DNA from: an uncultured Candidatus Rokubacteria bacterium
GTDB lineage: Bacteria > Methylomirabilota > Methylomirabilia > Rokubacteriales > DASRDR01
Length of the DNA stretch: 64,000 bases
Direction: 5' to 3'
NCBI GenBank assembly: GCA_963805625.1
Contig: CAWDVE010000010.1
Span: forward strand, 512,001 to 576,000
Shown here: piece by piece, positions 1-64,000 of the stretch
Layout of the letters: every line of letters starts with the position of its first letter
Numbering within the stretch: the first letter of the stretch is position 1
Position numbers and translations under genes: made by a program
Notes under the pieces: generated by a model
Databases searched by the model: none
What the model saw: only the letters and a program-made list of their open reading frames with translations
Told to the model about the DNA's origin: nothing

Positions 1-295
1 CCACATTTCCAGGCGCGCGCTTCGCTGCTCGGCCAGTCCATCTCCTTAGACACGCCGATCGGCGCTGGCGCTTCGCCCCGGCGGAGTCGGCCGCCGGCCC
101 GCGCTCCCCCGAGTCTCACCCGGCCCGCCTGCCATGGTGTCACGGAGGTGTGAAATCGAAGGGCGCCAGGGCCGGTCGGGTGGATCGAGGCCGGCGATCC
201 AGCCCGATCGGGAAAGGCGCCGGGTCCGCTCCTCCCAGGGCTCCCGGGGCTCAAAATTGTTCGAGGGTCGCCGGAGTCGCCGAGACCCAGAGACG

Positions 296-2155
296 CTAGC
301 CGAGCAGGTGCGCGATCGCCTGCTCGTCGGCGGGGCCGACCGCCGTGAGACGCATCCGCACGAGGCCCGGGGCATCGCCGGGGAGCACCTTGGCGTAGAT
401 GGCCTCGGAGGGCCGGGAGAGCGGCGGCGGGTACTGGAGCCTGAGCTTCACGTTGGTCAGCGGCGCGAGGGGCTCGGCCATCTGCGCGTGGAGCTCGCGC
501 TTCTCGAGGCGCACGAGGCGCCCCGTCAGGGCGTCGGGGCGAATGATCTTCCCGTCGATCACCCAGCACTCCAGCGAGAGGTCGACGGTCACCTGACGTC
601 CGGGCTCCGGTGCCGGCGGTGCAGAGGCCCGCTCGAACCGGCCCCCGAGCCCCTGGAGCTCGTGGACGATGAGAGGCTCGGAGAGACCCTTCACCTGGAG
701 AGCGGTCGGAGGCCCGACCCGCCCCAGCGTTCCCAGCTCGGCCAGGGTTCGCGCGGTGAGGAGGACCTGGCCCCCCACCGTCGCACTCTCGACGCGGCTC
801 GCCACGTTGACCGCGCTCCCCACCACCGCGTACTTCGCCCGCTGCTCGGAGCCGATGTTGCCCACCACCGCCTCTCCCGTGTGAAGGCCAATGCCCATCT
901 CGAAGGCAGGGAGACCCCGGCGGACGTGTTCGGCATTGATGCCGGCCAGCGCATCCTGCATCGCGAGCGCGGTCGCGGCCGCCCGCTCGGCGTGGTCCGG
1001 GTGCGCCACCGGCGCGCCGTACACCGCGAAGATGGCGTCGCCGATGAACTCGTTGATCGTCCCCCCGTGGGCGATGACGACCTCCGCCATGCGGGCGAGA
1101 TAGCCGTTGAGGATCTCCATCACCTCCTCGGGCGCGCCCTGCTCGGCGAATCGCGTGTAGCCCCGCAGGTCGGACATGAGCACCGTCACGATCCGTTTGG
1201 TGCCGCCGAACCGGAGCCCTTCCGGCGACTCGAGGAGCGCTTGGGCGACTTCCGGGGACACGTAGCGGCCGAACGCGGAGCGAATGAAGTCGCGCTGGCG
1301 CAGGCCTTCCAGCATGGAGTTGAAGGCCTGCGTCAGCCGGCCGACCTCATCCCGCGACGCCACGCGGAGCGGCGTGGAAAGATCCCCCGCCGCAACGCGC
1401 GAGACGCCGCCCGTCAGGAGCGCGATCGGCCGTGTCAAACGGCGGAGGACCAGGAGCCCGAGCACGAGCGTGGCGACGGCCCCCACCCCGCTCGCCAGCA
1501 GCAGGGTGTTCCGGAGCTCATGAAGCCGGTCGAGGTAGATCTCGACCGGGTAGGCCACATGGAGGAGGGCCTCCGGACGTCCCTGGGCGTCGAGGATCGA
1601 CGCGAAGCCGGAGATCCACAGGCCGCCCTGATGGCGGTACACGCGCGTGTAGCGGGCCACACCATCCCCGAGCGTCCAGCCCATGGGCTCGATCAACTCG
1701 GGAGCCAGGGGGTATGAATCGCCTGGCCGCCCGGGTCCGCTGCTGGCGATAACCAGCCGGGCGCTTCGGGCGGCGGGCTGGACGCCCGTGAGGATCGTGA
1801 TCGGGCTCGTGAGAAGGGTCTCGTCCTGGATGGCGGCGAGGGCCCGGCGTGCCTCCTGATAACCGGCGGAGTCCGGCGACTGGCTCGCGCCGACCCCCAC
1901 GTGAAGGCGTGGGTCCAGCGCGGCCACCCGGGCGATGTTGAGGAGCTGCGTCCCGACCGAGTCCTCGACCTCCCGCTGCTGGCGCGTGTAGGTCATGGCT
2001 CCAACCGCGCCCACGGCGAGGAAGGTCACGGCCGCGAAGAACGCGGCCAGGCGGACGCTGAGCCGCTGCCACGGCCGGAGCGGGGGCGGCGCCGCCGTCT
2101 CCGGGCGGCCTGGTATGGCAGCCTCAGGCCTGTGCTGACCATTCGACTTCTCCAT
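296..2155 (-). CDS. Membrane adenylate/guanylate cyclase (two TM helices, periplasmic sensor, HAMP, class III cyclase domain)
   Basis: HAMP motif (RDEVGRLTQAFNSM); cyclase motifs VLMSDLRGYT, EFIGDAI, GIGLHTG, GSAVNVASRVES. Confidence 0.92.
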   Translation of the reverse strand: MEKSNGQHRPEAAIPGRPETAAPPPLRPWQRLSVRLAAFFAAVTFLAVGAVGAMTYTRQQREVEDSVGTQLLNIARVAALDPRLHVGVGASQSPDSAGYQEARRALAAIQDETLLTSPITILTGVQPAARSARLVIASSGPGRPGDSYPLAPELIEPMGWTLGDGVARYTRVYRHQGGLWISGFASILDAQGRPEALLHVAYPVEIYLDRLHELRNTLLLASGVGAVATLVLGLLVLRRLTRPIALLTGGVSRVAAGDLSTPLRVASRDEVGRLTQAFNSMLEGLRQRDFIRSAFGRYVSPEVAQALLESPEGLRFGGTKRIVTVLMSDLRGYTRFAEQGAPEEVMEILNGYLARMAEVVIAHGGTINEFIGDAIFAVYGAPVAHPDHAERAAATALAMQDALAGINAEHVRRGLPAFEMGIGLHTGEAVVGNIGSEQRAKYAVVGSAVNVASRVESATVGGQVLLTARTLAELGTLGRVGPPTALQVKGLSEPLIVHELQGLGGRFERASAPPAPEPGRQVTVDLSLECWVIDGKIIRPDALTGRLVRLEKRELHAQMAEPLAPLTNVKLRLQYPPPLSRPSEAIYAKVLPGDAPGLVRMRLTAVGPADEQAIAHLLG

Positions 2156-2184
2156 TCGACTTTCTTTCGACTTCTTTTCGACTT
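2142..2184. repeat. Four direct copies of TTCGACTT at 13/11/11 bp spacing
   Basis: Copies start at 2142, 2155, 2166 and 2177 and span the cyclase start codon. Confidence 0.8.
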
Positions 2185-2537
2185 CTAAGGATGCGCCGTT
2201 GCCATGCGGCGGTCTACCCCACCAGGCCGGGCCCTGGTCGGAGGGCCCAGGGCGCCGTCAGGCCGCTCGGCGCGGGAGTATCCCAGTTTGAGAGACGCGA
2301 CTGAACGGTGCTACGCTGACTTCGTGCATGGTTTCCCGTGGGCGGCGCGTGGTATCCGGGCGTGATGAGCCCAGGCGTGGTGGCGGCATCGCCCCTTCCA
2401 CGGGGTCTGAGTCGCCCTGACCCTCCGCGGGGCTCGGGTCGGCCGTCAGCAGACTCCGCGCATCCCGTCCCTCGAGAAGGTATCCTTCCCTTGTGGCCCT
2501 TCGTGGAAATCATCGACACGCTTCGAGGAGGCAACCG

Positions 2538-3035
2538 ATGAGGGTCAGATCACGCTTCGCCCCGGTGCTCCTGGCGCTCCTGGCGGCCGCGCTCCTGCCG
2601 GGAGCGGCGCGCGTGGGCGGCGCTCAGCAGCCGCCCATTGAGCTCATCCGGGTCGATCAGCTGAACGCCTTGCTCCGGAAGGGCACGGCGGCCCAGGTCA
2701 TCGACGTCCGGAGCCGACAGGAATACCTGACGCGCCACATCAAGGGGGCGATCTCGATCCCCCTCGACACGATCGAGCTGCGCGCGGGCGAGATCTCGCG
2801 CCAGGGCCTGGTCGTTCTCTACTGAGCGTGCCCACACCACCTGGCCAGTTTGGCCTACGGCAAGCTCCAAGCGTTGGGATACCGGAACCTGAAAGTCCTC
2901 GACGAGGGCATCCCGGGCTGGGTACAGAAGGGACTGCCGACGGAGGGCTGGGAGTCGCGCGGGCCGTTCGTACCGCACGGCGACGAGACCTACCGCGCCG
3001 TGGGGGTAGAGCCTCCCCCTCGCGCGACGCAATGA
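2538..3035 (+). CDS. Secreted rhodanese-domain protein, probable selenoprotein (in-frame TGA 2823-2825)
   Basis: GAGGAG RBS then ATG 2538; signal peptide; VIDVRS..EY...HIKGA, then VVLY-TGA-ACPHHLA..AY.KL..LGY.NLKVLDEGIPGW continues in the same frame (ORFs 2493-2825 and 2850-3035); final stop overlaps next ATG (ATGA). Confidence 0.85.
2826..2860 (+). promoter_or_regulatory. Candidate bacterial SECIS hairpin
   Basis: GGCCA-GTT-TGGCC (2843-2855); G-containing apical loop about 22 nt after the UGA. Confidence 0.55.
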
Positions 3036-3508
3036 GCACGGGCCCCGGCGCACCGGCGGTCCGCGAGGATCCCCGGGATGCGATCCCGCGCCTCCTGGCG
3101 GGTCGGGGCTATCGAATCACGGCGCCGCGCCGGGCGGTGCTGGACGCCCTCGCGTCGAGCCAGGAGCCGCGCACGGTGGCTCAGCTCCACCGCGCCCTCG
3201 GCGGCGGGCGTGTGAACCTCGTCTCCGTCTACCGCACCGTGAAGCTTCTCTGCGACGTCGGGCTGGTGCGCGCGACCGACGCGGCCCAGGGCCAGCGCCG
3301 CTACGAGCTGGCCGAGCCGTTCATGGCGCACCATCACCACATGATCTGCCGGCGGTGCGGTCACATCGAGGACCTCGACGGCTGCCTGCTCGAGCCGGAC
3401 GTGCTGGCGCGGTTGGGACGGCGCGTCAGACAGTCCCACCGGTTCCGCGTCACCGATCACGAGCTGCGATTCTTCGGGGTCTGCCGGCGCTGCGAAGGCG
3501 GCGCCTGA
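3032..3508 (+). CDS. Fur-family metalloregulator
   Basis: R-T..R..VL, SVYRT, HHHHMICRRC and C-terminal CRRC motifs. Confidence 0.93.
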   Translation: MSTGPGAPAVREDPRDAIPRLLAGRGYRITAPRRAVLDALASSQEPRTVAQLHRALGGGRVNLVSVYRTVKLLCDVGLVRATDAAQGQRRYELAEPFMAHHHHMICRRCGHIEDLDGCLLEPDVLARLGRRVRQSHRFRVTDHELRFFGVCRRCEGGA

Positions 3509-3679
3509 GCGGGCGCGATCCCTCAGGCCCCGGCCCAGGCGCCCAGGAAGAGGACCAGGCCCAGACGGAGGATCGCCGCCGCGCCGAGCACGCCCAAGAG
3601 CCCTTGAGGCAACACCGCGGGAGCGTGACGCGGCCGAGGTCTCCTCATGCGACGATCGTGTCGACTGGGAAACTTTTCC

Positions 3680-4681
3680 ATGCATGCGATGGTCTTGCGC
3701 CGCCAGGGGTCGATCGACTTTCGCACGCTTGAGAGAGCGGAGGTGGCGGACCCGGAGCCGCGTGCCGGCGAGATCCGGGCGCGCGTGCAGGTGTGCGCGA
3801 TCTGCCGGACGGATCTTCACGTCATCGAAGGCGATCTGCCGGCGCGCCGGCTGCCGCTGATCCCGGGCCACCAGGTGGTGGGCACCGTGGAGCGACTCGG
3901 ACCCGGCTGCCGCCGGTTTCGCGTCGGAGATCGGGTCGGGATCGCGTGGCTCCGGGAGACCTGCCACGTGTGCGAGCTCTGTCGCGCGGGCGCCGAGAAC
4001 CTCTGCGAGGCCTCGCGGTACACGGGCTATCACGAGGACGGCGGGTACGCCGAGCTGGCGGTCGTGCCGGAGGCCTTCGCCTACGCGATTCCCGCGGCCT
4101 TTTCGGACGTCGAGGCGGCGCCGTTGCTCTGCGCGGGGATCATTGGCTACCGCGCGCTCCGGCGCACGGAGCTGGGGCGCGGCGGCCGGCTCGGGCTCTA
4201 CGGCTTCGGCTCCTCCGCCCACGTGATCACACAGATCGCCCGGTACCGCGGCATCGAGGTGTTCGCGGCAACCCGGTCCGCAGGACATCGAGATCTGGCC
4301 CGGCGGCTGGGCGCCGTCTGGGCCGGGGCTGCCACCGAGCCGATGCCAGCGCCTCTCGACGCGGCCATCGTCTTCGCCCCGTCCGGCGAGATCGTCCCAC
4401 CGGCGCTCCGGGCGGTGCGAAAGGGCGGCACGGTGGTCCTCGCCGGAATCCACATGACCCCCATTCCCGCGATGGAGTACGGGCCGCATCTGTTCCACGA
4501 GAAGACGCTCCGGAGTGTGGAGGCAAACACCCGGCAGGACGGTGAGGATCTACTGCGCGAGGCGGCCGAGATTCCGATCCGGCCGTCCGTCACCGCCTTT
4601 CCCCTGGAGAGGGCCAACGAGGCCCTGGTCGCGCTCAAGGCCGACCGTCTCGACGGCACGGGCGTGCTGCTGGTCGGGTGA
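3680..4681 (+). CDS. Zinc-dependent alcohol dehydrogenase family protein
   Basis: CRTDLH, PGHQVVG, CHVCELC..G.ENLC, APLLCAG, GFGSSA. Confidence 0.93.
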   Translation: MHAMVLRRQGSIDFRTLERAEVADPEPRAGEIRARVQVCAICRTDLHVIEGDLPARRLPLIPGHQVVGTVERLGPGCRRFRVGDRVGIAWLRETCHVCELCRAGAENLCEASRYTGYHEDGGYAELAVVPEAFAYAIPAAFSDVEAAPLLCAGIIGYRALRRTELGRGGRLGLYGFGSSAHVITQIARYRGIEVFAATRSAGHRDLARRLGAVWAGAATEPMPAPLDAAIVFAPSGEIVPPALRAVRKGGTVVLAGIHMTPIPAMEYGPHLFHEKTLRSVEANTRQDGEDLLREAAEIPIRPSVTAFPLERANEALVALKADRLDGTGVLLVG

Positions 4682-4697
4682 CGCGTGGGGCGAGGAG

Positions 4698-5306
4698 TCA
4701 GACGGCGGGACCGACGACGAGCTCGAGCGAGGTGATGCGTCCCCCGTTGATGGGGACCAGATCCATGGGACAGGAGGAGACGGCCGCAACGACGTCGACG
4801 AGGCAGCGGAAGACGATCCGGTCGCCGGGACGCGAGGGCGCCGGGTGGAAGTTGAACTCCCCGTCGGGACGGGGCGGCGTCTTCATGAACAGGTTGACGG
4901 GGTCGGGGAGCTGCCACTCCTCGACGTGGTAAGGCGCGAGGGCCTCGAGAAGGTTCATGCGGCAGCTGCGGTGGTCCGTGAGGCCGAAGCGCTGGCGGTA
5001 GAGGGCCGGACTGCAGGCGCAGAAGAGGAGGTCGTGCACCCCGACGTCGTCCCGCACGATCTCGAGCACCGGTTCGCGGTCCTGGTTGACCAGGCGATCA
5101 CCGACCCGGAGGGTCAGGCGCCGCAGCGACGATCGCGTCTGGTGAGGCGAGACCGCCTTCCGCGGATCGGCCCGCTGGATGGCCACGAAGTCGGCGACCT
5201 GGGCTCCCTCGAGGTCGACGACCGACAGGAGCTCTCCCGCTGCGACCGGGATGGCCCCGCCATGCCCGGCGGGGACGAACACCGTACGCGCCTTCGGCTG
5301 ACTCAC
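4698..5306 (-). CDS. DUF1989 / urea carboxylase-associated family protein
   Basis: VVDLEGAQVADF, HDLLFCAC, SCRMNL, PDPVNLFM, SSCP motifs. Confidence 0.88.
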   Translation of the reverse strand: MSQPKARTVFVPAGHGGAIPVAAGELLSVVDLEGAQVADFVAIQRADPRKAVSPHQTRSSLRRLTLRVGDRLVNQDREPVLEIVRDDVGVHDLLFCACSPALYRQRFGLTDHRSCRMNLLEALAPYHVEEWQLPDPVNLFMKTPPRPDGEFNFHPAPSRPGDRIVFRCLVDVVAAVSSCPMDLVPINGGRITSLELVVGPAV

Positions 5307-5502
5307 CGGATGCCTTCCCGCCGCCGCTTGGACATGGCCCCCTCTTCTCGCGGAGCCAAGCTCCGCGGATTGCGAGAACTCTAGGGAGGCGCTCGGCCAG
5401 CGTCAAGGGCTCCCATGGCGGCTCCCATCGGCGTGGCGGCGCCTCTCCTCGCCGGCCGCGACGATGCGCTACATCGTCGCGGCCGAGATCGACCCGCGGC
5501 AA

Positions 5503-5806
5503 TGACCCGTGTCTACACGGTGACGCTCCTGGCGACGGCCTTGCTGGTTCATGGGCTCCCACGCTGGGTCGAGGCAGCCAGCCAATACAACGCGGGCGAC
5601 CTCCTCACCGCCGCGGATGGCAGGCCGTAGGCAACATGACCGTCAGGACTCAGGAGTCGGCCATCGTGATTCCGAGCGGCCCGTACAAGGACGAGACCAT
5701 GCAGAGCGAGGGGCTCAGCTTCTGGCTGGGCGTGGGCGGCACGACGTCACTGACGCCGCAACAGGTCAAGGCGCTCGCGGACAGGATCGCGGCGCACCTG
5801 CGGTGA
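5503..5806 (+). pseudogene. Degraded secreted-protein gene (two coding-like segments in different frames)
   Basis: Signal-peptide-like ORF stops at 5630; a coding-like segment (...IPSGPYKDETMQSEGLSFWLG...ADRIAAHLR*) ends at 5806. Confidence 0.35.
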
Positions 5807-5830
5807 CGGCCGGCCCTGAGGCCGGCTCTC

Positions 5831-6514
5831 TCACCCTGGGAGGGTCCAGCGAAGCCAGGAGGCCCGGAGCCGCCAGGGCCGCTCCTGACGGCGCTTGAAG
5901 CGCGGGGCGCCACGGTAGGCGCGTACCGCCTCGTCGAGAGCCGCGCGCGCCCGATCCGCATGGCCCGTCGCTAGGTAGGCGCGCGCCAGCTTGTACTGCC
6001 CCTCGACGCTCGAGGCATGCACCTCGGTGAAGCGCTCGAGATGCGCGAGGGCCTCGGCGGGCTGGCCGTGATCGAGGTAGTAGTCGGCGAGCCGGAGATG
6101 GGGCTCCCCGTAGCCGAGACGCGGGTCCCGAGCAAGCGCCTCCTCGATCAGCGGGCGGCCGTGGAACTCGTCACCGAGGCGGAGGCGGGCGGCCCCGAGG
6201 TAGTAGGCGGTCTCGGCCACCTCGGGCGCCCGGGCGTGAGCGGCTTCCAGGTGGGGCAGCGCCCGGGCCGGGTCTCCCGCCTCGACCAGCAGGCGTCCGA
6301 GGTCGGCCCGGGCCGTGGCGTCATGGGGATTCATCCCGACGGCCCGGCCGAGCTCGCGGATCGTCAGCCACCGGTCGATGGCGCGCGGGATCCGGAAGAG
6401 ACGGGCCGAGAGGTATCCGTACCCGGCGGCCCAGACCACGAGCACGCCCAGAAGCGCGAGGATCGGATTGCCCGTCATCCACGTGAGGACGCCGAAGAGA
6501 AACAGGTTCCTCAT
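5831..6514 (-). CDS. Membrane-anchored tetratricopeptide-repeat protein
   Basis: N-terminal hydrophobic segment then TPR-like helices (NPHDATARADLG, YYLG, EGQYKLARAY). Confidence 0.8.
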   Translation of the reverse strand: MRNLFLFGVLTWMTGNPILALLGVLVVWAAGYGYLSARLFRIPRAIDRWLTIRELGRAVGMNPHDATARADLGRLLVEAGDPARALPHLEAAHARAPEVAETAYYLGAARLRLGDEFHGRPLIEEALARDPRLGYGEPHLRLADYYLDHGQPAEALAHLERFTEVHASSVEGQYKLARAYLATGHADRARAALDEAVRAYRGAPRFKRRQERPWRLRASWLRWTLPG

Positions 6515-6636
6515 GAGCTCACGATAGAGGCGAGACCCACGCGCGGGCAAGCGGACGGAGCGAGGCCCCCCCGCGCCCTGACGGGGCTGACGCGACGCAA
6601 GCCGACGCTCGGCGCACCTTGCGCGCAGAACGCCGC

Positions 6637-6972
6637 TCACGGGCCGATCGTCAGGAGCGCGAGCAGCATGGTCAGCGTAACCACGCTGACGACGGTCGAG
6701 AGCACGGCCGCCGCCGAGACGAGCGCCGGACGCGCGTCGAACTCCAGCGCCCTGAGGGCCGACGTCACCGCCGTCGGGGTGCTCGCCTGCACCACGGCCA
6801 CCGCGAGCGCCATGCCCTCGAGTCCGACGAGTCTGCCCACGGCCCAGGCGATGGGCGGGACGGCCACGAGTCGGATGGCCGTGGCCAGCGCCGCATCCTT
6901 GGCGTCCTCCCGCACCGTCAGCCGGGCCAGCTGGAGGCCGACGAGCAGGAGCATCAGCGCCACGGCGCCCAC
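6637..6972 (-). pseudogene. AEC-family (auxin efflux carrier-like) transporter, C-terminal fragment only
   Basis: LMLLLVGLQL, RLVAVP, QASTPTAV, STVVS motifs; only ~110 aa and abuts the stop of the upstream cyclase. Confidence 0.75.
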
Positions 6973-6992
6973 GGATAGGGGCGGTTGGCCGC

Positions 6993-9900
6993 TCAGGCCT
7001 GCGTCGCTGCCTGTCTCAGCCAGAAGTCCATGTCAAGCTCGCGGTACATGGTTGTCGCGGCGCGGACGTGCTCTCCGGCCTTGACCTCGTCACCGGTGTG
7101 CCGGTAGACCTTGCCCAGGCCGAGGTGGCAGTGGGCGACGAGGGGGCGCATGCCGAGCTCGGAGGCCAGGGCCATGGCGGCGCCGTAGCGCGCTTCGGCC
7201 GTAGCTACGTCGGGACGGTCATGGTGCAAAGCAATCTCGCCGAGAAGGCGAAGCCCCCAGGCCTCGGAGCCACGGTGACCGCGTTCCCGGGTCAGCGTCA
7301 GGCCGCGTCCTGCCAGCGTGAGAGCGTTCTCCGGCCGGCTTGCCAGCAGGTACGTCTCCCCGAGATGGATGAGTAAGGGCGACCGCCACTGGACCATCGC
7401 CATGGCTTCCATGGCCGCCAGCGCTTCCTCGAGCAATCCCAGGCCCTCGGCAACACGGCCCGACAGCGTATAGAGATAGCCCAGCTGGTCCGCCACTTCC
7501 GGCGACAGTTGCGGGAGATGTCGCTCACGGGACAGCGCGAGACCGCGCTCGGTCAGGCGGATCGCGTGGTCGAGGTTCCCCCGGGCGCCGTGGACGCGGC
7601 CCAGGCCCCGTAAAGCACAGATCAGGCTGTACGGGTGGTCGAGCATTTCGGCGAGTCGGACCCCCTCCTGTGCCTCGACCATCCCCCGGTCGAACTCGCC
7701 GCGCTCGGAAAGGGCCAACGTCCAGAACATCCGAGACATCACGGAAGGAAATCCCGCCAGACCACAGCGCTCACGAAAACGATCGCCCTCGAGCAGCTGG
7801 AGGATTCGCGGGAAGAACTCGTCAGTCCGACGATAGTCGCCCGCGACAAAATAGGCCGTCCCGAGGTAATAGTTCGCCGCCACGCGAAGCGGGAGATCCT
7901 CGAGCGCCTCGGCAATCGTCAAGGCGTCCTCGGCGAACTCGGGCGCATCCGCCGCGTGCCCGGTCTGTCGGGTGTGCTCGCTCAGGTACGCGGCAATCCA
8001 TCCCAGGCGTCGCTGATCGCCAAGCTCCTGGGCCTGGCGTTCCGCGTCGCGCAGATGCCCGAAGCCAGTCTCGAAGCGTCCGAGGGGCCAGAGCGAGTTT
8101 CGGAGAGCGAGGCGAACGTCGACGCCCTGCTCCAGCGTCTCCCGGGTGGCCGGAAGATGGCTCAACGCCGCCAGCGCCTGCTCGAAGGACGCGACCGCCT
8201 CGCGGTTGGCCGAGCGGGCGAAAGCCTTTGCCCCCGCCTGCCGGAGGTAGTCCACTGCCTTGCCCCAGAACTCGCCCCGGTAGGCATGGTAGGCCAGCTG
8301 CTCGATGTGCTCGGTCAGCCGGTCGGCGTAGAGTGCCTCGGTGGCGTCGACGATTCGGGCGTGAAGCGCGCGGCGGCGGTCCTGGAGCAGGCCTCCGTAG
8401 GCGACCTCGTGGGTGAGCGCATGTTTGAAGGTGTACTCGAGATCCGGGAAGAGGGTCGTCTCGTACAGGAACTCGGCCGCCTGGAGGTGGGTGAGCCCGC
8501 GGCGGAGAATGTCTTCCGGCACGTCCGCGATGGCCTGCAGGAGCGCGAACGACACGTCCTTCCCGATGACGGAGGCGGCCTGGAGCAGGCGCTTCTCCTC
8601 GGACGCCAGTCGGTCAATGCGCGCCGCGAGGATCGCCTGCGCCGTGGCCGGGATCTGCCACGCGTCCGGCGCCTTCGTCATCCGATAGGCCCCCCGTTCC
8701 CCGACCAACACGTGGGTCTCCACGAGGGACCGCACGCTTTCCTCCAGGAAGAAGGGATTGCCCTCCGTCCGCTCGATCAACATCTGCTTGACCGGCGCGA
8801 GGGTCCGATCCTCGCCCAGGAGGACGTCGAGTAGCGCTCCAGCGCTTTGGGGCGGCAAGGGATCGATCCGGAGCTGGAAGTAGTAGGTCTTGCGGCCCCA
8901 GGCGTGCTCGTACTCGGGACGGTAGCTGACGAGGAGCAGGATACGGGCAGTTGGCAGGCTCTCGATGAGCCCATCGAGGAACGCCTGCGTTTCCGAGTCG
9001 ATCCAGTGGAGATCCTCGAAGAGTACGAGGAGCGGCTGGATCTGACTCTCCCGGAGCAGCAGCTGCCTGACCGCCTCCAAGGTCCGGTGACGACGCTGCG
9101 CCCGGTCGAGGGCGTCCCACATGGCATCGCCGACGGGGATATCCAGCAGGGCCAGCAGCGGCGTCAGGAGTGGCTCCAGAGTCCGGTCCAGCGTCAAGAG
9201 CTTGCCGGCGACGCGTTCGCGCACGGCTCGGGAATCGTCGCGCTCCTGGATCCGGAAATACGCCTTCAGCAAGTCGATGACGGGCAGGTACGGTGTGGCC
9301 TTCCCGTAGGAGACCGAGGCGCTGTCGAGCACCAGCCATCCGTGGGTACGGTGGGACCGTGTGAACTCCCAGAGGAGGCGCGATTTCCCCACGCCGGCTT
9401 CACCCACCACCGCAACCACCTGCCCGTGCCCTGCGGCGGCGCGCTCGAGCGCCTGAGCCAACTGTTGCAGCTCACCCTCCCGCCCGACAAAGCGGGTCAG
9501 GCCGCGCGCGGCGCTGGCCTGGAGCCGCGACCGCGCTGGGACGACCCCGGTCAGCTCGTAGACCTGAGCCGGGCTCTCGAGCCCCTTCACAGTGACCATC
9601 CCGAGCGGTCTCACCTGGACGTAGCCTTCAGCCAGGTTTAGGGTCTCGCCGGTGACCAGCACGGATCCCGGCTTCGCCATCTGCTCCATCCGGGCCGCGA
9701 GATGGGTCGTCTGCCCCACCGCGGTGTAGTCCATGTGGAGGTCACTGCCGATGGCGCGCACGACCACCTCGCCGGAGTTGAGCCCCACGCGGATTTGGAC
9801 CGGCGTGCCACCCTCGCGCTGGATCTCGTCCGCGTAGAGATTGACCCGTCGCTGCATTCGCACTGCCGCATGGCAGGCGCGGACCGCGTGGTCTTCGTGG

Positions 9901-10352
9901 GCCACCGGGGCGCCGAAGAGCGCCATGATCCCGTCACCCATGACCTGGTTGACGGTGCCCTCGTAGTGGTGGACCGCCTCCATCATGCGATCGAGCACGG
10001 GGTCGAGAAGCTTGCGCGCCTCCTCCGGATCCCGGTTGGCCAAGAGCTCCATCGAACCCTTCAGATCGGCGAAGAGCACGGTCACCTGTTTACGCTCGCC
10101 CTCCAGGGCACTCCGGGACGTGAGGATTCGCTCAGCGAGGTGCCGGGGAGTGTAGGTGTCGGGCGAAGCGAAGCGCGGCTGGCTCGGAGTCGATCCAGGT
10201 CCACTGACGGGATGCGCGCACTCGAGGCAAAACTTGGCCGTGGGTGGAAGCAAGGTCCCACAACTCGTGCAGAGACGGGCAATCGGCGAAGCGCACTCCA
10301 GGCAGAACTTCGCCTGCGGTGGATTCTCCGTCTGGCAGCGAGGGCATTGCAT
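6993..10352 (-). CDS. Adenylate/guanylate cyclase with double zinc ribbon, AAA ATPase and TPR domains
   Basis: CPRC/CLEC/CTSC/CLEC; ERKQVTVLFADL, GDG; Walker A GEAGVGKS; FEDLHW; TPR-like C-terminus. Confidence 0.95.
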   Translation of the reverse strand: MQCPRCQTENPPQAKFCLECASPIARLCTSCGTLLPPTAKFCLECAHPVSGPGSTPSQPRFASPDTYTPRHLAERILTSRSALEGERKQVTVLFADLKGSMELLANRDPEEARKLLDPVLDRMMEAVHHYEGTVNQVMGDGIMALFGAPVAHEDHAVRACHAAVRMQRRVNLYADEIQREGGTPVQIRVGLNSGEVVVRAIGSDLHMDYTAVGQTTHLAARMEQMAKPGSVLVTGETLNLAEGYVQVRPLGMVTVKGLESPAQVYELTGVVPARSRLQASAARGLTRFVGREGELQQLAQALERAAAGHGQVVAVVGEAGVGKSRLLWEFTRSHRTHGWLVLDSASVSYGKATPYLPVIDLLKAYFRIQERDDSRAVRERVAGKLLTLDRTLEPLLTPLLALLDIPVGDAMWDALDRAQRRHRTLEAVRQLLLRESQIQPLLVLFEDLHWIDSETQAFLDGLIESLPTARILLLVSYRPEYEHAWGRKTYYFQLRIDPLPPQSAGALLDVLLGEDRTLAPVKQMLIERTEGNPFFLEESVRSLVETHVLVGERGAYRMTKAPDAWQIPATAQAILAARIDRLASEEKRLLQAASVIGKDVSFALLQAIADVPEDILRRGLTHLQAAEFLYETTLFPDLEYTFKHALTHEVAYGGLLQDRRRALHARIVDATEALYADRLTEHIEQLAYHAYRGEFWGKAVDYLRQAGAKAFARSANREAVASFEQALAALSHLPATRETLEQGVDVRLALRNSLWPLGRFETGFGHLRDAERQAQELGDQRRLGWIAAYLSEHTRQTGHAADAPEFAEDALTIAEALEDLPLRVAANYYLGTAYFVAGDYRRTDEFFPRILQLLEGDRFRERCGLAGFPSVMSRMFWTLALSERGEFDRGMVEAQEGVRLAEMLDHPYSLICALRGLGRVHGARGNLDHAIRLTERGLALSRERHLPQLSPEVADQLGYLYTLSGRVAEGLGLLEEALAAMEAMAMVQWRSPLLIHLGETYLLASRPENALTLAGRGLTLTRERGHRGSEAWGLRLLGEIALHHDRPDVATAEARYGAAMALASELGMRPLVAHCHLGLGKVYRHTGDEVKAGEHVRAATTMYRELDMDFWLRQAATQA

Positions 10353-10426
10353 GCCGGGCGACTCCAGCCGCGCCAAGGCTAGCCTCGCGGCATGGAGGCG
10401 TCAAGCGCAGCACGCGACCCCAAGAT

Positions 10427-10515
10427 TGGTGCCGGGGGAGGGAGTCGAACCCTCACACGTCTTGCGACGTAGCGGATTTTAAGTCCGCCGCGTCTCCCAG
10501 TTTCGCCACCCCGGC
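10427..10515 (-). tRNA. tRNA-Leu(TAA)
   Basis: GCCGGGG acceptor stem, anticodon arm GCGGA-CTTAAAA-TCCGC, long variable arm, GTTCGACTC, CCA end. Confidence 0.97.
10477..10515. repeat. att repeat (5' half of the intact tRNA-Leu)
   Basis: TTTTAAGTCCGCCGCGTCTCCCAGTTTCGCCACCCCGGC, identical to 23472-23510. Confidence 0.95.
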
Positions 10516-10547
10516 AGTCTGAAGATCCGCGGAGTTACGATACCCCG

Positions 10548-11081
10548 TCACGCCCCCGGCGGACCACTGTGCCCAGAATTGTGCCCAGTACGCTCGGCCA
10601 CTGTGCCCAGGACTGTGTCCTGCGGCGGCGGGGGTACGCTCTCGATCTTCTGAATCAAGCTGTGCACGAAGGCGGCCTGGTCGTTGAACCACTCCGCCGT
10701 CATGTCGGCGATAGTCTCGACAGGGAACCGTCCGTCGTTGTCCTTCTCCCCGAACTTGACCAGCCGGAGCGGGAAGCCCGTGGTCCCCGTCGGGAAAACC
10801 CGTCCATGTGCAAAGGTGTCACGTAAGGCACCCACCCGATGCGGGTCGAACCGATTCGCCTGAGGAACGAGGCCATTGTAGCGTTCTATCGTTTTCCACA
10901 AGCCCCTGTAGTCAGCGAGCGCGTCGTAGGGGACGCGGTCACCCACTTGCAGGCTTCCCCAGTGCCAGTGTGCGCCGGGGCTCGGCTCGATGCGTTCCAT
11001 GGCGGTGCGCAGCGTGGTTTCCAAGAGCTGCAGAAGGGCCACTAGTCGTCCAAGCGCCTGGGTATGCTCGTTCGTGTCCAC
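10548..11081 (-). CDS. Hypothetical protein with HEPN-like R-x4-H motif
   Basis: GTG start just after integrase stop; N-terminal helix ALGRLVALLQLLE; LRDTFAHG motif. Confidence 0.6.
   Translation of the reverse strand: MDTNEHTQALGRLVALLQLLETTLRTAMERIEPSPGAHWHWGSLQVGDRVPYDALADYRGLWKTIERYNGLVPQANRFDPHRVGALRDTFAHGRVFPTGTTGFPLRLVKFGEKDNDGRFPVETIADMTAEWFNDQAAFVHSLIQKIESVPPPPQDTVLGTVAERTGHNSGHSGPPGA
10568..10622. repeat. Integrase arm-type-like direct repeats (TGTGCCCAG, pairs at 12-bp period)
   Basis: Copies at 10568, 10580, 10602 and degenerate 10614; 19 bp (10569-10587) identical to 23319-23337. Confidence 0.75.
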
Positions 11082-11083
11082 AG

Positions 11084-12127
11084 CTATCCGCCGCTGGACA
11101 TCATGTGGGCACGGGCTAGCTTTTCCGCGCCCTCCCGCAGCATCGCCTCGTCCACAATCGCGTACCGGCGGTAGATCGCCTCCGTCTTGTGGCCGACCAT
11201 CTTCATCGCCGTCGAGCGGGGGACGCCGGCCCGCTCCAGGTTGCGCACCGCGGTCCGGCGAAGGTCGTGGGGAATCCGCCCCGGCACGCCGGCGGCCGTG
11301 CACGCGAGCGACCAGGCTTTGCGGAAGTCCCGGATCGGCTTGCCCCGGCGATGGAACACCCAGGGGATGATCCGCTTCCGGGCGCGCTGCCAGCGGTCCG
11401 TTTCGGTGCGCTGCGCGTCCAGGACCTCGTGCAACTCGGGCGTCAGGATGAACGTCCGCCCCTCCTGGTTCTTCGTGGTGCCCGGCTCCAGGCGGATCGT
11501 TCCGGCCTTGACATCGACCTGGCGCCACTGCAGCGGCTGCAGTTCACTCGGCACGCGCCACCCGGTGATGTAGGCGGCGGTCACGAGGCCGCGCAGCTCC
11601 GGCGCGAGCCGGCTCCGGACGGCCTCAAACTGCGGTCGGTCGAAGAAGCCCTGCCGGACGTTGTCCTCCCGGAGCAGGCGAATGCGGGGCGCCCGGTGGA
11701 GCCGCTCGGCATCGAGCGCGAGCGAATAGGCGCGCTTGAGCGCGGCCAACTCGCGGTTGATCGTGCCGTTCGCGGCGCCGGCGGCCTGCCGCGTGGTCGC
11801 GTAGGCCGTGAGATCTGCGCTCGTGACGTGGACGGCGCGCCGCGGGCCGAAAGCCGGCCGCAGATGCCCGAGGCTGATGTCCAGGCGGTCGAGCGAACGC
11901 CGACCGTTCGCCTGGTAGTCGGCCTTGAGGGTATCGAGCAGGTGGTCGACGGTGACCTTGTCGACGCGCGGGATCACGGGCCGGCCCTCGATCGCGGCGC
12001 CCTCTCGGACCTTCAGGAGCCGCTTCGCGTCCCCCTCCTTCGTCGACCCGCTCGACTCGCGGATGATCCGGTCGTGAGCGCGGTACTTGAGCCACCACAC
12101 GTCCCCCCGTCGATACACGCTGCCCAT
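11084..12127 (-). CDS. int: Tyrosine recombinase / phage integrase
   Basis: Catalytic set TGWR, TKN, HDLRRT, VGHKT, RRY; N-terminal arm-binding-like region GSVYRRGDVWWLKY. Confidence 0.95.
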   Translation of the reverse strand: MGSVYRRGDVWWLKYRAHDRIIRESSGSTKEGDAKRLLKVREGAAIEGRPVIPRVDKVTVDHLLDTLKADYQANGRRSLDRLDISLGHLRPAFGPRRAVHVTSADLTAYATTRQAAGAANGTINRELAALKRAYSLALDAERLHRAPRIRLLREDNVRQGFFDRPQFEAVRSRLAPELRGLVTAAYITGWRVPSELQPLQWRQVDVKAGTIRLEPGTTKNQEGRTFILTPELHEVLDAQRTETDRWQRARKRIIPWVFHRRGKPIRDFRKAWSLACTAAGVPGRIPHDLRRTAVRNLERAGVPRSTAMKMVGHKTEAIYRRYAIVDEAMLREGAEKLARAHMMSSGG

Positions 12128-12157
12128 CAGGCTCCCCTCCCCTCGTCGGTCGACGTG

Positions 12158-12865
12158 CTATTCTGCGGTCGCGTAACGTATCCCGCCCAGGAGGACTCCG
12201 CCATGACCGAGGCGCCCGAGATCACGAGCCCCTACGAGCCGCCCTGTATCGAGCGGGTCCTGACCCCGGAGGACCTGGAGCGCGAAGTCCTGTACGCGGG
12301 GTTCGATGCGGTCTCCGCCGACCAGAACTAGTCTCACCGCTCCAGCGCCGCCATGCGCGGCGCGAGGTCCCGCCCCGCCCGCTCCCCTTTGGCCTAGGGT
12401 GCGCGGGACCCAGACGGTCGCGCGATTCGAAAGAGGGTTGACGTGCTGGGACGAGTAGACAAACGCCCCCGTCGCGACCGTGATCGTGATCACCTCCGGC
12501 GACTCCCCCGGCGCCCGCTCACTCGGGAGGAGTATGAGACCTATTCCCATCGGGTCGGTTTCGATGCGCCAGAGGCTCGCGGGGACATCGATCTGTTGCA
12601 GCGTTCCGCTATAGCGAGTCACCCGGGCGCTCTTCGGCGACCCGGGCAGCACGTCGATCCGCCACTGGCTGGTGTTCCTCTGGCGTTCTAGCGGGCCGCT
12701 AACCTTCTCGGCCTTCTTCCCGCTCCCGAGTTCGGTGTGGTAATAGCCGACGGCCGCCGACTCGTTCGATTGACACAGCAACGCCGTGGCCTCGGTCTCG
12801 GCCGCGACCGGCGAGCCGACTGCCAGCACGACCACGACGACAAGGAGCCATGTCACCGAAGTCAT
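12158..12865 (-). CDS. Secreted hypothetical protein (3' end probably aberrant)
   Basis: Signal peptide (VAA-ETE); protein-like to about 12410, then low-quality read-through across the peptide gene. Confidence 0.55.
   Translation of the reverse strand: MTSVTWLLVVVVVLAVGSPVAAETEATALLCQSNESAAVGYYHTELGSGKKAEKVSGPLERQRNTSQWRIDVLPGSPKSARVTRYSGTLQQIDVPASLWRIETDPMGIGLILLPSERAPGESPEVITITVATGAFVYSSQHVNPLSNRATVWVPRTLGQRGAGGAGPRAAHGGAGAVRLVLVGGDRIEPRVQDFALQVLRGQDPLDTGRLVGARDLGRLGHGGVLLGGIRYATAE
12203..12331 (+). CDS. 42-aa peptide resembling a RiPP precursor (YxxP leader)
   Basis: AGGAGGA RBS; MTEAPEITSPYEPPCIERVLTPEDLEREVLYAGFDAVSADQN. Confidence 0.55.
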   Translation: MTEAPEITSPYEPPCIERVLTPEDLEREVLYAGFDAVSADQN

Positions 12866-12937
12866 GTCGATTACCCCCAGGTCTTATCCGGCCAGGCCCA
12901 CGGCTCTGTTCTCGCACCGCGCGGGGGCACCTCTCCG

Positions 12938-13228
12938 TTACGTCGCCGTCGTCCTTCGGACCCGCTGCCAGAGGACCACGCCCGCGAGCGCGACGAGGAG
13001 CAGCATCGCGCTACTCGCCTCCGGCACCGCCGTGGTCTCGGTCGTGAGGCTCGGGGCTGCGGTGATCGTCACGCTCGCGCCCGTCGTTTCCGTCGTGTCC
13101 GTCGGCAGCGTGAGGCACTCGGGGCAGTTCGTCCAGCCATGCTCGGTCAGCCGGTAGGTGTGGCCAGAGGAGCTCGTATACCACTCGCCGACGTGATACC
13201 AGCCGAGGCTCGTCCAATCGATGTACAT
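12938..13228 (-). CDS. Small protein with PEP-CTERM-like sorting tail
   Basis: Thr-rich linker, VPEASS, hydrophobic helix, basic tail WQRVRR. Confidence 0.7.
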   Translation of the reverse strand: MYIDWTSLGWYHVGEWYTSSSGHTYRLTEHGWTNCPECLTLPTDTTETTGASVTITAAPSLTTETTAVPEASSAMLLLVALAGVVLWQRVRRTTAT

Positions 13229-13231
13229 GGC

Positions 13232-13597
13232 TCACTCCAACGGCGTCGTCAGCGGCACGCCGAGGCACGCGGGACACTGGATATAGCCGGCGGCCCGGTT
13301 CCCCGGGAGCGCCCAATACGCCTCCACGGGTGGGATGCGGAAATGCCAGACGCAATCAATCAGGGCGACAAACCACTCGACACAGCACGGCGGACACCCC
13401 TCGGCGAGGCCACACTGCCGGATCGGCTCAGACCCGGGGTCGTTGCGCGCCGGACTCCTCGCCGCGAGGACGATCAGGTCGGCCACGGTGATCAGGCGAG
13501 GCCCGCGATCCTCGACCCGCCGGCGGCGGGGGCGGCGTGGCCACGGCCCCAGCATCGGCGGGCACTCGAAGAGCCGGAGTTGCGCGGTGTCCGTCAT
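13232..13597 (-). CDS. Cys-rich hypothetical protein
   Basis: ATGA overlap with XRE gene; CPPCC, CPAC. Confidence 0.5.
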   Translation of the reverse strand: MTDTAQLRLFECPPMLGPWPRRPRRRRVEDRGPRLITVADLIVLAARSPARNDPGSEPIRQCGLAEGCPPCCVEWFVALIDCVWHFRIPPVEAYWALPGNRAAGYIQCPACLGVPLTTPLE

Positions 13598-13800
13598 TCC
13601 AGCAGCGCCGTCACCGGCACGCCGAGGGCCTTCGCGAGACGCTGGAGCATCCCCACCGTGGGGTCCGAGCGCCCCTCCTCGAGCTTCGTGATGTACTCCC
13701 GACTCACGCCGGCCGCCTTCGCCAGCGCGTAGCGGCTCAGTCCCTTGGCCTTCCGCGTCTTTTTGAGCGTCATGCCGATCTGCCTCGGTGTCGGGCTCAT
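13594..13800 (-). CDS. XRE-family HTH transcriptional regulator
   Basis: LKKTRKAKGLSRYALAKAAGVSREYITKLEEGRSDPT...LAKALGV. Confidence 0.92.
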   Translation of the reverse strand: MSPTPRQIGMTLKKTRKAKGLSRYALAKAAGVSREYITKLEEGRSDPTVGMLQRLAKALGVPVTALLE

Positions 13801-13804
13801 GTTA

Positions 13805-13820
13805 GTCCACTATAGTTGAC
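13805..13820. promoter_or_regulatory. Near-palindromic operator candidate upstream of the XRE gene
   Basis: GTCCACTATAGTTGAC (one mismatched pair) containing -10-like TATAGT 8 bp before the ATG. Confidence 0.55.
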
Positions 13821-14056
13821 GATGCAAGAGGGCTCTCGGTGGTCGCGCGGGGCCGCGGCTCGGGGGGCTCGATCCATCCCGCCCGACCCTACCGCGAGCC
13901 GGTCCGGGGCGCCAGCCGGGGGCCTCGACGGAACCCCGACAGCGCGATACGCTGGGGCCCTCGGGACACGCTCGGAACGGCCGGGGCGGCAGTGTGACGC
14001 CGCGGTATCCGCTCCCCGTGCTGTACGAGCCAATCCGGCCGACAGCGAGGTGTCCC

Positions 14057-14305
14057 ATGACGACACCATTTCCCTCCCCCACAGCTCCCGATCCCCTCCG
14101 GTTCTCGATTCTCGGCACGATCGTCACGTGGGATTCGTTCGGGCGCTGGCTCCGCATCGGGGAGCGCAACTTCTGGGTGGCCCCGAGCGTGGCGGTGGCG
14201 GGCCTGGGTCCCGGCGTCAGGGTCACCGCCAGCGGGCACCAGGAGGACCTGACCGCCCGGTGGATCGTGACCAACGTGAAGCTCGCCGGAGACATCCCAT
14301 GGTGA
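14057..14305 (+). CDS. Small beta-rich hypothetical protein (DUF5666/OB-fold-like)
   Basis: GAGG RBS; ILGTI...LRIG...L.PG.RVTASG pattern. Confidence 0.5.
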   Translation: MTTPFPSPTAPDPLRFSILGTIVTWDSFGRWLRIGERNFWVAPSVAVAGLGPGVRVTASGHQEDLTARWIVTNVKLAGDIPW

Positions 14306-14353
14306 CCGCGTCAGCGCCCCGGTGAACCGCGACCGGCCGGATCCCGCCGCGGC

Positions 14354-14848
14354 TCATGCCGAGTCCGTCGGAGGGTCCGGGAGGGCCGGGGCCGTCGGCC
14401 ACGCGGAAGGCGCGAAAGCGAGGACCTTGACCCCGTCGGCCCGCTCCGTGATGTTCACCACTTCGAGCACCACCGCCGGGGCCGCCGCGAGCCGGGCGAG
14501 GAAGTCCACGGAGACTCGCACCCGGTCACCTGGGCGGATGGCCGACTCCACCAGCCGGTCGAATTGGTCCGTCGGCACGTTCGCCACGCGGAGGGCGGTC
14601 CGCTTCTGGTCGCGGGACATCCCAGCATCGCGGGCCGCGCTGGTACGTGTGCCAACGGGGGACCGACCCCCCGTTGCCGAATTGCCACGGTCTCCACCGC
14701 GCGCCGGAGCGATCGACCGGAGCAGCGCCCCGCACCGCGCGATGGCCCGCGCCTGGATACGCTCGGCCATCTGGCGCAGCGGGAGTGGGGCGCCAATACC
14801 CCAATTCTGCCCGGCGGGCAGAATGACCCACCCCGCCCGGGGGGTCAT
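14354..14848 (-). CDS. Phage-type hypothetical protein
   Basis: ATGA-coupled to upstream gene; AARDAGMSRDQKRTALRVANVP HTH-like segment. Confidence 0.5.
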   Translation of the reverse strand: MTPRAGWVILPAGQNWGIGAPLPLRQMAERIQARAIARCGALLRSIAPARGGDRGNSATGGRSPVGTRTSAARDAGMSRDQKRTALRVANVPTDQFDRLVESAIRPGDRVRVSVDFLARLAAAPAVVLEVVNITERADGVKVLAFAPSAWPTAPALPDPPTDSA

Positions 14849-15231
14849 GCCGGGACCCCGTGTTCGAGGGCCGCCGGACGTGCGGACCCGTCAGAACTCG
14901 CGTCCTCACGGGGGTCCTGCAGGCTCCGCGGCCGCCTGGGGGCGAGGCGACCCGGGGCGGCCGCCCGTTTCAGCCCCCAGCGGAACCGGCCCACGGGAAT
15001 GGTGTAGAACCGGCCCGAGCAGGCCCCCCCGGGGAACCGGGTCTCCCGCGCCGCCGGAATGCCGAGCCGCGCGAGCTTGCGCCACGTGACCGGCGAGGCC
15101 GACCAGAGGTGGACCTGGTCGTCCGCGCGGTCCCAGCGGATCGTGGTTTCTTGCTCGGCGCGGGTGGCGCGATACGCCGCCGAGGCCGCGGCGGGTTGAC
15201 GACGACGCGGACGCAGGGATAGAGTCGGCAT
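14845..15231 (-). CDS. Phage-type hypothetical protein
   Basis: GGAG RBS; EQETTIRWD motif, protein-like composition. Confidence 0.55.
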   Translation of the reverse strand: MPTLSLRPRRRQPAAASAAYRATRAEQETTIRWDRADDQVHLWSASPVTWRKLARLGIPAARETRFPGGACSGRFYTIPVGRFRWGLKRAAAPGRLAPRRPRSLQDPREDASSDGSARPAALEHGVPA

Positions 15232-15253
15232 GGTCTCCAGGCGCTCCTGTTCG

Positions 15254-15288
15254 ACGGCCCCGCCGGAGGCTGAATCCGGCGGGGCCGT
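15254..15288. terminator. Strong hairpin after the virion-gene module
   Basis: 14-bp perfect stem ACGGCCCCGCCGGA / TCCGGCGGGGCCGT, 7-nt loop; no clear U tract. Confidence 0.6.
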
Positions 15289-15301
15289 GTTCGTGGTGGC
15301 C

Positions 15302-16150
15302 CTAGTAGCGGAAGTCCCCGCGTCCCGAATACGTGCTGGCGCCGACGTTCCCGTACCGCGAGTAGACGAACGGGCTGGCGGCTGCGCTGGCCCCGCTCAA
15401 CAGCGTCGAGCCGACCCCGAGATAGCCCGCCGTCCGCACCCCACCCGCCTGAAATCCATAAAGATTCGCCTGCGAGAGATCCGCGGCGGATCGGGAGAGT
15501 CCGCCGAATCGCGCGAACGCCGCTTCCCCTATGAGCGATCCCGCCCGGAGTGCGCCTTCACTGCGCGCATACGCTGAGCCGGCCCGCATGCCGGCCACGT
15601 CCACCGCCACTTCGTAATCGTGCACCGCGAGCTCCTGCCCGACGGTGTCCGCATTTTCCATGAGCACCATCAGGGGCGACCCCGTGGTATCGACACCCGC
15701 CTTCCCGATCGCGGCGCGCACCTCGCTTTGCGTCCGGTCGTAGTTGCGACGAATGGCCGCCTCTTGGATCTTCCCGGCCGCTTCCCGCGCGAGGGCCTGT
15801 TGCTCGCTGAGGGTGGCCTGCGCCTCAGCCAACGACAGCGCGCCCATGGCTTGTCGCTCGAGGAGTTTGCCTTGCAGCTCGGCCATTCGGGCTTGATAGG
15901 CCGCTTGCTGACGCGCGAGTGCCGCGTTGTACTCCAGGGCCGCCGCTTGCTGCTGGGAGGCCTGGTAGGTCCCGTAGGCCGAGACGCCCGCCGCGACCAC
16001 GGCCGCCACCGCCGCAATGGCCGCAAAGGCCGCCGGCGAGAAGTGGCCCACCTCGGCCTCGACTCGCCAGTTGGGATCGACGGCCTCGCCGCAGAGTCGG
16101 CTGAGACGGGCGTCGAAGGACTCCGGACATCCGGGACGGGCTCGACTCAT
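15302..16150 (-). CDS. Podovirus-type internal virion / DNA ejection (pilot) protein
   Basis: GAGGAGG RBS; hydrophobic AAVAAVVAAGVSAYG, QQQAAALEYNA coiled coil, AGVDTTGSPL motif, Gly-rich hydrophobic C-terminus. Confidence 0.7.
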   Translation of the reverse strand: MSRARPGCPESFDARLSRLCGEAVDPNWRVEAEVGHFSPAAFAAIAAVAAVVAAGVSAYGTYQASQQQAAALEYNAALARQQAAYQARMAELQGKLLERQAMGALSLAEAQATLSEQQALAREAAGKIQEAAIRRNYDRTQSEVRAAIGKAGVDTTGSPLMVLMENADTVGQELAVHDYEVAVDVAGMRAGSAYARSEGALRAGSLIGEAAFARFGGLSRSAADLSQANLYGFQAGGVRTAGYLGVGSTLLSGASAAASPFVYSRYGNVGASTYSGRGDFRY

Positions 16151-16160
16151 CGGGGCCTCC

Positions 16161-16478
16161 TCACTCGTCCAGCAGGGTCGTCTTGCGGCGACGCGGGCGG
16201 ACGAGGAGTCCCCGCGTCTTGTCGGTCCCGGGCAGGGCGCCGGCCTTGTCGCCCGGCGGAATCGGTCGGGTGGCCGGTGGCACCCGCGGCCCCGGGCCGG
16301 CCACGGGCACGTACGTCACGGTGGGACCCGTGCGCGGCCGCACCGAGAGCACCTGGAACCCGCCCTGACCCGGCTCGCCCGTCTTGACCTGCGGCCCCGC
16401 GGTCGCCGTCGTCACCGAATTTTTCGGCGGGGTGTAGTAGGGCACCGGCGTCGGCCGCGGGTAACTCGGGTGGCCCAT
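16161..16478 (-). CDS. Small Pro-rich virion-associated-like protein
   Basis: Translationally coupled; basic C-terminus RRRKTTLL. Confidence 0.5.
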   Translation of the reverse strand: MGHPSYPRPTPVPYYTPPKNSVTTATAGPQVKTGEPGQGGFQVLSVRPRTGPTVTYVPVAGPGPRVPPATRPIPPGDKAGALPGTDKTRGLLVRPRRRKTTLLDE

Positions 16479-17203
16479 CAGCGGGCTCGCCGGCCATGCT
16501 GCCGCGCCTGCATATACTCCTCGCGGAACCGGGGCTCGTACTTCGCGATCAACTGGGACGCCTCGGGATCGTGCCCGAGCAACGCGCCGAGTCGCGCCAG
16601 TTCCATGATGACCTGCGGGTGATTGCCCGCGCGCGTCCGGTCAAACTCCTCGCGCAACTCGCCCGGACGGCCCCCGCGGCGCTGATCCAACACCTCGAGC
16701 GCCGCCTTCGCTTGCGCCATCATCCGCGGATAGTGCGCCCCCCAGTGGCTTTGCAAGCGCTCCGCCGCCACCTCGCGACTCGGGATCGATCGCCCCTCGG
16801 CCACCGTAGGCTTCGGCTGACTGGCGTCCAGGATCCAGTTGACGACCGGGTTCGCCTCGGACTCTGACAGGTTGAACGCGCGACACGCGGCCGTCGCGAT
16901 CGAGCGATCCACCGCCGTGAACGTCTCCTCCGTCCGGCCCGGCGGCATCGCGATCTCGTAGTCCAGGTTCGGCGCGACCGTCGCCCCGCTCGCGGCGGCC
17001 GCCGTCCCGTGGACGGTCTCGTACAAGAGTGCCATTTCGCGCAGCGCCGTCGGGTCCCCCCGATGAAACGGATGCGCGAGATCCCCGCGAATCTCCGCAA
17101 TCCGGACCTCCGCCGCGGCGCGATCGGGCGGGCCACTCGGCGCCGGCTCGGGACTGGGGGCGGGACTCGGACTCGGGACGGTCGGGTCGAGGGGCTCAGG
17201 CAT
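16478..17203 (-). CDS. Capsid scaffolding-like protein
   Basis: LQSHWGAHY..MMAQAKAAL and AGNHPQVIMELARLG motifs; RIAEIRGDLAHPFH motif. Confidence 0.65.
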   Translation of the reverse strand: MPEPLDPTVPSPSPAPSPEPAPSGPPDRAAAEVRIAEIRGDLAHPFHRGDPTALREMALLYETVHGTAAAASGATVAPNLDYEIAMPPGRTEETFTAVDRSIATAACRAFNLSESEANPVVNWILDASQPKPTVAEGRSIPSREVAAERLQSHWGAHYPRMMAQAKAALEVLDQRRGGRPGELREEFDRTRAGNHPQVIMELARLGALLGHDPEASQLIAKYEPRFREEYMQARQHGRRAR

Positions 17204-17945
17204 CCGGGTCTCCTTCCGGGTCGCCGCCGAGGGGCCGGCGCGCCGCCGGGCCGGTCGGGGGGGCCGGGGGCACGAGCTCGACGCCCGCCCCCCGCACCGT
17301 CATCGCATAGTCAATGCGCGCGCACAGCTCATCCAGCGCCCGGAGATCGTTCTGCACTTGCACCGGGACCGGCTCCGATTCCTCCACCGCCGTCTTGATC
17401 GCGTTCACCCGGCAGCCGTGCGGCATGCCGCCCGTCACACACTGATGCACGTCGCGGTGCGTGAGCGCCGCAATCTGCGACGGCACCCGCTCGAGGAGCG
17501 TGATCGTCGACTGATCCTTCGCGTCCCGCGCGCGCACCGCGCTGGCCAGCCGCGCCTGCAGCGACCGACAGTCTCGAACCAAATGCGAGCCGCCGCCCAA
17601 GATCAACTCCCACTTCAGGACCTCCCCCTGGATCTCCAGCCGCTGCAGCCGGTCCAGCCGGGACGTCACCGCCGGCACCAGCGGCCGCAACCGCGCCAAA
17701 CACGCGGCCGCGCGCTCCACGTAGGGCGCGAGACTGTCGCGGAGCGCCTGCCCGGCGGCGTCGGCCGCCTGCTCGGGCGCCCGCGCCCGCGCTTCGAGCC
17801 GGGCCAACGCATCCTCGGACGGCGGCGCCTCGGGCTCGATCCTGACCTTCGGCGGTCGGCCCCGCGGGCGCTTCGACGGCTCGGGCGGGGGGATCGTGTC
17901 GCGCGCGGCCTGTTGGACTTCGGTGCGGACCTTCGTCATCGGCAT
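17196..17945 (-). CDS. Hypothetical helical protein with AT-hook-like motif
   Basis: GAGGAGG RBS; KRPRGRPPK. Confidence 0.6.
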   Translation of the reverse strand: MPMTKVRTEVQQAARDTIPPPEPSKRPRGRPPKVRIEPEAPPSEDALARLEARARAPEQAADAAGQALRDSLAPYVERAAACLARLRPLVPAVTSRLDRLQRLEIQGEVLKWELILGGGSHLVRDCRSLQARLASAVRARDAKDQSTITLLERVPSQIAALTHRDVHQCVTGGMPHGCRVNAIKTAVEESEPVPVQVQNDLRALDELCARIDYAMTVRGAGVELVPPAPPTGPAARRPLGGDPEGDPDA

Positions 17946-17955
17946 CGGGACCTCC

Positions 17956-18216
17956 TCACAGCCCGTAGGCGGTGCGGACGTTCGCCGCGCTATAGCTCTT
18001 CCACGACAGCTCGCCGGCGAGCCCGCCCTTGGCATTCGATTCTTCCGTCGCCACCGTATTCGGCGCATCCGCTGGGTCGGGGTCGTGCACCAAAAACACC
18101 CCAGCGGTCGCGTCACTCGTCGCCGTCGGCACGGCCAAAATCACGCTGAGGCGCCGCCCACTGCTCATCAGCTGGCGGCGAATGTCCAGGAGGTCGGCAT
18201 AGGTCACCGCAGCCAT
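17956..18216 (-). CDS. Hypothetical protein
   Basis: AAAGGAG RBS, coupled to upstream ORF. Confidence 0.6.
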   Translation of the reverse strand: MAAVTYADLLDIRRQLMSSGRRLSVILAVPTATSDATAGVFLVHDPDPADAPNTVATEESNAKGGLAGELSWKSYSAANVRTAYGL

Positions 18217-18515
18217 CAGTTCGCTCCTTTCGGATCGGAGAGGAGGATCGCGCCCTCGCCCAACAACGTCGGACGGCGCGCGGGCGGGGGCGAGATCGGG
18301 ATCGGGGGTGGGGCACTCCCCGGGGCGGGCGCGGGGCGTCGGCGCCGTCGCCGCCGGGACGGGACGCCCGTGGCGACATACACCGCCTCCTCGAGGCCGT
18401 CCTGCACGTGCACGCCCGCCCGGCGGTACGTCATGCCGTGCCAGGCCACGACGGCGCCCCCGGCGCCCGGCAGGCGGGTGAGCACGCGCGTCAGGGACTC
18501 GTCGTAGAGCACCAT
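18216..18515 (-). CDS. Hypothetical protein
   Basis: Tightly packed in operon; Arg/Pro-rich C-terminal half. Confidence 0.5.
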   Translation of the reverse strand: MVLYDESLTRVLTRLPGAGGAVVAWHGMTYRRAGVHVQDGLEEAVYVATGVPSRRRRRRRPAPAPGSAPPPIPISPPPARRPTLLGEGAILLSDPKGAN

Positions 18516-18516
18516 G

Positions 18517-18942
18517 TCAGGCCGACTGCAGCTCCGCCGCCAGCGCCTGCACCGCCTTGTCGCGCGACGTCGCCAACTTCTGCTGCAGCCGCCCCACCTG
18601 CCCCTCCAGCGTCGCCACCTCGGCCTGCCGCTGCTGGATCCGCTGCTCGAGCCCGGCGAGCTCCGCCTCCCGGGTCCCCACGCGCTCCGCGTGCGCCGCC
18701 CGGCTCGCCTCCCACTCCCGCTCGACCTGCCGCATCTCGTTCGCCTTCGCCGTCGTCCACGCCGGCACCTGCGCCGCCAGCCGGGTCACCTGCGCGCTGA
18801 GGGTGTGACGCTGCTCGCGCATCTGCTCCGCCACCGTGGCCTCCGCCTGCGCCCCCTGCTGGAGCGCCGTCAGCGCGGCGTCGATCGCGGCGAACTCCGT
18901 GAACTTCGATTCCAGGTCAACTCGGTCTGTCATTGGTCGCAC
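18517..18942 (-). CDS. Coiled-coil hypothetical protein
   Basis: Heptad-rich A/E/Q/R sequence; AGGAG RBS. Confidence 0.65.
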   Translation of the reverse strand: MRPMTDRVDLESKFTEFAAIDAALTALQQGAQAEATVAEQMREQRHTLSAQVTRLAAQVPAWTTAKANEMRQVEREWEASRAAHAERVGTREAELAGLEQRIQQRQAEVATLEGQVGRLQQKLATSRDKAVQALAAELQSA

Positions 18943-19218
18943 TCCTGTTCAGGGTGAAGGGTGCACGGCGCTTGGGGACATGGGGCGATGGGGACGGTCC
19001 CGGACGGGGTCATGACGGCCCGTTCGGGCCGACAGTTTCGGGGGGGGTGGGGTGGCAGGGTGTTTCGCTGCGTGCCCGGCGCCCCCCGCTCCCCGGCGGC
19101 CGGCGATGGACGGGGGCTCATGGGCCGAGCCAGTAGTCCAAGAGGATCTTGACCCACACGCCGAGCGCGATCGCCCAGGCGGCTCGCGTCAACCACCGGC
19201 CATCCAAGCGGGGGCGGA

Positions 19219-20448
19219 TCATCGCGGCGCCTCCCGGTGCGCCAACACGAATTGCTCGAGGTCGTCGACCAGGATGTGAATGAGCTTCTCGCGCGAGGTG
19301 CCCTGCCCGCCCGGAAGCCGCACCGCCGGCAGCAGGCCGCGCGACACGAAGTCACGGACCTTCCCGTACCCCACGCCGAGGTAGACGCCGGCCTCCTTGA
19401 GCGTGTAGAGCCGCTTCAGGCGCGCGAGGGAGAGGGTCGCGGCGTCGAAGCTCACCCCCAGGAGGGCGCGGAGGGTCTTCTGGTTGGTGATCCGGTTCGT
19501 CCGGATCAGGGTGGCGGCCTGGTCGTCCAGGGCGGCGGCCTGGGTCGCGTCCGCCTGGCGGCCCTCGGCCTCGAGGTCGGCCCGGGTGCGCGGGTCGGTT
19601 TCGATGACACAGGAGCGCCGGGGCCGGCCGTACTCGTCGTCCTCCCCGAGCCGCACCCGCACCCGTCGGAGTCGGAGGGGAGCCGGCTTGGCGTCGTCCC
19701 GGACCTTCAGGGTCGTCAGGAGCAAGTCGGCGATCCCGAGTTCCCCATTGTCGGCCGTGACCTCGAGGTAGAACACGCCATCGGAGTTGCCCCGGAAGGC
19801 CGAGGAGCCCCGTTCGCGCTTCTTTTTCGTCTCCCCGTCTTGCCACCCGGCATGATGGGCGAGCACCGCCCCGGCGTCGGGCACCACGGTGAGCAATCGG
19901 CGGACGACGCGGAGATACGCGGCGACATCCTCGGAGCGATCCTCGGAGCCGACCATCGACGCCCGGAGCGTGTCGATCAGGAGCAGCACCACGGGCGGCC
20001 CCCCGGCCGTCGCGAGCTCGGCGACGAGGGTGCGGAGGCTGTCGCGGAGGGCGCACTCCCCCGCCGAGGGGGTTTCCTGCCCCTCGCGGTCGACCCGGGG
20101 CGAGATCGGCTCGCCGGCGCGGAGCACATAGAGGTGCCGCACGTCCCGGGACGTGACCTGGAGGGCGGCGAGCCGGAGCCCGAGGGCATCCCCCTCGAAG
20201 CTGACATACGCCACCGTGCCGGCCTGCGCGGGGCGGCCATGCCACTCCTTCTCCCCGCCCGCCACGGCCGCGGCTAGGTCGAGCAAGACGAACGTCTTTC
20301 CGGCCCCGGACTCGGAGACCAGCACACTGACCCCGCGCTGCCACGCGAACTCGGCCACGAGACTGATCGGCGGGGGGTCGGTGAGGAGGTCGAGGGCGGG
20401 CCGGAAGCGGGCGACGTCGATCGAGTCCGTCACGGCGTCGAGGTTCAC
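19219..20448 (-). CDS. RepA/AAA_25-type (SF4-like) helicase with C-terminal excisionase-like HTH
   Basis: Walker A SESGAGKT, Walker B LLLIDT, AHHAG, RGSSAFRGNSD; tail LYTLKEAGVYLGV...LPAVRL. Confidence 0.85.
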   Translation of the reverse strand: MNLDAVTDSIDVARFRPALDLLTDPPPISLVAEFAWQRGVSVLVSESGAGKTFVLLDLAAAVAGGEKEWHGRPAQAGTVAYVSFEGDALGLRLAALQVTSRDVRHLYVLRAGEPISPRVDREGQETPSAGECALRDSLRTLVAELATAGGPPVVLLLIDTLRASMVGSEDRSEDVAAYLRVVRRLLTVVPDAGAVLAHHAGWQDGETKKKRERGSSAFRGNSDGVFYLEVTADNGELGIADLLLTTLKVRDDAKPAPLRLRRVRVRLGEDDEYGRPRRSCVIETDPRTRADLEAEGRQADATQAAALDDQAATLIRTNRITNQKTLRALLGVSFDAATLSLARLKRLYTLKEAGVYLGVGYGKVRDFVSRGLLPAVRLPGGQGTSREKLIHILVDDLEQFVLAHREAPR

Positions 20449-21311
20449 CGGACGGACTCCCGGGCGGCCCGGAGATCCCGCCAGTCGCGCCCGCGACAAT
20501 GGCCGTGATGACACACGAAGTCGAACGCCCCGCTGGCGCGGATGAGGATCGCGGCCCCGCCGGGGCCGGTCGTATGGACGTCGGCCCAGGGGCAGCGGGC
20601 CAATTCGAGCAGGTAGCCGTCCGCCCAGCGCTTGAGGGGGCCGACGGTACGGAGCCCCCAGGCCTGGGCCTTGGCCAGCAACGTGCCGCCGAGATCATCC
20701 GGGGGCGGCCTTGACGGGCCGGCATACGACGATCGGCCAGGCGGGGGAGTCAAGAGCCGGACCACCTGATCGAGGATCGCTTGCCGGGGCTGCACCGCCG
20801 AGGGCGTCCCGGCCCACGTGTGCCCGGTCACGACCATGACCTTCGCCCGGTCGTAGAGCTCGAGGTGCGCTTCGGGATGCGTGATGGGATGGGGGAGCGT
20901 GCCGTGCACGAAGAGATGTAACCCCGTGCCGCTCACGCTGATCTCGGTCCAGGACTGCACGTGCGCCACCAGCCGCGCGGCCCCGGGCAGGAGCTGTGCC
21001 CCGTCGAGCACCCCGTCCAGGTCGAAGCAGGTGATCTGCGCCTCAGCGGTGAGCACCGCGCCGATCCCGATCAATGGGCCGATGACCGGATTCGGATCGC
21101 GGTGGGGACCTGTCAGGAGCGCGTAGGCGTCCACGGCCTCCCCGAACGTGCCCCACGTCTCGGGGTCCGTGCTCGAGGCCCGTCGGGTCGGATCGCTGAT
21201 TCGATAGGGGACCTTCTGAGGCTTGCCCGCCCGCGGCTCGGCCCGCGAGAGCACCCAGGGTTGGGCCCGCAGGACGGCGGGGATCGCGTCGGGGATCAGC
21301 TCACGCCACAC
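20445..21311 (-). CDS. Primase-polymerase (AEP, NrS-1-like N-terminal domain) with Zn-binding-like C-terminus
   Basis: KVPY, ASSTDPETWGTF, CFDLD, TEISVSGTGLH, ELYD; CPW..VH and CHHGHC. Confidence 0.85.
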   Translation of the reverse strand: MWRELIPDAIPAVLRAQPWVLSRAEPRAGKPQKVPYRISDPTRRASSTDPETWGTFGEAVDAYALLTGPHRDPNPVIGPLIGIGAVLTAEAQITCFDLDGVLDGAQLLPGAARLVAHVQSWTEISVSGTGLHLFVHGTLPHPITHPEAHLELYDRAKVMVVTGHTWAGTPSAVQPRQAILDQVVRLLTPPPGRSSYAGPSRPPPDDLGGTLLAKAQAWGLRTVGPLKRWADGYLLELARCPWADVHTTGPGGAAILIRASGAFDFVCHHGHCRGRDWRDLRAARESVR

Positions 21312-21359
21312 GGGCGACCTCGGGGAAGAGGGTCGAGAGCAGGAGGTTCATGGCGGGGG

Positions 21360-21692
21360 TCATCGCCGGCCCGCCTCGTCGTCGAAGGCCGCCGGCGTGA
21401 CCCAGACGTCCCCGCGGGGCCGGGCCTCGGCCCACGCCAGGGCACAGGGCTCGCACAGCTTCACCGGCTCGAGCGGCGAGGATCGGCCCCAGATGATCGC
21501 GGTGCCGCAGTCGGCGCACGCGCCCGTCTGCATGGTGGGGATGAGGGTCCGCGCCTCGGCCTGACGGGCGGGCGACTCGTGTGGGAGCTGCGCCATCGCG
21601 GCGTCCCACTCCGCACGTCGGGCACAGACGATCACAGTGGGCCGCCGCGTGGCGATGTGTTCGACGGTCCGCCGCCATTCGTCCCGGGTCAC
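21360..21692 (-). CDS. Hypothetical protein with two CxxC motifs
   Basis: GTGA coupling; CADC, CEPC. Confidence 0.55.
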   Translation of the reverse strand: MTRDEWRRTVEHIATRRPTVIVCARRAEWDAAMAQLPHESPARQAEARTLIPTMQTGACADCGTAIIWGRSSPLEPVKLCEPCALAWAEARPRGDVWVTPAAFDDEAGRR

Positions 21693-22063
21693 CCGGCCAT
21701 CTCCGCGAACTCGTCCGCCTCCGCAATGAGCGCGCGGAGTTTCTTGGGCGAATGGCCGCCGGTGTTCTGGAGGAGCCAGACGAGGTAGTGGCTGAGCGGT
21801 TGCCACCACCAGTGCGTCCACCGCGGATCGCGCCCGAGGCAGTCGTTCATCTTGCAGAGCACGACGATCGGCGAGAAGCCGTCCTCGGTGATGGTGTCCG
21901 GGTGCCAGACGATGCCGGCGATCTTGACGTCGGTGATCCACTCGCCACACCCGGCGCAGCGGAGGCGCGGATAGTTGTGGCCGCGGCGGTGCCGGACGCC
22001 GAAACTCGGCGTGGTCGGCCCTCCGGGTCCGTAGAGGTCGTCGGACGAACGCGGGGTCGTCAC
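21689..22063 (-). CDS. Hypothetical protein (CxxC)
   Basis: GTGA coupling; CAGC. Confidence 0.55.
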   Translation of the reverse strand: MTTPRSSDDLYGPGGPTTPSFGVRHRRGHNYPRLRCAGCGEWITDVKIAGIVWHPDTITEDGFSPIVVLCKMNDCLGRDPRWTHWWWQPLSHYLVWLLQNTGGHSPKKLRALIAEADEFAEMAG

Positions 22064-22272
22064 GCCGCCCTCCGGCGCTGCCCGTCAGCATTCTGCCCGC
22101 CGGGCAGATTGGGTCGGGCGGCCTGCTCGAGGGCGAGGACGGCCGCATCGAGCCGGAGTGAGCGTCGTCGAGTGAAGGCCCCGTCGAGGACCCGCTCGGC
22201 CCGCGCGAGCGCGAACCCGAGGAGCAGCTGCGCCGGCACGGGGGGTAGCCGGCGGGCCACGAGTGCGGACAT
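22060..22272 (-). CDS. Hypothetical protein
   Basis: Fills operon slot, coupled to downstream ORF. Confidence 0.45.
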   Translation of the reverse strand: MSALVARRLPPVPAQLLLGFALARAERVLDGAFTRRRSLRLDAAVLALEQAARPNLPGGQNADGQRRRAA

Positions 22273-22293
22273 GGCGCGCGGGTCCGGCTCCGG

Positions 22294-22497
22294 CTACTCG
22301 CGCCCCTTGGCGCGGGCGAGGAACGCCAGAAGGCTCGCCTGTGGCACCCGCGGCATGCGGGGTCCGATGTGGATGGTCTCCAGCTCCCCCCGGCTGATGA
22401 GCCGATCGAGAGTCGCGTCCGAGACCTTGAGGAGCCTCATGACCTCGGCGCGTCGGTAGAGCTGCTCGGCGCGCCGCTCGTCGACCTCTATGAGCAT
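22294..22497 (-). CDS. Excisionase / AlpA-like HTH_17 DNA-binding protein
   Basis: GGAGG RBS; LYRRAEVMRLLKVSDATLDRLISRGELETIHIG. Confidence 0.88.
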   Translation of the reverse strand: MLIEVDERRAEQLYRRAEVMRLLKVSDATLDRLISRGELETIHIGPRMPRVPQASLLAFLARAKGRE

Positions 22498-22563
22498 CCG
22501 GGCCTCCCGAGGCCACTTGGGCCTGCGAGGGGCACGTTACTGGAGGGAGACGCGCCGGTCTAA

Positions 22564-22595
22564 CGAGTAACCTTTTGGGGCGAAAAGGTTACTCG
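22564..22595. promoter_or_regulatory. Perfect 13-bp inverted repeat upstream of excisionase operon
   Basis: CGAGTAACCTTTT-ggggcg-AAAAGGTTACTCG. Confidence 0.7.
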
Positions 22596-22601
22596 GCCGA
22601 A

Positions 22602-23192
22602 TCAAGGCGGCGGGGGCACCTCGATGAGTCCGACGTCCCGCAACCATTCCGATTGCCACTCATAGTCCGTGACGCCCGCCGCTGTGAGCCGCTCACGGGT
22701 GTGGCGGAGGATGCGGTTGAGCGGCTTTCCGGGCGTGGGTCGGCGGGTCTGGCGGGAGGCATCGATCCAGGTCGCGTGTGTCATCCACGACGCCAGACGG
22801 GTCGTGAGGTCTCGCGCCTCCTCGTCCTCGGCCAGGAGCCACAACTCCCGGAGGAGCGGAGGGAGATCACGCCGTAGCTGGCGGACGCGGATCTCCAGGT
22901 CCTGGTAGATCATGGCGCGCTGGCTTCTCACCTGCTCCTGGTAGTGCTCGACCAAGCCCGCACACAGCGCCGCGCACAGGCGGTCCTCGTCGATCCCTTG
23001 GACCCGGGCGGCCTCGAGGTGGTCCTCACACTCGCGTTCTCGATCAGGGTGAAACGGCAGGAGGGCCCTGAGCGCCCGCGCGCGATCCGCTCGCGTCTTC
23101 CACCGGCCTTGGAGGGACAGGACCGAGGCGGGATCGGGGAGTTGCGCCTGGGGATATCGCGCCTGCGAGCGGCGGACTCGCTTCTTCGCCAT
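22602..23192 (-). CDS. Hypothetical protein (first gene inside the element)
   Basis: GAGGGGAG RBS, 196-aa helical ORF. Confidence 0.6.
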   Translation of the reverse strand: MAKKRVRRSQARYPQAQLPDPASVLSLQGRWKTRADRARALRALLPFHPDRERECEDHLEAARVQGIDEDRLCAALCAGLVEHYQEQVRSQRAMIYQDLEIRVRQLRRDLPPLLRELWLLAEDEEARDLTTRLASWMTHATWIDASRQTRRPTPGKPLNRILRHTRERLTAAGVTDYEWQSEWLRDVGLIEVPPPP

Positions 23193-23318
23193 GGCTCCCC
23201 CTCGTGGAGCGCCTCAAGGGACGGGGCCGGTGGGCGAGGGCGGTGAGGAGCCGCCCCGTCGACGCCAGTAGCGAGCTGGCGCCTACGCCCACACGAGTCA
23301 GTCTACGCGATCACCGCC

Positions 23319-23375
23319 GTGCCCAGAATTGTGCCCACGGCGACGTCACGACCCGACACAATCCAGCACAATCCG
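23319..23375. repeat. att arm: arm-type pair plus 10-bp-period repeats
   Basis: GTGCCCAGAATTGTGCCCA then CACGACCCG/CACAATCCA/CACAATCCG at 23347/23357/23367. Confidence 0.7.
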
Positions 23376-23471
23376 ACGAATTGGAGCAGGCACAGAGACC
23401 GAGCGGGCCGATCGCGAATCGCCCGTCAGGATGCGGGGATCGTGACGCGCGACGCGTGCCGACGGGGTCGC

Positions 23472-23510
23472 TTTTAAGTCCGCCGCGTCTCCCAGTTTCG
23501 CCACCCCGGC
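23472..23510 (-). repeat. att repeat: 5' half of tRNA-Leu(TAA) ending at the anticodon loop
   Basis: 39 bp identical to 10477-10515; no T arm follows. Confidence 0.95.
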
Positions 23511-23726
23511 TGGTCGACGAGCGAGAAGTTACGATACACTGCGAGGTTCCCGCGGCGCCACTTTGCCCGGACCTTTGCCCACGATCACGCACTGGGGGGC
23601 TAGTCCATGGCCTGTCGCTGGACCGCTCGTCTCCTTCAGCGCTGATACACGATCCCTGTGAGCACGCCCTGGTTCAGGTCCGAGTCGACCCCATGCTGGT
23701 CCTTCTCGAGGAGGCTCACGCTCCGA

Positions 23727-23993
23727 TCATGCGGAGCCCCCGGAGGCGTTCGTTTGATCCACCAGCTGCCCAATCAGCCCGCGGCGCTCCGCGCAGTCCG
23801 CCCGATCCGGGCACGCGAACACGAGGGTGCAGTCCTCCACGTGCAGCATGAGTGTCGGCGCGCCCGCGGTCGCAGCGACGAGTTGGCGCAGTCGCGCGAT
23901 CCACGTTTGGTCAGGGTGTTCGGAGAGCATCAAGCGCATGTTCTCGGTGTCCGGAACGCGAACCGACTCACCCACGATACGAATCTGTTGCAT
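23727..23993 (-). CDS. Hypothetical protein
   Basis: AGGAGG RBS, 88 aa. Confidence 0.45.
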   Translation of the reverse strand: MQQIRIVGESVRVPDTENMRLMLSEHPDQTWIARLRQLVAATAGAPTLMLHVEDCTLVFACPDRADCAERRGLIGQLVDQTNASGGSA

Positions 23994-24403
23994 CGCGCCC
24001 CTCCTGCCTCCGACCGACGTGCCATACTGGCGGTTCGGGTGCCGGTGACGGTGATCGGTCGAACGCTCCCTGGCCGTGAGACCTACGCGAACTGTCTAGC
24101 GAAGTCCTCGGTCCGGATGACCGGGACACGTATGCGGTGATGTCCAGCTGCACGCGCTTCACGCATCGAGCCGACGCCCCAACGAATGTCGTCAGGGCGA
24201 TCTGCTGCCGCTCTCCTGGATCGAAGGACCACCCACTCTGGCAACATCCGAGCTGACCCATGGAATTCAACGCCGCGACGTGTGTCAGCGCGAGGACGAA
24301 GCTGCTCCCTCGCCTTCGCCTCGTGCCGCGGGGCCAATATTAGGCCGCTACCCGTGAACGACACAGAATTGCCCAGAGGCGGCGATCCCTCAGCGGCTTC
24401 CGG

Positions 24404-24646
24404 CTATCGTGGAGCGGCTTCCTGGAGCGCGAGCAGGGCGGTCGACAGCTCGGCGGCCGTCCAGTCTAGGTCCTCGATAGGGACCCGCAGGGTTGCCCGT
24501 ATCGAGATGGGCCCCGTGCGGGCGAGGCGCTCGAGCATCTCCTGGGCATCCCGGACCGCATTGAAGGCCCGGCGCAGGCGATCCACGGCCATGGCGTTCG
24601 GAGAGAGTGGCAGCGGCGCTGTCCCCGGGCGAACGAAGCGGGGCAC
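24404..24646 (-). CDS. Hypothetical protein
   Basis: GAGG RBS, amphipathic helical pattern. Confidence 0.4.
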   Translation of the reverse strand: MPRFVRPGTAPLPLSPNAMAVDRLRRAFNAVRDAQEMLERLARTGPISIRATLRVPIEDLDWTAAELSTALLALQEAAPR

Positions 24647-25007
24647 GTCAGCGACCGCCTCGGCGGTTGCGATTCAGGATCACGGCGGCGGGGTACTTGA
24701 TTCGTAACGTCGTCTTCTTTGCCATGGCCGAGGATACCATGGGCAGAGTGTTCATGCAGGGCCGCTTCAGAACGCCAAATGGTTGCCACTGCGGTGAGCC
24801 AGGGAGTCGCGCTGCCACGAGACGCGGTCAGTCGCTCGTGGGTGCACGCCGACGAGGCCCGCGCCGCCTGCGGGCTTGCCCGCTCCCGCCGTCCGGGATC
24901 GACTGGCCGCGAGCCGGCTCGTTCCTCATGAACCGATCGGTCGGGGCGGACGCCATGCCGGCGGCGTGTTTGGGGTCGAGAGTGGCGCAGGCCGACCCGT
25001 CCGGCGG

Positions 25008-25352
25008 CTAGCGGTCCGCGCTCCGGGCCTTCTCGCGAGCTTCCTTGAGCCGGCGCTCCGCGAACTCGATCCGCGCGGCTGCGGCGTTCAGCTTTTCCTC
25101 GGCCGCGTCCAGGTCGGCCTCGGCGGCCTCGAAGTTCGTGTAGATCGGCGTGAGCTCGTGGTCTGGCTCACCGGCCTTGGCCCGGCGGGCCAGGGTAGCC
25201 CGGCCTCGCTCGATTGCCACACGGCGTCTCGATACGCTGGCGCGCCCCTTGGCGAGATCATCGCGGGCCGTGAGCTGCAGCGCTTCCGCGGCCTTCAAGT
25301 CTTTCGCCGCCTGCCGCCGTGTTGCTGGGCTCTCCTTGGGGTCTTCGGACAT
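25008..25352 (-). CDS. Coiled-coil hypothetical protein
   Basis: AGGAGGAG RBS before MSEDPK; A/E/K/R-rich. Confidence 0.55.
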   Translation of the reverse strand: MSEDPKESPATRRQAAKDLKAAEALQLTARDDLAKGRASVSRRRVAIERGRATLARRAKAGEPDHELTPIYTNFEAAEADLDAAEEKLNAAAARIEFAERRLKEAREKARSADR

Positions 25353-25415
25353 GACACTCCTCCTTCCCAGCAGCGCCATCGCCGGCACGCCGAGTCGTTT
25401 GGCAGCTTCCGGAGC

Positions 25416-25574
25416 CTAGCGCCCCTTCTGTGCGATGACCACGAAGAGGGCCAGGGTCGCCGTCTGGCCCGCCGAAAGGACGTTGTGGATGGCATAGCCA
25501 TCCTGGTCGAGCTGGTTCAGTGCATTCTCGAGCGTCTCGGTGTTGCACTTGATCACCTTCCATTGATGCGCCAT
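25416..25574 (-). CDS. Small DUF4177-like protein
   Basis: QWKVI....LENALNQL..DGY pattern. Confidence 0.45.
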   Translation of the reverse strand: MAHQWKVIKCNTETLENALNQLDQDGYAIHNVLSAGQTATLALFVVIAQKGR

Positions 25575-25691
25575 CCGAACCCTCGCCTTCCTGTAAGAGG
25601 CGCCCCGGAATGAGGCCCCTCGTATCTCGCAGTTTCGGAACCTCACGCATCTCGGCGGCCAGTGGTGGCAGCGTGGAGGGATGTGGAAGGT

Positions 25692-25767
25692 TGGAGGCGG
25701 CGGGCGGATTCGAACCGCCGGATAACGGTTTTGCAGACCGTCGCCTTAACCACTTGGCTACGCCGCC
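25692..25767 (-). tRNA. tRNA-Cys(GCA)
   Basis: GGCGGCG acceptor stem, ACGGT-CTGCAAA-ACCGT, GTTCGAATC, CCA. Confidence 0.97.
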
Positions 25768-26024
25768 TTTTCAACCGCTTAGCTGAGATAAACCTCACGC
25801 ATTCTACCCTATGTGCCCACCTGTGTGCCCGCGGGATGCGAGTCGCGCGTGACCGCAGGCACCGGCGCGGGCATCGCGTGGCCGAGTCCCTCGAGCCGTT
25901 CGACCGCGCCCCGAAGGTGTCGCACCCCATCGCACGGCGATTCCCGTCCGCCACACGCGAACATCATCGACCTCGATGGTGACTCCGTACGGGCCGAGAG
26001 ACGGCGGCAGAATCTCCGTGGTAC

Positions 26025-26345
26025 TCATGGCGTCCCCTGCTGTGTAGGGGGCGCTGGCAAGGCTAGTACGCCGAAGGCCTTGTGACCAACGAGGCGATCA
26101 TTGGCGTGCAGGCGAAACTCGTAGGCCCCTGGGCGCTCGAATCGCAGACCCGGCAGGGTAAAGATGATCTCCGTCGTCTTGCCACGGTCTTCGATCGTCA
26201 TCCGCCCTCGAACTTCCCCGATAGTTACCAGATCCTCCAGATGAACCAGCTGAAGCCGCACGGTGTACTCACCCCGTGCGTCGGTGAGCATCGCGTAGAC
26301 CGCGAGAGAGTGATGCCTGACAGGAAAGCTTGGGGCCAGGGATAC
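26025..26345 (-). pseudogene. DUF6941-like protein, 5' truncated or frameshifted
   Basis: VYAMLTDARGEY...LRFERPGAYEFRLHAND pattern; upstream part out of frame. Confidence 0.5.
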
Positions 26346-26626
26346 TCACGCACACGGAGCGGCAGCGGCCGAAGCAGCACCGAGGGAATCGCGACGGCGT
26401 CCACGTCGTCCAGCACCCTAGCACCCGTCCCCGGGCGTCGTCAGGATGAGGGGCGGCGGTGGCGTCTTTCGCGCAGCGTCGCGCCACCAGTGCGGCGGGC
26501 GGCGGGCTCGGCGGGTCGGCCTGGACGTCGTGGCTCCTCCCTGGGGAGCCCCTGAAGGAACGCGCGGGCAGGCCGGCAGGGAGCCGGCCGTTCGGGTCGC
26601 GAACCCTAGCCCCGCGAGGCTTGCTC

Positions 26627-27016
26627 TTACGTGTCGAAGTCGAGGCCCACGGAGGCGAGCCCGGTCGTCGAGCTGTCGCAGGCCCTCTTGCCGCCATCGG
26701 TCACGCAGAGCGTCACGCGGCTCGGGGCCTCGGTGTCAAGGCGAGCCAGGCCGACTATAAGACACCCCGTCGGAAGCCCGCAGATCGCGTCGTAGCGCAT
26801 GTTCCCCATGACCGGCGTCGTGGCCTTCTGAGAGGTGTTGTTGAGCGTAACCTCCACGGGCAGCCCGCTCGGGGACGACGTCACCTCGACGAACGCCACG
26901 CGATGGTCGTCGTCGGAGCCACCCCCGCCGCAGGCGGCGAAGAGGAGGAGGGATAGGGCCAGAGTGGCGAAACGGAGCGCGCTATTCTTGTACCGTCTCA
27001 TAGCCCGAACCTCCAT
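26627..27016 (-). CDS. Putative lipoprotein
   Basis: Basic N-terminus, hydrophobic helix, lipobox FAAC followed by GGGGSDD. Confidence 0.7.
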   Translation of the reverse strand: MEVRAMRRYKNSALRFATLALSLLLFAACGGGGSDDDHRVAFVEVTSSPSGLPVEVTLNNTSQKATTPVMGNMRYDAICGLPTGCLIVGLARLDTEAPSRVTLCVTDGGKRACDSSTTGLASVGLDFDT

Positions 27017-27278
27017 GCAGCGATGCAGCGGTTCGTTCCGCTTCGACTCAGCCCCGAACCGACAGTCCAGTGCAGTGGCCGCGCGCCATGGCCGCTTCCG
27101 ATCGTCAGCGGCCTACCCTACGTCCCCCGCCATTCACCCTCGCGTCAGGCTTCCCCCGGATGGCGTTGCCATTCCGTTGCCATTTGAGGGGGCGCATCGG
27201 GGCGATTTGGGGGGATTCGGGGGTTTCGAGGTTGAGCCCGAAACCCCCGTCCAACTGCGCAACTTCGCGGAAGATTGT

Positions 27279-27353
27279 TGGAGCGGGAAACGGGATTTGA
27301 ACCCGCGACCCCAACCTTGGCAAGGTTGTGCTCTACCCCTGAGCTATTCCCGC
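27279..27353 (-). tRNA. tRNA-Gly(GCC)
   Basis: GCGGGAA acceptor stem, AACCTTGCCAAGGTT, GTTCAAATC, CCA. Confidence 0.97.
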
Positions 27354-27365
27354 TCGACGTCAGGG

Positions 27366-27394
27366 ATTCTAACAGGGCGCCTCCGGAGGGTCAA
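27366..27394 (-). promoter_or_regulatory. sigma70 promoter of tRNA-Gly
   Basis: TTGACC-17 bp-TAGAAT with extended TGn. Confidence 0.75.
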
Positions 27395-28419
27395 CGCGAG
27401 CGCCCCCCGTCTGCCGTTGCCGCACCCGGCGCCCTGCCCGCTTGGCGCAGGAAGCGCGCCGCATCCTCGGGAGGCGTCGGATTGATGAAGAAGCCGGTGC
27501 CGAGCTCGAAGCCGGCGACACGCGTCAGCTTCGGCATGAGCTCGAGGTGCCAGTGGAAGTGCTCGGGATCCGGCTCCCGGAGCGGCGCCGTGTGGAGCGC
27601 GAAGTTGTACGGGGGGTCTGCGAAGAGCCGGCCGAGGCGGGCGACCAGCTCTCGAAGCAGGCGGGCCAGCGCGTCCACCTCGTCGGGCATGAGGCCCTCG
27701 AAGCTCGCGCGGTGGGCGGTCGGCAGGACGCATGTCTCGTACGGGAAGCGCGAGGCGTAGGGTGCAACGGCCACGAACCCCTCCTCCTCGAGAACGAGCC
27801 GGGTGCCCTCCCGTCGCTCCTGCCGGACGATGTCGCACCACACGCAGCGTTCCTTCATCCGGAAGTAGCGGATGGCGCCCTCGAGCTCCTCCGCCACCAG
27901 CTCCGGCAGGATCGGCGTCGCGATCAGCTGGGAGTGCGGGTGCTCGAGCGACGCGCCGGCCGCCACGCCGTGATTCTTGAAGATCAGGACGTACTCGAGG
28001 CGCGGGTCCTTGCGGAGAGCGAGGAGGCGCTCCCGATACGCCACCAGCACCTCTCCGACGTGCGCCGCCGAGAGCGTCCCGAGACCCGCGAAGTGATCCG
28101 GGCTCTCGATGACCACCTCGTGCGTCCCTACCCCGTCGATCTGGTCGTAGATTCCCTCCCCGGTTGCGTGGACCTCTCCATCCGAGTGGAGGGCCGGGAA
28201 CTTGTTCGGGACCACGCGGACCGTCCAGGCGCCGTCCTCCGACCCGCCGGAGCGGAACACCTCCGGAGGGGTGCGGTCCTCATGGCCGGGACAGAAGGGA
28301 CATTCCTCCGACCCGCGGGGCGCGATGACCTCGGGGGCGAAGTCCGTCGGGCGCCGCGCCCGCTCGGTGGCGATGATCACCCACCGCTCCACCACGGGGT
28401 CCTTCCGGAGCTCAGGCAT
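27391..28419 (-). CDS. galT: Galactose-1-phosphate uridylyltransferase
   Basis: ELRKDP, CPFCPG, VPNKFPAL, GASLEHPHSQ. Confidence 0.95.
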   Translation of the reverse strand: MPELRKDPVVERWVIIATERARRPTDFAPEVIAPRGSEECPFCPGHEDRTPPEVFRSGGSEDGAWTVRVVPNKFPALHSDGEVHATGEGIYDQIDGVGTHEVVIESPDHFAGLGTLSAAHVGEVLVAYRERLLALRKDPRLEYVLIFKNHGVAAGASLEHPHSQLIATPILPELVAEELEGAIRYFRMKERCVWCDIVRQERREGTRLVLEEEGFVAVAPYASRFPYETCVLPTAHRASFEGLMPDEVDALARLLRELVARLGRLFADPPYNFALHTAPLREPDPEHFHWHLELMPKLTRVAGFELGTGFFINPTPPEDAARFLRQAGRAPGAATADGGRSR

Positions 28420-29452
28420 CGTCCCCCACCGCGAGGTCGTACGGCTCCTCTTCGGGACGGGCGGAGCGCGAGAGGAGCGCGAGGAGCGCCTCCCTCGGCG
28501 CCTTTCGTTCGAAGAGCACCGCCGCGACCTCCTCGATCACTGGCGTCACCACGCCGGCACGCCGCGCGAGGGCGAGCCCCGCGTGAGCGGTGCGCACCCC
28601 TTCTGCCACCGAGCGCGTGCTCGCTTGCCACTCGGACAGGGACTGCCCGCGCGCGAGGGCAAGGCCGAGGCGGCGATTTCGCGACAGCTCGCCGGTGCAG
28701 GTCAGGATCAGATCACCGAGGCCCGCGAGCCCGGCGAACGTCCGGGCCCGGGCGCCCAGCGCGACGCCGAGGCGCGTGATCTCCGCGAGCCCCCTGGTCA
28801 GGAGGGCCGCGCGGGCGTTGTATCCGAGTTCGAGGCCGTCCGCGATCCCGGTGGCAATCGCCATGACGTTCTTGAGGGCGCCGCCGAGCTCGACGCCGGT
28901 CACGTCGGCCTGCGTGTAGAGGCGGAAGGTCGGCGTGGCCAGCGCCGTCTGGAGCCCACGTGCGAGCCCGGCGTCGAGTGAGGCGAGCACGGCCGCCGTC
29001 GGCCGCCCCTGGCCGACCTCCTGCGCGAAGGTCGGTCCGGACAGCACGGCCACGCGATTCGAATGCCCGGGCGGCAGCTCCTCGGCCAGGACCTCGGACA
29101 TTCGCGCCAGACGGTCCTCCTCGATCCCCTTCGCGGCGGAGAGGACTCGCGCGTCGGGCGCGAGATGGGGTGCCATCGCCCGGGCGACGCTCCGGAAGAC
29201 GTGGGACGGCACCGCGATCACGACCGTCTCCGCGCTCGCCACGACCGCCGCGAGATCGCCGTGTGGCTCGATCGCCTCCGGCAGCCGCACCCCCGGCAGG
29301 AACCACGGATTCTCGGAGGACCCGCGGACGATCGCGAGGAGCTCGGGCTCGAACACCCAGAGGCGGGGTACGAACCCCGCGCGAACAGCCTGCACCGCGA
29401 GCGCCGTGCCCCAGGCCCCGGCGCCGACGATCGCCAACCCGCCCGCGGTCAC
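28412..29452 (-). CDS. gpsA: NAD(P)H-dependent glycerol-3-phosphate dehydrogenase
   Basis: GAGAWGTALA, KGIE, SGPTFA, GGALKNV, GLGDL..TC...SRN. Confidence 0.95.
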   Translation of the reverse strand: MTAGGLAIVGAGAWGTALAVQAVRAGFVPRLWVFEPELLAIVRGSSENPWFLPGVRLPEAIEPHGDLAAVVASAETVVIAVPSHVFRSVARAMAPHLAPDARVLSAAKGIEEDRLARMSEVLAEELPPGHSNRVAVLSGPTFAQEVGQGRPTAAVLASLDAGLARGLQTALATPTFRLYTQADVTGVELGGALKNVMAIATGIADGLELGYNARAALLTRGLAEITRLGVALGARARTFAGLAGLGDLILTCTGELSRNRRLGLALARGQSLSEWQASTRSVAEGVRTAHAGLALARRAGVVTPVIEEVAAVLFERKAPREALLALLSRSARPEEEPYDLAVGDDA

Positions 29453-30078
29453 CGAGGGCTGCTCGAGGTCGGCGGCGCGCCTGTCGCGGAGACCGGTGCC
29501 TGCTCGCCGAAGCGCGCCTCGCTCCCCGCCAGCAGACGCTGGATGTTCGCGTGGTGCCGCGCGATGACGATGACCGCCACCGCCAGCCCGGCCAGGGCGA
29601 GCGCCGCCGGATAGCCGAGGGCCAGGATCGCCAGTGGGAGCCCGACCACGGCGCAGAGGGAGGCGAGCGACACGAACCGGAACGAGGCGACCAGGCTCGC
29701 GAACACCACCGCCGCCGGGATCAGAGCCCAGGGGGTGACACGGAGGAACGCGCCGAGGGCGGTCGCGACGCCCTTCCCGCCCCGGAACCGGAGGAAGACG
29801 GGCCAGCAATTGCCGACGACGGCGAGGACCGCCGCCGCGCCAGCCCACGCGGGCTCCGCCCCCGCGAGGCTTCCGATCCACGTCGCGATGTACCCCTTGA
29901 CGATGTCACCGAAGAGCGTGGCGAGGGCCGGCATCCAGCCCGCTGTTCTGAGAACGTTAGTCGCCCCGATGTTCCCGCTGCCCCGGCGGCGAATGTCGAC
30001 GCCCTGGATGCGCGCGACCACGTAACCCACTGGGATGGCGCCCACCACGTAGGCGCCGAGAAGCCAGAGGGCGCTCAG
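29449..30078 (-). CDS. plsY: Glycerol-3-phosphate acyltransferase
   Basis: GAIP.G, GSGNIGATN, FRGGKGVAT, HHANIQRL; start uncertain (GTG 30048 or upstream CTG 30078). Confidence 0.92.
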   Translation of the reverse strand: MSALWLLGAYVVGAIPVGYVVARIQGVDIRRRGSGNIGATNVLRTAGWMPALATLFGDIVKGYIATWIGSLAGAEPAWAGAAAVLAVVGNCWPVFLRFRGGKGVATALGAFLRVTPWALIPAAVVFASLVASFRFVSLASLCAVVGLPLAILALGYPAALALAGLAVAVIVIARHHANIQRLLAGSEARFGEQAPVSATGAPPTSSSPR

Positions 30079-30653
30079 CGCCAGCGCTCTTCTCCCCGGA
30101 CTAGGGCGTCGACGTCGGAGGCGCGGTAGAAGCGGACGAAATAGTCGATGCCGGAGAACACTGTCAATGTGAGGGCCGCCCAGAGCATGCCACGCGAGAC
30201 GTATATGAACTCGGAATCGAAACCGCTGGGAACGCTACGCTCGAGGATCAGGAGCGTCACGGCCAGGTACTGGGAGAAGGTCTTATACTTGCCCAGGTCG
30301 GACGCCTCGATGACGAGCCCCTGGGCCGCGGAGACGCTCCGGAGGCCGGTCACCGCGAATTCCCGCCCGATCACGATCACGACCATCCAGGCCTCGACCA
30401 TGCCGATCTGGACGAGGGAGATGAGGGCGGCGGAGACGAGTACCTTGTCCGCAACCGGGTCGAGGAGCTTGCCGAGCGTGGTGACCTGGCCGCGCCGCCT
30501 GGCGATCAGCCCGTCGAGCCAGTCCGTCAGCGCCGCCCCGGCAAACAGCACCGCGGCCACCAGCGCGTGCGTGGACTCGTTCGAGATGAGGAAGGCGACG
30601 ACGAGCGGAACGAGACAGATCCGTCCGACCGTCAGTTGTGTCGGTAGGTTCAC
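30075..30653 (-). CDS. pgsA: CDP-diacylglycerol--glycerol-3-phosphate 3-phosphatidyltransferase
   Basis: TDWLDGLIARR...GKLLDPVADK motif. Confidence 0.95.
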   Translation of the reverse strand: MNLPTQLTVGRICLVPLVVAFLISNESTHALVAAVLFAGAALTDWLDGLIARRRGQVTTLGKLLDPVADKVLVSAALISLVQIGMVEAWMVVIVIGREFAVTGLRSVSAAQGLVIEASDLGKYKTFSQYLAVTLLILERSVPSGFDSEFIYVSRGMLWAALTLTVFSGIDYFVRFYRASDVDALVRGEERWR

Positions 30654-31428
30654 GTCTCGCCTCCGGGCGCACCTCGCGCCGCTTCATTATGGCGGGGCGC
30701 CCCAAGGGGGGTCAAGTTACCGCCGCTCGCCACCAGGGCGCCCTCGCGGAGCACCGGCACCACCCCGTGAACGTCCAGGGCCACGCAGAGAGGGAGGTCG
30801 GAGCCCCGCCCCTGGCCCACCAGGGCCTGTGCCCACGTGGCGTCGGCGAGCATGGCGCCGAGGTCGTCCGCGTAGCGCTCCCAGAGAGCCCGCGCCGCTC
30901 GCGCCGCGTCGGTCTGCCGCCTGCCCGCGGTCGCGAGACGTGAGACGAGAAGCCCGGCGCAGACCGCGTCCTCCAGGCAGAAGCGCCCTCGCTCCCCCGC
31001 GCATACCAGGAGGACGTCCCCGGGCTCCGCCGACGCCCAGCGGGCCACGGCAGCGGCGTTCACGAAGCCGCCCACCGCGATCCGGCGCGCGCCCGCGAGA
31101 GCGAGGAGCGCACGGGTGCCGTTCGTCGTCGTGAACACGACCGTGCGGCCGCGGACGCGATCGGGCGTGTACTCGGCCGGGGAGTTCCCGTGATCGAACC
31201 CCGGCGGGGGCGCCCCGCCCCGCTCACCCCCGACGAGGACGGGTCCCGTGTCCCCTTCCCGGCGGAGCGCCCGAGCCTCGTCCGGCGTGGCGACCGGAAC
31301 GACGGCCAGCGCCCCGCCGGCGAGGGCGGCGACGATCGTCGTGGAGGCTCGCACCACGTCCAGGACGACCGCGGTCACGCCGGCGAGCGGTATCCCGCGC
31401 ACCTCCTCGAGCGTGAGCGCGACGTCGA

Positions 31429-31432
<4 letters not shown>
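30650..31432 (-). CDS. comB: 2-phosphosulfolactate phosphatase family protein
   Basis: [32 protein letters not shown]. Confidence 0.9.
30686..30715 (-). promoter_or_regulatory. sigma70-like promoter upstream of pgsA
   Basis: TTGACC-18 bp-CATAAT. Confidence 0.55.
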
Positions 31433-32649
<1,217 letters not shown>

Positions 32650-32664
32650 CCGTGAGCTCCCGGC

Positions 32665-33576
32665 CTAGCCCTTCCCCAGGAGCCGGAGCAGGACGGCCTT
32701 CTGCACGTGCAGCCGGTTCTCGGACTGGTCTAGGACCACGCTCCGCGGCCCGTCGAGAACGGCGTCGGTGATCTCCTCGCCGCGGTGCGCCGGGAGGCAG
32801 TGCATCACGACCGCCCCGGGCTTCGCGAAGCCGACCACGCGGTCGTTCACCTGGTAGCGCGAGAACGCCTCCAGGCGGCGCTCCCGCTCGGCCTCCTGCC
32901 CCATGCTGATCCAGACGTCGGTGTAGATCGCGTCGGCGCCGCGCGCCGCGTCGGGGACGTCGTCGGTGACGGTCACGCGCCCGCCCCACGCCCGGGCGGT
33001 CTCAAGGACCCGCCGGTCGGGCTCGAACCCCGGGGGCACGGCGACGACCATCTCCGTCCCGAGGAGCCCGGCCAGGAGGATGAGGGAGTGGCACACGTTG
33101 TTGCCGTCGCCGATCCAGGCCAGACGCAGGCGCCGGAGGTCGAGGCCCCGCTCCCACAGCGTGAAGAAGTCGGCCAGCGCCTGGCACGGGTGCTCGAAGT
33201 CCGAGAGGGCGTTCACCACCGGAATCCCTGCGTGCTGCGCAAGCTCGTCGACGGTCGCCTGGGCGAAGGTCCGCGCGGCCACGAGGTCGACCCACCGCCC
33301 GAGGTTCCGGGCCACGTCCGCGATCGATTCGCGCCGCCCGAGCCCGATGTCCTGCCCCGCAAGGTACACGGAGGCGCCCCCGAGCTGGGCCATGCCCACC
33401 TCGAAGGTGACGCGGGTCCGGAGCGACGGCTTCTCGAACACCAGAGCCAGCGAGTAGCCGGCGAGCGGGGTCCTCGCCTCGCGCGCCTTGGTCCGCGCTT
33501 TCCACTCGGCGGCGAGGCGGAACAACTCCTCAACATCCTTCGCGGAGAGGTCCGCGATCGAGAGCAGGCGCGTCAC
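32665..33576 (-). CDS. argF: Ornithine carbamoyltransferase
   Basis: FEKPSLRTR, HPCQ, SMGQE, HCLP. Confidence 0.96.
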   Translation of the reverse strand: MTRLLSIADLSAKDVEELFRLAAEWKARTKAREARTPLAGYSLALVFEKPSLRTRVTFEVGMAQLGGASVYLAGQDIGLGRRESIADVARNLGRWVDLVAARTFAQATVDELAQHAGIPVVNALSDFEHPCQALADFFTLWERGLDLRRLRLAWIGDGNNVCHSLILLAGLLGTEMVVAVPPGFEPDRRVLETARAWGGRVTVTDDVPDAARGADAIYTDVWISMGQEAERERRLEAFSRYQVNDRVVGFAKPGAVVMHCLPAHRGEEITDAVLDGPRSVVLDQSENRLHVQKAVLLRLLGKG

Positions 33577-34775
33577 GGCTTGGTCTGCCGGAGCGCGTCC
33601 CCGACGATCGCGACGGCCCGGTCGGCGTCGTGCGCGTCCACGATGAGCGGGGGCGTCATGCGGAGGATCTTCTCACCCGCCGTCAGCACCAGAAGGCCCC
33701 GGTCGCGGCAGGCGTCCACGACCGGTCCCGCGGGGCGATCGAGGTCCATGCCGATCAGGAGACCCTTGCCCCGGACTTCCCGGATTGCCGGGAGTCCGGC
33801 CGCCAAGGCACGAAGCCGCCCGATGAGATGCGTCCCCACCCGGTCGGCGCGCTCGGGGAGCCGGTCCTCCATCATGGTCGTGAAGGTCGCCACCCCCACT
33901 GTCGTGGCGAAGGGATTGCCACCGAACGTCGTGCCGTGGCTGCCGGCCACCATCACGCGGGCGCAAGCCTCCCGCGCGATCATCGCGCCGATCGGGATCC
34001 CGCTGGCGAGCGCCTTCGCGAGCGTCATGACGTCGGGCTCCACGCCCCAGTGCTGGTACCCCCAGAGACGCCCCGTCCGTCCCATGCCAGTCTGGATTTC
34101 ATCGAACATGAGGAGCGCCCCGGTCTCGTCGCACAGCCGGCGGAGCACGGCGAGGTACCCGTCGGGGGCAACGTTGACGCCACCCTCCCCCTGGATCGGC
34201 TCGACCAGAATGGCCGCGGTCCGATTGTCCATTGCACGCTCGATCGCCTTGACGTCGCCGAAGGGAACGTACTTGAAGCCCGGCACGAGGGGCTCGAAGC
34301 CGTGCTGGTACTTCTCGGTGGGCGTCGCCGACAGGGCGCCGAGCGTCCGGCCGTGGAACGCGCCCCGCATGGTGATGATGTCGACCACGTCGGTGGCGCG
34401 AGTCTCCTTCGCGTACTTCCGCGCGAGCTTGATCGCCGCCTCGTTGGCCTCCGTGCCCGAGTTGCAGAAGAAGGCCCGGTCTCCGAACGAGTGGTCGACC
34501 AGGAGCTTCGCCAGGTGGATCTGGGACGGGATCTGGTAGAGGTTCGACACCTGGAGGAGAGCCGTGGCCTGCTCCCGGATCGCGCCGACGATCTTCGGGT
34601 GCGAGTGCCCGAGCGCGTCCACGGCGATCCCTCCGACGAAGTCGAGATACTCCTTGCCGTCAGTGTCCCAGACCCGCGCTCCCTCGCCGCGCACCAGGCA
34701 GAGCGGCGCCCGCGCGTAGTTCTGGAAGAGGTACTTGTTGCCCCACTCGAGAAGGGTTTTCGTATCCTGGCTCAT
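33573..34775 (-). CDS. argD: Acetylornithine aminotransferase
   Basis: NSGTEANE, FHGRT, EPIQGEGG, DEIQTG, LAK; arg operon context. Confidence 0.94.
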   Translation of the reverse strand: MSQDTKTLLEWGNKYLFQNYARAPLCLVRGEGARVWDTDGKEYLDFVGGIAVDALGHSHPKIVGAIREQATALLQVSNLYQIPSQIHLAKLLVDHSFGDRAFFCNSGTEANEAAIKLARKYAKETRATDVVDIITMRGAFHGRTLGALSATPTEKYQHGFEPLVPGFKYVPFGDVKAIERAMDNRTAAILVEPIQGEGGVNVAPDGYLAVLRRLCDETGALLMFDEIQTGMGRTGRLWGYQHWGVEPDVMTLAKALASGIPIGAMIAREACARVMVAGSHGTTFGGNPFATTVGVATFTTMMEDRLPERADRVGTHLIGRLRALAAGLPAIREVRGKGLLIGMDLDRPAGPVVDACRDRGLLVLTAGEKILRMTPPLIVDAHDADRAVAIVGDALRQTKP

Positions 34776-35246
34776 CGAGGCCTCCGGAAGCGGCATTCGC
34801 CGCGTGGGTTCGAAGGGAGACGCCAGCGGGGCCGCTTGGCCGGTCTAGCGGGCGGCGGCCCGGTCCACGTCGGGAGCCCCGGGATGTCGGCGGCGGGCAA
34901 CGCCCGGCCGCGACCCGGGGCCTGGCCTCATCCGGAGGAAGGTCGGAAGCATGGCGGCGATATTGTACCCCACGCCTGGCGCGACAAGAACCACGTGGTC
35001 AGCCGGCCAGGCTGCGGCAGAGGCGGGACCCCCCGCGAGAGCGACTCGACCCCCACGCCCCACCCATCGATGTCAGGTCGGCTGGCGTACAATGCCCCTG
35101 GGCATCGGCCCTACTGGAGCGATATGCCGTGACGTGTGACGCCGGTCACCTTCCGCTCCCAGAACCACACCTGCACGCCCGAGGGGTCGTAGACGTAGAC
35201 GAACCGCAGCCGAGCGAGGTCTTCGGCCGAGAACTGCTCGAACCGG

Positions 35247-35807
35247 CCGCGGCTGTTCATCTACTTCACGCCCGACAACTATGGCTCCGGGGGGTGCTAC
35301 AACCTCACCTGCAGTGGCTTCGTCCAGGTGAACAACAGCATCTACATCGGCGGGGGCTTCACGAACATCAGCACGCACCCTCACCCCGGCACCGCCTGGG
35401 AGTTCACCGTGCGCTGGCAGCGTCATGGCGACACGGGTGACTGGTGGCTCAAGTACGGCGACACGTGGGTCGGCTATTATCCCTCAGAGCTATTCGACGA
35501 CAACGGGCTCAGGCCTCGGGGCAACAAGGCGTCTTTCTACGGCGAGATCATCGACGAGCAGACGGAGGACCGTCACACCCACACCGACATGGGCAGCGGC
35601 CACTTTCCGGGCGACGGTTTCGGCTACGCCGCCTACCAGCGCCAGATCCGCACCATCACCACGGGCAACGTCTGGAACATCCGGCCCGCGCTGACCGCCG
35701 ACCGAACCGATGCCGACTGCTACGACATCGCGATACAGAGCAGCTCCGACAGCTGGGAGCGCTACTTCTACTTCGGCGGACCGGGCAACAACGCCCACTG
35801 CCGGTGA
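35247..35807 (+). pseudogene. Neprosin (DUF239) glutamic peptidase domain, 5' truncated
   Basis: PRLFIYFT.DNY, GCYNLTCSGFVQ, GDWWL, VGYYP, GEI, TDMGSG, YFYFGGPG; in-frame TAG at 35190 and 35196 upstream. Confidence 0.8.
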
Positions 35808-35927
35808 CAGCCCCCGGCGGGCGCCGTTCGGCCGCGTCGATGTGGCCCGCTCTGGGCTGCCCCCGAAATGGGCCGGATCGCGGGGAAGGAGACCGCTCGG
35901 CGAGCCATGGCTCGCCGAGCCACCCGC

Positions 35928-36794
35928 CTACAGCACGATCTCGGTCCCGATGCCTTCCTTCGTGAAGATCTCCAGCAGGATCGCGTGGGGGATGCGGCCG
36001 TCCAGGATGTGGGCCTTGGCGGTCCCGGCCTCCAGCGCCCGGAGCGAGGACTCGACCTTCGGCAACATGCCGCCGTCGATCACCCCGGCGGCCACGAGGC
36101 GCCGCGCCTCCGCCTGCGACAGGGTCGAGATCAGGTCGCCGCCGGGCCCCTTGATCCCTTCGACGTCAGTCAGGTGGATGAGCTTCTCGGCCTGGAGCGC
36201 GGCGGCGACCTCGCCGGCGACCAGATCCGCGTTGATGTTGTAGCTCTCTCCGCCGTCACCGACGCCGACGGGGGCGATCACCGGGATGAACCCGTGCTCG
36301 TCGAGGAGGCGGATCGGTTCGGGGTTCACGTGCGTCACGTCGCCCACCAGCCCGATGTCGAGCTCCTCTCCCGTCGGCGTGCGGTGCACCCGCCGACGGG
36401 CCCGGATCAGCGTGCCGTCCTTGCCCGAGAGCCCCACCGCCTTGCCGCCGTGGTGGTTGATCAGGCCGACAATCTCCTTGTTGATCCGGCCGACGAGGAC
36501 CATCTCGACGATCTCCATCGTCTCCTCGTCGGTGACGCGCATGCCCCCCACGAACCGCGGCTCCTTGCCGAGGCGCTTCATCATCGCCCCGATCTGGGGC
36601 CCGCCCCCGTGCACGATCACCGGGTTCATGCCGACGTACTTGAGGAGGACTACGTCGCGGGCGAACCCCTCGGCCAGCTGCGGGGACTCCATCGCGTGGC
36701 CCCCGTACTTGATGACGAGGGTCTTCCCCCAGAACGCCCGAATGTAGGGCAAGGCGTCCATGAGGGTGCCAGCCTTTTCGATCAGCCTCTCCAT
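35928..36794 (-). CDS. argB: Acetylglutamate kinase
   Basis: VIKYGG, VHGGGP, NINAD, GGMLPK. Confidence 0.96.
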
Positions 36795-36826
36795 GCCGCT
36801 CGTCACGGTCTCTCGGCGACCTCCCA

Positions 36827-38200
36827 TCAGAGGATGTATCGGCTCACGTCGTCGTCCCCGATGATATCCGCCAGCCGCGCGTGCACGAAGCCCGCGTCGA
36901 CCGTCACCGTCTTGCCGGCGAGATCGGGGGCCTGAAAAGAGACATCCTCCAGGACACGCTCGAGGATCGTGTAGAGGCGCCGGGCGCCGATGTTCTCGGC
37001 GCGCTCGTTCACCCGGGTGGCGATCTCCGCGACGGCCTCCACGGCATCCGTGGTGAAGTCGAGCGTCACACCCTCGGTTCGGAGGAGCGCCGTGTACTGC
37101 TTGATGAGGGCGCTCTCCGGCTCGGTCAGGATCCGGACGAAGTCGGCGCGCGAGAGCGGCTCGAGCTCCACCCGGATGGGGAACCGTCCCTGGAGCTCCG
37201 GGATGAGGTCCGCCGGCTTCGCCACGTGGAACGCCCCGGCGGCGACGAAGAGCACGTGGTCGGTCCGCACCACACCGTACTTGGTGGTCACGGCGGTCCC
37301 CTCGACGATCGGCAGGAGGTCACGCTGGACGCCCTCTCGCGACACGTCCGGCCCCTGACCGCGTTCCCGTCCCGCGATCTTGTCGATCTCGTCCAGGAAC
37401 ACGATGCCCGAGTCCTGGACACGCCGGATCGCCTGGCTGGCGACCTCGTCCACGTCGATGAGCTTCTGCGTCTCCTCCTGGATGAGGAGGCGCCTCGCCT
37501 CCGACACCCGGACCTTCCGAAGCTTCGTGCGCGTGGGCAGCATGTTCCCGAGCATGTCACGCAGGTTCTGGTCCATCTCGCCCATGCCCGCCCCGGCGAA
37601 CATCTCCATCACCGGCATGCCCTGGGTCCGCACTTCCAGCTCGATTTGGCGATCGTCGAGGCGGCCCGAGCGGAGCTGCTCGCGGAGCTTCTCCCGCGTG
37701 GCGGCGCCGCTGGCCTCCGCGGAGACCGGCTCCAGGGTGCCGAGCCCGACGGCGTCCCGGATGCGGGCGCGCGGCAGGAGGAGCTCGAGGAGCCGCTCCT
37801 CGGCCGCCTGGGCGGCCCGCTCGGCGACGCTCTCGGCCATCTCGCTCTTGACCATGTTGACGCCGAGCTCAGTCAGGTCGCGGATCATCGACTCGACGTC
37901 CCGGCCGACGTAGCCCACCTCGGTGTACTTCGAGGCCTCCACCTTGATGAACGGCGCCTGGGCGAGCCGGGCGAGCCGCCGCGCGATCTCTGTCTTCCCG
38001 ACGCCCGTGGGTCCAATCATGATGATGTTCTTCGGTGCCACCTCGTCCCGGAGCTCCGGCGGGAGGTTCTGGCGCCGCCAGCGATTCCGGAGCGCGATGG
38101 CGACCGCGCGCTTCGCCCGGCCCTGCCCGACCACGTAGCGATCGAGCTCGACCACGATCTGGGCGGGTGTCAGCTGCCCCCCGTCGAGTCGGCCTGTCAC
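36827..38200 (-). CDS. hslU: ATP-dependent protease ATPase subunit
   Basis: [26 protein letters not shown]. Confidence 0.97.
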
Positions 38201-38736
38201 AGCTCCTCCACCGTCACCTGGTCGTTCGTGTAGACGCAGATCCCGGCCGCAACCCGCATGGACTCGACGGCGATCGCCTTGGCATCGAGCGCGGAGTGCG
38301 CGACGAGCGCGCGCGCTGCGGCCAGCGCGAATGGGCCGCCGGAACCGATTCCGATGAGCCCATCGTCCGGTTCGATCACCTCGCCCGTCCCCGACACGAT
38401 GAACGAGGCGTCGGCGTCCGCGACGGCCAGGAGCGCCTCGAGCCGGCGCAAGACGCGGTCGCTCCGCCACTCCTTGGCCAGCTCGACCGCCGCGCGCCGG
38501 AGGTTGCCGCGGTGCTCCTCGAGCCGCGCTTCGAACCGCTCGAACAGCGTGAAGGCGTCGGCGGCCGCGCCGGCGAACCCGGCGAGCACACGGTCGTGGT
38601 GGACGCGGCGCACCTTGCGCGCGGTGTGCTTCACGATCGTCGCGCCGAGGCTCACCTGCCCGTCCCCGGCCATCGCGACCCGTCCAAGGTGCCGGATGGA
38701 GACGACCGTCGTCGCGTGAAACGTCGCGGCGTCCAT
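38197..38736 (-). CDS. hslV: ATP-dependent protease peptidase subunit
   Basis: TT nucleophile, GDGQVS, IGSGG, ICVYTN. Confidence 0.96.
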
Positions 38737-39635
38737 CACGCCTTCGCGCGCGGATGGGCCGCGTCGTAGACCTTCGCGAGCCGGTCCGTGCTCACGTGCG
38801 TGTAGCGCTGGGTTGTCGCCAGCCGGGCGTGCCCGAGGAGCTCCTGGATCAGGCGGAGATCCGCGCCGGCGTCCAGGAGGTGGGTCGCGAAGGTGTGGCG
38901 GAGCGTATGGGGCGTCACGCGCCCGGCGAGCCCCGCGGCCCGCGCGCGCGCCCGGACGATCCGGTGGAGGCTCCGCACCGTGAGGCGCCCGCCTCGGGAA
39001 TTCCGGAAGAGCGCCCCCCGGGCGGCCTCGCGCGTGCCGAGGTACGTGCGGAGCGACTCGACGGCCTTGGTGCCGAGCGGGACGATGCGCTCCTTGCGGC
39101 CCTTGCCGAGGACCCGCACGCTGCCCTCGCGGAGGTCCACATCCTCGATGTCGAGCCCGGACAGCTCCGCGACACGTACCCCGCTGGCGTAGAGCACCTC
39201 CAGGATCGCCCGGTCCCGCCGGTCCGCCTCCTCGTCGCCGGGAGGCTGCCGGAACAGCGCCTCGCTCTGGTCGATCGGGAGGTGCGCCGGCAGGCGGCCG
39301 GGAAGGCTCGGCGTCCGCACCTCGCGAGCCGGATTCACCCGCGCGCGTCCGCGCCGGATCAGGAAGCGAAAGAAGCTCCGGAGGGTCGCGAGGCGGCGCG
39401 CGATCGACGTCCGCGCGAGTCCCCGGTCGTGGAGATCCGCGAGGTATCCGCGGACCACGCGCGCGTCCGCGTCCGAGAGCGCGCCCAGCCCCCGACGCTC
39501 GAGAAACCCGAGACAGTCCAGGAGGTCGGCCCGGTAGCTCCGAACCGTGTGCGGTGAGGCTCCCCGCTCGGCTGCGAGATACCGGAGGAACGCGGCCACC
39601 GCCGGGCCGCCCTGCACGCTGCCGGCCGGCTTCAC
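38736..39635 (-). CDS. xerC: Tyrosine recombinase XerC
   Basis: [31 protein letters not shown]; topA-xerC-hslVU synteny. Confidence 0.9.
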
Positions 39636-41890
39636 GCGCTCTCGATCTCGCGCCGGTAGTCGCAACCCTCGCGCCAGCACGCGACGAAGCGCTTGCCCCG
39701 CCCCCCACGCTGCGTTAGGAACGGCGCGCCGCACTTCGGGCACGGAGTGACGACCGGCCGCTGCCAGACGACGAAGCGGCAGGTCGGGAAGTTCGCGCAG
39801 CCGAAGTACGCACGGCCCCGCTTCGAGCGCCGCTCGGTCAGCTCCCCGCCGCAGCCCTCCTGGGGGCACGGGATGCCCATCGTGATCGGCTTGAGGTTCT
39901 TGCACTCGGGATATCCCGAGCAGCCGATGAACCGGCCGTAGCGGCTCTGCTTGTAGACCATGGGACGGCCGCACTTGTCACAGGTGATGCCGGCCGGCTC
40001 GGGCTCTGCCTGGGCACTCTCCCCCAGGTTCCGCGTGTACTTGCAGTCCGGGTAGCGCTCGCACGCCAGGAATCGGCCGAAGCGCCCCCACTTCTCGAGG
40101 AGCTTGCCCTCGCCGCACGTGGGGCAGGTCTCGTCGGTGGCTTTGCCCTTCTTGAGGTCTTCCATCTCGATGCCGGCTTGCTTCAGGTCCTTGGCGAAGG
40201 GTACGTAGAACTGGCGCACCGTCTCGACCCACTTCCGGTCCCCTTCCTCGATCTCGTCGAGGGACTCCTCCATCTGGGCGGTGAACGCCACCTCGAAGAT
40301 GTCGGGGAAGGCCTTGACTAGGAGGTCGGTCACCGTCTCCCCCAGCTCGGTCGGGGACAGGGCACCTCGCTCCTTCTGGACGTACTCGCGCTTCTGAATC
40401 GTCGTCAGGATCTGAGCGTAGGTCGAGGGTCGGCCGATGCCCTTTTCCTCGAGCTCCTTTACCAGCGAGGCCTCCGTATAGCGAGGCGGCGGCTGCGTGA
40501 AGTGCTGCTTCGGCTCGAGTCGGACAAGGCCGAGACGCTGCCCTGCCTCGAGAGGAGGCATGCCCGACACCTCGGACTCGATCTCGTCGGGAGCCGCCGG
40601 CGCCACGGACTCGTCGGGCGCCTCGATGTAAACGGCCATGAAGCCCGGAGCGCGAAGGTGAGAGCCCAGCGCGCGGAAGAGGTACGGCCCGGCCGTCACG
40701 TCGACGGTGAGCGTGTCGTAGACGGCCGCGCGCATCTGGCTCGCCAGGAACCGGTCCCAGATCAGCCGGTAGAGCGCGAGCTGATCCCGGCTCAGATGGC
40801 GGGCCAGACGCTCGGGCGGCTGATCGAGGAGGGAGGGCCGGATCGCCTCATGGGCCTCCTGGGCCGACTTACGGGCGCGGTAGAAGGGCGGCCGGTCGGG
40901 CAGGGTTTCCACGCCGTACCGCGCCGCGATCACGTCGCGGGCCACCGCCTGCGCTTCGGCGGCCACCCGGGGCGAGTCGGTCCGCATGTACGTGATGAGG
41001 CCGACCGCGCCCCCCTCGCCGATGTCGACCCCCTCGTAGAGCTGCTGGGCGACCATCATGGTCTTCGAGGCCGAGAAGCGGAGCTTCCGCGCAGCGTCCT
41101 GCTGGAGGGTCGAGGTGATGAAGGGCGGTGACGGGTTTTTCCGCCGCTCGCCCCGATCGACCGTCTTGACCACGAACGTCGCGCGCTCCAGTTCGGCGAC
41201 GATGGCCTGGGTCTCGGCTCCGGTGGACGGGACGATCTTCTCGCCGGCCTTCTCCCGGAGCGTGGCGACGAACTCGGGCGGCAGGGCGGCGGCCAGGTAG
41301 GCGTGGAGGCTCCAGTACTCCTGGGGCACGAAGGCCCGGATCTCTCGCTCCCGCTCGCAGATCAGCCGGACCGCGACCGACTGGACGCGGCCGGCCGACA
41401 GACCCCGGCGGACGCGCTCCCACAGGAGCGGGCTGATCTTGTAGCCCACGAGCCGGTCGAGGACACGTCGGGCCTGCTGGGCGTCCACCCTCTTCTGGTC
41501 GATCCGCCCCGGATCCTTGAAGGCGGCCTTGACGGCCTTCTCGGTGATCTCGTTGAAGAGCACGCGGAAGACTCGCTCCGGCGGGAGTCCGATCTCCTGC
41601 GCGATGTGCCAGCCGATCGCCTCGCCCTCGCGGTCGGGGTCCGTCGCGATGTAGAGCGCCTTGGCCCTCTTGCCAACACGCTTGAGCTCGTCCAGCGTCT
41701 TGGTCTTCGTGCGGACGGGGACGTATTGAGGCGCGAAGCTCTTCTTGACGTCGATACCGAGCTTGCTCTTCGGCAAATCCTTCAGGTGGCCGAGCGAGGC
41801 CTTCACCACGTACCCCCGGTCGAGGTACTTCTGGATGGTCTTCACCTTGGTGGGTGACTCGACCACGACCAGGGACGTCCGTCCTGCCAC
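39632..41890 (-). CDS. topA: DNA topoisomerase I
   Basis: VESPTK, DPDREGE, SAGRVQ, ITYMRTD, C-terminal Zn ribbons. Confidence 0.97.
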
Positions 41891-41900
41891 GCTTCCTCCT

Positions 41901-43010
41901 CTAGCTCCGGACGTACCGCTGTCCGGCGATCCGGCGTACCAGCCCGCGCAGCTCGAGGGCCATGAGGCCCGCCGACACCTGGCCCGCCGAGAGCCGACTC
42001 CGCTCCACCACCGCGTCGACCGCGACCGGCTCGTCCCCCAGCAACGCGAGGATTGCCCGCTCCTCGAGCCCGTCCGCGGCCCCGGTCTCGGGCTCCGCCG
42101 ACGGCCTGCGCGCAGGAAGCGGTCGCAGCGCCCCTCGCCACTCCCGGGGCCACTCCGCCACGACGTCCTCCCAGCCCTGGACGAGCTTCGCGCCGTCCTG
42201 GATCAGGCTGTTCGTACCCTGGCTCCCGGCAGCCGACACGTTCCCGGGCACCGCGTAGACCTCCCGGCCGAGCTCTCCGGCCAAACGGGCGGTGATGAGC
42301 GCCCCACTCCGCTCCGCGGCTTCGACGACCACGGTGCCCAGCGTGAGACCCGCGATGACCCGGTTCCGCGCCGGGAAGTGGTAGGGCAGCGGGGCCGTTC
42401 CCATCGGGAACTGCGATACCATGGCGCCGGCCTTCACGACCTCGGCCGCCAGCCCACGGTTCTCGGGTGGATACACCACGTCCACACCCGAGCCCAGGAC
42501 GGCCAGCGTCCGGCCTCCGGTGTCGAGGGCTCCCCGGTGGGCGGCCGTGTCGACCCCCCGTGCCAAGCCGCTCACGACGGTCACCCCGCGGCCACCCAGG
42601 TCCGCCCCCAGCTGCTCGGCCATTCGAAGCCCGTAAGGCGTCCCGCGGCGCGAGCCGACGATGGCTATGGCCAGTCCGTCCTCGCGAAGGATCTCGCCCC
42701 GAACCAGCAGAAACGGCGGGGGCAGGTCGATCGGGCGGAGCGACACGGGATACTCCGGGTCTCCGAGGAGCACCAAGCGCGCACCGCACCGAGCGGCGGC
42801 CGCCGCCTGCTGGCGTGCTGCTTGCCGCCAGTCGAAGCCGGTGACCCCCCTGGCCGTCTCCTCACCCACCTCGGCAGCGAGAGCGCGGCCGGACGTCCCG
42901 AAGAGGTCGGCGGGCGGCCCGAGGCGCAGGAGGTCGTGGTAGCGCCGCGAATTCCCCGCGACTTCGGGGACCAGAGCCAGCGACACCCACGCCCATCGCT
43001 CGTCGGCCAT
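41901..43010 (-). CDS. dprA: DNA-processing protein DprA
   Basis: IVGSR, VSGLARGVD, FPARNR, SGALITA. Confidence 0.96.
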   Translation of the reverse strand: MADERWAWVSLALVPEVAGNSRRYHDLLRLGPPADLFGTSGRALAAEVGEETARGVTGFDWRQAARQQAAAAARCGARLVLLGDPEYPVSLRPIDLPPPFLLVRGEILREDGLAIAIVGSRRGTPYGLRMAEQLGADLGGRGVTVVSGLARGVDTAAHRGALDTGGRTLAVLGSGVDVVYPPENRGLAAEVVKAGAMVSQFPMGTAPLPYHFPARNRVIAGLTLGTVVVEAAERSGALITARLAGELGREVYAVPGNVSAAGSQGTNSLIQDGAKLVQGWEDVVAEWPREWRGALRPLPARRPSAEPETGAADGLEERAILALLGDEPVAVDAVVERSRLSAGQVSAGLMALELRGLVRRIAGQRYVRS

Positions 43011-43075
43011 CGTTACCGTCCCGAGCGTCGTCACACCCCGCTCAATAGCACTAAACACGTGCAAAGCAAACGCCA

Positions 43076-43105
43076 TGATATACACCCCGTGCGAGCGACG
43101 TCAAG
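43076..43105 (-). promoter_or_regulatory. sigma70-like promoter upstream of dprA
   Basis: TTGACG-18 bp-TATCAT. Confidence 0.55.
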
Positions 43106-43180
43106 AAAACGGACGGTCGAGGGCCGCAGCGAGGTGAAAGAATTCGCCCGGTTTGACAGAGAGTTGAGCCTGATCCCCTA

Positions 43181-44062
43181 CTATCGCGGCTCTGCTGGCC
43201 GGACCGAGCGGCCCGGCTGGCGGAGCACGGCGCGTGCGCGGAGGGCGGCGTCGCTGTCTGGAAAGTCGCGCAGGAGCCGGGCCCATACCTCGCGCGCCCG
43301 ATCCTCGAGACGGAGCGAGCGCAGAGCGAGCCCAAGGCGGAGCAGAGCGTCCGGGGTTCGCTCTCCGGTCGGGGCGAGATCGATCGCCCTTTGATACTTG
43401 CTGGTCGCCTGCTCGAAGTCGCGGCTCCGGAAGTAGGCCTCGCCGATCCAGAACTGGACGCTCGGCGCCAGGGGATGCCCCGAGTACTTGTCGGCAAACT
43501 CCTCGAAGTCCAGGACCGCCTGGCCGAGCTCGCCCGCCCGGAAGCTCTCCATCCCGCGGTCAAAGAGCTCCTCGGCCGAGATCGGGGGTCCCGGGTGCCG
43601 GGGTCCCGACGGGCGCGCCCGGGCAGGCGCCACCGCGCTTGGACTCCCTGCCTCGAGCCGCAAGAGCTGCTCCGCCAGGCTCCCGACGCTGACCTCCAGT
43701 CCCGCGACGCCGTCGGTCAGCTCGTCGACTCGGCGCTCCCCTGTCGCGAGGCGCCCCTCGAGGGCCTCCTGCGCTTCCCGGGCGCGTGCCTCCGCCGTCT
43801 CCCGGCCGGCCGCCGCCTGGCGGCTCCCCGCATCGACGGCCGCCCTGAGCCCGGCGACCTCCTCGCGAAGTCCCCGGAGATCCGTGCGGAGCGCGTCGAC
43901 GGCCGTCTTCAGGTCCGAGAGGGCAGCATCCTGCCGCGCCACCTGGTCCTGGAGCGCGGCGCATCCGGCGAGCCCGGTCAGGAAGCCGAGGGCCAGGACG
44001 AGGCACGAGACGCTGACACGCCCTTGCACCCGGAACGGGAGACCGAAGCTACCCCCGATCAC
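43181..44062 (-). CDS. cpoB: CpoB/YbgF-like coiled-coil TPR lipoprotein
   Basis: Lipobox LAGC, coiled coil, FWIGEAYF, PDALLRLG, FPDS. Confidence 0.8.
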   Translation of the reverse strand: MIGGSFGLPFRVQGRVSVSCLVLALGFLTGLAGCAALQDQVARQDAALSDLKTAVDALRTDLRGLREEVAGLRAAVDAGSRQAAAGRETAEARAREAQEALEGRLATGERRVDELTDGVAGLEVSVGSLAEQLLRLEAGSPSAVAPARARPSGPRHPGPPISAEELFDRGMESFRAGELGQAVLDFEEFADKYSGHPLAPSVQFWIGEAYFRSRDFEQATSKYQRAIDLAPTGERTPDALLRLGLALRSLRLEDRAREVWARLLRDFPDSDAALRARAVLRQPGRSVRPAEPR

Positions 44063-44769
44063 GAGCTGGCCGCCGTCGCCAGGCCGCGTGTGCCCGCCGC
44101 CGCCCGCCGCTCGAGGGCTCGGCTGCCGAGTGACATTCCGTACGTGAGGAGCCAGTAGACGACCGCGATGAACAGGTAGAGCTCGAATGGCCGGATCTCG
44201 CGCTGATTGACCGTCTGGGCGGCCTTCGTGAGGTCCATGTACCCGATGATAGAGGCGAGCGAGGTGTCTTTGACCAGGATGATGAACTGCGTGACGAGCG
44301 ACGGCAGCATGTTCCGAATCGCCTGCGGCAGGACGACGTAGCGCATCGTGGCCGTGTACGGGAGTCCCGTGGCGTCGGCTGCCTCCACCTGGCCGCGGGG
44401 AACGGATTGGATACCCGCGCGGATGATCTCGCCGAGGTACGTCGCCTCGAAGACGACGAATGCCACGAGAGCCACCCAGTACTGGGGCAACGAGACGCCG
44501 GTCGCAATCGGGATGAAGAACCAGAACCAGAACACCACCATGACCAGCGGAACGCCCCGGATCACCTCGACGTAGAGCGACGCAGGATAGTGGAGCCACG
44601 GCCGCGCCGAGAGGCGGCCCAGCGCAACCCCGATGCCGAGGATGAAGCCGAGCACGATCGTCGGGATCGCCAGCGCGATGGTCCCGCCGCCGAACGCCCC
44701 GATGCCGAGCAGCCCCTGGACCAGGAGGAAGCGCCAGTTGTCCGCGATGACGGAGAAGTCCAGGGTCAT
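44059..44769 (-). CDS. Polar amino-acid ABC transporter permease
   Basis: RGVPL, EIIRAGI, GQ.EAA, KDTSL. Confidence 0.94.
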   Translation of the reverse strand: MTLDFSVIADNWRFLLVQGLLGIGAFGGGTIALAIPTIVLGFILGIGVALGRLSARPWLHYPASLYVEVIRGVPLVMVVFWFWFFIPIATGVSLPQYWVALVAFVVFEATYLGEIIRAGIQSVPRGQVEAADATGLPYTATMRYVVLPQAIRNMLPSLVTQFIILVKDTSLASIIGYMDLTKAAQTVNQREIRPFELYLFIAVVYWLLTYGMSLGSRALERRAAAGTRGLATAASS

Positions 44770-44782
44770 GAGCCCGCGTCCG

Positions 44783-45529
44783 TCAATGCGCGGCTCCCCC
44801 GCCCCGGACGATGAGACCCGGAATCGCCACCCGGCGCTCGACGCGCGCCATCACCGTCGAAACACAGAGGCAGAGCCCCAGGTAGATCAGCGTCCCCGCC
44901 GTGATCGACTCGAAGCCCTTCGCGGTGTAGCTCTCGATCTGGCGGGTCATGAAGGTCGTCTCGGCCACGCTGATGGTGAGGGCAAGCGAAGAGTTCTTGA
45001 GCAGGTTGAGCGAATCGTTGGTGAGCGGTGGCACGAGGAGCCGGAGCGCGATCGGCAGCACCACCAGGCGGTACGCCTGGCCCAGCGTGAAGCCGGTGGA
45101 CAGGGCCGCCTCCAGCTGGGTGGCCGGAACCGACTGGATGCCCGCACGCACGATCTCGGCCATCCGCGCCCCGTGATAGACACCAAGCGCCGCGACGGCG
45201 GCCAGGAACTCGCCGTGGTGCCGGTTCAGCCAGTCCTGGGTCGCGTCGGGAAGCAGCTGGGGGACACCGAAGTACCAGAGGAACATCCACACCAGGAGCG
45301 GGACATTGCGAAAGAACTCGACGTAGGTGGCGCCGAGCCCCCGCAGGACCCGCGATGGCACGGTCCGGATCGCCCCGAACACGGCGCCGAGCCCGGCCGC
45401 CAGCACCCAGGCGAGCCCGGCCAGCGCGAGCGTCGTCAGGACGCCTTGCAGGAGCCAGCTGACGTACGGGCTCGTCCAGAGGACGCTCCACTGGAACTGG
45501 TAGACGAGGGCGAGAAATGGCCTCGGCAT
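44783..45529 (-). CDS. Polar amino-acid ABC transporter permease
   Basis: RNVPLL, EIVRAGI, KNSSL. Confidence 0.94.
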   Translation of the reverse strand: MPRPFLALVYQFQWSVLWTSPYVSWLLQGVLTTLALAGLAWVLAAGLGAVFGAIRTVPSRVLRGLGATYVEFFRNVPLLVWMFLWYFGVPQLLPDATQDWLNRHHGEFLAAVAALGVYHGARMAEIVRAGIQSVPATQLEAALSTGFTLGQAYRLVVLPIALRLLVPPLTNDSLNLLKNSSLALTISVAETTFMTRQIESYTAKGFESITAGTLIYLGLCLCVSTVMARVERRVAIPGLIVRGGGAAH

Positions 45530-45607
45530 CTTTACGCTCCGCCGGGGACTTTGCGGGGGCCTTCGCGGGACCCGAGCTGCGTCGCCGGGGTCCCGCGGCG
45601 CACGAAC

Positions 45608-46474
45608 TCAGCGCGGGATGACCTGCATCTGGAGGAAGATCCGGGCCGTCTCGGACAAAGGGTACGGCACCTCACCCTGCGGGCCGAACCACTTGTCGTA
45701 GAGCTTCTGATACTCCCCGCTCTCGATGGCCTCCATGAGCGTGAAGTCCACCAGGTTCCTGAAGTCTGTCTCGTTCTTGCGCATCGCCATGCCGTACGGC
45801 TCGTAGGTGAAGAACTCACCCACCACGTCCCATTCGCCCGGGTTCGGCGCCTTCACCTTCAGGCCGGCCAGCTGTACGCCGTCGTTCGTGTAGGCGTCAA
45901 TCTTGCCCTGGGCGAGCGCGGTGAACCCCGCCGGCTGGTCGGGGAACACGACCAGCTGCGCCTGCGGGTACTTCTCCCGCACCGCCTTCTCGTTCGTCGA
46001 GCCCTGCTGGGCGCCGATGCGCTTGCCGGCGATGCTCTGGACGCCCCGGATGGGGCTGCCCTTCTTGACCAGGAACTGGGCGCCCGTCACGAAAAAGACC
46101 GAGCTGAAGTCGAGGCTGTCACGCCGGGCCCGCGTGATGGTCATCGTTCCCGCGATGAGGTCGACGGCGCCGCTGGTCAGCAGCGGGATACGCGTGGCCG
46201 GGGTCGACTCCTTGAGCTCGAACTTCACCGGCTTGCCCAGCTTCTTCTCGACGTTTACGTGCACGAGCTTGGCGAGGTCCACGGAGAAGCCGCCCCAGTT
46301 GTTCTGCTTGTCGATGAATCCGAACGGTGGCGACCCGGTCCGCGTCCCGACCACCAGCGTGCCCGTACGCGCGATCTTCTCGAGCGTGGTCTCCGCCAGG
46401 ACCGGCCCCGCGCCCACGAGGAGCACGGCCAGAACCAGTCCCGCTAACGCGATCCGCCTTGTCACTGCCACCAT
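45608..46474 (-). CDS. Polar amino-acid ABC transporter substrate-binding protein (Glu/Asp-type)
   Basis: Signal peptide, TLEKI...G, PPFGF, RIPLL, TIT..R. Confidence 0.93.
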   Translation of the reverse strand: MVAVTRRIALAGLVLAVLLVGAGPVLAETTLEKIARTGTLVVGTRTGSPPFGFIDKQNNWGGFSVDLAKLVHVNVEKKLGKPVKFELKESTPATRIPLLTSGAVDLIAGTMTITRARRDSLDFSSVFFVTGAQFLVKKGSPIRGVQSIAGKRIGAQQGSTNEKAVREKYPQAQLVVFPDQPAGFTALAQGKIDAYTNDGVQLAGLKVKAPNPGEWDVVGEFFTYEPYGMAMRKNETDFRNLVDFTLMEAIESGEYQKLYDKWFGPQGEVPYPLSETARIFLQMQVIPR

Positions 46475-46502
46475 CGGTGTCGCTCCTTTCCCCTGCCGCC
46501 CG

Positions 46503-47276
46503 TCAGTGAGCGAGGATCTTTGACAGGAAGTGCCGCGTGCGCTCGTGCCTCGGCCGGTCGAAGAAGGCGTCCGGCGCTCCCTGCTCGACGATCCGCCCCT
46601 CGTCCATGAAGATTACCCTGTGGGCTACCTTGCGCGCGAATCCCATCTCGTGGGTCACCACGAGCATCGTCATGCCCTCGCGGGCTAGAGCCACCATCAC
46701 GTCCAGCACCTCGTTGATCATCTCCGGGTCCAGGGCAGACGTCGGCTCGTCGAACAGCATGATCTTCGGCTGCATCGCGAGCGCGCGCGCGATGGCGACC
46801 CGCTGCTGCTGGCCGCCCGAGAGCTGCGCAGGGTACGCACCTGCCTTGTCCGGGATGTCGACCTTCGCCAGGAGGTCCATCGCGACCCGCTCGGCCTCCG
46901 TGCGGGCCCGTCCCCGCACCCGGATGGGCGCCAGGGTGACGTTCTCCAGCACGGTCATGTGCGGGTAGAGGTTGAACTGCTGGAAGACCATGCCGATGTC
47001 GGCACGGAGCCGCGGCAGGTCCACGCCAGGGCCCTGCACGTCGCGCCCGTCGACGGTCAGCCGGCCTGCCTGGATCGGCTCGAGCCGGTTCACGCAGCGG
47101 ATCAGCGTGCTCTTGCCGGAGCCGCTCGGCCCGCACACCACGAGCACCTCGCCCCGCGCGACCTCCAGGTCGACGTCCTTGAGGACGTGGAGCTTCCCGA
47201 ACCACTTGTTCACTCGCTCGTAGCGGATGATCGGGTCGGCCGTGGGGCTCGCCGCTCCGTCCCGCTCTCCCGTCAT
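46503..47276 (-). CDS. Polar amino-acid ABC transporter ATP-binding protein
   Basis: [25 protein letters not shown]. Confidence 0.96.
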
Positions 47277-47665
47277 CGCTCTCCTCGCTTCGGTACCCGC
47301 ACGCGGCCCCACTGACGGCGCCGCCGGGCTCGCGCGCGGACTGACGACGCCGCCCGACGTGCCTCGAAGCGTCACCTTGAGGCGGGCGGGGCGGACCCGG
47401 CCGCCCATAGGCTGCGGGGGACCCGGCCCCGCCGCGCAGACCGCACTCGGTGGACCCGATCGCTCCGCGGCATCCGCGGACGACGAACATGGCCGCTTCG
47501 GTGCGGAGTATATCTGCCCGTCCGGGGGGTCACAAGCTGCGATGCCAGCGAGTCCGGTCGGCGCGGCGCGTCGGACGGCTTCCCCCGCATGTCTCGTGTT
47601 CACACGGCGAGACGTCCAGCGGCTTGATCTTGCCGAGGACCAGCGGCGCGGCTAAGATCGCCGCC

Positions 47666-48697
47666 GTGGTGGAGGTCTCCGCACTTCTCTCGACGGGCAG
47701 CGCGCTCCTGGCGGGACTCCTCTTCGGCTTCTGCGCGCAGCGCGGCGGCTTCTGCCTGACCCGGGCGCTCTCCAACTGGGTCCTCATGGGGGACACGGCG
47801 ATCCTGCGGGCGTACCTGCTCGCGCTCCTCGTCGCGATCGTCGGCGTCCACGTGCTCGAGCTCGGGCTCGTCGAGTCCATCCCGGTCCGGCCGTTCCGCT
47901 GGCTCGCCAACCTTACCGGCGGCTTCGTCTTCGGCGTGGGCATGATCCTCGGGGGCGGATGCGCGGGCAGCTCCTGGTACCGTCTGGGCGAAGGCGCGCT
48001 CGGCGCGTGGGTCGTGCTGGTGGGGTTCGCGATGGGCGCGAGCGCGGCGAGCGTCGGTATCCTGCAATCGGTACGGACGACGCTCCAGACCTTCGAGTAC
48101 GCCATCGACGACCAGCCGGCCACCCTCTACGGGATCCTCGGCGTGCGACCATGGCTGGTCATCGGCGCCCTCGTCGTCGGGGTCGGCGTGTGGCTCCTCC
48201 GAAACCGCCCGCAGGAGGGCGAGCACGGAAAGTGGCGCTGGCCCGTCACCGGGAGCGCCATCGGCTTGGTGATCGTGCTCGGCTGGTACCTCTCGGCGCT
48301 CGGGGGCAGCCCTACCGGCATCACCTTCGCCGCGAATACCGGGCACCTCCTGACCTACCCGCTGGTGGGCTACCCCAACCGGGCCACCTGGGGCATGCTG
48401 CTGCTTCTCGGAGTGGTCGCGGGGGCGGCGCTGGCCGCGTGGCGAGCCGGCGAGTTCGGGTGGAAGCCCGTGCCGGGCTTCACGATCGTGAAGCTGTTCG
48501 CCGGCGGGCTCATCATGGGCGTCGGGGCTCTGGTCGCCGACGGTTGCAACATCACCCAGGGCCTCACGAACTCCGCGACGCTGGCGCTCGGCAGCCTGAC
48601 GGCGTTCGCCTCGATGCTCGTCGGCGGATGGGTGGCGCTCTGGGTGCTCTTCTCCCCACGCGGGGAGCGCCGCTCCGCCGGTCCGGCCCGACCGTAG
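47666..48697 (+). CDS. YeeE/YedE-family sulfur-compound (thiosulfate) transporter
   Basis: QRGGFC, GGCA, DGCN conserved Cys motifs; multi-TM. Confidence 0.9.
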   Translation: MVEVSALLSTGSALLAGLLFGFCAQRGGFCLTRALSNWVLMGDTAILRAYLLALLVAIVGVHVLELGLVESIPVRPFRWLANLTGGFVFGVGMILGGGCAGSSWYRLGEGALGAWVVLVGFAMGASAASVGILQSVRTTLQTFEYAIDDQPATLYGILGVRPWLVIGALVVGVGVWLLRNRPQEGEHGKWRWPVTGSAIGLVIVLGWYLSALGGSPTGITFAANTGHLLTYPLVGYPNRATWGMLLLLGVVAGAALAAWRAGEFGWKPVPGFTIVKLFAGGLIMGVGALVADGCNITQGLTNSATLALGSLTAFASMLVGGWVALWVLFSPRGERRSAGPARP

Positions 48698-48722
48698 CCA
48701 GGCCGGCGGAGCGGGCTGGGAT

Positions 48723-49146
48723 CTATCGCAGGCTTGAGTAGTACGCCGCCAGGTCCGCGAGCGTCTCCTCGGGGAGACTCTGAATCAGTAGCTTCAGGGC
48801 CTTGAGTTGAGGATCTCCCGGCCCTGACCAGGCCACCCGTCCCGGATCGCATCTGGTAGGACACCCAGGAGCGCCCGTTCGCGGGCGTGAACAGGAACTT
48901 TCCCTTGCCCGGCACCGGATCGCGGTCGATGGAGATCTCGACGGACTGGATGTAGTTGTCAGCCTCCATCGGAGGGTCGACTCCCACTCGGACGGGCACC
49001 GCGGCGGGCTCCTCGGACAGGATGGGGACCTCGAGATCGATCCGATGCTCGCGATCGGTGCCGGTTTGGGCGCCCGCCGCGCCGGGAGCCCCAAGGACGG
49101 TCACCAGGCCGCCGGACACAATGCCGAGGAAGGATCGTCGTCTCAT
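48723..49146 (-). pseudogene. Tat-exported SoxY-like N-terminus joined out of frame to a cytochrome c-like C-terminus
   Basis: MRRRSFLG; P.LSE.PA.VPV, D.DPVP, FTPANG; then other frame L.EETLADLAAYYSSL*. Confidence 0.65.
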
Positions 49147-49209
49147 GTCTTAACCCTATCGGTAATGCGACTATACCAGTAATATTGAAAAACTCAACCA
49201 ATAACGCAA

Positions 49210-50451
49210 TCAATCATCATGCTTTACGGATGTATCACTGATGAGCAGGATGATGTCAACCTCACCACCCTCGGGGATCTGGGTGTCCCCTGGAACGACG
49301 GCCAGCCCGTCAGCCAGAAGCATCGATCGGAGGATCGCTGATCCTTGCTCTCCCGTCGGTCGAGCACCGAGCCTTCCGTTCCGCGACTCGAGTCGCACGC
49401 GAAGGTAGCCGGGGCGGCTGCCGGGGTTGTCGATGGGCTCGAGGGCCCGCGCCCGGACCCGAGGCCGACCGAGGATGCGATGTCCGCCGAGTCGGCGGAG
49501 GACCGGGCGGACGAACAGCTCGAACGTCACCATCGACGATACGGGATTTCCCGGGAGCCCGAAGAAGAGGCACTCCCCGGCTCGCCCGCCAAACCGCCCG
49601 AAGGTCAGGGGCTTTCCCGGGCGCATATTCACCTTCCAGAAGTCCAAACAGGCGCCAAGCGCTTCCACGGCCTCGCGGACGAAATCGCGGTCACCCACGG
49701 ACACCCCGGCCGATGACACCAGCACGTTCGCCTCGAGTCCTCGGCGAAAGCGTTCCACGAGCTCCTCGCGCCGGTCCGGCGCGATCCCGAGGCTCAGAGG
49801 AACCGCCCCCGCCTCCACGGCGAGGCCACAGAGGGTGTACGTGTTCGAGTCCGGGATCTGGCCCGGTCCGAGCGGAGTCTCGGGGGCGACGAGCTCGTCG
49901 CCCGTGGAGAGGACGGCGACGGTCGGACGGCGGTAGACGTTCGCTCGCCCATGGCCCAGTGCCGCGAGAACCCCGAGCGCCGCCGGTCGGAGAACGGACC
50001 CGGCCTCGAGGATGCGGTCCCCGGACCGGATATCCTCGCCGCGGGGGCGCACGTACGCGCCCCGGTGGACGGCGCGCCAGAGCGAGACGTGGCCGCCATC
50101 GCGCCTCACCTCCTCCTGGGGTACGACGGCATCGCTGCCGGGCGGCAGAGGAGCGCCCGTCAAGATGCGGTAGGCCTGCCCCGGCTCGATCTGTCGCGCG
50201 GCCACCCTCCCGGCAGCGACCTCGCCCACGACCGCGAGCGCCACCGGGTGCTCCGGGCTCGCCGTCTCGGTGTCGGCCGCCCGGAGTGCGTAGCCGTCCA
50301 TCGAGGAGTTGTCCCAGGGGGGGATCTCGCGCCCCGCGACGACCGGCTCCGCGAGGACGCGCCCCAGGGCTTCTCCGAGAGGGACGCTCTCCGCGCCCAG
50401 GACCGCCACTCCGGCGAGCACACGCTCGAGGGCCTCAGCGACGGAAAGCAC
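49210..50451 (-). CDS. moeA: Molybdopterin molybdotransferase
   Basis: SSMDGYA, TGAPLP, STGDEL, GVSVG..D, PGKP, LPGNP. Confidence 0.96.
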   Translation of the reverse strand: MLSVAEALERVLAGVAVLGAESVPLGEALGRVLAEPVVAGREIPPWDNSSMDGYALRAADTETASPEHPVALAVVGEVAAGRVAARQIEPGQAYRILTGAPLPPGSDAVVPQEEVRRDGGHVSLWRAVHRGAYVRPRGEDIRSGDRILEAGSVLRPAALGVLAALGHGRANVYRRPTVAVLSTGDELVAPETPLGPGQIPDSNTYTLCGLAVEAGAVPLSLGIAPDRREELVERFRRGLEANVLVSSAGVSVGDRDFVREAVEALGACLDFWKVNMRPGKPLTFGRFGGRAGECLFFGLPGNPVSSMVTFELFVRPVLRRLGGHRILGRPRVRARALEPIDNPGSRPGYLRVRLESRNGRLGARPTGEQGSAILRSMLLADGLAVVPGDTQIPEGGEVDIILLISDTSVKHDD

Positions 50452-50527
50452 GCTCTGCTCCTCTGGTCAAACGGGAAGGGTCGAGCTCCGCCGTCAGTGT
50501 AGCGCGACCTCCGGACGGTCGGCCAGG

Positions 50528-52051
50528 CTAGCGGTAGGGACGCTCCCACCGGAATCGATAGAGACGCCGGATCGGCTGGGACGCGCATCGCCCTCGATCC
50601 ATGCGGACGTCGACCAGGAAGAGGTTCCGCCCGCGGTCATGGCCGGCGGCCATCGCCCGCTCCATGTCGAAGCACTGGCTGAGCCACCGATCGCTGGCGA
50701 GGAGCCAGCGATCCGGAGCTTCCCGGAGCCACATCAATGCCTGCCCGACCTGATCCGGGCCGCCGCGGTATCCGAAGTGCACAATCGGATTCTGAGCGAA
50801 GAGCCACTCGCCATCGCGCCACTGGACCAGCGCCACCTCCCGCTCGGGCCCGATCCGGCGCGCAACGGCGGCCATCACGGCGCGCCGGGGGTAGTCGTCC
50901 GCCCTCACGAGAGGCTCAGCGAAGCCCCAGGCGATCATCGCGAGGAGCCAGGCGGCCGCTCCGGCCCGGACGAGACGGCGGCGTCCCCCTGTCGACGCGA
51001 ACCGGCGCACGAGCGCGACGATCCCGGGCGCCGTCGCGAGGGCGAGCGCTGGGACCGCTGGATAGATATAGAGACTCCGCTTGCCGCTGCTCAGGCTGAA
51101 GAAGGTCACAACGAGGACGACCCAGCCCAGCAGGAGCAGGGTGCGTCCATCGCCCCGCCTGAGCCGACGTCGCCATACCGGGGCCAGCCACGGCAGGCCG
51201 GCGACGATGGGGAGCCAGACGACCGGAATGACCTCGACCAGGAAGTACCAGAACGGCTCGCGGTGCTGCCACGCCGCGACCATTCGCCCCGCGGTCTGGG
51301 TGACCAGAAGGTTCCGCGCGTATGCATGGAGCGTCGAGTCGCCGGAACCAGCCACCCGGACGAGTAACGGGCCCAGCCAGACCGCCACGGTGCCGAGCAA
51401 GAGCGCCGGCCCGATGACCCACCGCTGATCCGATGGCGCGATGGGCACGAGACGCCTGAACCCGCGCCACCGCCCGTACAGGTAGGGTCCGATGAGGAGG
51501 AGGGGCAGGAAGCCCACTCCCTTCGTCATCACGCCCAGGCCCATGGCCACCGACGCCACCCCGTACCAGCCCCAGGCCGGGCCCGCGGCCAGGTGACGGA
51601 GGAGCCCGTACAGGCCGAGGGTGGTCCACAGAATGAGGAGGGCATCCGTCTGCCCCGCCTTCAGCACGAGCAGGCTCTGGATGACGGCGAGAAACAGGAG
51701 GCCGGCCACGAGGCCGACGCGTCGACTCCAGAGCCGTCGCCCGAGATCGTAGACGGCGAGCGTGCAGCCGATGGCGGCCAGGAGTCCGGGCAGCCGGAAG
51801 GCCACGCGGGGGGATCCCGTCACCAGGTGCACGAGGGCCACGAGCCACACGAAGAGGGGCGGCTTGTCGGGATACGGCTGGCCGGCCCGGTGGAGGATCA
51901 GCCAGGAGCCATCCTGGAGCATCTCCAGGGCGACCCCGAGGAACCGCTCCTCGTCAACGCCCCACGGATCCCTGAGGCCGATGCCGGCGCCCACCAGGAG
52001 GAGGGCCAGGCCGGTCAGGAGCAGGTGATGGCGACGAGCTCCGGAGCGCAC
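50528..52051 (-). CDS. ArnT/PMT-family (GT39/83-like) membrane glycosyltransferase
   Basis: DEERF, YPDKPPL, TKG, H.EPFWY, KRSLY. Confidence 0.9.
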   Translation of the reverse strand: MRSGARRHHLLLTGLALLLVGAGIGLRDPWGVDEERFLGVALEMLQDGSWLILHRAGQPYPDKPPLFVWLVALVHLVTGSPRVAFRLPGLLAAIGCTLAVYDLGRRLWSRRVGLVAGLLFLAVIQSLLVLKAGQTDALLILWTTLGLYGLLRHLAAGPAWGWYGVASVAMGLGVMTKGVGFLPLLLIGPYLYGRWRGFRRLVPIAPSDQRWVIGPALLLGTVAVWLGPLLVRVAGSGDSTLHAYARNLLVTQTAGRMVAAWQHREPFWYFLVEVIPVVWLPIVAGLPWLAPVWRRRLRRGDGRTLLLLGWVVLVVTFFSLSSGKRSLYIYPAVPALALATAPGIVALVRRFASTGGRRRLVRAGAAAWLLAMIAWGFAEPLVRADDYPRRAVMAAVARRIGPEREVALVQWRDGEWLFAQNPIVHFGYRGGPDQVGQALMWLREAPDRWLLASDRWLSQCFDMERAMAAGHDRGRNLFLVDVRMDRGRCASQPIRRLYRFRWERPYR

Positions 52052-52126
52052 GGCTATGGGACCAGGACAAGGCTACTCACCGCCCCATCGGGCGGCAAGC
52101 ACCGGACGAGGGCCGCTCTCCGGGTC

Positions 52127-53287
52127 CTACGCCTCCCCGCGGGGCGCCAAGCCGAACCGCGGCACGAAGATGCGGAACGAGAGGACGAAGAGCGCGCCGA
52201 ACCCGAGGGTCATCAGGAGCGCGAGGAGGACGTCGGCCGCTCCGTAGGAAGCGATCCCCGGCTGGAGCGTCGAAGGCAGCACCAGGACGATCCGCTCGAG
52301 GAAGACCGCGATCAGGGAGAGGCAGGAGATGGCCACGAGGACCCGGTGCCCCTCCGGCGGGCGCCCGGTGAGGCGCGCGAGAAGGTACGAGAACGGGATC
52401 ACCCAGCCGATGAAGAACGCGCCGATCGCCAGGCACCGCCAGGGATCCGCGAAGAACCGCGCCAGGACGTACCGGGTCTCGATCGGCACGTTGCCGTACC
52501 AGATGACCAGGTACTGCGACCAGAAGAAGTACATCCACAGGACCGACGTGGTGAAGACGAGCTTCGCGAGGTCCTGCATCTCCTTCGGGGGCACGACCCA
52601 GCCCGGCCGTCCGAAGCTGTAGAGCCCCGTGAGGAGCACGAGGAACGCGAAACCCGAGTAGAGCATCCCCACCACCACGTAGCCCCCGAGGAGCCCGCTG
52701 AACCAGTGGGGATCGAGCGACATCACGAGGTCGTAGCCGAGGAGCGAGCCGACGATGACGAACAGGAAGAGGAGCCACACGGCGAGACGTGCCCGCTCCG
52801 CCCGCCCAGGCTCCTCGGAGGCTCCTGCCCGCGAGCCGTGGACGGCCTTCGCGAAGCGGACGCTCACCCAGTAGAGCGCGCCCACCCCGACGATCGTCCG
52901 CAGGACGAAGAAGGGGATGTTGAGCCACGCCGCCTTCTTGGGAATCGGCACGGTCACCCACGGGTACAGGGCCCGGAGGCCGACCATCAGCAAGAGGAAC
53001 AGCACGAAGGACACGGGCATGAAGGCGACTGTGGTCGTCGCGATCCGCCGGAGATGCGCCGCCCATCGCGCCTCGGTGAGCTCGAGGATCCCCGCGATCG
53101 CCGGGCCGGCGGCCGACAGCCCCGACCAGAACAGGAGGTTCGCGAGAAAGACGGCCCAGGCGTGCGTCCCCGATCCCGCCGCCAGGGCGATCAGGAAGCT
53201 CAGCGCCCCGAGGGCGACGAGCCCCCCCAGCACAAGGCCGGTCTTCCCCTTCAGATCTTGCCCCGGGCTCACGACGGGCGCGCTCAT
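52127..53287 (-). CDS. actF: Alternative complex III subunit F
   Basis: NrfD-like multi-TM; D.VMSLDPHWFS, QYLVIWYGN.P.E. Confidence 0.85.
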   Translation of the reverse strand: MSAPVVSPGQDLKGKTGLVLGGLVALGALSFLIALAAGSGTHAWAVFLANLLFWSGLSAAGPAIAGILELTEARWAAHLRRIATTTVAFMPVSFVLFLLLMVGLRALYPWVTVPIPKKAAWLNIPFFVLRTIVGVGALYWVSVRFAKAVHGSRAGASEEPGRAERARLAVWLLFLFVIVGSLLGYDLVMSLDPHWFSGLLGGYVVVGMLYSGFAFLVLLTGLYSFGRPGWVVPPKEMQDLAKLVFTTSVLWMYFFWSQYLVIWYGNVPIETRYVLARFFADPWRCLAIGAFFIGWVIPFSYLLARLTGRPPEGHRVLVAISCLSLIAVFLERIVLVLPSTLQPGIASYGAADVLLALLMTLGFGALFVLSFRIFVPRFGLAPRGEA

Positions 53288-53778
53288 CCCTTCTTCGCCA
53301 GGGCGCGGAGGTGGTTCACGATGTCCCACCTGTCCGTCACCGAGAGGGCATCACCGTAGGCCGGCATGATCGCGCCACCGTAGCCGATGTAGTAGGAGAA
53401 GTGCCCGTCGGACTTGGCCTGCACCGGCTGGCTCGTCAGGTCGGGCGGCGGGATGAACCGCGGGGTCACCAAGCCGTCACCCTTGCCGGCCGGCCCGTGG
53501 CAGGGGGTGCAGTAGATGTCGAAGAGCTTCTTCCCGCGTGCGAGCGACTGGGCGTCGGGGGCGACCGGGTTCTTCCGCGTCGTGTACGTCTCGCGCGCGA
53601 CCACCAACTCCGACCCCTCCCGTGGGACCGTGCCGGGCGGCTGGGCCATCGTCACCTGGCCGGGAACCAGCTTCACGTCGTTCTGCATGCTGGTGGTCCA
53701 GCGGTAGACGACGAGGCCCCCCATCACGCCGGCGGCCGCGCCGACGACCAGGAGGCACAGCAGGAACACCCACTTCAT
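53284..53778 (-). CDS. actE: Alternative complex III monoheme cytochrome c
   Basis: P.GTVPR, single CTPCH, MPAY. Confidence 0.85.
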   Translation of the reverse strand: MKWVFLLCLLVVGAAAGVMGGLVVYRWTTSMQNDVKLVPGQVTMAQPPGTVPREGSELVVARETYTTRKNPVAPDAQSLARGKKLFDIYCTPCHGPAGKGDGLVTPRFIPPPDLTSQPVQAKSDGHFSYYIGYGGAIMPAYGDALSVTDRWDIVNHLRALAKKG

Positions 53779-54284
53779 GCCCGGACCTCCTCGGCGCCCG
53801 CGCCTCGAAGGAGGTCCTCGACGGCACGGCGCTCGGCAGCCTCGCACGTCACCTCGACGCCGAAGCGGTCCGCGCTGAACCGGGTATCGTACCGGGGCGA
53901 GACTTTGAAACTCGGCAGCCGGGCCGTGATCAGGAGCCCGAGGAGCGTGCAGAGCCCGCCGAGCAGGATCGTCAGCTCGTAGGCGATGGGCACGAACGGC
54001 GGGATCGAGACCACCGGCTTACCCCCGGTGATCAGGTTCCACTTGAGCGCCGTCCAGATCGTCAGCGCGAAGCCGCTGGCCGTCCCGGTCAGGGCGCCCA
54101 CCAGCGTAAAGAGCCGGACTGGGCTCCGTGGCAGTCCGTGCCCGGTCAGTGCCTCCTCGAACTCGTCGAGGGGCACCGGGCTGTACGTCGCGATCGAGCG
54201 CATCCCCCGCGCTCGGAGCTCGCGGATCGCCCGGGTGGCGGTGTCGACGTGCGCGAAAACGCCGAGGACCGTCGCGGCCGGCAT
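53775..54284 (-). CDS. actD: Alternative complex III subunit D (DUF3341)
   Basis: YSPVP, GGKP..S.P.F.PI.YELT, D.RFS.DRF. Confidence 0.88.
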   Translation of the reverse strand: MPAATVLGVFAHVDTATRAIRELRARGMRSIATYSPVPLDEFEEALTGHGLPRSPVRLFTLVGALTGTASGFALTIWTALKWNLITGGKPVVSIPPFVPIAYELTILLGGLCTLLGLLITARLPSFKVSPRYDTRFSADRFGVEVTCEAAERRAVEDLLRGAGAEEVRA

Positions 54285-55654
54285 CAGTGGGCGTCACCGT
54301 CCCGCACCGGATGGGGGATGGTCTCCTTCACCTCGACGATCGACATCGATGGCATCACCTTGATGAACCCCAGGAAGAGGATGAAGAACCAGGCGAAGCT
54401 CCCGATGACGATGCCGCTGTCGACCAGCGTCGGGATGTAGGCGCCGAACGTGTACGGGTAAAACCCGTGGGCGAGGCCGGGGACGATGATGTTGAAACGC
54501 TCGAACCACATGCCGATCAGCACAAGGATCGACACGATGTAGAGTGTGGGCACGTGCGTCCGCGCGCGCCGCCGGAAGAACACCAGCGGCGCCGCGCTAT
54601 TGCAGAAGAGTTGAAGCCACCACCACGGCGCGTAGACGCCGACCCACTTGAAGAGGTACGAGGCCCGCTCTATTGGCTCGCCGCTGTACCAGGCGGTGAA
54701 GCCCTCGCACGCGTAGAAGTAGGTCAGCACCAGACTGGTGGCCAGGATCAGCTTCGCCATGCTGTCGAGATGTCGGTCCGTGATGTACGCGTACAGGTTG
54801 AAAAAATACCGCATGGGGATGAGGAGCACGAGGACCATGGCGAAGCCGGAAAAGATGGCGCCGTCGACGAAGAATGGCGCGAAGAGGGTCGAGTGCCAGC
54901 CTGGGACCAACGCCATGGCGAAGTCCCAAGACACCACGCTGTGGACGGACACTACTAGCGGGGTCGCGAGGCCCGCGAAGAGACCGTACGCCCGTCGGTA
55001 GTGGCGCCACTGGCGGTCGGTGCCCTGCCAACCCATCGCCAGGACCGCGTAGATACGCTGCTTCCAGCCGGTGGCGGCATCCCGCAGCGCGGCGATGTCC
55101 GGCACCAGGCCGACGATGAAGAACAGGGCGCTGATGGTGAGGTACGTCGAGATCGCGAACACGTCCCAGACGAGGGGGGACCGGAAGTTCGGCCACAGGA
55201 ACCGCTCGTTCGGGTACGGAATGAGCCAGTACGCGTACCACATGCGGCCGGCGTGGATCACCGGGAACAACCCGGCCGTGAGGACCGCAAAGATGGTCAT
55301 CGCCTCGGAACCGCGGTAGATCGACATCCGCCACTTCGCGCGGAACAGGTACAGGATCGCCGAGATCAGCGTGCCCGCGTGGCCAATGCCGATCCAGAAG
55401 ACGAAAGTCGTGATGTACATCGCCCACATCTGAGGATTGCGCTTGCCCGCCATCCCCATGCCGAAGTAGACCTGCAGGACCCAGCAGGTGATCCCACCGG
55501 CCAGGATGAGGGCGATGAACGACATCCAACCGAAGTAGGTCGACCCCGGAAACTCGAGCGTCCGGAGAACGTCCCGGTTGACGTCGGCAAAGGTCGGGGA
55601 GACCCCACCGGCGATGGGGCGGGCCGGACGCTCGGCGCTGCTCGGCACGCTCAC
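54284..55654 (-). CDS. actC: Alternative complex III NrfD-family subunit C
   Basis: FVFWIGIGHAGTLISA, NFRSPLVWD, SVHSVVS.DFA. Confidence 0.92.
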   Translation of the reverse strand: MSVPSSAERPARPIAGGVSPTFADVNRDVLRTLEFPGSTYFGWMSFIALILAGGITCWVLQVYFGMGMAGKRNPQMWAMYITTFVFWIGIGHAGTLISAILYLFRAKWRMSIYRGSEAMTIFAVLTAGLFPVIHAGRMWYAYWLIPYPNERFLWPNFRSPLVWDVFAISTYLTISALFFIVGLVPDIAALRDAATGWKQRIYAVLAMGWQGTDRQWRHYRRAYGLFAGLATPLVVSVHSVVSWDFAMALVPGWHSTLFAPFFVDGAIFSGFAMVLVLLIPMRYFFNLYAYITDRHLDSMAKLILATSLVLTYFYACEGFTAWYSGEPIERASYLFKWVGVYAPWWWLQLFCNSAAPLVFFRRRARTHVPTLYIVSILVLIGMWFERFNIIVPGLAHGFYPYTFGAYIPTLVDSGIVIGSFAWFFILFLGFIKVMPSMSIVEVKETIPHPVRDGDAH

Positions 55655-58600
55655 GTGGGCACCTCTCGCAGGATCTTCCGGAGGTACGTCACTGCCGGAC
55701 GCGTCCCCAGCTCGCCGAGGACGTGGTAGCCGCGCGCGGACGTCGAGAAGCGGGAGACACGGCTCTGGCCGTCCTTGAGGTCCCCGAACGTGATCGCCTG
55801 CGTCGGGCACGTCTGCTGGCAGGCGGTCTGGATCTCCCCGTCTCGCGGGAGCCGACCCTCGTCACGGGCGCGGTCGCGACCGGCGATGATCCGCTGCACG
55901 CACATCGTGCACTTCTCCATGACGCCGCGATCGCGGACGGCGACGTCCGGGTTGAGCTGGAGGTTCATCGGCGCCGGCCACTCGTAGCGGTACCAGTTGA
56001 ACCGCCGGACCATGTACGGGCAGTTGTTCCCGCAGTACCGGGTGCCGACGCACCGGTTGTAGATCTGCGCGTTGAGCCCGTCCGCCGTGTGGTACGCGGC
56101 GAACACCGGGCACACCGGCTCGCACGGCGCCACTTCGCAGTGCTGGCAGAGCATCGGGAGGAACCGCGCATCGGGCCGCCTGGCGGCGGGCGCCTCGGCC
56201 GCATGCGCGACGCCGATCGTGCCGGGCAGCGCCGCGTGTTCCGTGGCCGCCGTCTCTCCGTGACCGCGGTCCCACCACCGCTCGACGCGGAGCCACTGGA
56301 TGCTCCGGCCGTAGTCGATGTTGCCCTTGCCCACCGAGGGGACGTTGTTCTCGGCCTGGCAGGCCACGACGCAGGCCTGGCAGCCGGTGCAGGCGTCGAG
56401 GTCGATCGCCATCCCCCAGCGGTTCTGCGGGTACTTGAGGTCGGGGTACATGGAGGGCAGGTTTGCGTGTTCCGGCGCCTTGCCGCCTCGCTCGAGCTTG
56501 ACCGCCTCCGCGAGCCCGACCGTCTCGAAGATCTCCCGCGAGTGGTCGATCTCCGTCACGCCGGCCGGGGAGGCGAGCTTGTCGCGCCGCCCGGTCTTCT
56601 GGAGACGGACGCGGACACCCAGCCAGCGGCGACCGCCGGACCCCGCGGTCGGCTCGGCCGGCAGGAGGGCGTAGGGACTCTGGCCGACGCCCCGGGCGAA
56701 CCGCCCGTACGCGGTATGCCCGAGCCCGGTCGGAATCGCCACCGCGCCTGCGGCCAGGGTCTCCGAGACGTACGCCGGCGCCTCGAGGGCACCGTGAGGC
56801 GACTCCACCCGCAGCACGTCACCGGACTGGACGCCGAGGCTTCGGGCCGTCTCCGCCGGGACCTCGACCCAGCTCCCGTAGACCACCTGGGTCATGGGAT
56901 CGGGCGCCTCGTGGAGCCACACCTTGTTGGCGCCGCGACCGTCGTAGTAGCGCGAAGACGGGACGACCAGGAGGACGGGGTCGGTCGCGCTTCCCTCGAG
57001 AGCCGGCGCCTGGGAAGACACCTTCACGCCCGCGCGGAGTGCGACCTTCGTGGCCGGCACGTCCGCCCAGTAGCCCCCCCGGCGAAGCGCGTCCTCCCAG
57101 AACTCGTCGAACACCGCCTTGGGTGCCACGGCCTTGGCCATGGCGCGCCAGGACTCGCGGAGATAGTCGGCAAAGGTCTTCGCCTGGAAGACGGTCTTCT
57201 CCGAGCCCGGGACCAAGGCCCGTCCGGTATCCAGCAGGAGGTCGCCGGTCGGCTTCGTCTCGACACCGGGGAACGTCTCGGGAGCCCGTCGACCCAGCGC
57301 GTCCCGGACCGCCTGGAGCTGAGGCAGGTCGAGGGCGTCGGGGTTCGTGGGGCCGACCTTCGGCACCGGCGCCATCGCCGGCTGGAGGAGTCCCCACACG
57401 CCGTCCCGTGGCGAGTAGTCGCCCCAGGATTCGAGCGGCGTGAGATCGGGAATCACGAGGTGGGCACGGGCGGCGGTCTCGTCCATGTGGCTCGAGAGGC
57501 TCACCACGAACGGGACCTTGGCGAGCGCCTCGGCGAACGCGGCGCGCGCCGGGAGCGTGAAGGCGGGGTTCGCGTCCTTCACGATAAGCACGGCGATCTC
57601 GCCCTGGGCCATCGCCTTCGTCAGCGCGAGCACGTCCGCGTACCGGCTCGCTCGCGAGAGAGCCGAGTTCGGCCCGAAGCGGACGGTCCGTCCCACGTTC
57701 CCGAGGGCGTAGTTGAGGAGGTTCACGGCGATCGCGGCGTCGGCGCCGCCCGGTCCGCTCACCGCCACGCCGCCCGACACGACGAGGCTCGGCGCGCCCT
57801 TGACCAGGGCCTCGGCCAGGAGCTTCAGCTTGGCTGCCGGGATCCCGCTCTGCTTGGCGACCGTCTCGACGTCCACCGTCCGGGCGGCCGCCGTGAGGGC
57901 CTCGAGCTCCTTGGCCGGCAGGGCCGGGATCTGGCGCGCCTCGAGGCAAAGGCGCAGCAGGGCGAGCGCGATCGCCCCCTCCGCGCCCGGCAGGCTCGCG
58001 ATCCACTCGTCGGCGTTGGCCGCCGTCATCGAGTATCGCGGCTCGACGTGGATCACGCGGGCGAAGTGCTCCTCGCGAAGCGCGTGCGCCCGCCGGAACG
58101 CCGCCGTGTATCCCACCGGCGAGACCCACGTCTCGAGGAAGTCCGCGCCGAGGGACAGGATCGTCCGCGCGTCCTCGAACGCGTGATAGGGGATCGCGTC
58201 GATCCCGAACACGGCCTGGCTCGCCGCCCGGAGATCCTCGTGCGCGAACGTCTCGTACGAGACGCGTGGACGGCCGCCGACCGCCTTCAGCCACTCGTCC
58301 GCCAAGCGGCCGAGGCTGCCGGTCTCGAGCTGCGTCAGCATCGCGATCCGGCCAGCGCCTGCCTGGCGCGCGGCCGCGATCTTGTCGACGAGGAGCTTCT
58401 GCGCGTCGGCGATCGGAACCGGGCGCCAGGTCTCTCCTTCGCGGACGCGCGGACCGGGGACGCGATCCGGGTCGTATGTCGAGAGGAGACCCGCCTGACC
58501 GCTCGCGCAGAGGGCCCCCCGGTTCACCGGGTGGTCGGGATTGCCCTCCAGCTTCACGATCCGGCCTTCCCGGCTCTTCGCCAGGACCCCGCAGCCCGCT

Positions 58601-58797
58601 GGGCACTCGCGGCACACGGTCGCGAACCAAGTCGCCGCCCCCGGGACGATGTGCTCGGCCGGGATGACGTAGGGCAGGATCGCCTCGGTCGTCTTGCCGC
58701 AGCCCGCGGCCGCCGCCGCCGCCGCGCCGCTCACGCCGACGATCCGGAAGAAGCCCCGGCGATCCATCCCTGCTGTCCCCTGCTGTCCGTCTGGCAT
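55651..58797 (-). CDS. actB: Alternative complex III subunit B (molybdopterin-oxidoreductase-like plus Fe-S domain)
   Basis: Tat DRRGFF; CRECPAGC; C-terminal CTGCQAC, CQHC..APC..VCP, CVGTRYC.NNCP, KCTMC. Confidence 0.92.
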   Translation of the reverse strand: MPDGQQGTAGMDRRGFFRIVGVSGAAAAAAAGCGKTTEAILPYVIPAEHIVPGAATWFATVCRECPAGCGVLAKSREGRIVKLEGNPDHPVNRGALCASGQAGLLSTYDPDRVPGPRVREGETWRPVPIADAQKLLVDKIAAARQAGAGRIAMLTQLETGSLGRLADEWLKAVGGRPRVSYETFAHEDLRAASQAVFGIDAIPYHAFEDARTILSLGADFLETWVSPVGYTAAFRRAHALREEHFARVIHVEPRYSMTAANADEWIASLPGAEGAIALALLRLCLEARQIPALPAKELEALTAAARTVDVETVAKQSGIPAAKLKLLAEALVKGAPSLVVSGGVAVSGPGGADAAIAVNLLNYALGNVGRTVRFGPNSALSRASRYADVLALTKAMAQGEIAVLIVKDANPAFTLPARAAFAEALAKVPFVVSLSSHMDETAARAHLVIPDLTPLESWGDYSPRDGVWGLLQPAMAPVPKVGPTNPDALDLPQLQAVRDALGRRAPETFPGVETKPTGDLLLDTGRALVPGSEKTVFQAKTFADYLRESWRAMAKAVAPKAVFDEFWEDALRRGGYWADVPATKVALRAGVKVSSQAPALEGSATDPVLLVVPSSRYYDGRGANKVWLHEAPDPMTQVVYGSWVEVPAETARSLGVQSGDVLRVESPHGALEAPAYVSETLAAGAVAIPTGLGHTAYGRFARGVGQSPYALLPAEPTAGSGGRRWLGVRVRLQKTGRRDKLASPAGVTEIDHSREIFETVGLAEAVKLERGGKAPEHANLPSMYPDLKYPQNRWGMAIDLDACTGCQACVVACQAENNVPSVGKGNIDYGRSIQWLRVERWWDRGHGETAATEHAALPGTIGVAHAAEAPAARRPDARFLPMLCQHCEVAPCEPVCPVFAAYHTADGLNAQIYNRCVGTRYCGNNCPYMVRRFNWYRYEWPAPMNLQLNPDVAVRDRGVMEKCTMCVQRIIAGRDRARDEGRLPRDGEIQTACQQTCPTQAITFGDLKDGQSRVSRFSTSARGYHVLGELGTRPAVTYLRKILREVPT

Positions 58798-58808
58798 CCC
58801 GCGCTCCG

Positions 58809-59345
58809 TCAGTGGTGGCACATCACGCAGTCGAGCGGACCCTTCCGCTCGGCGTGACAGGACACGCACCAGCCCATGGTCAGGGGCGCTACCTGGGCGA
58901 CCTCGGTCATCGTCTGCACTTCCCCGTGGCACTGCTGGCAGGCCAGGCCCGTCTGCACGTGGCGCTTGTGGGGAAAGTAGACGAAGCCAGCGAGCTTGTG
59001 GATCCGCACCCACTCCACCGGCCGGCCGTCCTTGGAAAGGGCCCGGAGCTTCTCGACTTCCTTCTGGAGCTCCGCGTCCTGCGACGCGACGATCTGATGG
59101 CAGCCCATGCAGCGCTTGACGGATGGGATGCCCGCGTAGGTGGACCGGCGGGCGTCCGCGTGGCAGTACTGGCAGTCGATCTTGAAGTCGCCGGCGTGGA
59201 TCTTGTGGCTGAAGAGGATGGGCTGCTTCGGAGCCGGGGCGATCGGGGCCTGCGCGCTGGCCGGGGTGACAACGGTCCCGGGGAGGAGTACCACCGCGAT
59301 CGAGACGATCAGGGCGGCGAGCACTTCCCTCACGCGGACCTGCAT
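58809..59345 (-). CDS. actA: Alternative complex III pentaheme cytochrome c
   Basis: QPILFSHKIHAG; five CxxCH motifs; TMGWC. Confidence 0.9.
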   Translation of the reverse strand: MQVRVREVLAALIVSIAVVLLPGTVVTPASAQAPIAPAPKQPILFSHKIHAGDFKIDCQYCHADARRSTYAGIPSVKRCMGCHQIVASQDAELQKEVEKLRALSKDGRPVEWVRIHKLAGFVYFPHKRHVQTGLACQQCHGEVQTMTEVAQVAPLTMGWCVSCHAERKGPLDCVMCHH

Positions 59346-59439
59346 CCGCCCCGTCCTCGTCTGGCTCTCGTCAGCCGGTAACGCCCGCGCCCGGTCAGGG
59401 CGGGCTAAGGCAAGTGCGCTCTTTCACAAGGCAGGGCGG

Positions 59440-59468
59440 ATGATAGCAGCGGCCCCCAGACCCGTCAA
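59440..59468 (-). promoter_or_regulatory. sigma70 promoter of the act operon
   Basis: TTGACG-17 bp-TATCAT with extended TGn. Confidence 0.7.
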
Positions 59469-59479
59469 CGCTTTTCTGC

Positions 59480-59968
59480 TCAGACGGCTCCCTCGACCAT
59501 CGCGAATGGGATCTCGACGAACTCGCGGGTCTCGGCGCTGAATCGATGCGCGCGGGTGTCCGCCACCCGGCCTTCTGCGACCGCGACGACCACGTAGGTC
59601 GCCTGCGGATACGCGGGGACTCCGTCGAGCATCGCGTTCCGGCGGTCCGTCTCGGAGAAGTAGGCGCCGGCGTCGACGTGCGAGTGGTAGATCACCCGCA
59701 CCTCGAACCCTTCCCCTTCCCGGCGGCCGATCTCGAGAAGATCCTCGTGGGCGATGTAGTAAGCCGTTCGCGCGGTCCGCGGGAAGCGCCCGGGGTCTCG
59801 CGCGTGGAGCTCGTCCTGGATGTTGCGGCAGGCGAGGAGCCGCCGCTCGTCGACGTCGCCTGGAGCGCCCGGCCGGACCAGCAGCACGCCGCAGCACTCC
59901 GCGGGATAGTCGGCCCGGGCGTGCCGCTGGATCGCCTCGAGCTCGGCCGGCGTGAGAAGGGGGCTCAC
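59480..59968 (-). CDS. M67/JAB metallopeptidase (Mec-like)
   Basis: YP.ECCG; YHSH......S..D. Confidence 0.92.
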   Translation of the reverse strand: MSPLLTPAELEAIQRHARADYPAECCGVLLVRPGAPGDVDERRLLACRNIQDELHARDPGRFPRTARTAYYIAHEDLLEIGRREGEGFEVRVIYHSHVDAGAYFSETDRRNAMLDGVPAYPQATYVVVAVAEGRVADTRAHRFSAETREFVEIPFAMVEGAV

Positions 59969-60243
59969 GCGCCTCCCGCCAGCGCCGGGATGATGGATAC
60001 CTCGTCTCCGTCCTTCAGCCGGGTCGCCGCTCCCTGGAGACTGCCGATCTCCTCCCCGTTCACGTACAGATTGACGTGATGGTGCATCTGCCCGGTCGCG
60101 TCCCGCACCAGACCCCGGAGGCCCTCGAACCGCCCCTCGAGGGCGTCGAGCAGCTCCTGCACGTCGGCCGCGTCCACGTCGACCCGCGGCGCGTTCGCCG
60201 TCGCGCGTCGGAATGGCGTCGGAATGTACACGCTCACTGCCAT
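59965..60243 (-). CDS. MoaD/ThiS-family sulfur carrier (CysO-like)
   Basis: V.IPT..R, NLYVN, C-terminal IIPALAGG-A. Confidence 0.92.
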   Translation of the reverse strand: MAVSVYIPTPFRRATANAPRVDVDAADVQELLDALEGRFEGLRGLVRDATGQMHHHVNLYVNGEEIGSLQGAATRLKDGDEVSIIPALAGGA

Positions 60244-60266
60244 GGCTCCGTCTCCTTCCCGTCCCC

Positions 60267-61226
60267 TCAGCGCTCGGAGGCTTCGAGCGAAACGCTCAGG
60301 TACCGCTCGCCGGTGTCGCAGAGGACCGTCACGACCGTCCGCCCGGCGCCGAGCTTCTCGGCCACGCCGAGCGCGGCCCACACGTTCGCCCCGGCCGAGA
60401 TCCCCGCGAGAAGCCCCTCCTCGCGCGCCAGCCGGAGCGTCGTGGCCATCGCGTCCTCGTCCTTCACCTGCACGATCTCGTCGATCACGGTGCGATTGAG
60501 GATCCCGGGCACGAACGAGGCGCCGATGCCCTGGATCCCGTGGACTCGCGACTTCCCTCCCGACAGCACCGGCGAGCGGGCCGGCTCGACCGCGACGATG
60601 CGAACACGGGGGATGCGCTCCCGCAGCACCTCGCCCACCCCGGTGATCGTCCCCCCGGTGCCCACCCCCGCCACGAAACCGTCCACCTTGCCGCCGGTGG
60701 CCTCCAGGATCTCGAGGGCCGTCGTCCGCCGGTGGGCCTCCGGGTTGGCCGGGTTCTCGAACTGCTGCAGCATCACGTAGCCCGGATGCGCGCGACAGAG
60801 CTCCTGGGCCGCGAACACGGCGCCCGTCATCCCCTCGATCGCCGGCGTGAGGACCAGCTCCGCGCCGAGTCGCGCCAGGAGCCGGCGTCGCTCGAGGCTC
60901 ATGTCGTCGGGCATCGTGAGGACGAGGCGGTAGCCCTTGACCGCCGCGACCACCGCCAGGCCGATGCCCGTATTTCCGCTGGTCGGCTCCACGAGGGTCG
61001 AGCCGGTCTGGAGTGTGCCGCGGCGCTCCGCGTCCTCGATCATGGACCGCGCGATCCGGTCCTTGACGCTCCCGCCCGGATTCTGCGACTCGACCTTGGC
61101 CAGGATGGTCGCGCTGCCCGCAGGCACGATCCGTCCGAGCCGCACGAGCGGAGTGTTGCCGATCAGGTCGAGCACGCTGTCGGCGACGCGTGGACGCCCG
61201 GCCATCGGTTCCCCCCCGGGGCTCAT
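60267..61226 (-). CDS. cysK: Cysteine synthase
   Basis: GNTPLV, NPGGSVKDR, PTSGNTG, GTGGT, IQGIG. Confidence 0.95.
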   Translation of the reverse strand: MSPGGEPMAGRPRVADSVLDLIGNTPLVRLGRIVPAGSATILAKVESQNPGGSVKDRIARSMIEDAERRGTLQTGSTLVEPTSGNTGIGLAVVAAVKGYRLVLTMPDDMSLERRRLLARLGAELVLTPAIEGMTGAVFAAQELCRAHPGYVMLQQFENPANPEAHRRTTALEILEATGGKVDGFVAGVGTGGTITGVGEVLRERIPRVRIVAVEPARSPVLSGGKSRVHGIQGIGASFVPGILNRTVIDEIVQVKDEDAMATTLRLAREEGLLAGISAGANVWAALGVAEKLGAGRTVVTVLCDTGERYLSVSLEASER

Positions 61227-61229
61227 CGA

Positions 61230-61676
61230 TCAGATGTGGTAGATGGTGCGCTCGGGTGACCGACGCGCCTTGACCTGCTCGGCCAGGTCACCGAAGGTCG
61301 TGCGGTCGATCACGGCCGCCACCGCACCCGAGATCTCTCGCCAGAGCGGCGCCAGATCGGACGCGGCGGCCTCGCTTACCTTGGTCGGATGACGGCCCGC
61401 GACCTCCAGCGCCGTGACGCGTCCCTCGACGGCCCGGAGCACTTCTCCTACCGAGATCCCTGCCGGCGCCCGGACCAGCTGGTAGCCCCCTGCCGACCCG
61501 CGCTTGGACTCGAGGATCCCCGCCCGCTTGAGGAGCAGGAGCACCTGCTCCAGGTAGCGCTGGGGAATGCCCTGGCGGCGTGCCACCTCCTGGATGGGGA
61601 CGAGCCCCTCGCCATGGTGAACGGCGAGGTCGAGGAGGGCACGGATCGCGTACTCACCCTTCGCTGAAATTCGCAT
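61230..61676 (-). CDS. Rrf2-family regulator without Fe-S Cys ligands (CymR-like)
   Basis: KGEYA, YLEQ, S.RG..GGY; no cysteines; heads the cysK operon. Confidence 0.9.
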   Translation of the reverse strand: MRISAKGEYAIRALLDLAVHHGEGLVPIQEVARRQGIPQRYLEQVLLLLKRAGILESKRGSAGGYQLVRAPAGISVGEVLRAVEGRVTALEVAGRHPTKVSEAAASDLAPLWREISGAVAAVIDRTTFGDLAEQVKARRSPERTIYHI

Positions 61677-61722
61677 ATCCGGTCAAGAATGGAGTGTACC
61701 GACCGGATTGGAGGAGCGTCAA
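61677..61722 (-). promoter_or_regulatory. Promoter plus inverted repeat upstream of rrf2
   Basis: TTGACG-18 bp-TACACT; ATCCGGTC-N16-GACCGGAT (61677-61708) brackets the -10. Confidence 0.6.
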
Positions 61723-61815
61723 GGCGGGCTGTGAGCTTCCTGGGGCCGTTTGGGCGCCTGCCGGGTCAGCCGTCCGGGCGGCCGTGGACTCTCGGGCGAG
61801 TCTCCGCGGGGAGCG

Positions 61816-62697
61816 TCAGTCCTTCCGAAGACGAGGGTTCAGCCAGTCCTGGAGCCCGTCCCCCAGGAAGTTGAACCCGAGGACGACAGACAGGATCGCG
61901 AGGCCGGGGAACGTGGCCACCCACCAGTACTCGAACTTGGTCTGGCCCGCGGCGATCATCGCGCCCCACTCCGGGGCGGGCGGGACCGCGCCGAGGCCGA
62001 TGAAGGACAGGGCGGCGGTGAAGATGATGGCGTTGCCGATGTCGAGCGAGCCCTTGACGACGATCGGGGGAAACGCATTCGGAAGGATATGGGTCAGCAC
62101 GACGCGGAAGCCTGGCGCGCCGAGTGCCCGGGCCGCGATCACGTAGTCATTCTCCTTGATCGCCAGGACCTGTCCTCGCATGAGCCGGCTGAACTCCGGC
62201 CACGATACGAGCAGGATCGCGAACATGGCGTTGCGGAGCCCGGCCCCGAGGGCCGCGGTGATCGCCATGGCCAGGACGATGGGCGGGAACGCGAGCACGA
62301 TGTCGACCACCCGCATGAGGAGCTCGTCCACCCGCCCGCCCACGTACCCGGCCACCGCGCCTACGCCCGCCCCGAACAGGCTCGCCAGGAGGATGACCGT
62401 GAAGGCGACCGGAATCGTGATGCGCGCGCCGTAGAGCACGCGCGAGAAGTTGTCACGGCCCGCCTCGTCCGTGCCGAAGAAGTGGATCGGCCCCGGCGAC
62501 TCGAGCCGGTTCATGACGTCCAGGTGCATCGGGCTGTGGGGCGCGAGCCACGGGGCAAACGCCGCGACGAACACCCAGACACCCACGACGAGCGCGCCGA
62601 CGATGAGCGCGCTATTCGCGCGCCTGCGGCCCCGTACGACCGCCTCGCGGGGAACGGTCAGCGCGCTCGGGCTGGCGATCGGCTGGGCGGAGGGCAC
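61816..62697 (-). CDS. Peptide/nickel ABC transporter permease (DppC-like)
   Basis: FGTD..GRD, YV.AARALG, HILPN, PEWG. Confidence 0.94.
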   Translation of the reverse strand: MPSAQPIASPSALTVPREAVVRGRRRANSALIVGALVVGVWVFVAAFAPWLAPHSPMHLDVMNRLESPGPIHFFGTDEAGRDNFSRVLYGARITIPVAFTVILLASLFGAGVGAVAGYVGGRVDELLMRVVDIVLAFPPIVLAMAITAALGAGLRNAMFAILLVSWPEFSRLMRGQVLAIKENDYVIAARALGAPGFRVVLTHILPNAFPPIVVKGSLDIGNAIIFTAALSFIGLGAVPPAPEWGAMIAAGQTKFEYWWVATFPGLAILSVVLGFNFLGDGLQDWLNPRLRKD

Positions 62698-62707
62698 GTC
62701 GCGCCGG

Positions 62708-63724
62708 TCACCGCACGCGGATGCGCGGGTCGAGGACGCCGTAGAGCAGATCGACGATGAGGTTCACGGTGATGTAGATGACCGCGGTCAGCATCGTGAC
62801 ACCGAGGATGGCGGGATAGTCGAGCCGCGTCGAAGCCGTCACCGCGTAGCGCCCGATCCCGGGCCAGGCGAAGACCGTCTCGGTCAGCACCGCGCCGGAC
62901 AGGAGACTCGCGAACGTGAGCCCGATGACCGTGACCACCGGGATCAAGGCGTTCCGGAGCGCGTGGAATCCCACGACCACGCCCTCACCGAGCCCCTTCG
63001 ACCGGGCCGTCCGCACGTAGTCGGCGTTGAGGACTTCGAGCAGGGACGACCGCGTCGTGCGGGCGATGATGCCCATGATGAACCACCCCAGGACGAGAGC
63101 GGGCAAGATCAGGTGCCGGACCGCCGCCGCGAAGAGCTCCCCGTTTCCGGCGGCGAGGCTGTCGACGAGGAGGAACCCGGTGACGCGAGCAGGCATGGTC
63201 TGGTGGCTGTCCAGGCGCCCGGGCCCCGGCGCCCACTCGAGGAGGTAGTAGAAGACGTAGAGCGCGATGAGACCGGTCCAGAAGATCGGCGAGGCAGCGC
63301 CGACCAGCGACACGGCGCGGGCGGCGTGATCGGGCAGCCGGTTATGATGGATCGCCGCCCACACTCCCAGCGGCACGCCGAAGCAGACGGCCACCGCCAA
63401 CGCGGCCAGCGACAGTTCCACCGTCGCAGGCAAGAACTGCTTGAGGTCCTGCAGGACGGGACGACGCGTGGTGAAGGACTCCCCGAGATCTCCTCGCAGG
63501 ACATTCTTTAGGTACGAGACGAACTGCTCCGGCAGCGACCGATCCAGCCCCCAGCGCTTGACGTAGGCGGCGCGGATGGACGGGTCCTTGGTCGCCTGCT
63601 CCGAGAGCACCGTGGCCAGCGGATCCGCCGGCACGCTGTGGGCGACAAGGAACGCGGTGAGGACGACACCGAACAGCGCGACGACGGCCAGCACGAGCCG
63701 TCGTCCGAGATAGGTCAGGAGCAT
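62708..63724 (-). CDS. Peptide/nickel ABC transporter permease (DppB-like)
   Basis: GDLG.S, PAT.EL, DYVRTARSKG, ETVF.WPG.G, DPRIR. Confidence 0.94.
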   Translation of the reverse strand: MLLTYLGRRLVLAVVALFGVVLTAFLVAHSVPADPLATVLSEQATKDPSIRAAYVKRWGLDRSLPEQFVSYLKNVLRGDLGESFTTRRPVLQDLKQFLPATVELSLAALAVAVCFGVPLGVWAAIHHNRLPDHAARAVSLVGAASPIFWTGLIALYVFYYLLEWAPGPGRLDSHQTMPARVTGFLLVDSLAAGNGELFAAAVRHLILPALVLGWFIMGIIARTTRSSLLEVLNADYVRTARSKGLGEGVVVGFHALRNALIPVVTVIGLTFASLLSGAVLTETVFAWPGIGRYAVTASTRLDYPAILGVTMLTAVIYITVNLIVDLLYGVLDPRIRVR

Positions 63725-63787
63725 GGGCGCGGCTCGCCGGGAGTGCGCCCGGCGACAGGACCCTCGACGAGCCGCGTCACGTGCTGT

Positions 63788-64000
63788 TTACCGGCTGAGA
63801 TTCGCCACGGTGACCCACCAGATCGGATGGATCGCGTAGCCCTTGATCGCGGGATTCAGCCCCACAAAATTCTTGGGCTGGATCAGCATGATCTCGGGAA
63901 CGTCTTCGAGGACGATCTTGTTCATCTCCATGTACAGGCCTTCACGCTTCTTGACGTCCTGCTCCTTCTTGGCCGTGGCGATGATGTCGTTGACCTTGGG
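63788..64000 (-). CDS. Peptide ABC transporter substrate-binding protein, C-terminal part (runs off window)
   Basis: Open frame PKVNDIIATAKKEQDVKKREGLYMEMNKIVLEDVPEI...; upstream of the permeases. Confidence 0.8.
   Translation of the reverse strand, partial: PKVNDIIATAKKEQDVKKREGLYMEMNKIVLEDVPEIMLIQPKNFVGLNPAIKGYAIHPIWWVTVANLSR

Follow-up and report, generated by a model that had tools for sequence, protein, structure and literature searches.

A rhodanese gene in an uncultured Candidatus Rokubacteria bacterium is interrupted midway by a TGA codon, which raises the question of whether this codon ends the protein or is read as selenocysteine (Sec) and, if the latter, what a Sec-containing rhodanese would do for the cell. 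We analyzed the window, a stretch of 64,000 nucleotides of contig CAWDVE010000010.1 (assembly GCA_963805625.1, positions 512,001 to 576,000 of the forward strand) from a genome of 7.3 Mb and 69% GC, together with homologous loci from related and more distant genomes.

The rhodanese reading frame and its fold

The original prediction, made from the letters of the window, had joined two separately called open reading frames into one frame with a single TGA where rhodaneses carry their catalytic Cys. Re-reading of the sequence agreed: the frame opens with ATG at 2538, contains its sole in-frame TGA at 2823-2825 (VVLY-U-ACPHH), and closes with a terminal TGA at 3033-3035. This stop shares letters with the ATG (3032-3034) of a gene matching Pfam FUR, an overlap that had also been proposed. 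That the downstream half completes the fold was borne out by a match of the read-through protein to Pfam Rhodanese (PF00581, residues 40-130, E 1.3e-16, 61.4 bits, cut-off 22.2), which crosses the TGA, and by an AlphaFold model from a 24-row alignment, which formed a single rhodanese domain (pLDDT 82, with low confidence at N-terminal residues 1-25) and retrieved rhodaneses from structure comparisons with Foldseek and VIA (best Z 18.1, rmsd 1.3 A over 104 residues). In the model a helix starts at residue 101, preceded by Cys98. The features of the locus were as follows.

296..2155, minus strand: divergent HAMP-adenylate/guanylate cyclase gene (context)
2481..2486, plus strand: TATCCT, a -10-like hexamer (putative promoter), kept in 12 aligned upstream regions of the genus, one of which reads TATGCT
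2525..2531, plus strand: ribosome-binding site GAGGAGG, read from the sequence, with a GGAG core in 12/12 upstream regions
2538..3035, plus strand: putative rhodanese selenoprotein gene, 165 residues, single domain, one TGA read through (frame, Pfam, homologues, model)
2538..2624, plus strand: predicted signal peptide, residues 1 to about 29 (sequence, low pLDDT at 1-25, N-termini of the family)
2823..2825, plus strand: in-frame TGA, putative Sec96, in the catalytic-Cys column (Cys/TGA pairs, 82 TGA loci)
2823..2837, plus strand: U-x-C-P-H active-site motif, its C, P, and H invariant in 70/70 rows and 12 further rows
2843..2855, plus strand: putative SECIS hairpin GGCCA-GUU-UGGCC, inside the coding sequence (pairing, covariation, rare codons kept)
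3032..3508, plus strand: Fur-family regulator gene (Pfam FUR, E 4e-20), overlapping the rhodanese stop (ATGA), a genus-specific neighbor

The start at ATG 2538 was favored over GTG 2493 because of the ribosome-binding site at 2525..2531. A strict scan of the region for sigma-70 promoters and terminators found none. Elsewhere in the window, a tRNA gene (10431-10515) and an integrase-like open reading frame (11084-12127 onward) followed by phage-like open reading frames probably represent an integrated element.

Conservation of the in-frame TGA codon

A sequencing error does not account for the TGA, as two independent contigs that span it (X1 and X16) had no alternative letter at 2823-2825 and it recurred in relatives. 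Close orthologues were present in 13 of the 21 genomes of the family (70-99% identity, the window's genome included), 11 with TGA and two, G007 and G012, with TGC (Cys). The alignment of Cys with TGA that had been anticipated at this column also appeared among database homologues: of the best 120 of 228, 10 carried Cys, one carried Trp (P0030), and 109 ended right before the TGA codon. We then considered 82 loci with the motif U-x-C-P-H (window included) from three lineages, in all of which the stop was TGA and never TAA or TAG. The motif had been read in 75 profile-match loci of the phylum, 15 further loci, 6 loci of the family, and 15 from two outside groups, with L089, L090, L091, L199, and L212 dropped as duplicates; the set of 82 includes one 5'-truncated remnant (L074), and two of its rows share one core protein. 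The loci came from the window's family, a large sister family (f2, 55 loci), the phylum of genome G251 (labeled Nitrospinota, with the gene in 13 of 17 genomes), and genome G252 (labeled Thermodesulfobacteriota). Within the window's own phylum a profile search matched 153 of 251 genomes, paralogues being mixed in. A profile search against 1.84 billion representatives was little informative on range, its top 150 matches being mostly multi-domain rhodaneses, while the ESM Atlas queried with a Cys form (P0005) returned generic rhodanese clusters only and a sequence search of the PDB returned 16 generic rhodaneses.

Judging by substitutions among 11 members of the genus, the half of the gene downstream of the TGA is under purifying selection, with a pN/pS of 0.14 downstream of the hairpin compared to 0.38 upstream; pS was 0.153 in codons +1 to +12, compared to 0.36 and 0.43 in the flanks. 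Neither genome with Cys has lost selA or selB, and in a quick tree of 136 rows as well as in a tree of 48 rows the Cys forms fall inside the Sec clade, so these two versions are likely to be reversions from Sec to Cys. Two other loci departed from the pattern. Genome G270 has AGA (Arg) in place of TGA (L213:1882-1884) with an intact SECIS, which means either that the nucleophile was lost recently or that the sequencing is at fault. In G002, approximately 80 nt after a CxC paralogue, the Sec gene is represented by its 3' half alone, starting at LY-U (L074:11965-12003), which is either a remnant or an assembly collapse.

SECIS hairpin and selenocysteine machinery

The hairpin GGCCA-GTT-TGGCC that the original prediction had placed about 22 nt downstream of the TGA is present, its stem beginning 17 nt and its loop 22 nt after the codon, but by itself it is no better than chance. 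The 63-nt fold around it gave z = -0.10, and a loose SECIS consensus followed 44% of 3000 random TGAs in this GC-rich genome, for which reason whole-region RNA folding was dropped as support; the exact geometry lay behind 273 of 152,560 TGAs (0.18%). We instead take the hairpin as real because it is conserved and covaries across homologues. Its GUU loop, 22 nt spacing, 5 bp stem, and local fold of -8.3 fall within the bSECIS criteria (loop of 3-9 nt with G within its two initial positions, spacing of 16-37 nt, stem of at least 4 bp, and MFE of at most -7.5 kcal/mol) as given in PMC13188914. At all 82 loci the loop has G at +23 followed by G or U (82/82 each), thereby fitting the N1-G-[G/U]-N-N2 loop consensus of the same source. 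The closing pair was C-G in 51 rows, A-U in 27, and unpaired in 4, and the next pair C-G in 79, U-A in 2, and U-G in 1. Across 68 distinct rows, 95.9% of cells were paired and 21 cells carried two-sided changes, values that 0 of 500 shuffles reached and below which all slid controls stayed, though these covariation counts are inflated by kinship, two-sided change fell in only two pairs (48/500 shuffles were as high), and one pair was broken in 10 rows. Codon choice at the same positions is constrained as well: Ser at +8 is AGT in 15/15 cases (3% AGT share in the genome), Leu at +6 is never CTC (56%), and Arg at +8 is never CGC (42%). In the two Cys genomes the Ser at +8 is encoded by AGC and the hairpin stem is broken.

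The genome encodes selA (576 bits), a tRNA-Sec(UCA), and selD, itself with a TGA. Of the sel genes sought in the genome, selA, selC, and selD were thus found, and selB was found but frameshifted as assembled, with one base missing in a run of C/G (L007:2873, contig C21). selA was present in 21/21 genomes of the family and an over-cut-off selB in 20/21, comprising all 20 relatives. The missing base is present in contigs from three of four public runs, of which only that of X4 bridges at least 31 letters on both sides. The selB frameshift is therefore most likely an assembly error, the less likely alternative, left by the single full bridging contig X4, being a true mutation of the strain; other apparent pseudogenes of this assembly may be similar errors.

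SelB binds the loop of such hairpins and delivers Sec-tRNA, and by this established route it would insert Sec at the UGA of the rhodanese mRNA. Taken together, the TGA in 82 loci, its pairing with Cys in homologues, the conserved and covarying hairpin, and the presence of selA, selB, selC, and selD indicate that the conserved UGA is almost certainly read as Sec, as originally predicted. A true stop codon or a lesion at this site, leaving a 95-residue fragment, a split gene, or a pseudogene, is extremely improbable. Gene callers do end the protein there (in 109 of the best 120 homologues), selB is frameshifted as assembled, and the hairpin taken alone is unremarkable; against this, the codon is TGA at all 82 loci and never TAA or TAG, there are homologues with Cys, conservation is stronger in the downstream than in the upstream half, and the fragment would lack the active site. 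Decoding of UGA as Trp or Cys by an altered genetic code, to which the Trp of P0030 (probably its gene caller's choice of code) and the AGA of G270, with its hairpin intact, might point, is equally remote, given that TGA is the ordinary stop of both the rhodanese gene and fur, that a tRNA-Sec(UCA) is present, and that Cys fills the column in every other homologue read.

Relationship to known rhodanese selenoproteins

In its accessible part, a 2026 catalogue lists five rhodanese forms (1 to 5: UxxS, UxxG, CxU, UxxG, and UxxxxU), none of them UxC, and the two entries that it does give as UxC are of other families (PMC13188914); the accessible part of a 2022 review agrees on the rhodanese forms (PMC9312934). 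The main text of deep-Sep (PMC12013277) does not contain the word "rhodanese", and the strings YUAC, YUTC, YUSC, UACP, and UTCP are absent from its four supplementary files. Deng et al. 2026, as cited in PMC13188914, reported 63 selenoprotein genes in a Methylomirabilota MAG. In the parts of the literature available to us, a UxC rhodanese selenoprotein is not described for Methylomirabilota or Rokubacteria, and Haft and Tolstoy 2025 or Deng et al. 2026 may list the form.

Closest among the catalogued forms is form 3, CxU (NF041203, rhodanese_LYCAU), which likewise has a single rhodanese domain and often an N-terminus resembling a signal peptide. In both forms Cys and Sec lie two residues apart with Pro after them, and the CxU genes have the same type of hairpin sequence at 21-22 nt from their own UGA. 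However, Sec occupies the first (catalytic) position of the pair in the UxC protein and the third position of the motif in the CxU form. NF041203 was the best NCBIfam match of the window protein at 46.8 bits, with three distant members at 49.6-57.5, all below the cut-off of 115, and the UxC motif was seen in all 82 Sec loci, as the original prediction would have it; we therefore did not assign the protein to NF041203. In the tree of 48 rows the UxCPH proteins group with their Cys forms (100/99); this branch lies amid CxC paralogues and is separate from CxU, and a joint UxC/CxU clade with the nested Cys forms included was not formally rejected (p-AU 0.054). Either way, UxC would need a recoding event of its own, since its Sec stands in a different column.

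The other catalogued forms are more distant. Forms 2 and 4 (UxxG) resemble UxC in having Sec at the catalytic column, as in the representative IVY-U-AIGGRS of form 2 in the deep-Sep supplement, but this protein has a canonical GxR-type loop, a long C-terminal extension, no second Cys, and no CPH, and the motif U-x-C-P excludes membership in either form. Forms 1 (UxxS) and 5 (TsoB, NF045694) also carry Sec in the rhodanese active-site loop, albeit at other positions and in multidomain proteins (the window protein scored 27.9 against a TsoB cut-off of 805). PspE of E. coli is periplasmic and, like GlpE, a single-domain protein, as the UxC protein is, although both are Cys enzymes without a CxC pair. 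The same likeness and difference hold for Sud and Aq_1599, single-domain periplasmic sulfur transferases (PMC11284452). Assignment as a thiosulfate sulfurtransferase of the GlpE/PspE type was rejected on scores far below the cut-offs and on the loop, which is one residue longer and lacks Gly and basic residues. Nearest in the best tree are exported CxC(P) rhodaneses of islands with CopD and CusF, for which we found no named family; these share the loop length and the signal-peptide-like N-terminus but differ in having only Cys (none at all in the window's genus), no hairpin, and CxCPxEE in place of UxCPH.

Further rhodanese genes with an in-frame TGA were observed in the window's genome. One is fused to a membrane part, presumably DedA-like (C24:81198-81521, L164; similarly L181-L198), and has Sec as C-S/T-U-P-N with the same type of hairpin in many genomes of the phylum; scoring below the NF041203 cut-off, it may be another unlisted form. 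Two more are found on contig C19, one with C-A-U-P (112509-112811, L165) and one with C-W-D-S-A-U-D-L-S (147410-147625), the latter resembling form 1, so the genome would hold at least four Sec rhodaneses.

Active site, predicted export, and putative chemistry

A hydrophobic N-terminal stretch (mean hydropathy of at least 2.0), nearly always after a basic residue, was present in 66 of the 67 Sec loci with an assignable start, and the window protein has a basic N-region, a hydrophobic core, and small residues followed by QQPP. The original prediction of a secreted protein thus stood as far as a signal-peptide-like N-terminus is concerned, on a hydropathy heuristic in place of SignalP, and the Sec rhodanese is very probably exported. 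The proposed HH pair did not hold up as a feature of the family: the first His is invariant and the second occurs in only 24 of 82 loci.

The active-site loop, U-A-C-P-H-H-L, is one residue longer than the six-residue loop of thiosulfate sulfurtransferases and lacks the Gly and basic residues of canonical sulfurtransferases, as seen in the loop C-R-S-G-N-R of a characterized single-domain rhodanese (PMC11284452). Classic thiosulfate sulfurtransferase activity is consequently not assured, and the Arg of a C-X5-R motif is missing as well. In the window's genus a sister paralogue has lost both Cys, which means that a rhodanese fold can persist without catalysis. Still, catalysis of sulfur transfer or thiol redox reactions by the Sec rhodanese seems the somewhat more probable role. 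After secretion through a predicted cleavable signal peptide, the Sec96 selenolate at the catalytic position might attack a polysulfide, persulfide, or disulfide, and Cys98 would then take over the sulfur or close an Se-S bond. Re-reduction of this bond could fall to a periplasmic thioredoxin-fold partner, a candidate being the AhpC/TSA domain of a CopD-cytochrome c fusion encoded nearby. On balance we favor a predicted-exported Sec rhodanese that likely moves sulfane sulfur or reduces S-S bonds in the periplasm via Sec96 and Cys98, possibly within the handling of copper and envelope thiols; a role in copper handling is suggested by gene neighborhoods.

Gene neighborhoods and the copper and Fur associations

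To the left of the window the genome carries a bufferin-type operon (DUF2282, the MNIO protein BufB, DUF2063, DoxX) and the CopD-cytochrome c-AhpC fusion, along with a gene resembling CusF and a rhodanese paralogue that lacks Cys. The bufferin-type operon occupies positions 1-6 of the window and extends leftwards (C10:509533-512006); BufB scored over its cut-off in the orthologue tested, and bufferins protect against copper (PMC11626156, PMC12452194). The paralogue (L051, C10:507405-507700), outside the window and approximately 7 kb to the left, is an exported rhodanese beside CopD and CusF genes; proteins of its type are Cys-less (YAGTPEE) throughout the genus, whereas other genera keep CxC. 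Copper genes (CopD, CusF, CopC, DUF1775, BufB) accompany 9 of 10 loci of the genus. Among 16 loci of other lineages they were found at 9 (DUF1775 with a weak, below-cut-off CopD-like gene at six; CopC, CopD, or CusF at three), and the CxC sister paralogue has them at 17 of its 22 loci. We take DUF1775 (YcnI) to bind copper. At L070 the gene comes after a fragment of a heavy-metal ATPase and a gene with an HMA domain. In sister family f2, copper genes occurred within approximately 3 kb at 0 of 55 loci, the neighbors there being tldD/pmbA (49/55), moeA (41), and transketolase (34). The loci examined differed in length (2-20 kb), and these counts overstate the associations, as kin are not independent. 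In f2 (for example, L155, L109, and L142) the Sec rhodanese gene is flanked by tldD and pmbA, in a moeA-tldD-X-pmbA-transketolase run whose starts and stops often overlap; this placement, inherited as a single arrangement, finds no explanation in any copper model, and in the window's genome tldD lies next to pmbA with no such gene between them. By title or abstract, the literature gave no relevant account of a periplasmic rhodanese with copper or CopD, or of a rhodanese with TldD/PmbA. A link of the Sec rhodanese to copper is a possibility that we hold with some doubt.

These neighborhoods bear on the main rival to catalysis, which accepts Sec but makes the protein a non-catalytic periplasmic binder or chaperone of Cu(I) or another soft metal, with Sec96, Cys98, and His100 as ligands in U-x-C-x-H. 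The invariance of U-x-C-P-H, a loop without canonical anion-binding residues, and copper neighbors in several lineages as well as at most CxC paralogue loci are what such a binder would lead one to expect. Sec, however, sits at the canonical catalytic column, the f2 loci are free of copper neighbors, and known Sec proteins are mostly redox catalysts (as summarized in PMC13188914), so we regard Cu(I) binding as unlikely relative to catalysis.

The coupling to a Fur-family regulator that had been read from the window proved to be local. An adjacent fur gene was seen at 10 of 84 loci; all ten belong to the window's genus, where one further locus ends at a contig edge and one member lacks fur; it was absent beside the other 74, including all outside the genus, although some of these loci are short. 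The Fur-family protein scored below every NCBIfam Fur, PerR, and Zur cut-off, and inspection by eye of 12 aligned upstream regions revealed no conserved palindrome, what they share being the TATCCT hexamer and the ribosome-binding site. The proposed metal regulation through Fur is thus hypothetical, the recurring metal link being proximity to copper genes, and control of the Sec rhodanese by the adjacent Fur is unlikely. Less likely still is an iron- or zinc-responsive, Fur-regulated seleno-sulfurtransferase that binds metal on the HH pair. It would fit the ATGA overlap with fur in the window's genome, the fur neighbors of the genus, and one RNA-library contig (X16) that crosses the junction, which is not proof of a single transcript; the RNA runs X15 and X16 gave contigs with small shares and no measure of expression. 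The Fur-regulated reading sits badly with the lack of fur at most loci, the variable second His, and the absence of a visible palindrome. A Cdc25-type phosphatase or arsenate reductase of rhodanese fold, suggested by the seven-residue loop and by yeast Ygr203w among the fold matches (Z 13.8), is very improbable, as Cdc25/Acr2-type enzymes need C-X5-R and position +6 is Leu or Met, not Arg, in 70/70 rows.

Significance for the prokaryotic selenoproteome

On the evidence of its sequence, the UxC rhodanese, preferably read as a catalyst, appears to be a form missing from the catalogue, of a kind of selenoprotein already known; it does not represent a new type of system, and what it does is so far inferred. 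It is common in soil Rokubacteria. Because the catalogue treats the same domain with a different Sec motif as a distinct subfamily (PMC13188914), UxC would become the sixth rhodanese form, adding a widespread subfamily to the prokaryotic selenoproteome. A broader proposal, which we consider speculative and rather unlikely in full, sees in it a near-core selenoprotein family, not yet catalogued, of Rokubacteriales and one further phylum: a periplasmic rhodanese derived from a CxC rhodanese of the copper islands through recoding of its catalytic Cys to Sec, which together with the CopD-cytochrome c-AhpC membrane protein would link sulfane-sulfur chemistry with the detoxification or delivery of copper. 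The locus also exposes a systematic annotation error, as 109 of the best 120 homologues are stored as fragments without their active site. CxU and UxC share hairpin sequences (GCC-AGT-TTG-GC and GCC-CGG-G(G/T)G-GC) at a fixed distance from UGA but in a different protein register; under the broader proposal, UxC would be the mirror of CxU, and the pair would be a natural experiment in convergent SECIS evolution. Since nature provides this one active site with Sec, with Cys, without Cys, and in the mirror-image CxU arrangement, the benefit of Sec by position becomes directly testable.

Follow-up and report, generated by a model that had tools for sequence, protein, structure and literature searches.

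Most integrases that target tRNA genes carry the 3′ portion of the gene, which is usually explained by the need to preserve the host promoter. The locus described here lies in a 64,000-nt window (the whole stretch of DNA that was analysed) and raises the question of how an element can come to displace a tRNA gene's 5′ half, and what then transcribes the rebuilt gene.

ARAGORN places tRNA-Leu(TAA), tRNA-Cys(GCA) and tRNA-Gly(GCC) in the window (Table 1). Positions 1–39 of tRNA-Leu recur with 100% identity on the same strand, upstream of the complete gene at a distance of 12,995 bp; the copy ends with the 7-nt loop CTTAAAA and mismatches at the next base. An exact 39-mer would be expected by chance about 2e-16 times in the 7.27-Mb genome. 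The sequence-only reading had described just this layout (a 39-bp att repeat from the tRNA 5′ end to the end of the anticodon loop, with the half copy upstream and the complete tRNA about 13 kb downstream), and it holds. Since the identity block terminates at the 7-nt loop, the sequence would locate the crossover there (an anticodon-loop or A site), and the data support a crossover at or 5′ of the anticodon loop.

Table 1. Features of the locus, in window coordinates
Feature	Position	Strand	Evidence or remark
Intact tRNA-Leu(TAA)	10427..10515	(-)	Sole Leu(TAA) of the assembly's 63 ARAGORN calls
attR copy, 39-bp identity block	10477..10515	(-)	CTTAAAA (10477-10483) is the anticodon loop
Candidate element-borne promoter GTGACG-18-GATCTT, 7/12	10522..10551	(-)	Overlaps family-wide SYAAST motif
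ORF of ~177 codons between integrase and tRNA	10548..11081	(-)	Putative gene; no PHROG match
Two pairs of arm-type-like repeats (TGGGCACA), attR side	10563..10621	(-)	Repeat family D2; putative arm function
Tyrosine integrase, 347 aa, uninterrupted	11084..12127	(-)	PF00589 1.7e-16; phrog_1 4.3e-42
Small protein with weak PEP-CTERM-like tail	12938..13228	(-)	Below cut-offs
Internal-virion-protein-like ORF	15302-16150	(-)	phrog_418 4.7e-15
Weakly protease-family-like ORF	16478-17203	(-)	phrog_458 6e-4
AAA_25 helicase-like protein	19219..20514	(-)	In-frame C-terminal HTH_17 (excisionase-like) domain
Primase(-polymerase)-like protein	20445..21311	(-)	phrog_13901 6.5e-27; phrog_1829 1.3e-23
First long element ORF behind attL, 196 aa	22602..23192	(-)	No family match
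Arm-type-like repeat pair, attL side	23313..23337	(-)	D2, 92% to reference; orientation as attR pairs
attL, displaced 5′ half of tRNA-Leu (positions 1-39)	23472..23510	(-)	100% copy
Probable older 5′-type element end, outside 13-kb element	23511..23581	(-)	Arm-like repeats 23557-23581; TATCGT 23531-23536
Possible decayed Leu 5′ half, weak	25613..25642	(-)	49 nt past tRNA-Cys (ancestral gene's place)
tRNA-Cys(GCA)	25692..25767	(-)	Arm-like repeats and TAGAAT also in its upstream DNA
tRNA-Gly(GCC) (27279-27353) and promoter match	27279..27394	(-)	TTGACC-17-TAGAAT at 27366-27394

An empty site in a congener (G013, same genus) settles where the element begins and ends: it is colinear on both sides and gives the same boundaries, as had been proposed. 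There, sequence corresponding to window positions 24777-23472 leads directly into a complete tRNA-Leu, 100% identical to that of the window, and then into sequence matching window 6969-6308. The host flank is 95.8% identical over 4,266 bp, and the DNA 3′ of the intact tRNA reaches the same host gene in both genomes. The 14 congeners examined held short pieces of the element, never the whole. The concern that a 3′ duplicate outside the window might define the real element did not materialise: the window's 2.2-Mb contig has none downstream, and the single 3′-side Leu(TAA) fragment (positions 33-82, 92%) is on a separate contig (C11). The observation of a 13-kb element behind a displaced 5′ half, at the genome's only intact UUA-reading tRNA gene, is confirmed. 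Folding does not set the half-copy region apart from its shuffles (z=0.73), no terminator-like site was found behind it, and we therefore claim no small-RNA role for it.

The integrase points at the 5′ end of the tRNA and ends 568 nt before it. Its PF00589 match is above cut-off and it scores far below the Xer cut-offs; R191, K219, H287, R290, H313 and Y322 are, judging by known motifs, presumably its catalytic residues, and a sequence search matched no solved structure. The ORF between integrase and tRNA extends across the arm repeats to a stop codon 32 nt short of the tRNA. Arm-like repeats lie at both element ends and again outside attL. The assigned ORFs are nearly all co-directional with tRNA-Leu, and the first long one behind attL is co-directional with the displaced upstream DNA. 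Most element ORFs are without a family, the only regulator- or virion-type matches being the excisionase-like HTH and the virion-protein-like ORF.

We consider it very probable that a phage-satellite-like element of 13.0 kb was inserted by its own tyrosine integrase through an anticodon-loop crossover, with an attP carrying the tRNA 5′ half and probably also a substitute promoter. The 7-bp overlap would be CTTAAAA, with the anticodon stem on both sides serving as core sites. Because the overlap would set the direction and attP would hold the 5′ half, the element would come to lie upstream of the intact tRNA, whose 5′ half would then derive from attP and its 3′ half from the host (attR).

The DNA that was displaced is probably not the native operon. 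The sequence immediately outside attL (23511..23581) precedes the intact tRNA-Leu in the empty-site congener, and by its repeats it resembles a terminus left by an earlier element of this type. The earlier claim that the intact tRNA is cut off from its original upstream DNA therefore stands as to the separation, shown by the empty site, and is doubtful as to "original", given the element-like arm repeats and TATCGT. With these two features the event reads as a swap between element ends, not as loss of a native operon promoter. The element would have entered a site that was already the end of a relative, and tRNA-Leu had likely left an ancestral Gly-Cys-Leu operon beforehand, since its displaced upstream DNA resembles an older element's end. 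The promoter match before tRNA-Gly is likely that operon's promoter. More distant relatives have compact Cys-Leu spacers (12-42 nt, n=6), and the score of the possible decayed half behind tRNA-Cys was reached by 4/1000 shuffles of the first 150 nt and by 35/300 of the whole spacer. 5′ halves occur upstream of Leu(TAA) again in three other genomes (G003, G008, G011).

The rebuilt tRNA-Leu would probably be transcribed from element sequence, although the copy's promoter match, judged by sequence, is only 7/12. Transcription would start in the stretch of arm that separates the arm repeats from the core, using either TATCGT (an alternative -10 at 10537-10542) or GTGACG-18-GATCTT, a candidate which occupies the slot where relatives have TTGAC-17-TAnnnT. 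A strict promoter scan of 10200-27500 gave three sites, one of them the Gly promoter, and nothing before tRNA-Leu or the half copy. A search for sequencing runs listed 21, none of them recorded as RNA. A TAnnnT hexamer lies 5-30 nt upstream of Leu(TAA) at 11/12 genus loci (chance per locus 0.10-0.34), and TATCGT at -20 to -23 is common to the element copy, the empty site and three other genomes (G002, G007, G009). We considered bldA-like feedback on the integrase and rejected it, since the integrase contains zero TTA codons.

Read-through from the integrase operon may assist. That it acts alone (i.e., the boundaries are right, the arm has no working promoter, and tRNA-Leu supply tracks element transcription) is unlikely in our judgement, even though the co-directional ORFs, the ORF stop just ahead of the tRNA and the modest arm match would suit it. 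It would also be helped by the lack of any terminator-like site between integrase and tRNA-Leu and by a tiny UUA demand, the genome having 261 TTA codons (0.15% of Leu codons) in 242/4,133 gene-like ORFs. Against it, TATCGT is also present in the empty site and the three other genomes, TAnnnT persists across the genus despite largely unrelated upstream DNA, and most such loci have no matching integrase gene just upstream.

The wider question is whether this polarity is peculiar to one locus. Among 117 unique loci of integrase homologues, labelled by geometry, 29 (window included) face a tRNA 5′ end and 53 a 3′ end, while three have another geometry and 32 have no tRNA within 700 nt; the 5′-type share is thus 29/85 of tRNA-adjacent loci. 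Family-wide, the integrase 3′ end points toward the att site. Close homologues had been suggested as a place to look for 5′ tRNA fragments, and displaced 5′ halves were indeed found at 6 of the 17 5′-type loci tested (Leu(TAG), Pro, Asp, Met, Val(TAC) and Val(CAC)), each ending 0-2 nt beyond the anticodon loop. At the other 11 no displaced half was found within the available contig (<10 kb at five, 27-38 kb at six), and 3′-type controls had their fragment in 3/3 cases.

Those 11 loci speak for supposing that the element brought a whole tRNA-Leu and that a separate event (deletion or illegitimate recombination) truncated the host gene, and phages do often carry tRNAs. This explanation is largely refuted by the empty site, where the same host gene follows an identical tRNA, and the break exactly at the loop end recurs in six other family members at other tRNAs; we give it very little credence. 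It is just as improbable that the assembly is wrong at the repeat, or that this is an ordinary 3′-type element with its fragment elsewhere: the assembly has 6.3% contamination and the C11 fragment exists, but the 39-bp repeat is shorter than the reads, both flanks are colinear with the congener, inward-facing arm-like repeats mark both junctions, three other genomes have 5′ halves at the same tRNA, and the 2.2-Mb contig has no 3′ fragment.

Polarity is likely labile in the integrase family, with sides of tRNA genes switched many times. A 72-row integrase tree (quick search only; the bootstrap of a 22-row tree is unsettled) has 16 polarity changes, at least 10 of them forced by starred branches, and an AU test rejects a single clade for the seven fragment-confirmed 5′ types (p=1.5e-49). 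The sister integrases L056 and L057 both sit at tRNA-Leu(TAA), with opposite polarity. The integrase described here forms another opposite-polarity pair with L033, to which it is 73% identical over 275 columns. Target tRNA and polarity both appear to have changed repeatedly.

A sigma-70-like match of at least 8/12 is present in the att arm at 12/29 5′-type versus 0/53 3′-type loci, a comparison in which the Fisher tests count related loci as independent; 13/29 5′-type arms, the element's own included, have neither such a match nor an extended -10. 5′-type attP arms would often hold a sigma-70-like promoter in a slot that lacks one in 3′-type arms. The SYAAST motif occurs in arms of both polarities (17/29 and 25/53). 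We rejected the view that TATCGTAA is purely a promoter motif: the STAA within it falls in the motif that both polarities share, so the STAA-containing motif is more likely an accessory-protein site, which we take to be IHF-like.

We lean, with some reserve, towards a broader account: polarity flipped at least 10 times across many tRNA species, 5′ flips being made viable by a sigma-70 promoter in the same attP slot, around an accessory-protein site, and in one genus serial 5′-type insertions dismantled the Gly-Cys-Leu operon, leaving the sole UUA-reading tRNA on mobile-element promoters. This suggests that tRNA promoters in the lineage are often of mobile-element origin. Natural matched pairs such as L056/L057 offer a test of how an integrase's target and direction change, and of whether reversal has to be paid for with a promoter.

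How does the element compare with known systems? Phage satellites such as PICIs have an integrase and a primase-replication module in 10-20 kb without a full phage gene set, together with an AlpA or Stl/Str regulator, packaging-interference genes and mobilisation by a helper phage. The element resembles them in size (~13 kb), integrase, primase, helicase, excisionase-like HTH and virion-like proteins, and in that no full phage gene set was found; it differs in that AlpA, terminase small subunit and major capsid had no match in PHROG, Pfam or NCBIfam among the ORFs scanned; Stl/Str regulators and packaging-interference genes likewise gave no hit. Zhao and Williams reportedly described in 2002, going by title and citation, a bacterial element whose recombination target is the 5′ portion of a tRNA gene.

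For archaeal pTN3-like integrases, too, attB is a tRNA gene's 5′ half (tRNA-Leu for pTN3), and an element promoter, that of the integrase, drives the reconstituted tRNA, according to the available text (PMC8371274). Unlike the present integrase, which is whole, those are split by integration because att lies inside the gene, so a suicidal integrase of this kind was rejected here; the element's candidate promoter, in contrast to theirs, lies in the att arm.

The closest match is the Islander class with a displaced 5′ tDNA fragment, 159/3,919 islands (4%) in the available text of Hudson, Lau and Williams (PMC4383910). It shares with our locus an intact tRNA, a co-oriented 5′ fragment upstream, a non-Xer tyrosine integrase between them, a length within 2-200 kb, an anticodon-centred (A) site and, in our case, an empty site in a relative; as far as that text goes, nothing distinguishes the two at the locus level. 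The sequence-only reading was right that the 5′-half layout reverses the usual rule and overstated the surprise: the layout is rare yet already catalogued, and this locus adds a single instance to it, well supported and with an empty site. Promoters and polarity switching are not mentioned in the available Islander text, nor polarity in that of PMC12884075 and PMC9897764. The titles and abstract openings searched describe no polarity-switching tRNA integrase family, though Williams 2002, Mantri and Williams 2004, Zhao and Williams 2002, the TIGER paper or the Islander/TIGER data files may describe one. Two points likely go beyond the known layout, namely displaced DNA like an older element's end and labile polarity in the integrase family. 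The family-level result outweighs the single locus: 5′ fragments are 4% of Islander calls in the text available, whereas one third of the tRNA-adjacent members of this family break the 3′ rule, and arm promoter matches are found only where it is broken.

The 39-bp repeat ends at the last base of the anticodon loop (CTTAAAA), and 12,995 bp separate the half copy from the intact tRNA-Leu(TAA), the single gene of its kind among 63 tRNA calls in the assembly. An exact copy of this length is expected by chance about 2e-16 times in the genome. Searching 41 genomes (its own included) with tRNA-Leu gave a match in 36, and one from the same genus, G013, has an empty site: a match to window 24777-23472 (87% over 1,315 bp) runs into a tRNA-Leu that is both complete and identical, and a match to window 6969-6308 (93%) begins about 700 bp past that gene. 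On the Gly side, the host flank shares 95.8% identity with G013 over 4,266 bp. The empty site fixes the element boundaries where the sequence-only reading drew them; the 5'-half element at tRNA-Leu is real and correctly bounded. A 3' duplicate further left, which that reading named as counter-evidence, does not exist on the window's own 2.2-Mb contig. A 92% 3'-side tRNA-Leu(TAA) fragment does lie on a separate contig of the assembly (C11:21807-21856), being either a 3'-type element remnant or contamination.

Features of the element and its flanks
Feature	Position	Strand	Remarks
Zinc ribbon + adenylate/guanylate cyclase + AAA + TPR gene	6993-10376	-	immediately 3' of tRNA-Leu
tRNA-Leu(TAA)	10427-10515	-	intact
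TGGGCACA repeat pairs	10563-10621 and 23313-23337		same orientation at both ends
Tyrosine integrase	11084-12127		347 aa; PF00589, phrog_1 matches; toward tRNA-Leu 5' end
AAA_25 helicase-like + excisionase-like HTH_17	19219-20514	-	single reading frame
Displaced half	23472-23510	-	exact repeat of tRNA-Leu positions 1-39
Second arm-like pair	23557-23581		outside attL
Weak Leu 5'-half candidate	25613-25642		
tRNA-Cys	25692-25767	-	
int-alpA RNA motif RF02996	26549-26616	-	Gly-Cys spacer; 43.1 bits (cut-off 35.8)
tRNA-Gly	27279-27353	-	

The element integrase scores far under the Xer profile cut-offs. With a primase-like gene, an internal-virion-protein-like ORF and mostly ORFs without a family match, the element resembles a phage satellite, as judged from its predicted genes; its AAA_25/HTH_17 frame is either a natural fusion or a deletion product. 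We infer that the TGGGCACA pairs are what the arm sites of one attP would show. CGTCG at +8 to +12 past the loop, common to host and attL (the displaced-half end), mirrors GACG on the 5' side and suggests a possible core-site symmetry, which was not found at the junction in the congener G008. The cyclase gene is missing from the corresponding place in G013, and its 5' region has matches at many places in its own genome.

Searching 201 genomes of the class with the integrase (E<=1e-40) gave 109 matches in 66 genomes. The loci of 94 matches were examined and the other 15, for the most part weaker or partial, were set aside; 28 loci from another search raised the total to 122, and removing five duplicates left 117. 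Polarity was labelled by geometry, with a tRNA sought up to 700 nt beyond the integrase 3' end: 29 loci (window included) face a tRNA 5' end (5'-type), 53 face a 3' end (3'-type), 3 are arranged in some other way and 32 lack a tRNA within that distance. As a check on these labels, a displaced half was sought at 17 5'-type loci and is present at 6 (Leu(TAG), Pro(GGG), Asp(GTC), Met(CAT), Val(TAC) and Val(CAC)), ending 0-2 nt past the loop in each, and missing at 11, on contigs of <10 kb in five and 27-38 kb in six. Some 5'-type labels may therefore be wrong or come from larger or decayed elements. The expected fragment was present in 3/3 3'-type controls. In two genomes, family integrases (L041 and L124) are directed toward the 5' end of tRNA-Sec(TCA), with no displaced half found at either.

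Both polarities occur at each of Leu(TAA), Leu(TAG), Asp, Met, Val(CAC), Arg(TCT), Arg(CCT) and Ser(TGA), and in G003, a congener, one tRNA-Leu is flanked by both halves. The nearest homologue (73% across 275 columns) sits at Leu(TAG) as a 3'-type, and the second nearest at Asp as a 5'-type. On a quick-search tree of 72 rows (each >=190 aa), polarity requires 16 changes, of which starred branches force at least 10, versus 22 with shuffled labels. In a 22-row tree, with five changes and unsettled bootstrap, a single grouping of the seven fragment-confirmed 5' types is rejected (AU p=1.5e-49). Our literature search, judged by titles and abstract openings, found no polarity-switching tRNA integrase family.

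Within 80 nt ahead of the tRNA, read on the strand of the integrase, a sigma-70 match (>=8/12) occurs in 12/29 5'-type versus 0/53 3'-type arms; counting extended -10 sites too, it was 16/29 versus 1/53 (shuffle means 1.4 and 2.6). Loci that are related do not count as independent, and p values for this contrast are accordingly too strong. The family's labile polarity, with >=8/12 matches confined to reversed arms, is worth following. In the window's own arm, the homologous slot holds GTGACG-18-GATCTT (7/12) and TATCGT is located 21 nt upstream, neither picked up by the strict scan. Of 12 genus loci, 11 have TAnnnT at 5-30 nt before Leu(TAA) (chance 0.10-0.34 per locus). tRNA-Leu is thus probably transcribed from an element-borne candidate promoter; the main rival is read-through transcription from the integrase operon. 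UUA demand is small, since TTA accounts for 0.15% of the Leu codons among 4,133 genes from a rough gene call. The SYAAST motif is common to both polarities (17/29 5'-type, 25/53 3'-type), which makes an accessory-protein site, presumably IHF-like, the likelier reading. At three 3'-type tRNA-Asp loci (L130, L134, L135), a hairpin bordered by an A run and a T run takes the place of the 5'-type promoter match, like a replacement terminator.

The DNA upstream of attL looks like an older element's end: the second arm-like pair is accompanied by the same TATCGTAACT, and both precede intact tRNA-Leu in G013. In six more distant relatives (L014, L015, L017, L018, L025, L028), 12-42 nt separate Cys from Leu and Gly lies close upstream, versus a spacer of about 480 bp or more at every locus of the window's genus with both genes seen in tandem. 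Leu 5' halves lie 77 nt after Cys in G003 (near-perfect), 36 nt after Cys in G011 (decayed, with a second further on) and 4 kb upstream in G008, and in G013 a Cys 5' half precedes Cys by 3.7 kb; the score of the window's weak candidate is reached by 4/1000 local shuffles and 35/300 over the whole spacer. These long spacers and 5' halves, set against the compact distant relatives, make it likely that serial 5'-type insertions took apart a Gly-Cys-Leu operon. The Gly-Cys spacer also holds the RF02996 motif and, right after tRNA-Gly, TGGCAAC repeats resembling a remnant 3'-type element end.

Elsewhere in the assembly are six tRNA-Asp(GTC) 5' halves (C16:7879, 43349, 48171 and 68356, i.e., L169-L172; C16:579709; C22:52785), four of which form a tandem series spread over 70 kb ahead of the intact gene (C16:77971). 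Every half is preceded by TTGACC and followed by a hairpin, a T-run and GGGCATAG repeats. No family integrase was found in the 70-kb stretch, which resembles a tandem array of 5'-type elements that lack an integrase; a short half-tRNA transcript could arise at each junction. tRNA-Arg(CCT) is used in both polarities within this one genome: a 5' half with a 4-nt gap (C10:330942, L173) follows a GGTGCTAGAATT promoter-like site and precedes the intact gene (C10:334252) by 3.3 kb. Arm-like repeats and TTGACA lie upstream of that gene, and 3' halves follow it at C10 340772 and 353847. The assembly's many 3' tRNA fragments, among them 15 for Lys(CTT) (C2, C7, C20) and numerous ones for Glu(CTC), indicate heavy traffic of tRNA-targeting elements.

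The tRNA-Leu element is a further case of a known rare class. Islander lists a 5' fragment in 159/3,919 islands (PMC4383910), 5'-distal recombination is called considerably less frequent, citing Zhao and Williams 2002 (PMC6563490), and a review describes pTN3-like integrases as using the 5' half, with the integrase promoter expressing the rebuilt tRNA, an arrangement seldom seen in bacteria (PMC8371274).

What the first reader, a model, noticed from the sequence alone, without database searches (positions are those of the whole stretch)
15302..22497. Candidate new satellite type: replication module plus podovirus scaffold and ejection proteins, without capsid, portal or terminase
Seen: one co-oriented run of xis-like HTH, small Zn-finger ORFs, prim-pol, helicase, four unknown ORFs, scaffold-like protein, small basic protein and ejection-like protein, ending in a strong hairpin. 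RBSs and translational coupling look intact, both att sites are perfect and int is complete. No capsid, portal, terminase, tail or lysis gene was recognised. Established: PICIs, P4, PLEs and cf-PICIs are ~10-19 kb and hijack helpers using Sid/Cpm/TerS or their own capsids. Inference: this element may parasitise a podovirus by supplying its own scaffold (capsid size control) and own DNA-delivery protein, a combination I do not recognise from described satellite families.
Basis: partly seen in the sequence, partly recalled or inferred. Interest (0 to 1): 0.82.

Follow-up and report, generated by a model that had tools for sequence, protein, structure and literature searches.

The report
Podophage satellite with rearranged scaffold mimic
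A 13-kb mobile element in a bacterial tRNA gene has its own integration and replication genes but no shell, portal, packaging-motor or tail genes, and carries a rearranged copy of a short-tailed phage's head-assembly scaffold plus two other small genes from that phage's particle module, so it is likely a parasite that steers such a phage's head assembly toward its own DNA.

Summary
Observation confirmed. The element is 12,995 bp between exact 39-bp repeats, with an intact integrase, prim-pol and helicase, and no capsid, portal, terminase, tail or lysis gene. It is not a simple prophage deletion: the same late module recurs in a second element of this genome and on two metagenome contigs.

A complete 40.4-kb temperate podophage carries relatives of three of its genes: the scaffold, an 86-aa head-module protein and the ejection-type protein (61%). 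The scaffold is domain-permuted: the phage scaffold's C-terminal helical end (58% identical) sits at the N-terminus, ahead of the diverged core (28%). A complex prediction of that piece with the phage coat protein gave weak support (0.49 against 0.00).

Best reading: a PICI-like satellite with a CpmB/Rcm-like internal scaffold mimic for podophages. The ejection gene is missing from the sister element, so it looks accessory, and ejection-type genes in a podophage satellite are already in print (EcCIMP1). A TerS-like gene in the sister is absent here, so this copy may be impaired. Helper identity, small capsids and mobility are untested. The scan noted similar elements earlier on other DNA. Verdict: new variant of a known kind.

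The parts
23472..23510 (-). att repeat (5' 39 nt of tRNA-Leu TAA, ending in the anticodon loop); upstream end of the element
   Evidence: exact 39-bp repeat
23313..23337 (-). likely integrase arm-type site (GTGGGCACAATTCTGGGCAC); region 23319-23437 is 83% identical to the start of related element L027
   Evidence: (D2)
22602..23192 (-). 196-aa ORF of unknown family at the element's start
   Evidence: no significant hit
22294..22497 (-). excisionase-like HTH_17 protein
   Evidence: PF12728 E 3.4e-7, phrog_66 E 1.5e-6
22060..22272 (-). 70-aa ORF, unknown
21689..22063 (-). 124-aa Cys-motif ORF, unknown
   Evidence: sequence; no family hit
21360..21692 (-). 110-aa CxxC...CxxC ORF (possible Zn finger)
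   Evidence: sequence; phrog_54 E 0.063 only
20445..21311 (-). prim-pol (primase/polymerase)
   Evidence: phrog_13901 E 6.5e-27
19219..20448 (-). AAA_25 helicase fused in frame to a C-terminal HTH_17 domain (a separate gene in the sister element; possible deletion junction)
   Evidence: PF13481 E 5e-22 and PF12728 E 3e-6; sister layout
19118..19222 (-). 34-aa hydrophobic ORF conserved in sister element L002
   Evidence: z 6.5, 0 of 300 shuffles; 72% DNA identity over 90 bp
18517..18933 (-). 138-aa coiled-coil protein; a coiled-coil ORF holds this position in all 4 elements, with weak sequence support
   Evidence: z 1.9, -0.5 and 3.1 against L002, L027, L029
18216..18515 (-). 99-aa ORF shared with L002 only
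   Evidence: 38% over 97 aa, E 2e-5
17956..18216 (-). 86-aa protein of the podophage head module (in phages it follows the coat and a 158-162-aa gene); likely a small virion or assembly protein
   Evidence: 51-66% identity to 7 phage-type copies; no fold match in BFVD
17196..17945 (-). 249-aa element-specific protein: N-terminal basic RGRPPK motif, long helical bundle; partner of the scaffold mimic is a guess
   Evidence: homologues in L002, L027, L029, z 11-31; model pLDDT 79; only generic bundle matches
16478..17203 (-). domain-permuted podophage scaffold: residues 21-68 match the helper scaffold's C-terminal end, 143-206 its core
   Evidence: phrog_3742 and phrog_458; weak complex support with the coat protein
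16161..16478 (-). 105-aa basic Pro-rich protein; N-terminus resembles a small pre-portal gene of the helper-type phage (not significant for this copy)
   Evidence: 76% over 42 aa to L002; z 2.0, 26 of 500 shuffles against the phage gene; L002 copy z 3.9, 1 of 500
15302..16150 (-). internal virion (ejection-type) protein, the first and smallest gene of the helper's ejection module
   Evidence: phrog_418 E 4.7e-15; 61% to phage G251; 26 relatives
15240..15305 (-). 14-bp-stem hairpin closing the run, without a U-tract
12158..15231 (-). accessory block: small ORFs, XRE regulator 13594-13800, PEP-CTERM-like 12938-13228, signal-peptide ORF 12158-12865 (one + strand ORF 13994-14305)
11084..12127 (-). 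tyrosine integrase, complete
   Evidence: phrog_1 E 4.3e-42, PF00589 E 1.7e-16
10563..10621 (-). likely integrase arm-type repeats near the downstream att
   Evidence: (D2)
10427..10515 (-). intact tRNA-Leu(TAA); its 5' 39 nt (10477-10515) form the second att repeat

Best explanation
The element is an integrated, capsid-less mobile island that is likely a satellite of temperate short-tailed phages and likely redirects their head assembly with its rearranged copy of the phage scaffold. Shown: att repeats, integrase, replication genes, no large virion genes, recurrence of the late module, homology of three genes to a complete 40.4-kb podophage, and the swapped domain order. Inferred: (1) helper infection or induction triggers excision and replication; (2) the N-terminal helical piece, kept at 58% identity while the core drifted to 28%, binds the inside of the helper coat protein and competes with the helper scaffold, as SaPI CpmB and Rcm do; (3) with the 249-aa and coiled-coil proteins it would build smaller heads fitting 13 kb (0.32 of the phage genome); (4) the 86-aa, basic and ejection-type proteins would top up or replace minor particle components and are accessory; (5) DNA is packaged by the helper terminase. 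My odds: satellite family 0.85, mimic binds the coat 0.65, smaller heads 0.45, this copy still mobile 0.5.
For: Exact 39-bp att and 12,995-bp span. Module coiled-coil, 86-aa, 249-aa-type, scaffold in the same order in 4 elements: window, L002, L027, L029. The 249-aa protein was found only in such elements (no match in the helper-type loci). No portal, coat, tail, TerL or large ejection remnant in the element among 25 queries, and no coat-profile hit in the genome. G251 is complete (direct terminal repeats), has an integrase and carries the scaffold, 86-aa and ejection homologues. Permutation by BLASTP and by profiles built from 4 phage scaffolds only: the C-terminal profile hits residues 30-68 of the window protein (iE 1.6e-14) and the N-terminal part of P0002, P0003 and L002; the core profile hits 143-207. 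Complex prediction with the coat alignment: 0.49, best control 0.00, runs agree in at least 92% of contacts, partner pLDDT at least 79. The mark was reached by 116 of 157 solved and 2 of 215 mismatched pairs, but at 0.60 or under by only 18 of 157 solved and both mismatches, so this is weak support. Precedent: CpmB shares the helper scaffold's C-terminal coat-binding motif (PMC5644958).
Against: No packaging-redirection gene: the 174-aa TerS-like gene of L002 (homologous, z 17.5, to the gene just upstream of a terminase-like ORF in L066) has no match here, and the helicase-HTH fusion sits where it would be. That the scaffold's C-terminal end binds the coat is an analogy to P22 and 80alpha; no solved relative was found. 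The N-terminal copy is weak or undetected in L029 (iE 0.0017) and L027 (iE 0.11). The ejection gene is absent from L002, and its presence is unknown in L027 and L029, whose contigs end in the scaffold gene. The host of G251 is not shown: no CRISPR array or att match was found, and no convincing helper coat gene in 251 phylum genomes (2 weak hits, E 3e-4 and 6e-4). Three copies of 13 kb would fill a full-size head equally well.
Confidence: 0.55

Rival explanations
1. Satellite without size change: the scaffold mimic mainly poisons or slows helper head assembly (interference or defence), and the element travels as a three-copy concatemer in normal heads.
For: 3 x 12,995 = 39 kb against 40.4 kb for G251. 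PICMIs and VEIMEs are packaged as concatemers without capsid remodelling (PMC10803314, PMC9618062). Binding to the coat would fit this reading too.
Against: Those families lack remodelling genes, whereas this one keeps a full-length scaffold derivative with its core domain and further particle-module genes, which is more than a poison needs. A size of one third of the helper is the pattern of remodelling satellites.
Confidence: 0.2
2. A member of the same satellite family that is now impaired: an in-frame deletion fused the helicase to the second HTH gene and removed the TerS-like gene, so this copy is packaged poorly or not at all.
For: In L002 the replicase, 174-aa TerS-like gene and HTH_17 gene are separate. 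Here helicase profiles stop 50-80 positions short (phrog_2850 at 415/465, phrog_906 at 790/872), and HTH_17 follows without a start codon of its own. L065 and L073 carry TerL.
Against: All remaining frames, att sites and coupling are intact. L027 also has no such gene between prim-pol and the coiled-coil gene, though it may itself be reduced. EcCIMP1 lacks terminase genes and is still mobilised, at a low rate.
Confidence: 0.18
3. A decayed temperate podophage that lost most of its virion genes.
For: The ejection gene is 71% identical in DNA over 373 bp to G251; G251 is temperate; perfect att sites can survive internal deletions.
Against: The order is not colinear: phage scaffold, coat, 158-aa, 86-aa, tail, ejection versus element 86-aa, 249-aa, scaffold, basic, ejection. 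The scaffold is permuted in several independent copies. There are no remnants of the large genes. Prim-pol, helicase and the 249-aa gene have no match in G251, and the integrases are only 30% identical.
Confidence: 0.07

Closest known systems
SaPI internal scaffold mimics CpmB (SaPI1/80alpha, PMC5644958, passages read) and Rcm (SaPIpT1028/phi7206, PMC12409344, abstract and results section 2d read)
   Same: A satellite gene downstream of the replication module shares sequence with the helper scaffold; Rcm is a large multi-helical mimic matching a large helper scaffold; the element is about one third of the helper genome.
   Different: Here the helper is a podophage. The shared piece is moved to the N-terminus ahead of the scaffold core, while CpmB keeps it C-terminal. 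No CpmA or TerS was recognised, and no sequence relationship to CpmB or Rcm was reported by any library scan (not compared directly). The mechanism here is untested.
EcCIMP1 of E. coli MP1, helper vB_EcoP_Kapi1 (PMC11773190, passages read; record read)
   Same: tRNA-integrated, capsid-less, terminase-less island with helper-related DNA-transfer (ejection) genes downstream of the primase; mobilisation was shown experimentally.
   Different: EcCIMP1 has DUF2824 plus three consecutive larger genes, including an annotated ejection protein and a transglycosylase, and the paper reports no capsid morphogenesis gene. None of 6 profiles from this study hit it significantly (best E 0.069). The window element has one small ejection gene and a scaffold mimic.
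PICI as modelled in SatelliteFinder (PMC10085698, passages read)
   Same: Integrase, HTH regulators, primase-replicase, then a late module; size 13 kb.
   Different: No TerS or AlpA hit; carries virion-module genes that PICIs typically lack; at most a Type C-like call.
P4 (Sid), PLE (TcaP), cf-PICI, PICMI and VEIME
   Same: Capsid redirection (Sid, TcaP) or dependence on a helper for particles.
   Different: Sid and TcaP are external scaffolds without helper-scaffold homology (recalled). cf-PICIs encode their own capsid and packaging genes. PICMIs and VEIMEs lack remodelling genes.
Podophages with 'capsid assembly protein' phrog_3742/458 (Pelagibacter HTVC010P, Alteromonas ZP6, Vibrio phiVC8, Ralstonia and Bordetella phages) and G251
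   Same: Source family of the scaffold, 86-aa and ejection genes.
   Different: They are complete phages with core-then-C-terminal scaffold order.

Membership tests
PICI (SatelliteFinder core set) | integrase and integration with att repeats | tested here: met
PICI (SatelliteFinder core set) | primase-replicase module | tested here: met
   prim-pol and AAA_25 helicase
PICI (SatelliteFinder core set) | alpA/merR/stl regulator | tested here: inconclusive
   HTH_17 and XRE HTH_3 proteins are present, no AlpA family hit; SatelliteFinder profiles not available
PICI (SatelliteFinder core set) | small terminase subunit | tested here: not met
   no TerS hit in PHROGs, Pfam or NCBIfam; the sister's TerS-like gene has no match in the element
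PICI (SatelliteFinder core set) | capsid morphogenesis component of the described families | tested here: inconclusive
   a scaffold derivative is present but of another family; the model's own profile was not run
PICI (SatelliteFinder core set) | excision, replication and transfer induced by a helper phage | not testable with these tools
   needs experiment or deep reads
CpmB/Rcm-type scaffold mimicry (works like) | shares a terminal segment with the helper scaffold | tested here: met
   58% over 48 aa, E 2e-12; profile test
CpmB/Rcm-type scaffold mimicry (works like) | binds the helper coat protein | tested here: inconclusive
   weak support: 0.49 against best control 0.00
CpmB/Rcm-type scaffold mimicry (works like) | produces smaller capsids | not testable with these tools
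   only the size ratio 0.32
EcCIMP1-type island | helper-related ejection-type gene(s) downstream of the primase, no capsid or terminase | tested here: met
   one such gene
EcCIMP1-type island | homologous late module | tested here: not met
   0 of 6 profiles hit EcCIMP1 at E<0.05
cf-PICI | own major capsid, portal and terminase genes | tested here: not met
P4-like | Sid/Psu/delta operon and alpha primase | tested here: inconclusive
   no family hits; the 249-aa model gave only generic helical-bundle rows
PICMI | about 6 kb, next to fis, no capsid-remodelling genes | tested here: not met
   13 kb, tRNA-Leu site, scaffold homologue

The most novel reading that the evidence does not exclude
An undescribed family of satellites of short-tailed phages, here in a poorly studied sediment/soil phylum, resizes helper heads with a domain-permuted internal scaffold that arose by duplicating and relocating the coat-binding end, and mixes its own minor virion and ejection proteins into the particle. 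This would be scaffold-mimic capsid redirection of a podophage, which I did not find in print.
Probability: 0.4. Interest if true: 0.78.

Novelty: new variant of a known kind. Interest (0 to 1): 0.6.

Why it matters
Internal scaffold mimicry has been worked out for staphylococcal islands and their helpers; my searches found no case for podophages. A mimic whose helper-matching end is relocated to the N-terminus, together with a complete matching phage genome, gives a direct in-vitro test (coat plus phage scaffold plus mimic) of how scaffold architecture sets head size. It also points to the coat-binding part of a very common scaffold family (HTVC010P/phiVC8 type) for which I found no solved relative. 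It would explain part of the many incomplete 'Type C' PICI-like elements that current detection tools discard, and it supplies marker genes (permuted scaffold, 249-aa protein) to find them.

Tried and rejected
Mobility: 4 public contig sets were laid on 8000-26000. No joint matching a circle or an empty site of this element was listed, but depth was about 1-6 and cover patchy, so this is no evidence either way. No RNA holder was listed.

Satellite relatives in IMG/VR: none with the single scaffold or the 86-aa pair. The scaffold alignment gave 8 weak loci on 5-47-kb contigs, not examined. The 249-aa alignment was too divergent to scan. The species-genome scan gave one weak unrelated hit. No match of the ejection protein in GenBank phages or of the 249-aa protein in plasmids.

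Folds: the 86-aa model had no BFVD match, and its wide PDB search could not be run. The Atlas lead PF27114 had low recognition and is a lead only. The 249-aa model gave no Foldseek hit at E<=0.001 and a best Z of 9.3, within the generic range for helical bundles; Sid was not among the listed rows, which does not exclude it. No solved relatives of the scaffold or ejection families by sequence.

Trees of the 86-aa protein: with unlabelled rows, satellite monophyly was rejected (p-AU 0.0002), but those rows may be satellites. With the 11 labelled rows only, p-AU was 0.19, so single versus repeated capture is unresolved.

Basic protein as a homologue of the phage pre-portal gene: not significant for this copy. 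Helicase relatives that could test the fusion: 1 of 251 genomes (own) at E<=1e-15. Resident helper prophage: none found (the PF12236 search rang nowhere, controls included); the TerL at C11 belongs to another remnant. Host link for G251: a simple repeat scan found no CRISPR array and there was no tRNA match. In one search two queries (17196 and 21360 ORFs) were in the wrong frame and were corrected.

Literature searches that found no description of a podophage scaffold-mimic satellite. The library lacks most subscription journals, and I read no supplements (those of PMC10085698 and PMC9618062 list element gene contents and could bear on novelty).

Full report
1. Observation. It lies inside a 12,995-bp element bounded by exact 39-bp repeats at 10477-10515 and 23472-23510, with arm-like repeats inside both ends. 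The repeat is the 5' half of tRNA-Leu(TAA) up to the anticodon loop; the intact gene lies downstream at 10427-10515, so the element supplies the 5' half. Family scans gave integrase, XRE, two HTH_17 domains, prim-pol, AAA_25 helicase, phrog_3742/458 for 16478-17203 and phrog_418 (internal virion protein, E 4.7e-15) for 15302-16150, and nothing significant for capsid, portal, terminase, tail or lysis. The closing hairpin is real (z -4.1) but has no U-tract. I take the host to be Rokubacteria-like from the gene types around the element; this label is recalled and comes from no call.

2. The late module recurs. The same genome holds a second element (L002, contig C13 1-12.4 kb) with a different replicase and integrase (43%) but the same order: small hydrophobic ORF, coiled-coil, 99-aa homologue (38%), 86-aa homologue (56%), 249-aa homologue (36%), scaffold (28%), basic gene. 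It has no ejection gene; its basic gene stops after 46 codons, and DNA similarity ends after 101 nt. It has a 174-aa gene homologous (z 17.5) to the gene just upstream of a terminase-like ORF in L066; I call this TerS-like by position only, as no library names it. Of 8 metagenome loci with the 86-aa gene, 2 (L027, L029) show the coiled-coil, 86-aa, 249-aa-type, scaffold order, and both contigs end inside the scaffold gene; 6 are phage-type head modules. Across 251 genomes of the phylum, own genome included, the scaffold profile hit 6, the 249-aa profile 2 and the ejection profile 2. The second ejection hit is a short copy inside a phage tail module. Three of the scaffold hits are small integrated elements with a more distant scaffold (L065, L066, L068), and L065 and the 249-aa-profile hit L073 carry TerL of the helper's PHROG family. 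One hit is a remnant (L063), and one lies at a contig end and was not examined further (L069).

3. A helper-type phage. The ejection alignment retrieved G251, 40,411 bp with direct terminal repeats. It encodes TerL, portal, scaffold, coat, a 158-aa gene, the 86-aa homologue (52%), two tail tubular proteins, the ejection homologue (61%; 71% DNA identity over 373 bp), two further large genes, of which the 1,830-aa one hits an internal-virion family, and an integrase. This scaffold family matches 126 GenBank phage records, among them Pelagibacter, Vibrio, Ralstonia and Bordetella phages, with several top hits annotated capsid assembly protein or putative protease. G251 stands for the helper type. 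That it infects this host is not shown, and no resident helper was found.

4. The scaffold is permuted. BLASTP aligns window residues 21-68 to phage residues 235-279 (58%, E 2e-12) and 143-206 to 162-219 (28%, E 3e-4). Profiles cut from an alignment of 4 phage scaffolds were run over 13 sequences (10 proteins and 3 raw frames of L066). The C-terminal profile hit the N-terminal region of the window protein (iE 1.6e-14), P0003, P0002 and L002 (2e-16 to 5e-10), weakly L029 (0.0017) and not convincingly L027 (0.11). The core profile hit further downstream in these, except L002 (0.79). L063 keeps the phage order. The N-terminal profile hit nothing significant. By eye, L065 and L066 have such a helical piece at both ends, which would be the intermediate of a duplication-and-loss route; this is inference. 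I saw the swap, before reading earlier scan notes. The relocated piece is the best-conserved part, as expected if it must keep fitting the helper coat. In 80alpha and SaPI1 the C-terminal helix of the scaffold and of CpmB binds the coat, and P22 uses a helix-loop-helix (PMC5644958, passages). A complex prediction of residues 20-72 with the coat alignment scored 0.49 against a best control of 0.00 (runs agree in at least 92% of contacts, partner pLDDT at least 79). That mark was reached by 116 of 157 solved and 2 of 215 mismatched pairs, but scores at or under 0.60 covered only 18 solved pairs and both mismatches, so the support is weak.

5. Not a simple deletion derivative. Only 4 of 25 phage and element queries matched the window element (scaffold, 86-aa, ejection, integrase at 30%). 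The shared genes are in a different order from the phage, the scaffold is rearranged in independent copies, and prim-pol, helicase and the 249-aa gene have no match in G251. The caveat is internal: the helicase is fused to an HTH_17 that is a separate gene in L002, at the place where L002 has the TerS-like gene, so this copy may have lost its packaging-redirection gene. I could not test this, as no close helicase relative was found.

6. Mechanism. Most likely this is a PICI-like satellite whose scaffold derivative competes for the helper coat and redirects head assembly, probably to smaller heads (element-to-phage size 0.32; known satellites are about one third of their helpers, PMC10803314), with minor particle proteins supplied as accessories and packaging by the helper terminase. 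Every functional step is inferred. One small ejection protein cannot deliver DNA on its own, as the helper's larger partners are absent, so 'own DNA-delivery protein' overstates it. Rivals: interference with concatemer packaging (0.2), an impaired copy (0.18), a decayed prophage (0.07).

7. Comparison and novelty. It fails strict PICI membership on TerS, and fails cf-PICI and PICMI. It works most like SaPI CpmB/Rcm. Ejection-type genes in a capsid-less, terminase-less island mobilised by Kapi1 are published for EcCIMP1; its record shows an annotated ejection protein and a transglycosylase and no significant match to my six profiles. Eight searches found no podophage scaffold-mimic satellite. 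What I saw of each paper: passages of PMC10803314, PMC9618062, PMC10085698, PMC11773190, PMC5644958, PMC6893505 and PMC13669383; abstract and section 2d of PMC12409344; no supplements. Earlier unchecked notes of this scan describe similar elements in other genomes, including a swapped-order scaffold; these are leads, not independent support. Verdict: a real feature and a new variant of a known kind, interest 0.6. The distinctive trait is the permuted scaffold rather than the scaffold-plus-ejection pair.

Noticed in passing
window 10427-27353: The tRNA Gly-Cys-Leu cluster is split by three inserts. Contigs from other organisms join tRNA-Cys to tRNA-Leu with about 25 nt between. The 2.2-kb stretch 23511-25691 carries arm-like repeats (23522-23581, 70% to 10528-10587) and may be the remnant of an earlier element. 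Rfam int-alpA RNA matches at 26549-26616.
   Followed up: partly
window 10477-10515 and 23472-23510: The element duplicates the 5' half of the tRNA rather than the 3' end, so it must also supply the upstream sequence of the restored gene; from memory this is the less common arrangement.
   Followed up: partly
G000:C10:1334900-1338400 (L003): A 3.4-kb copy, 98.6% identical to part of the C13 element, including a scaffold gene with an altered start; a recent duplication or a strain variant.
   Followed up: partly
G000:C11:56066-59754 (L023): Separate remnant next to tRNA-Glu/Gln with a TerS-like ORF, TerL, prohead protease and a coiled-coil gene; no capsid gene recognised among the ORFs looked at.
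   Followed up: partly
G000:C10:1957232-1959825: A primase/helicase-like ORF followed by a 214-aa homologue (32%) of the TerS-like gene, without a scaffold hit nearby.
   Followed up: partly
L065 (G075:C76), L066 (G078:C53), L073 (G036:C6): Related small elements that carry their own TerL; L065 looks intact, with scaffold, helical protein and several small ORFs, and no coat or portal among the 10 ORFs scanned. Possibly a terminase-bearing branch of the same family.
   Followed up: partly
P0045, P0048, P0051, P0053: The 86-aa protein also occurs as the C-terminal domain of 266-313-aa proteins, suggesting a portable attachment module.
   Followed up: no
P0008 versus L027:10001-10270: The satellite copy of the 86-aa protein is 94% identical to a protein on a 40,074-bp contig of unknown content; if that contig is a phage, this points to recent capture from a helper.
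   Followed up: no
G000 contigs C13 and C25: Both carry the same tRNA-Val(CAC) and upstream integrase remnant but different downstream islands; the assembly has 6.26% contamination, so the C13 sister element may come from a co-binned strain.
   Followed up: partly
window 12938-13228: Small PEP-CTERM-like cargo protein; the sister element carries a protein with a similar-looking C-terminal tail (by eye) and an ABC substrate-binding-type gene.
   Followed up: no
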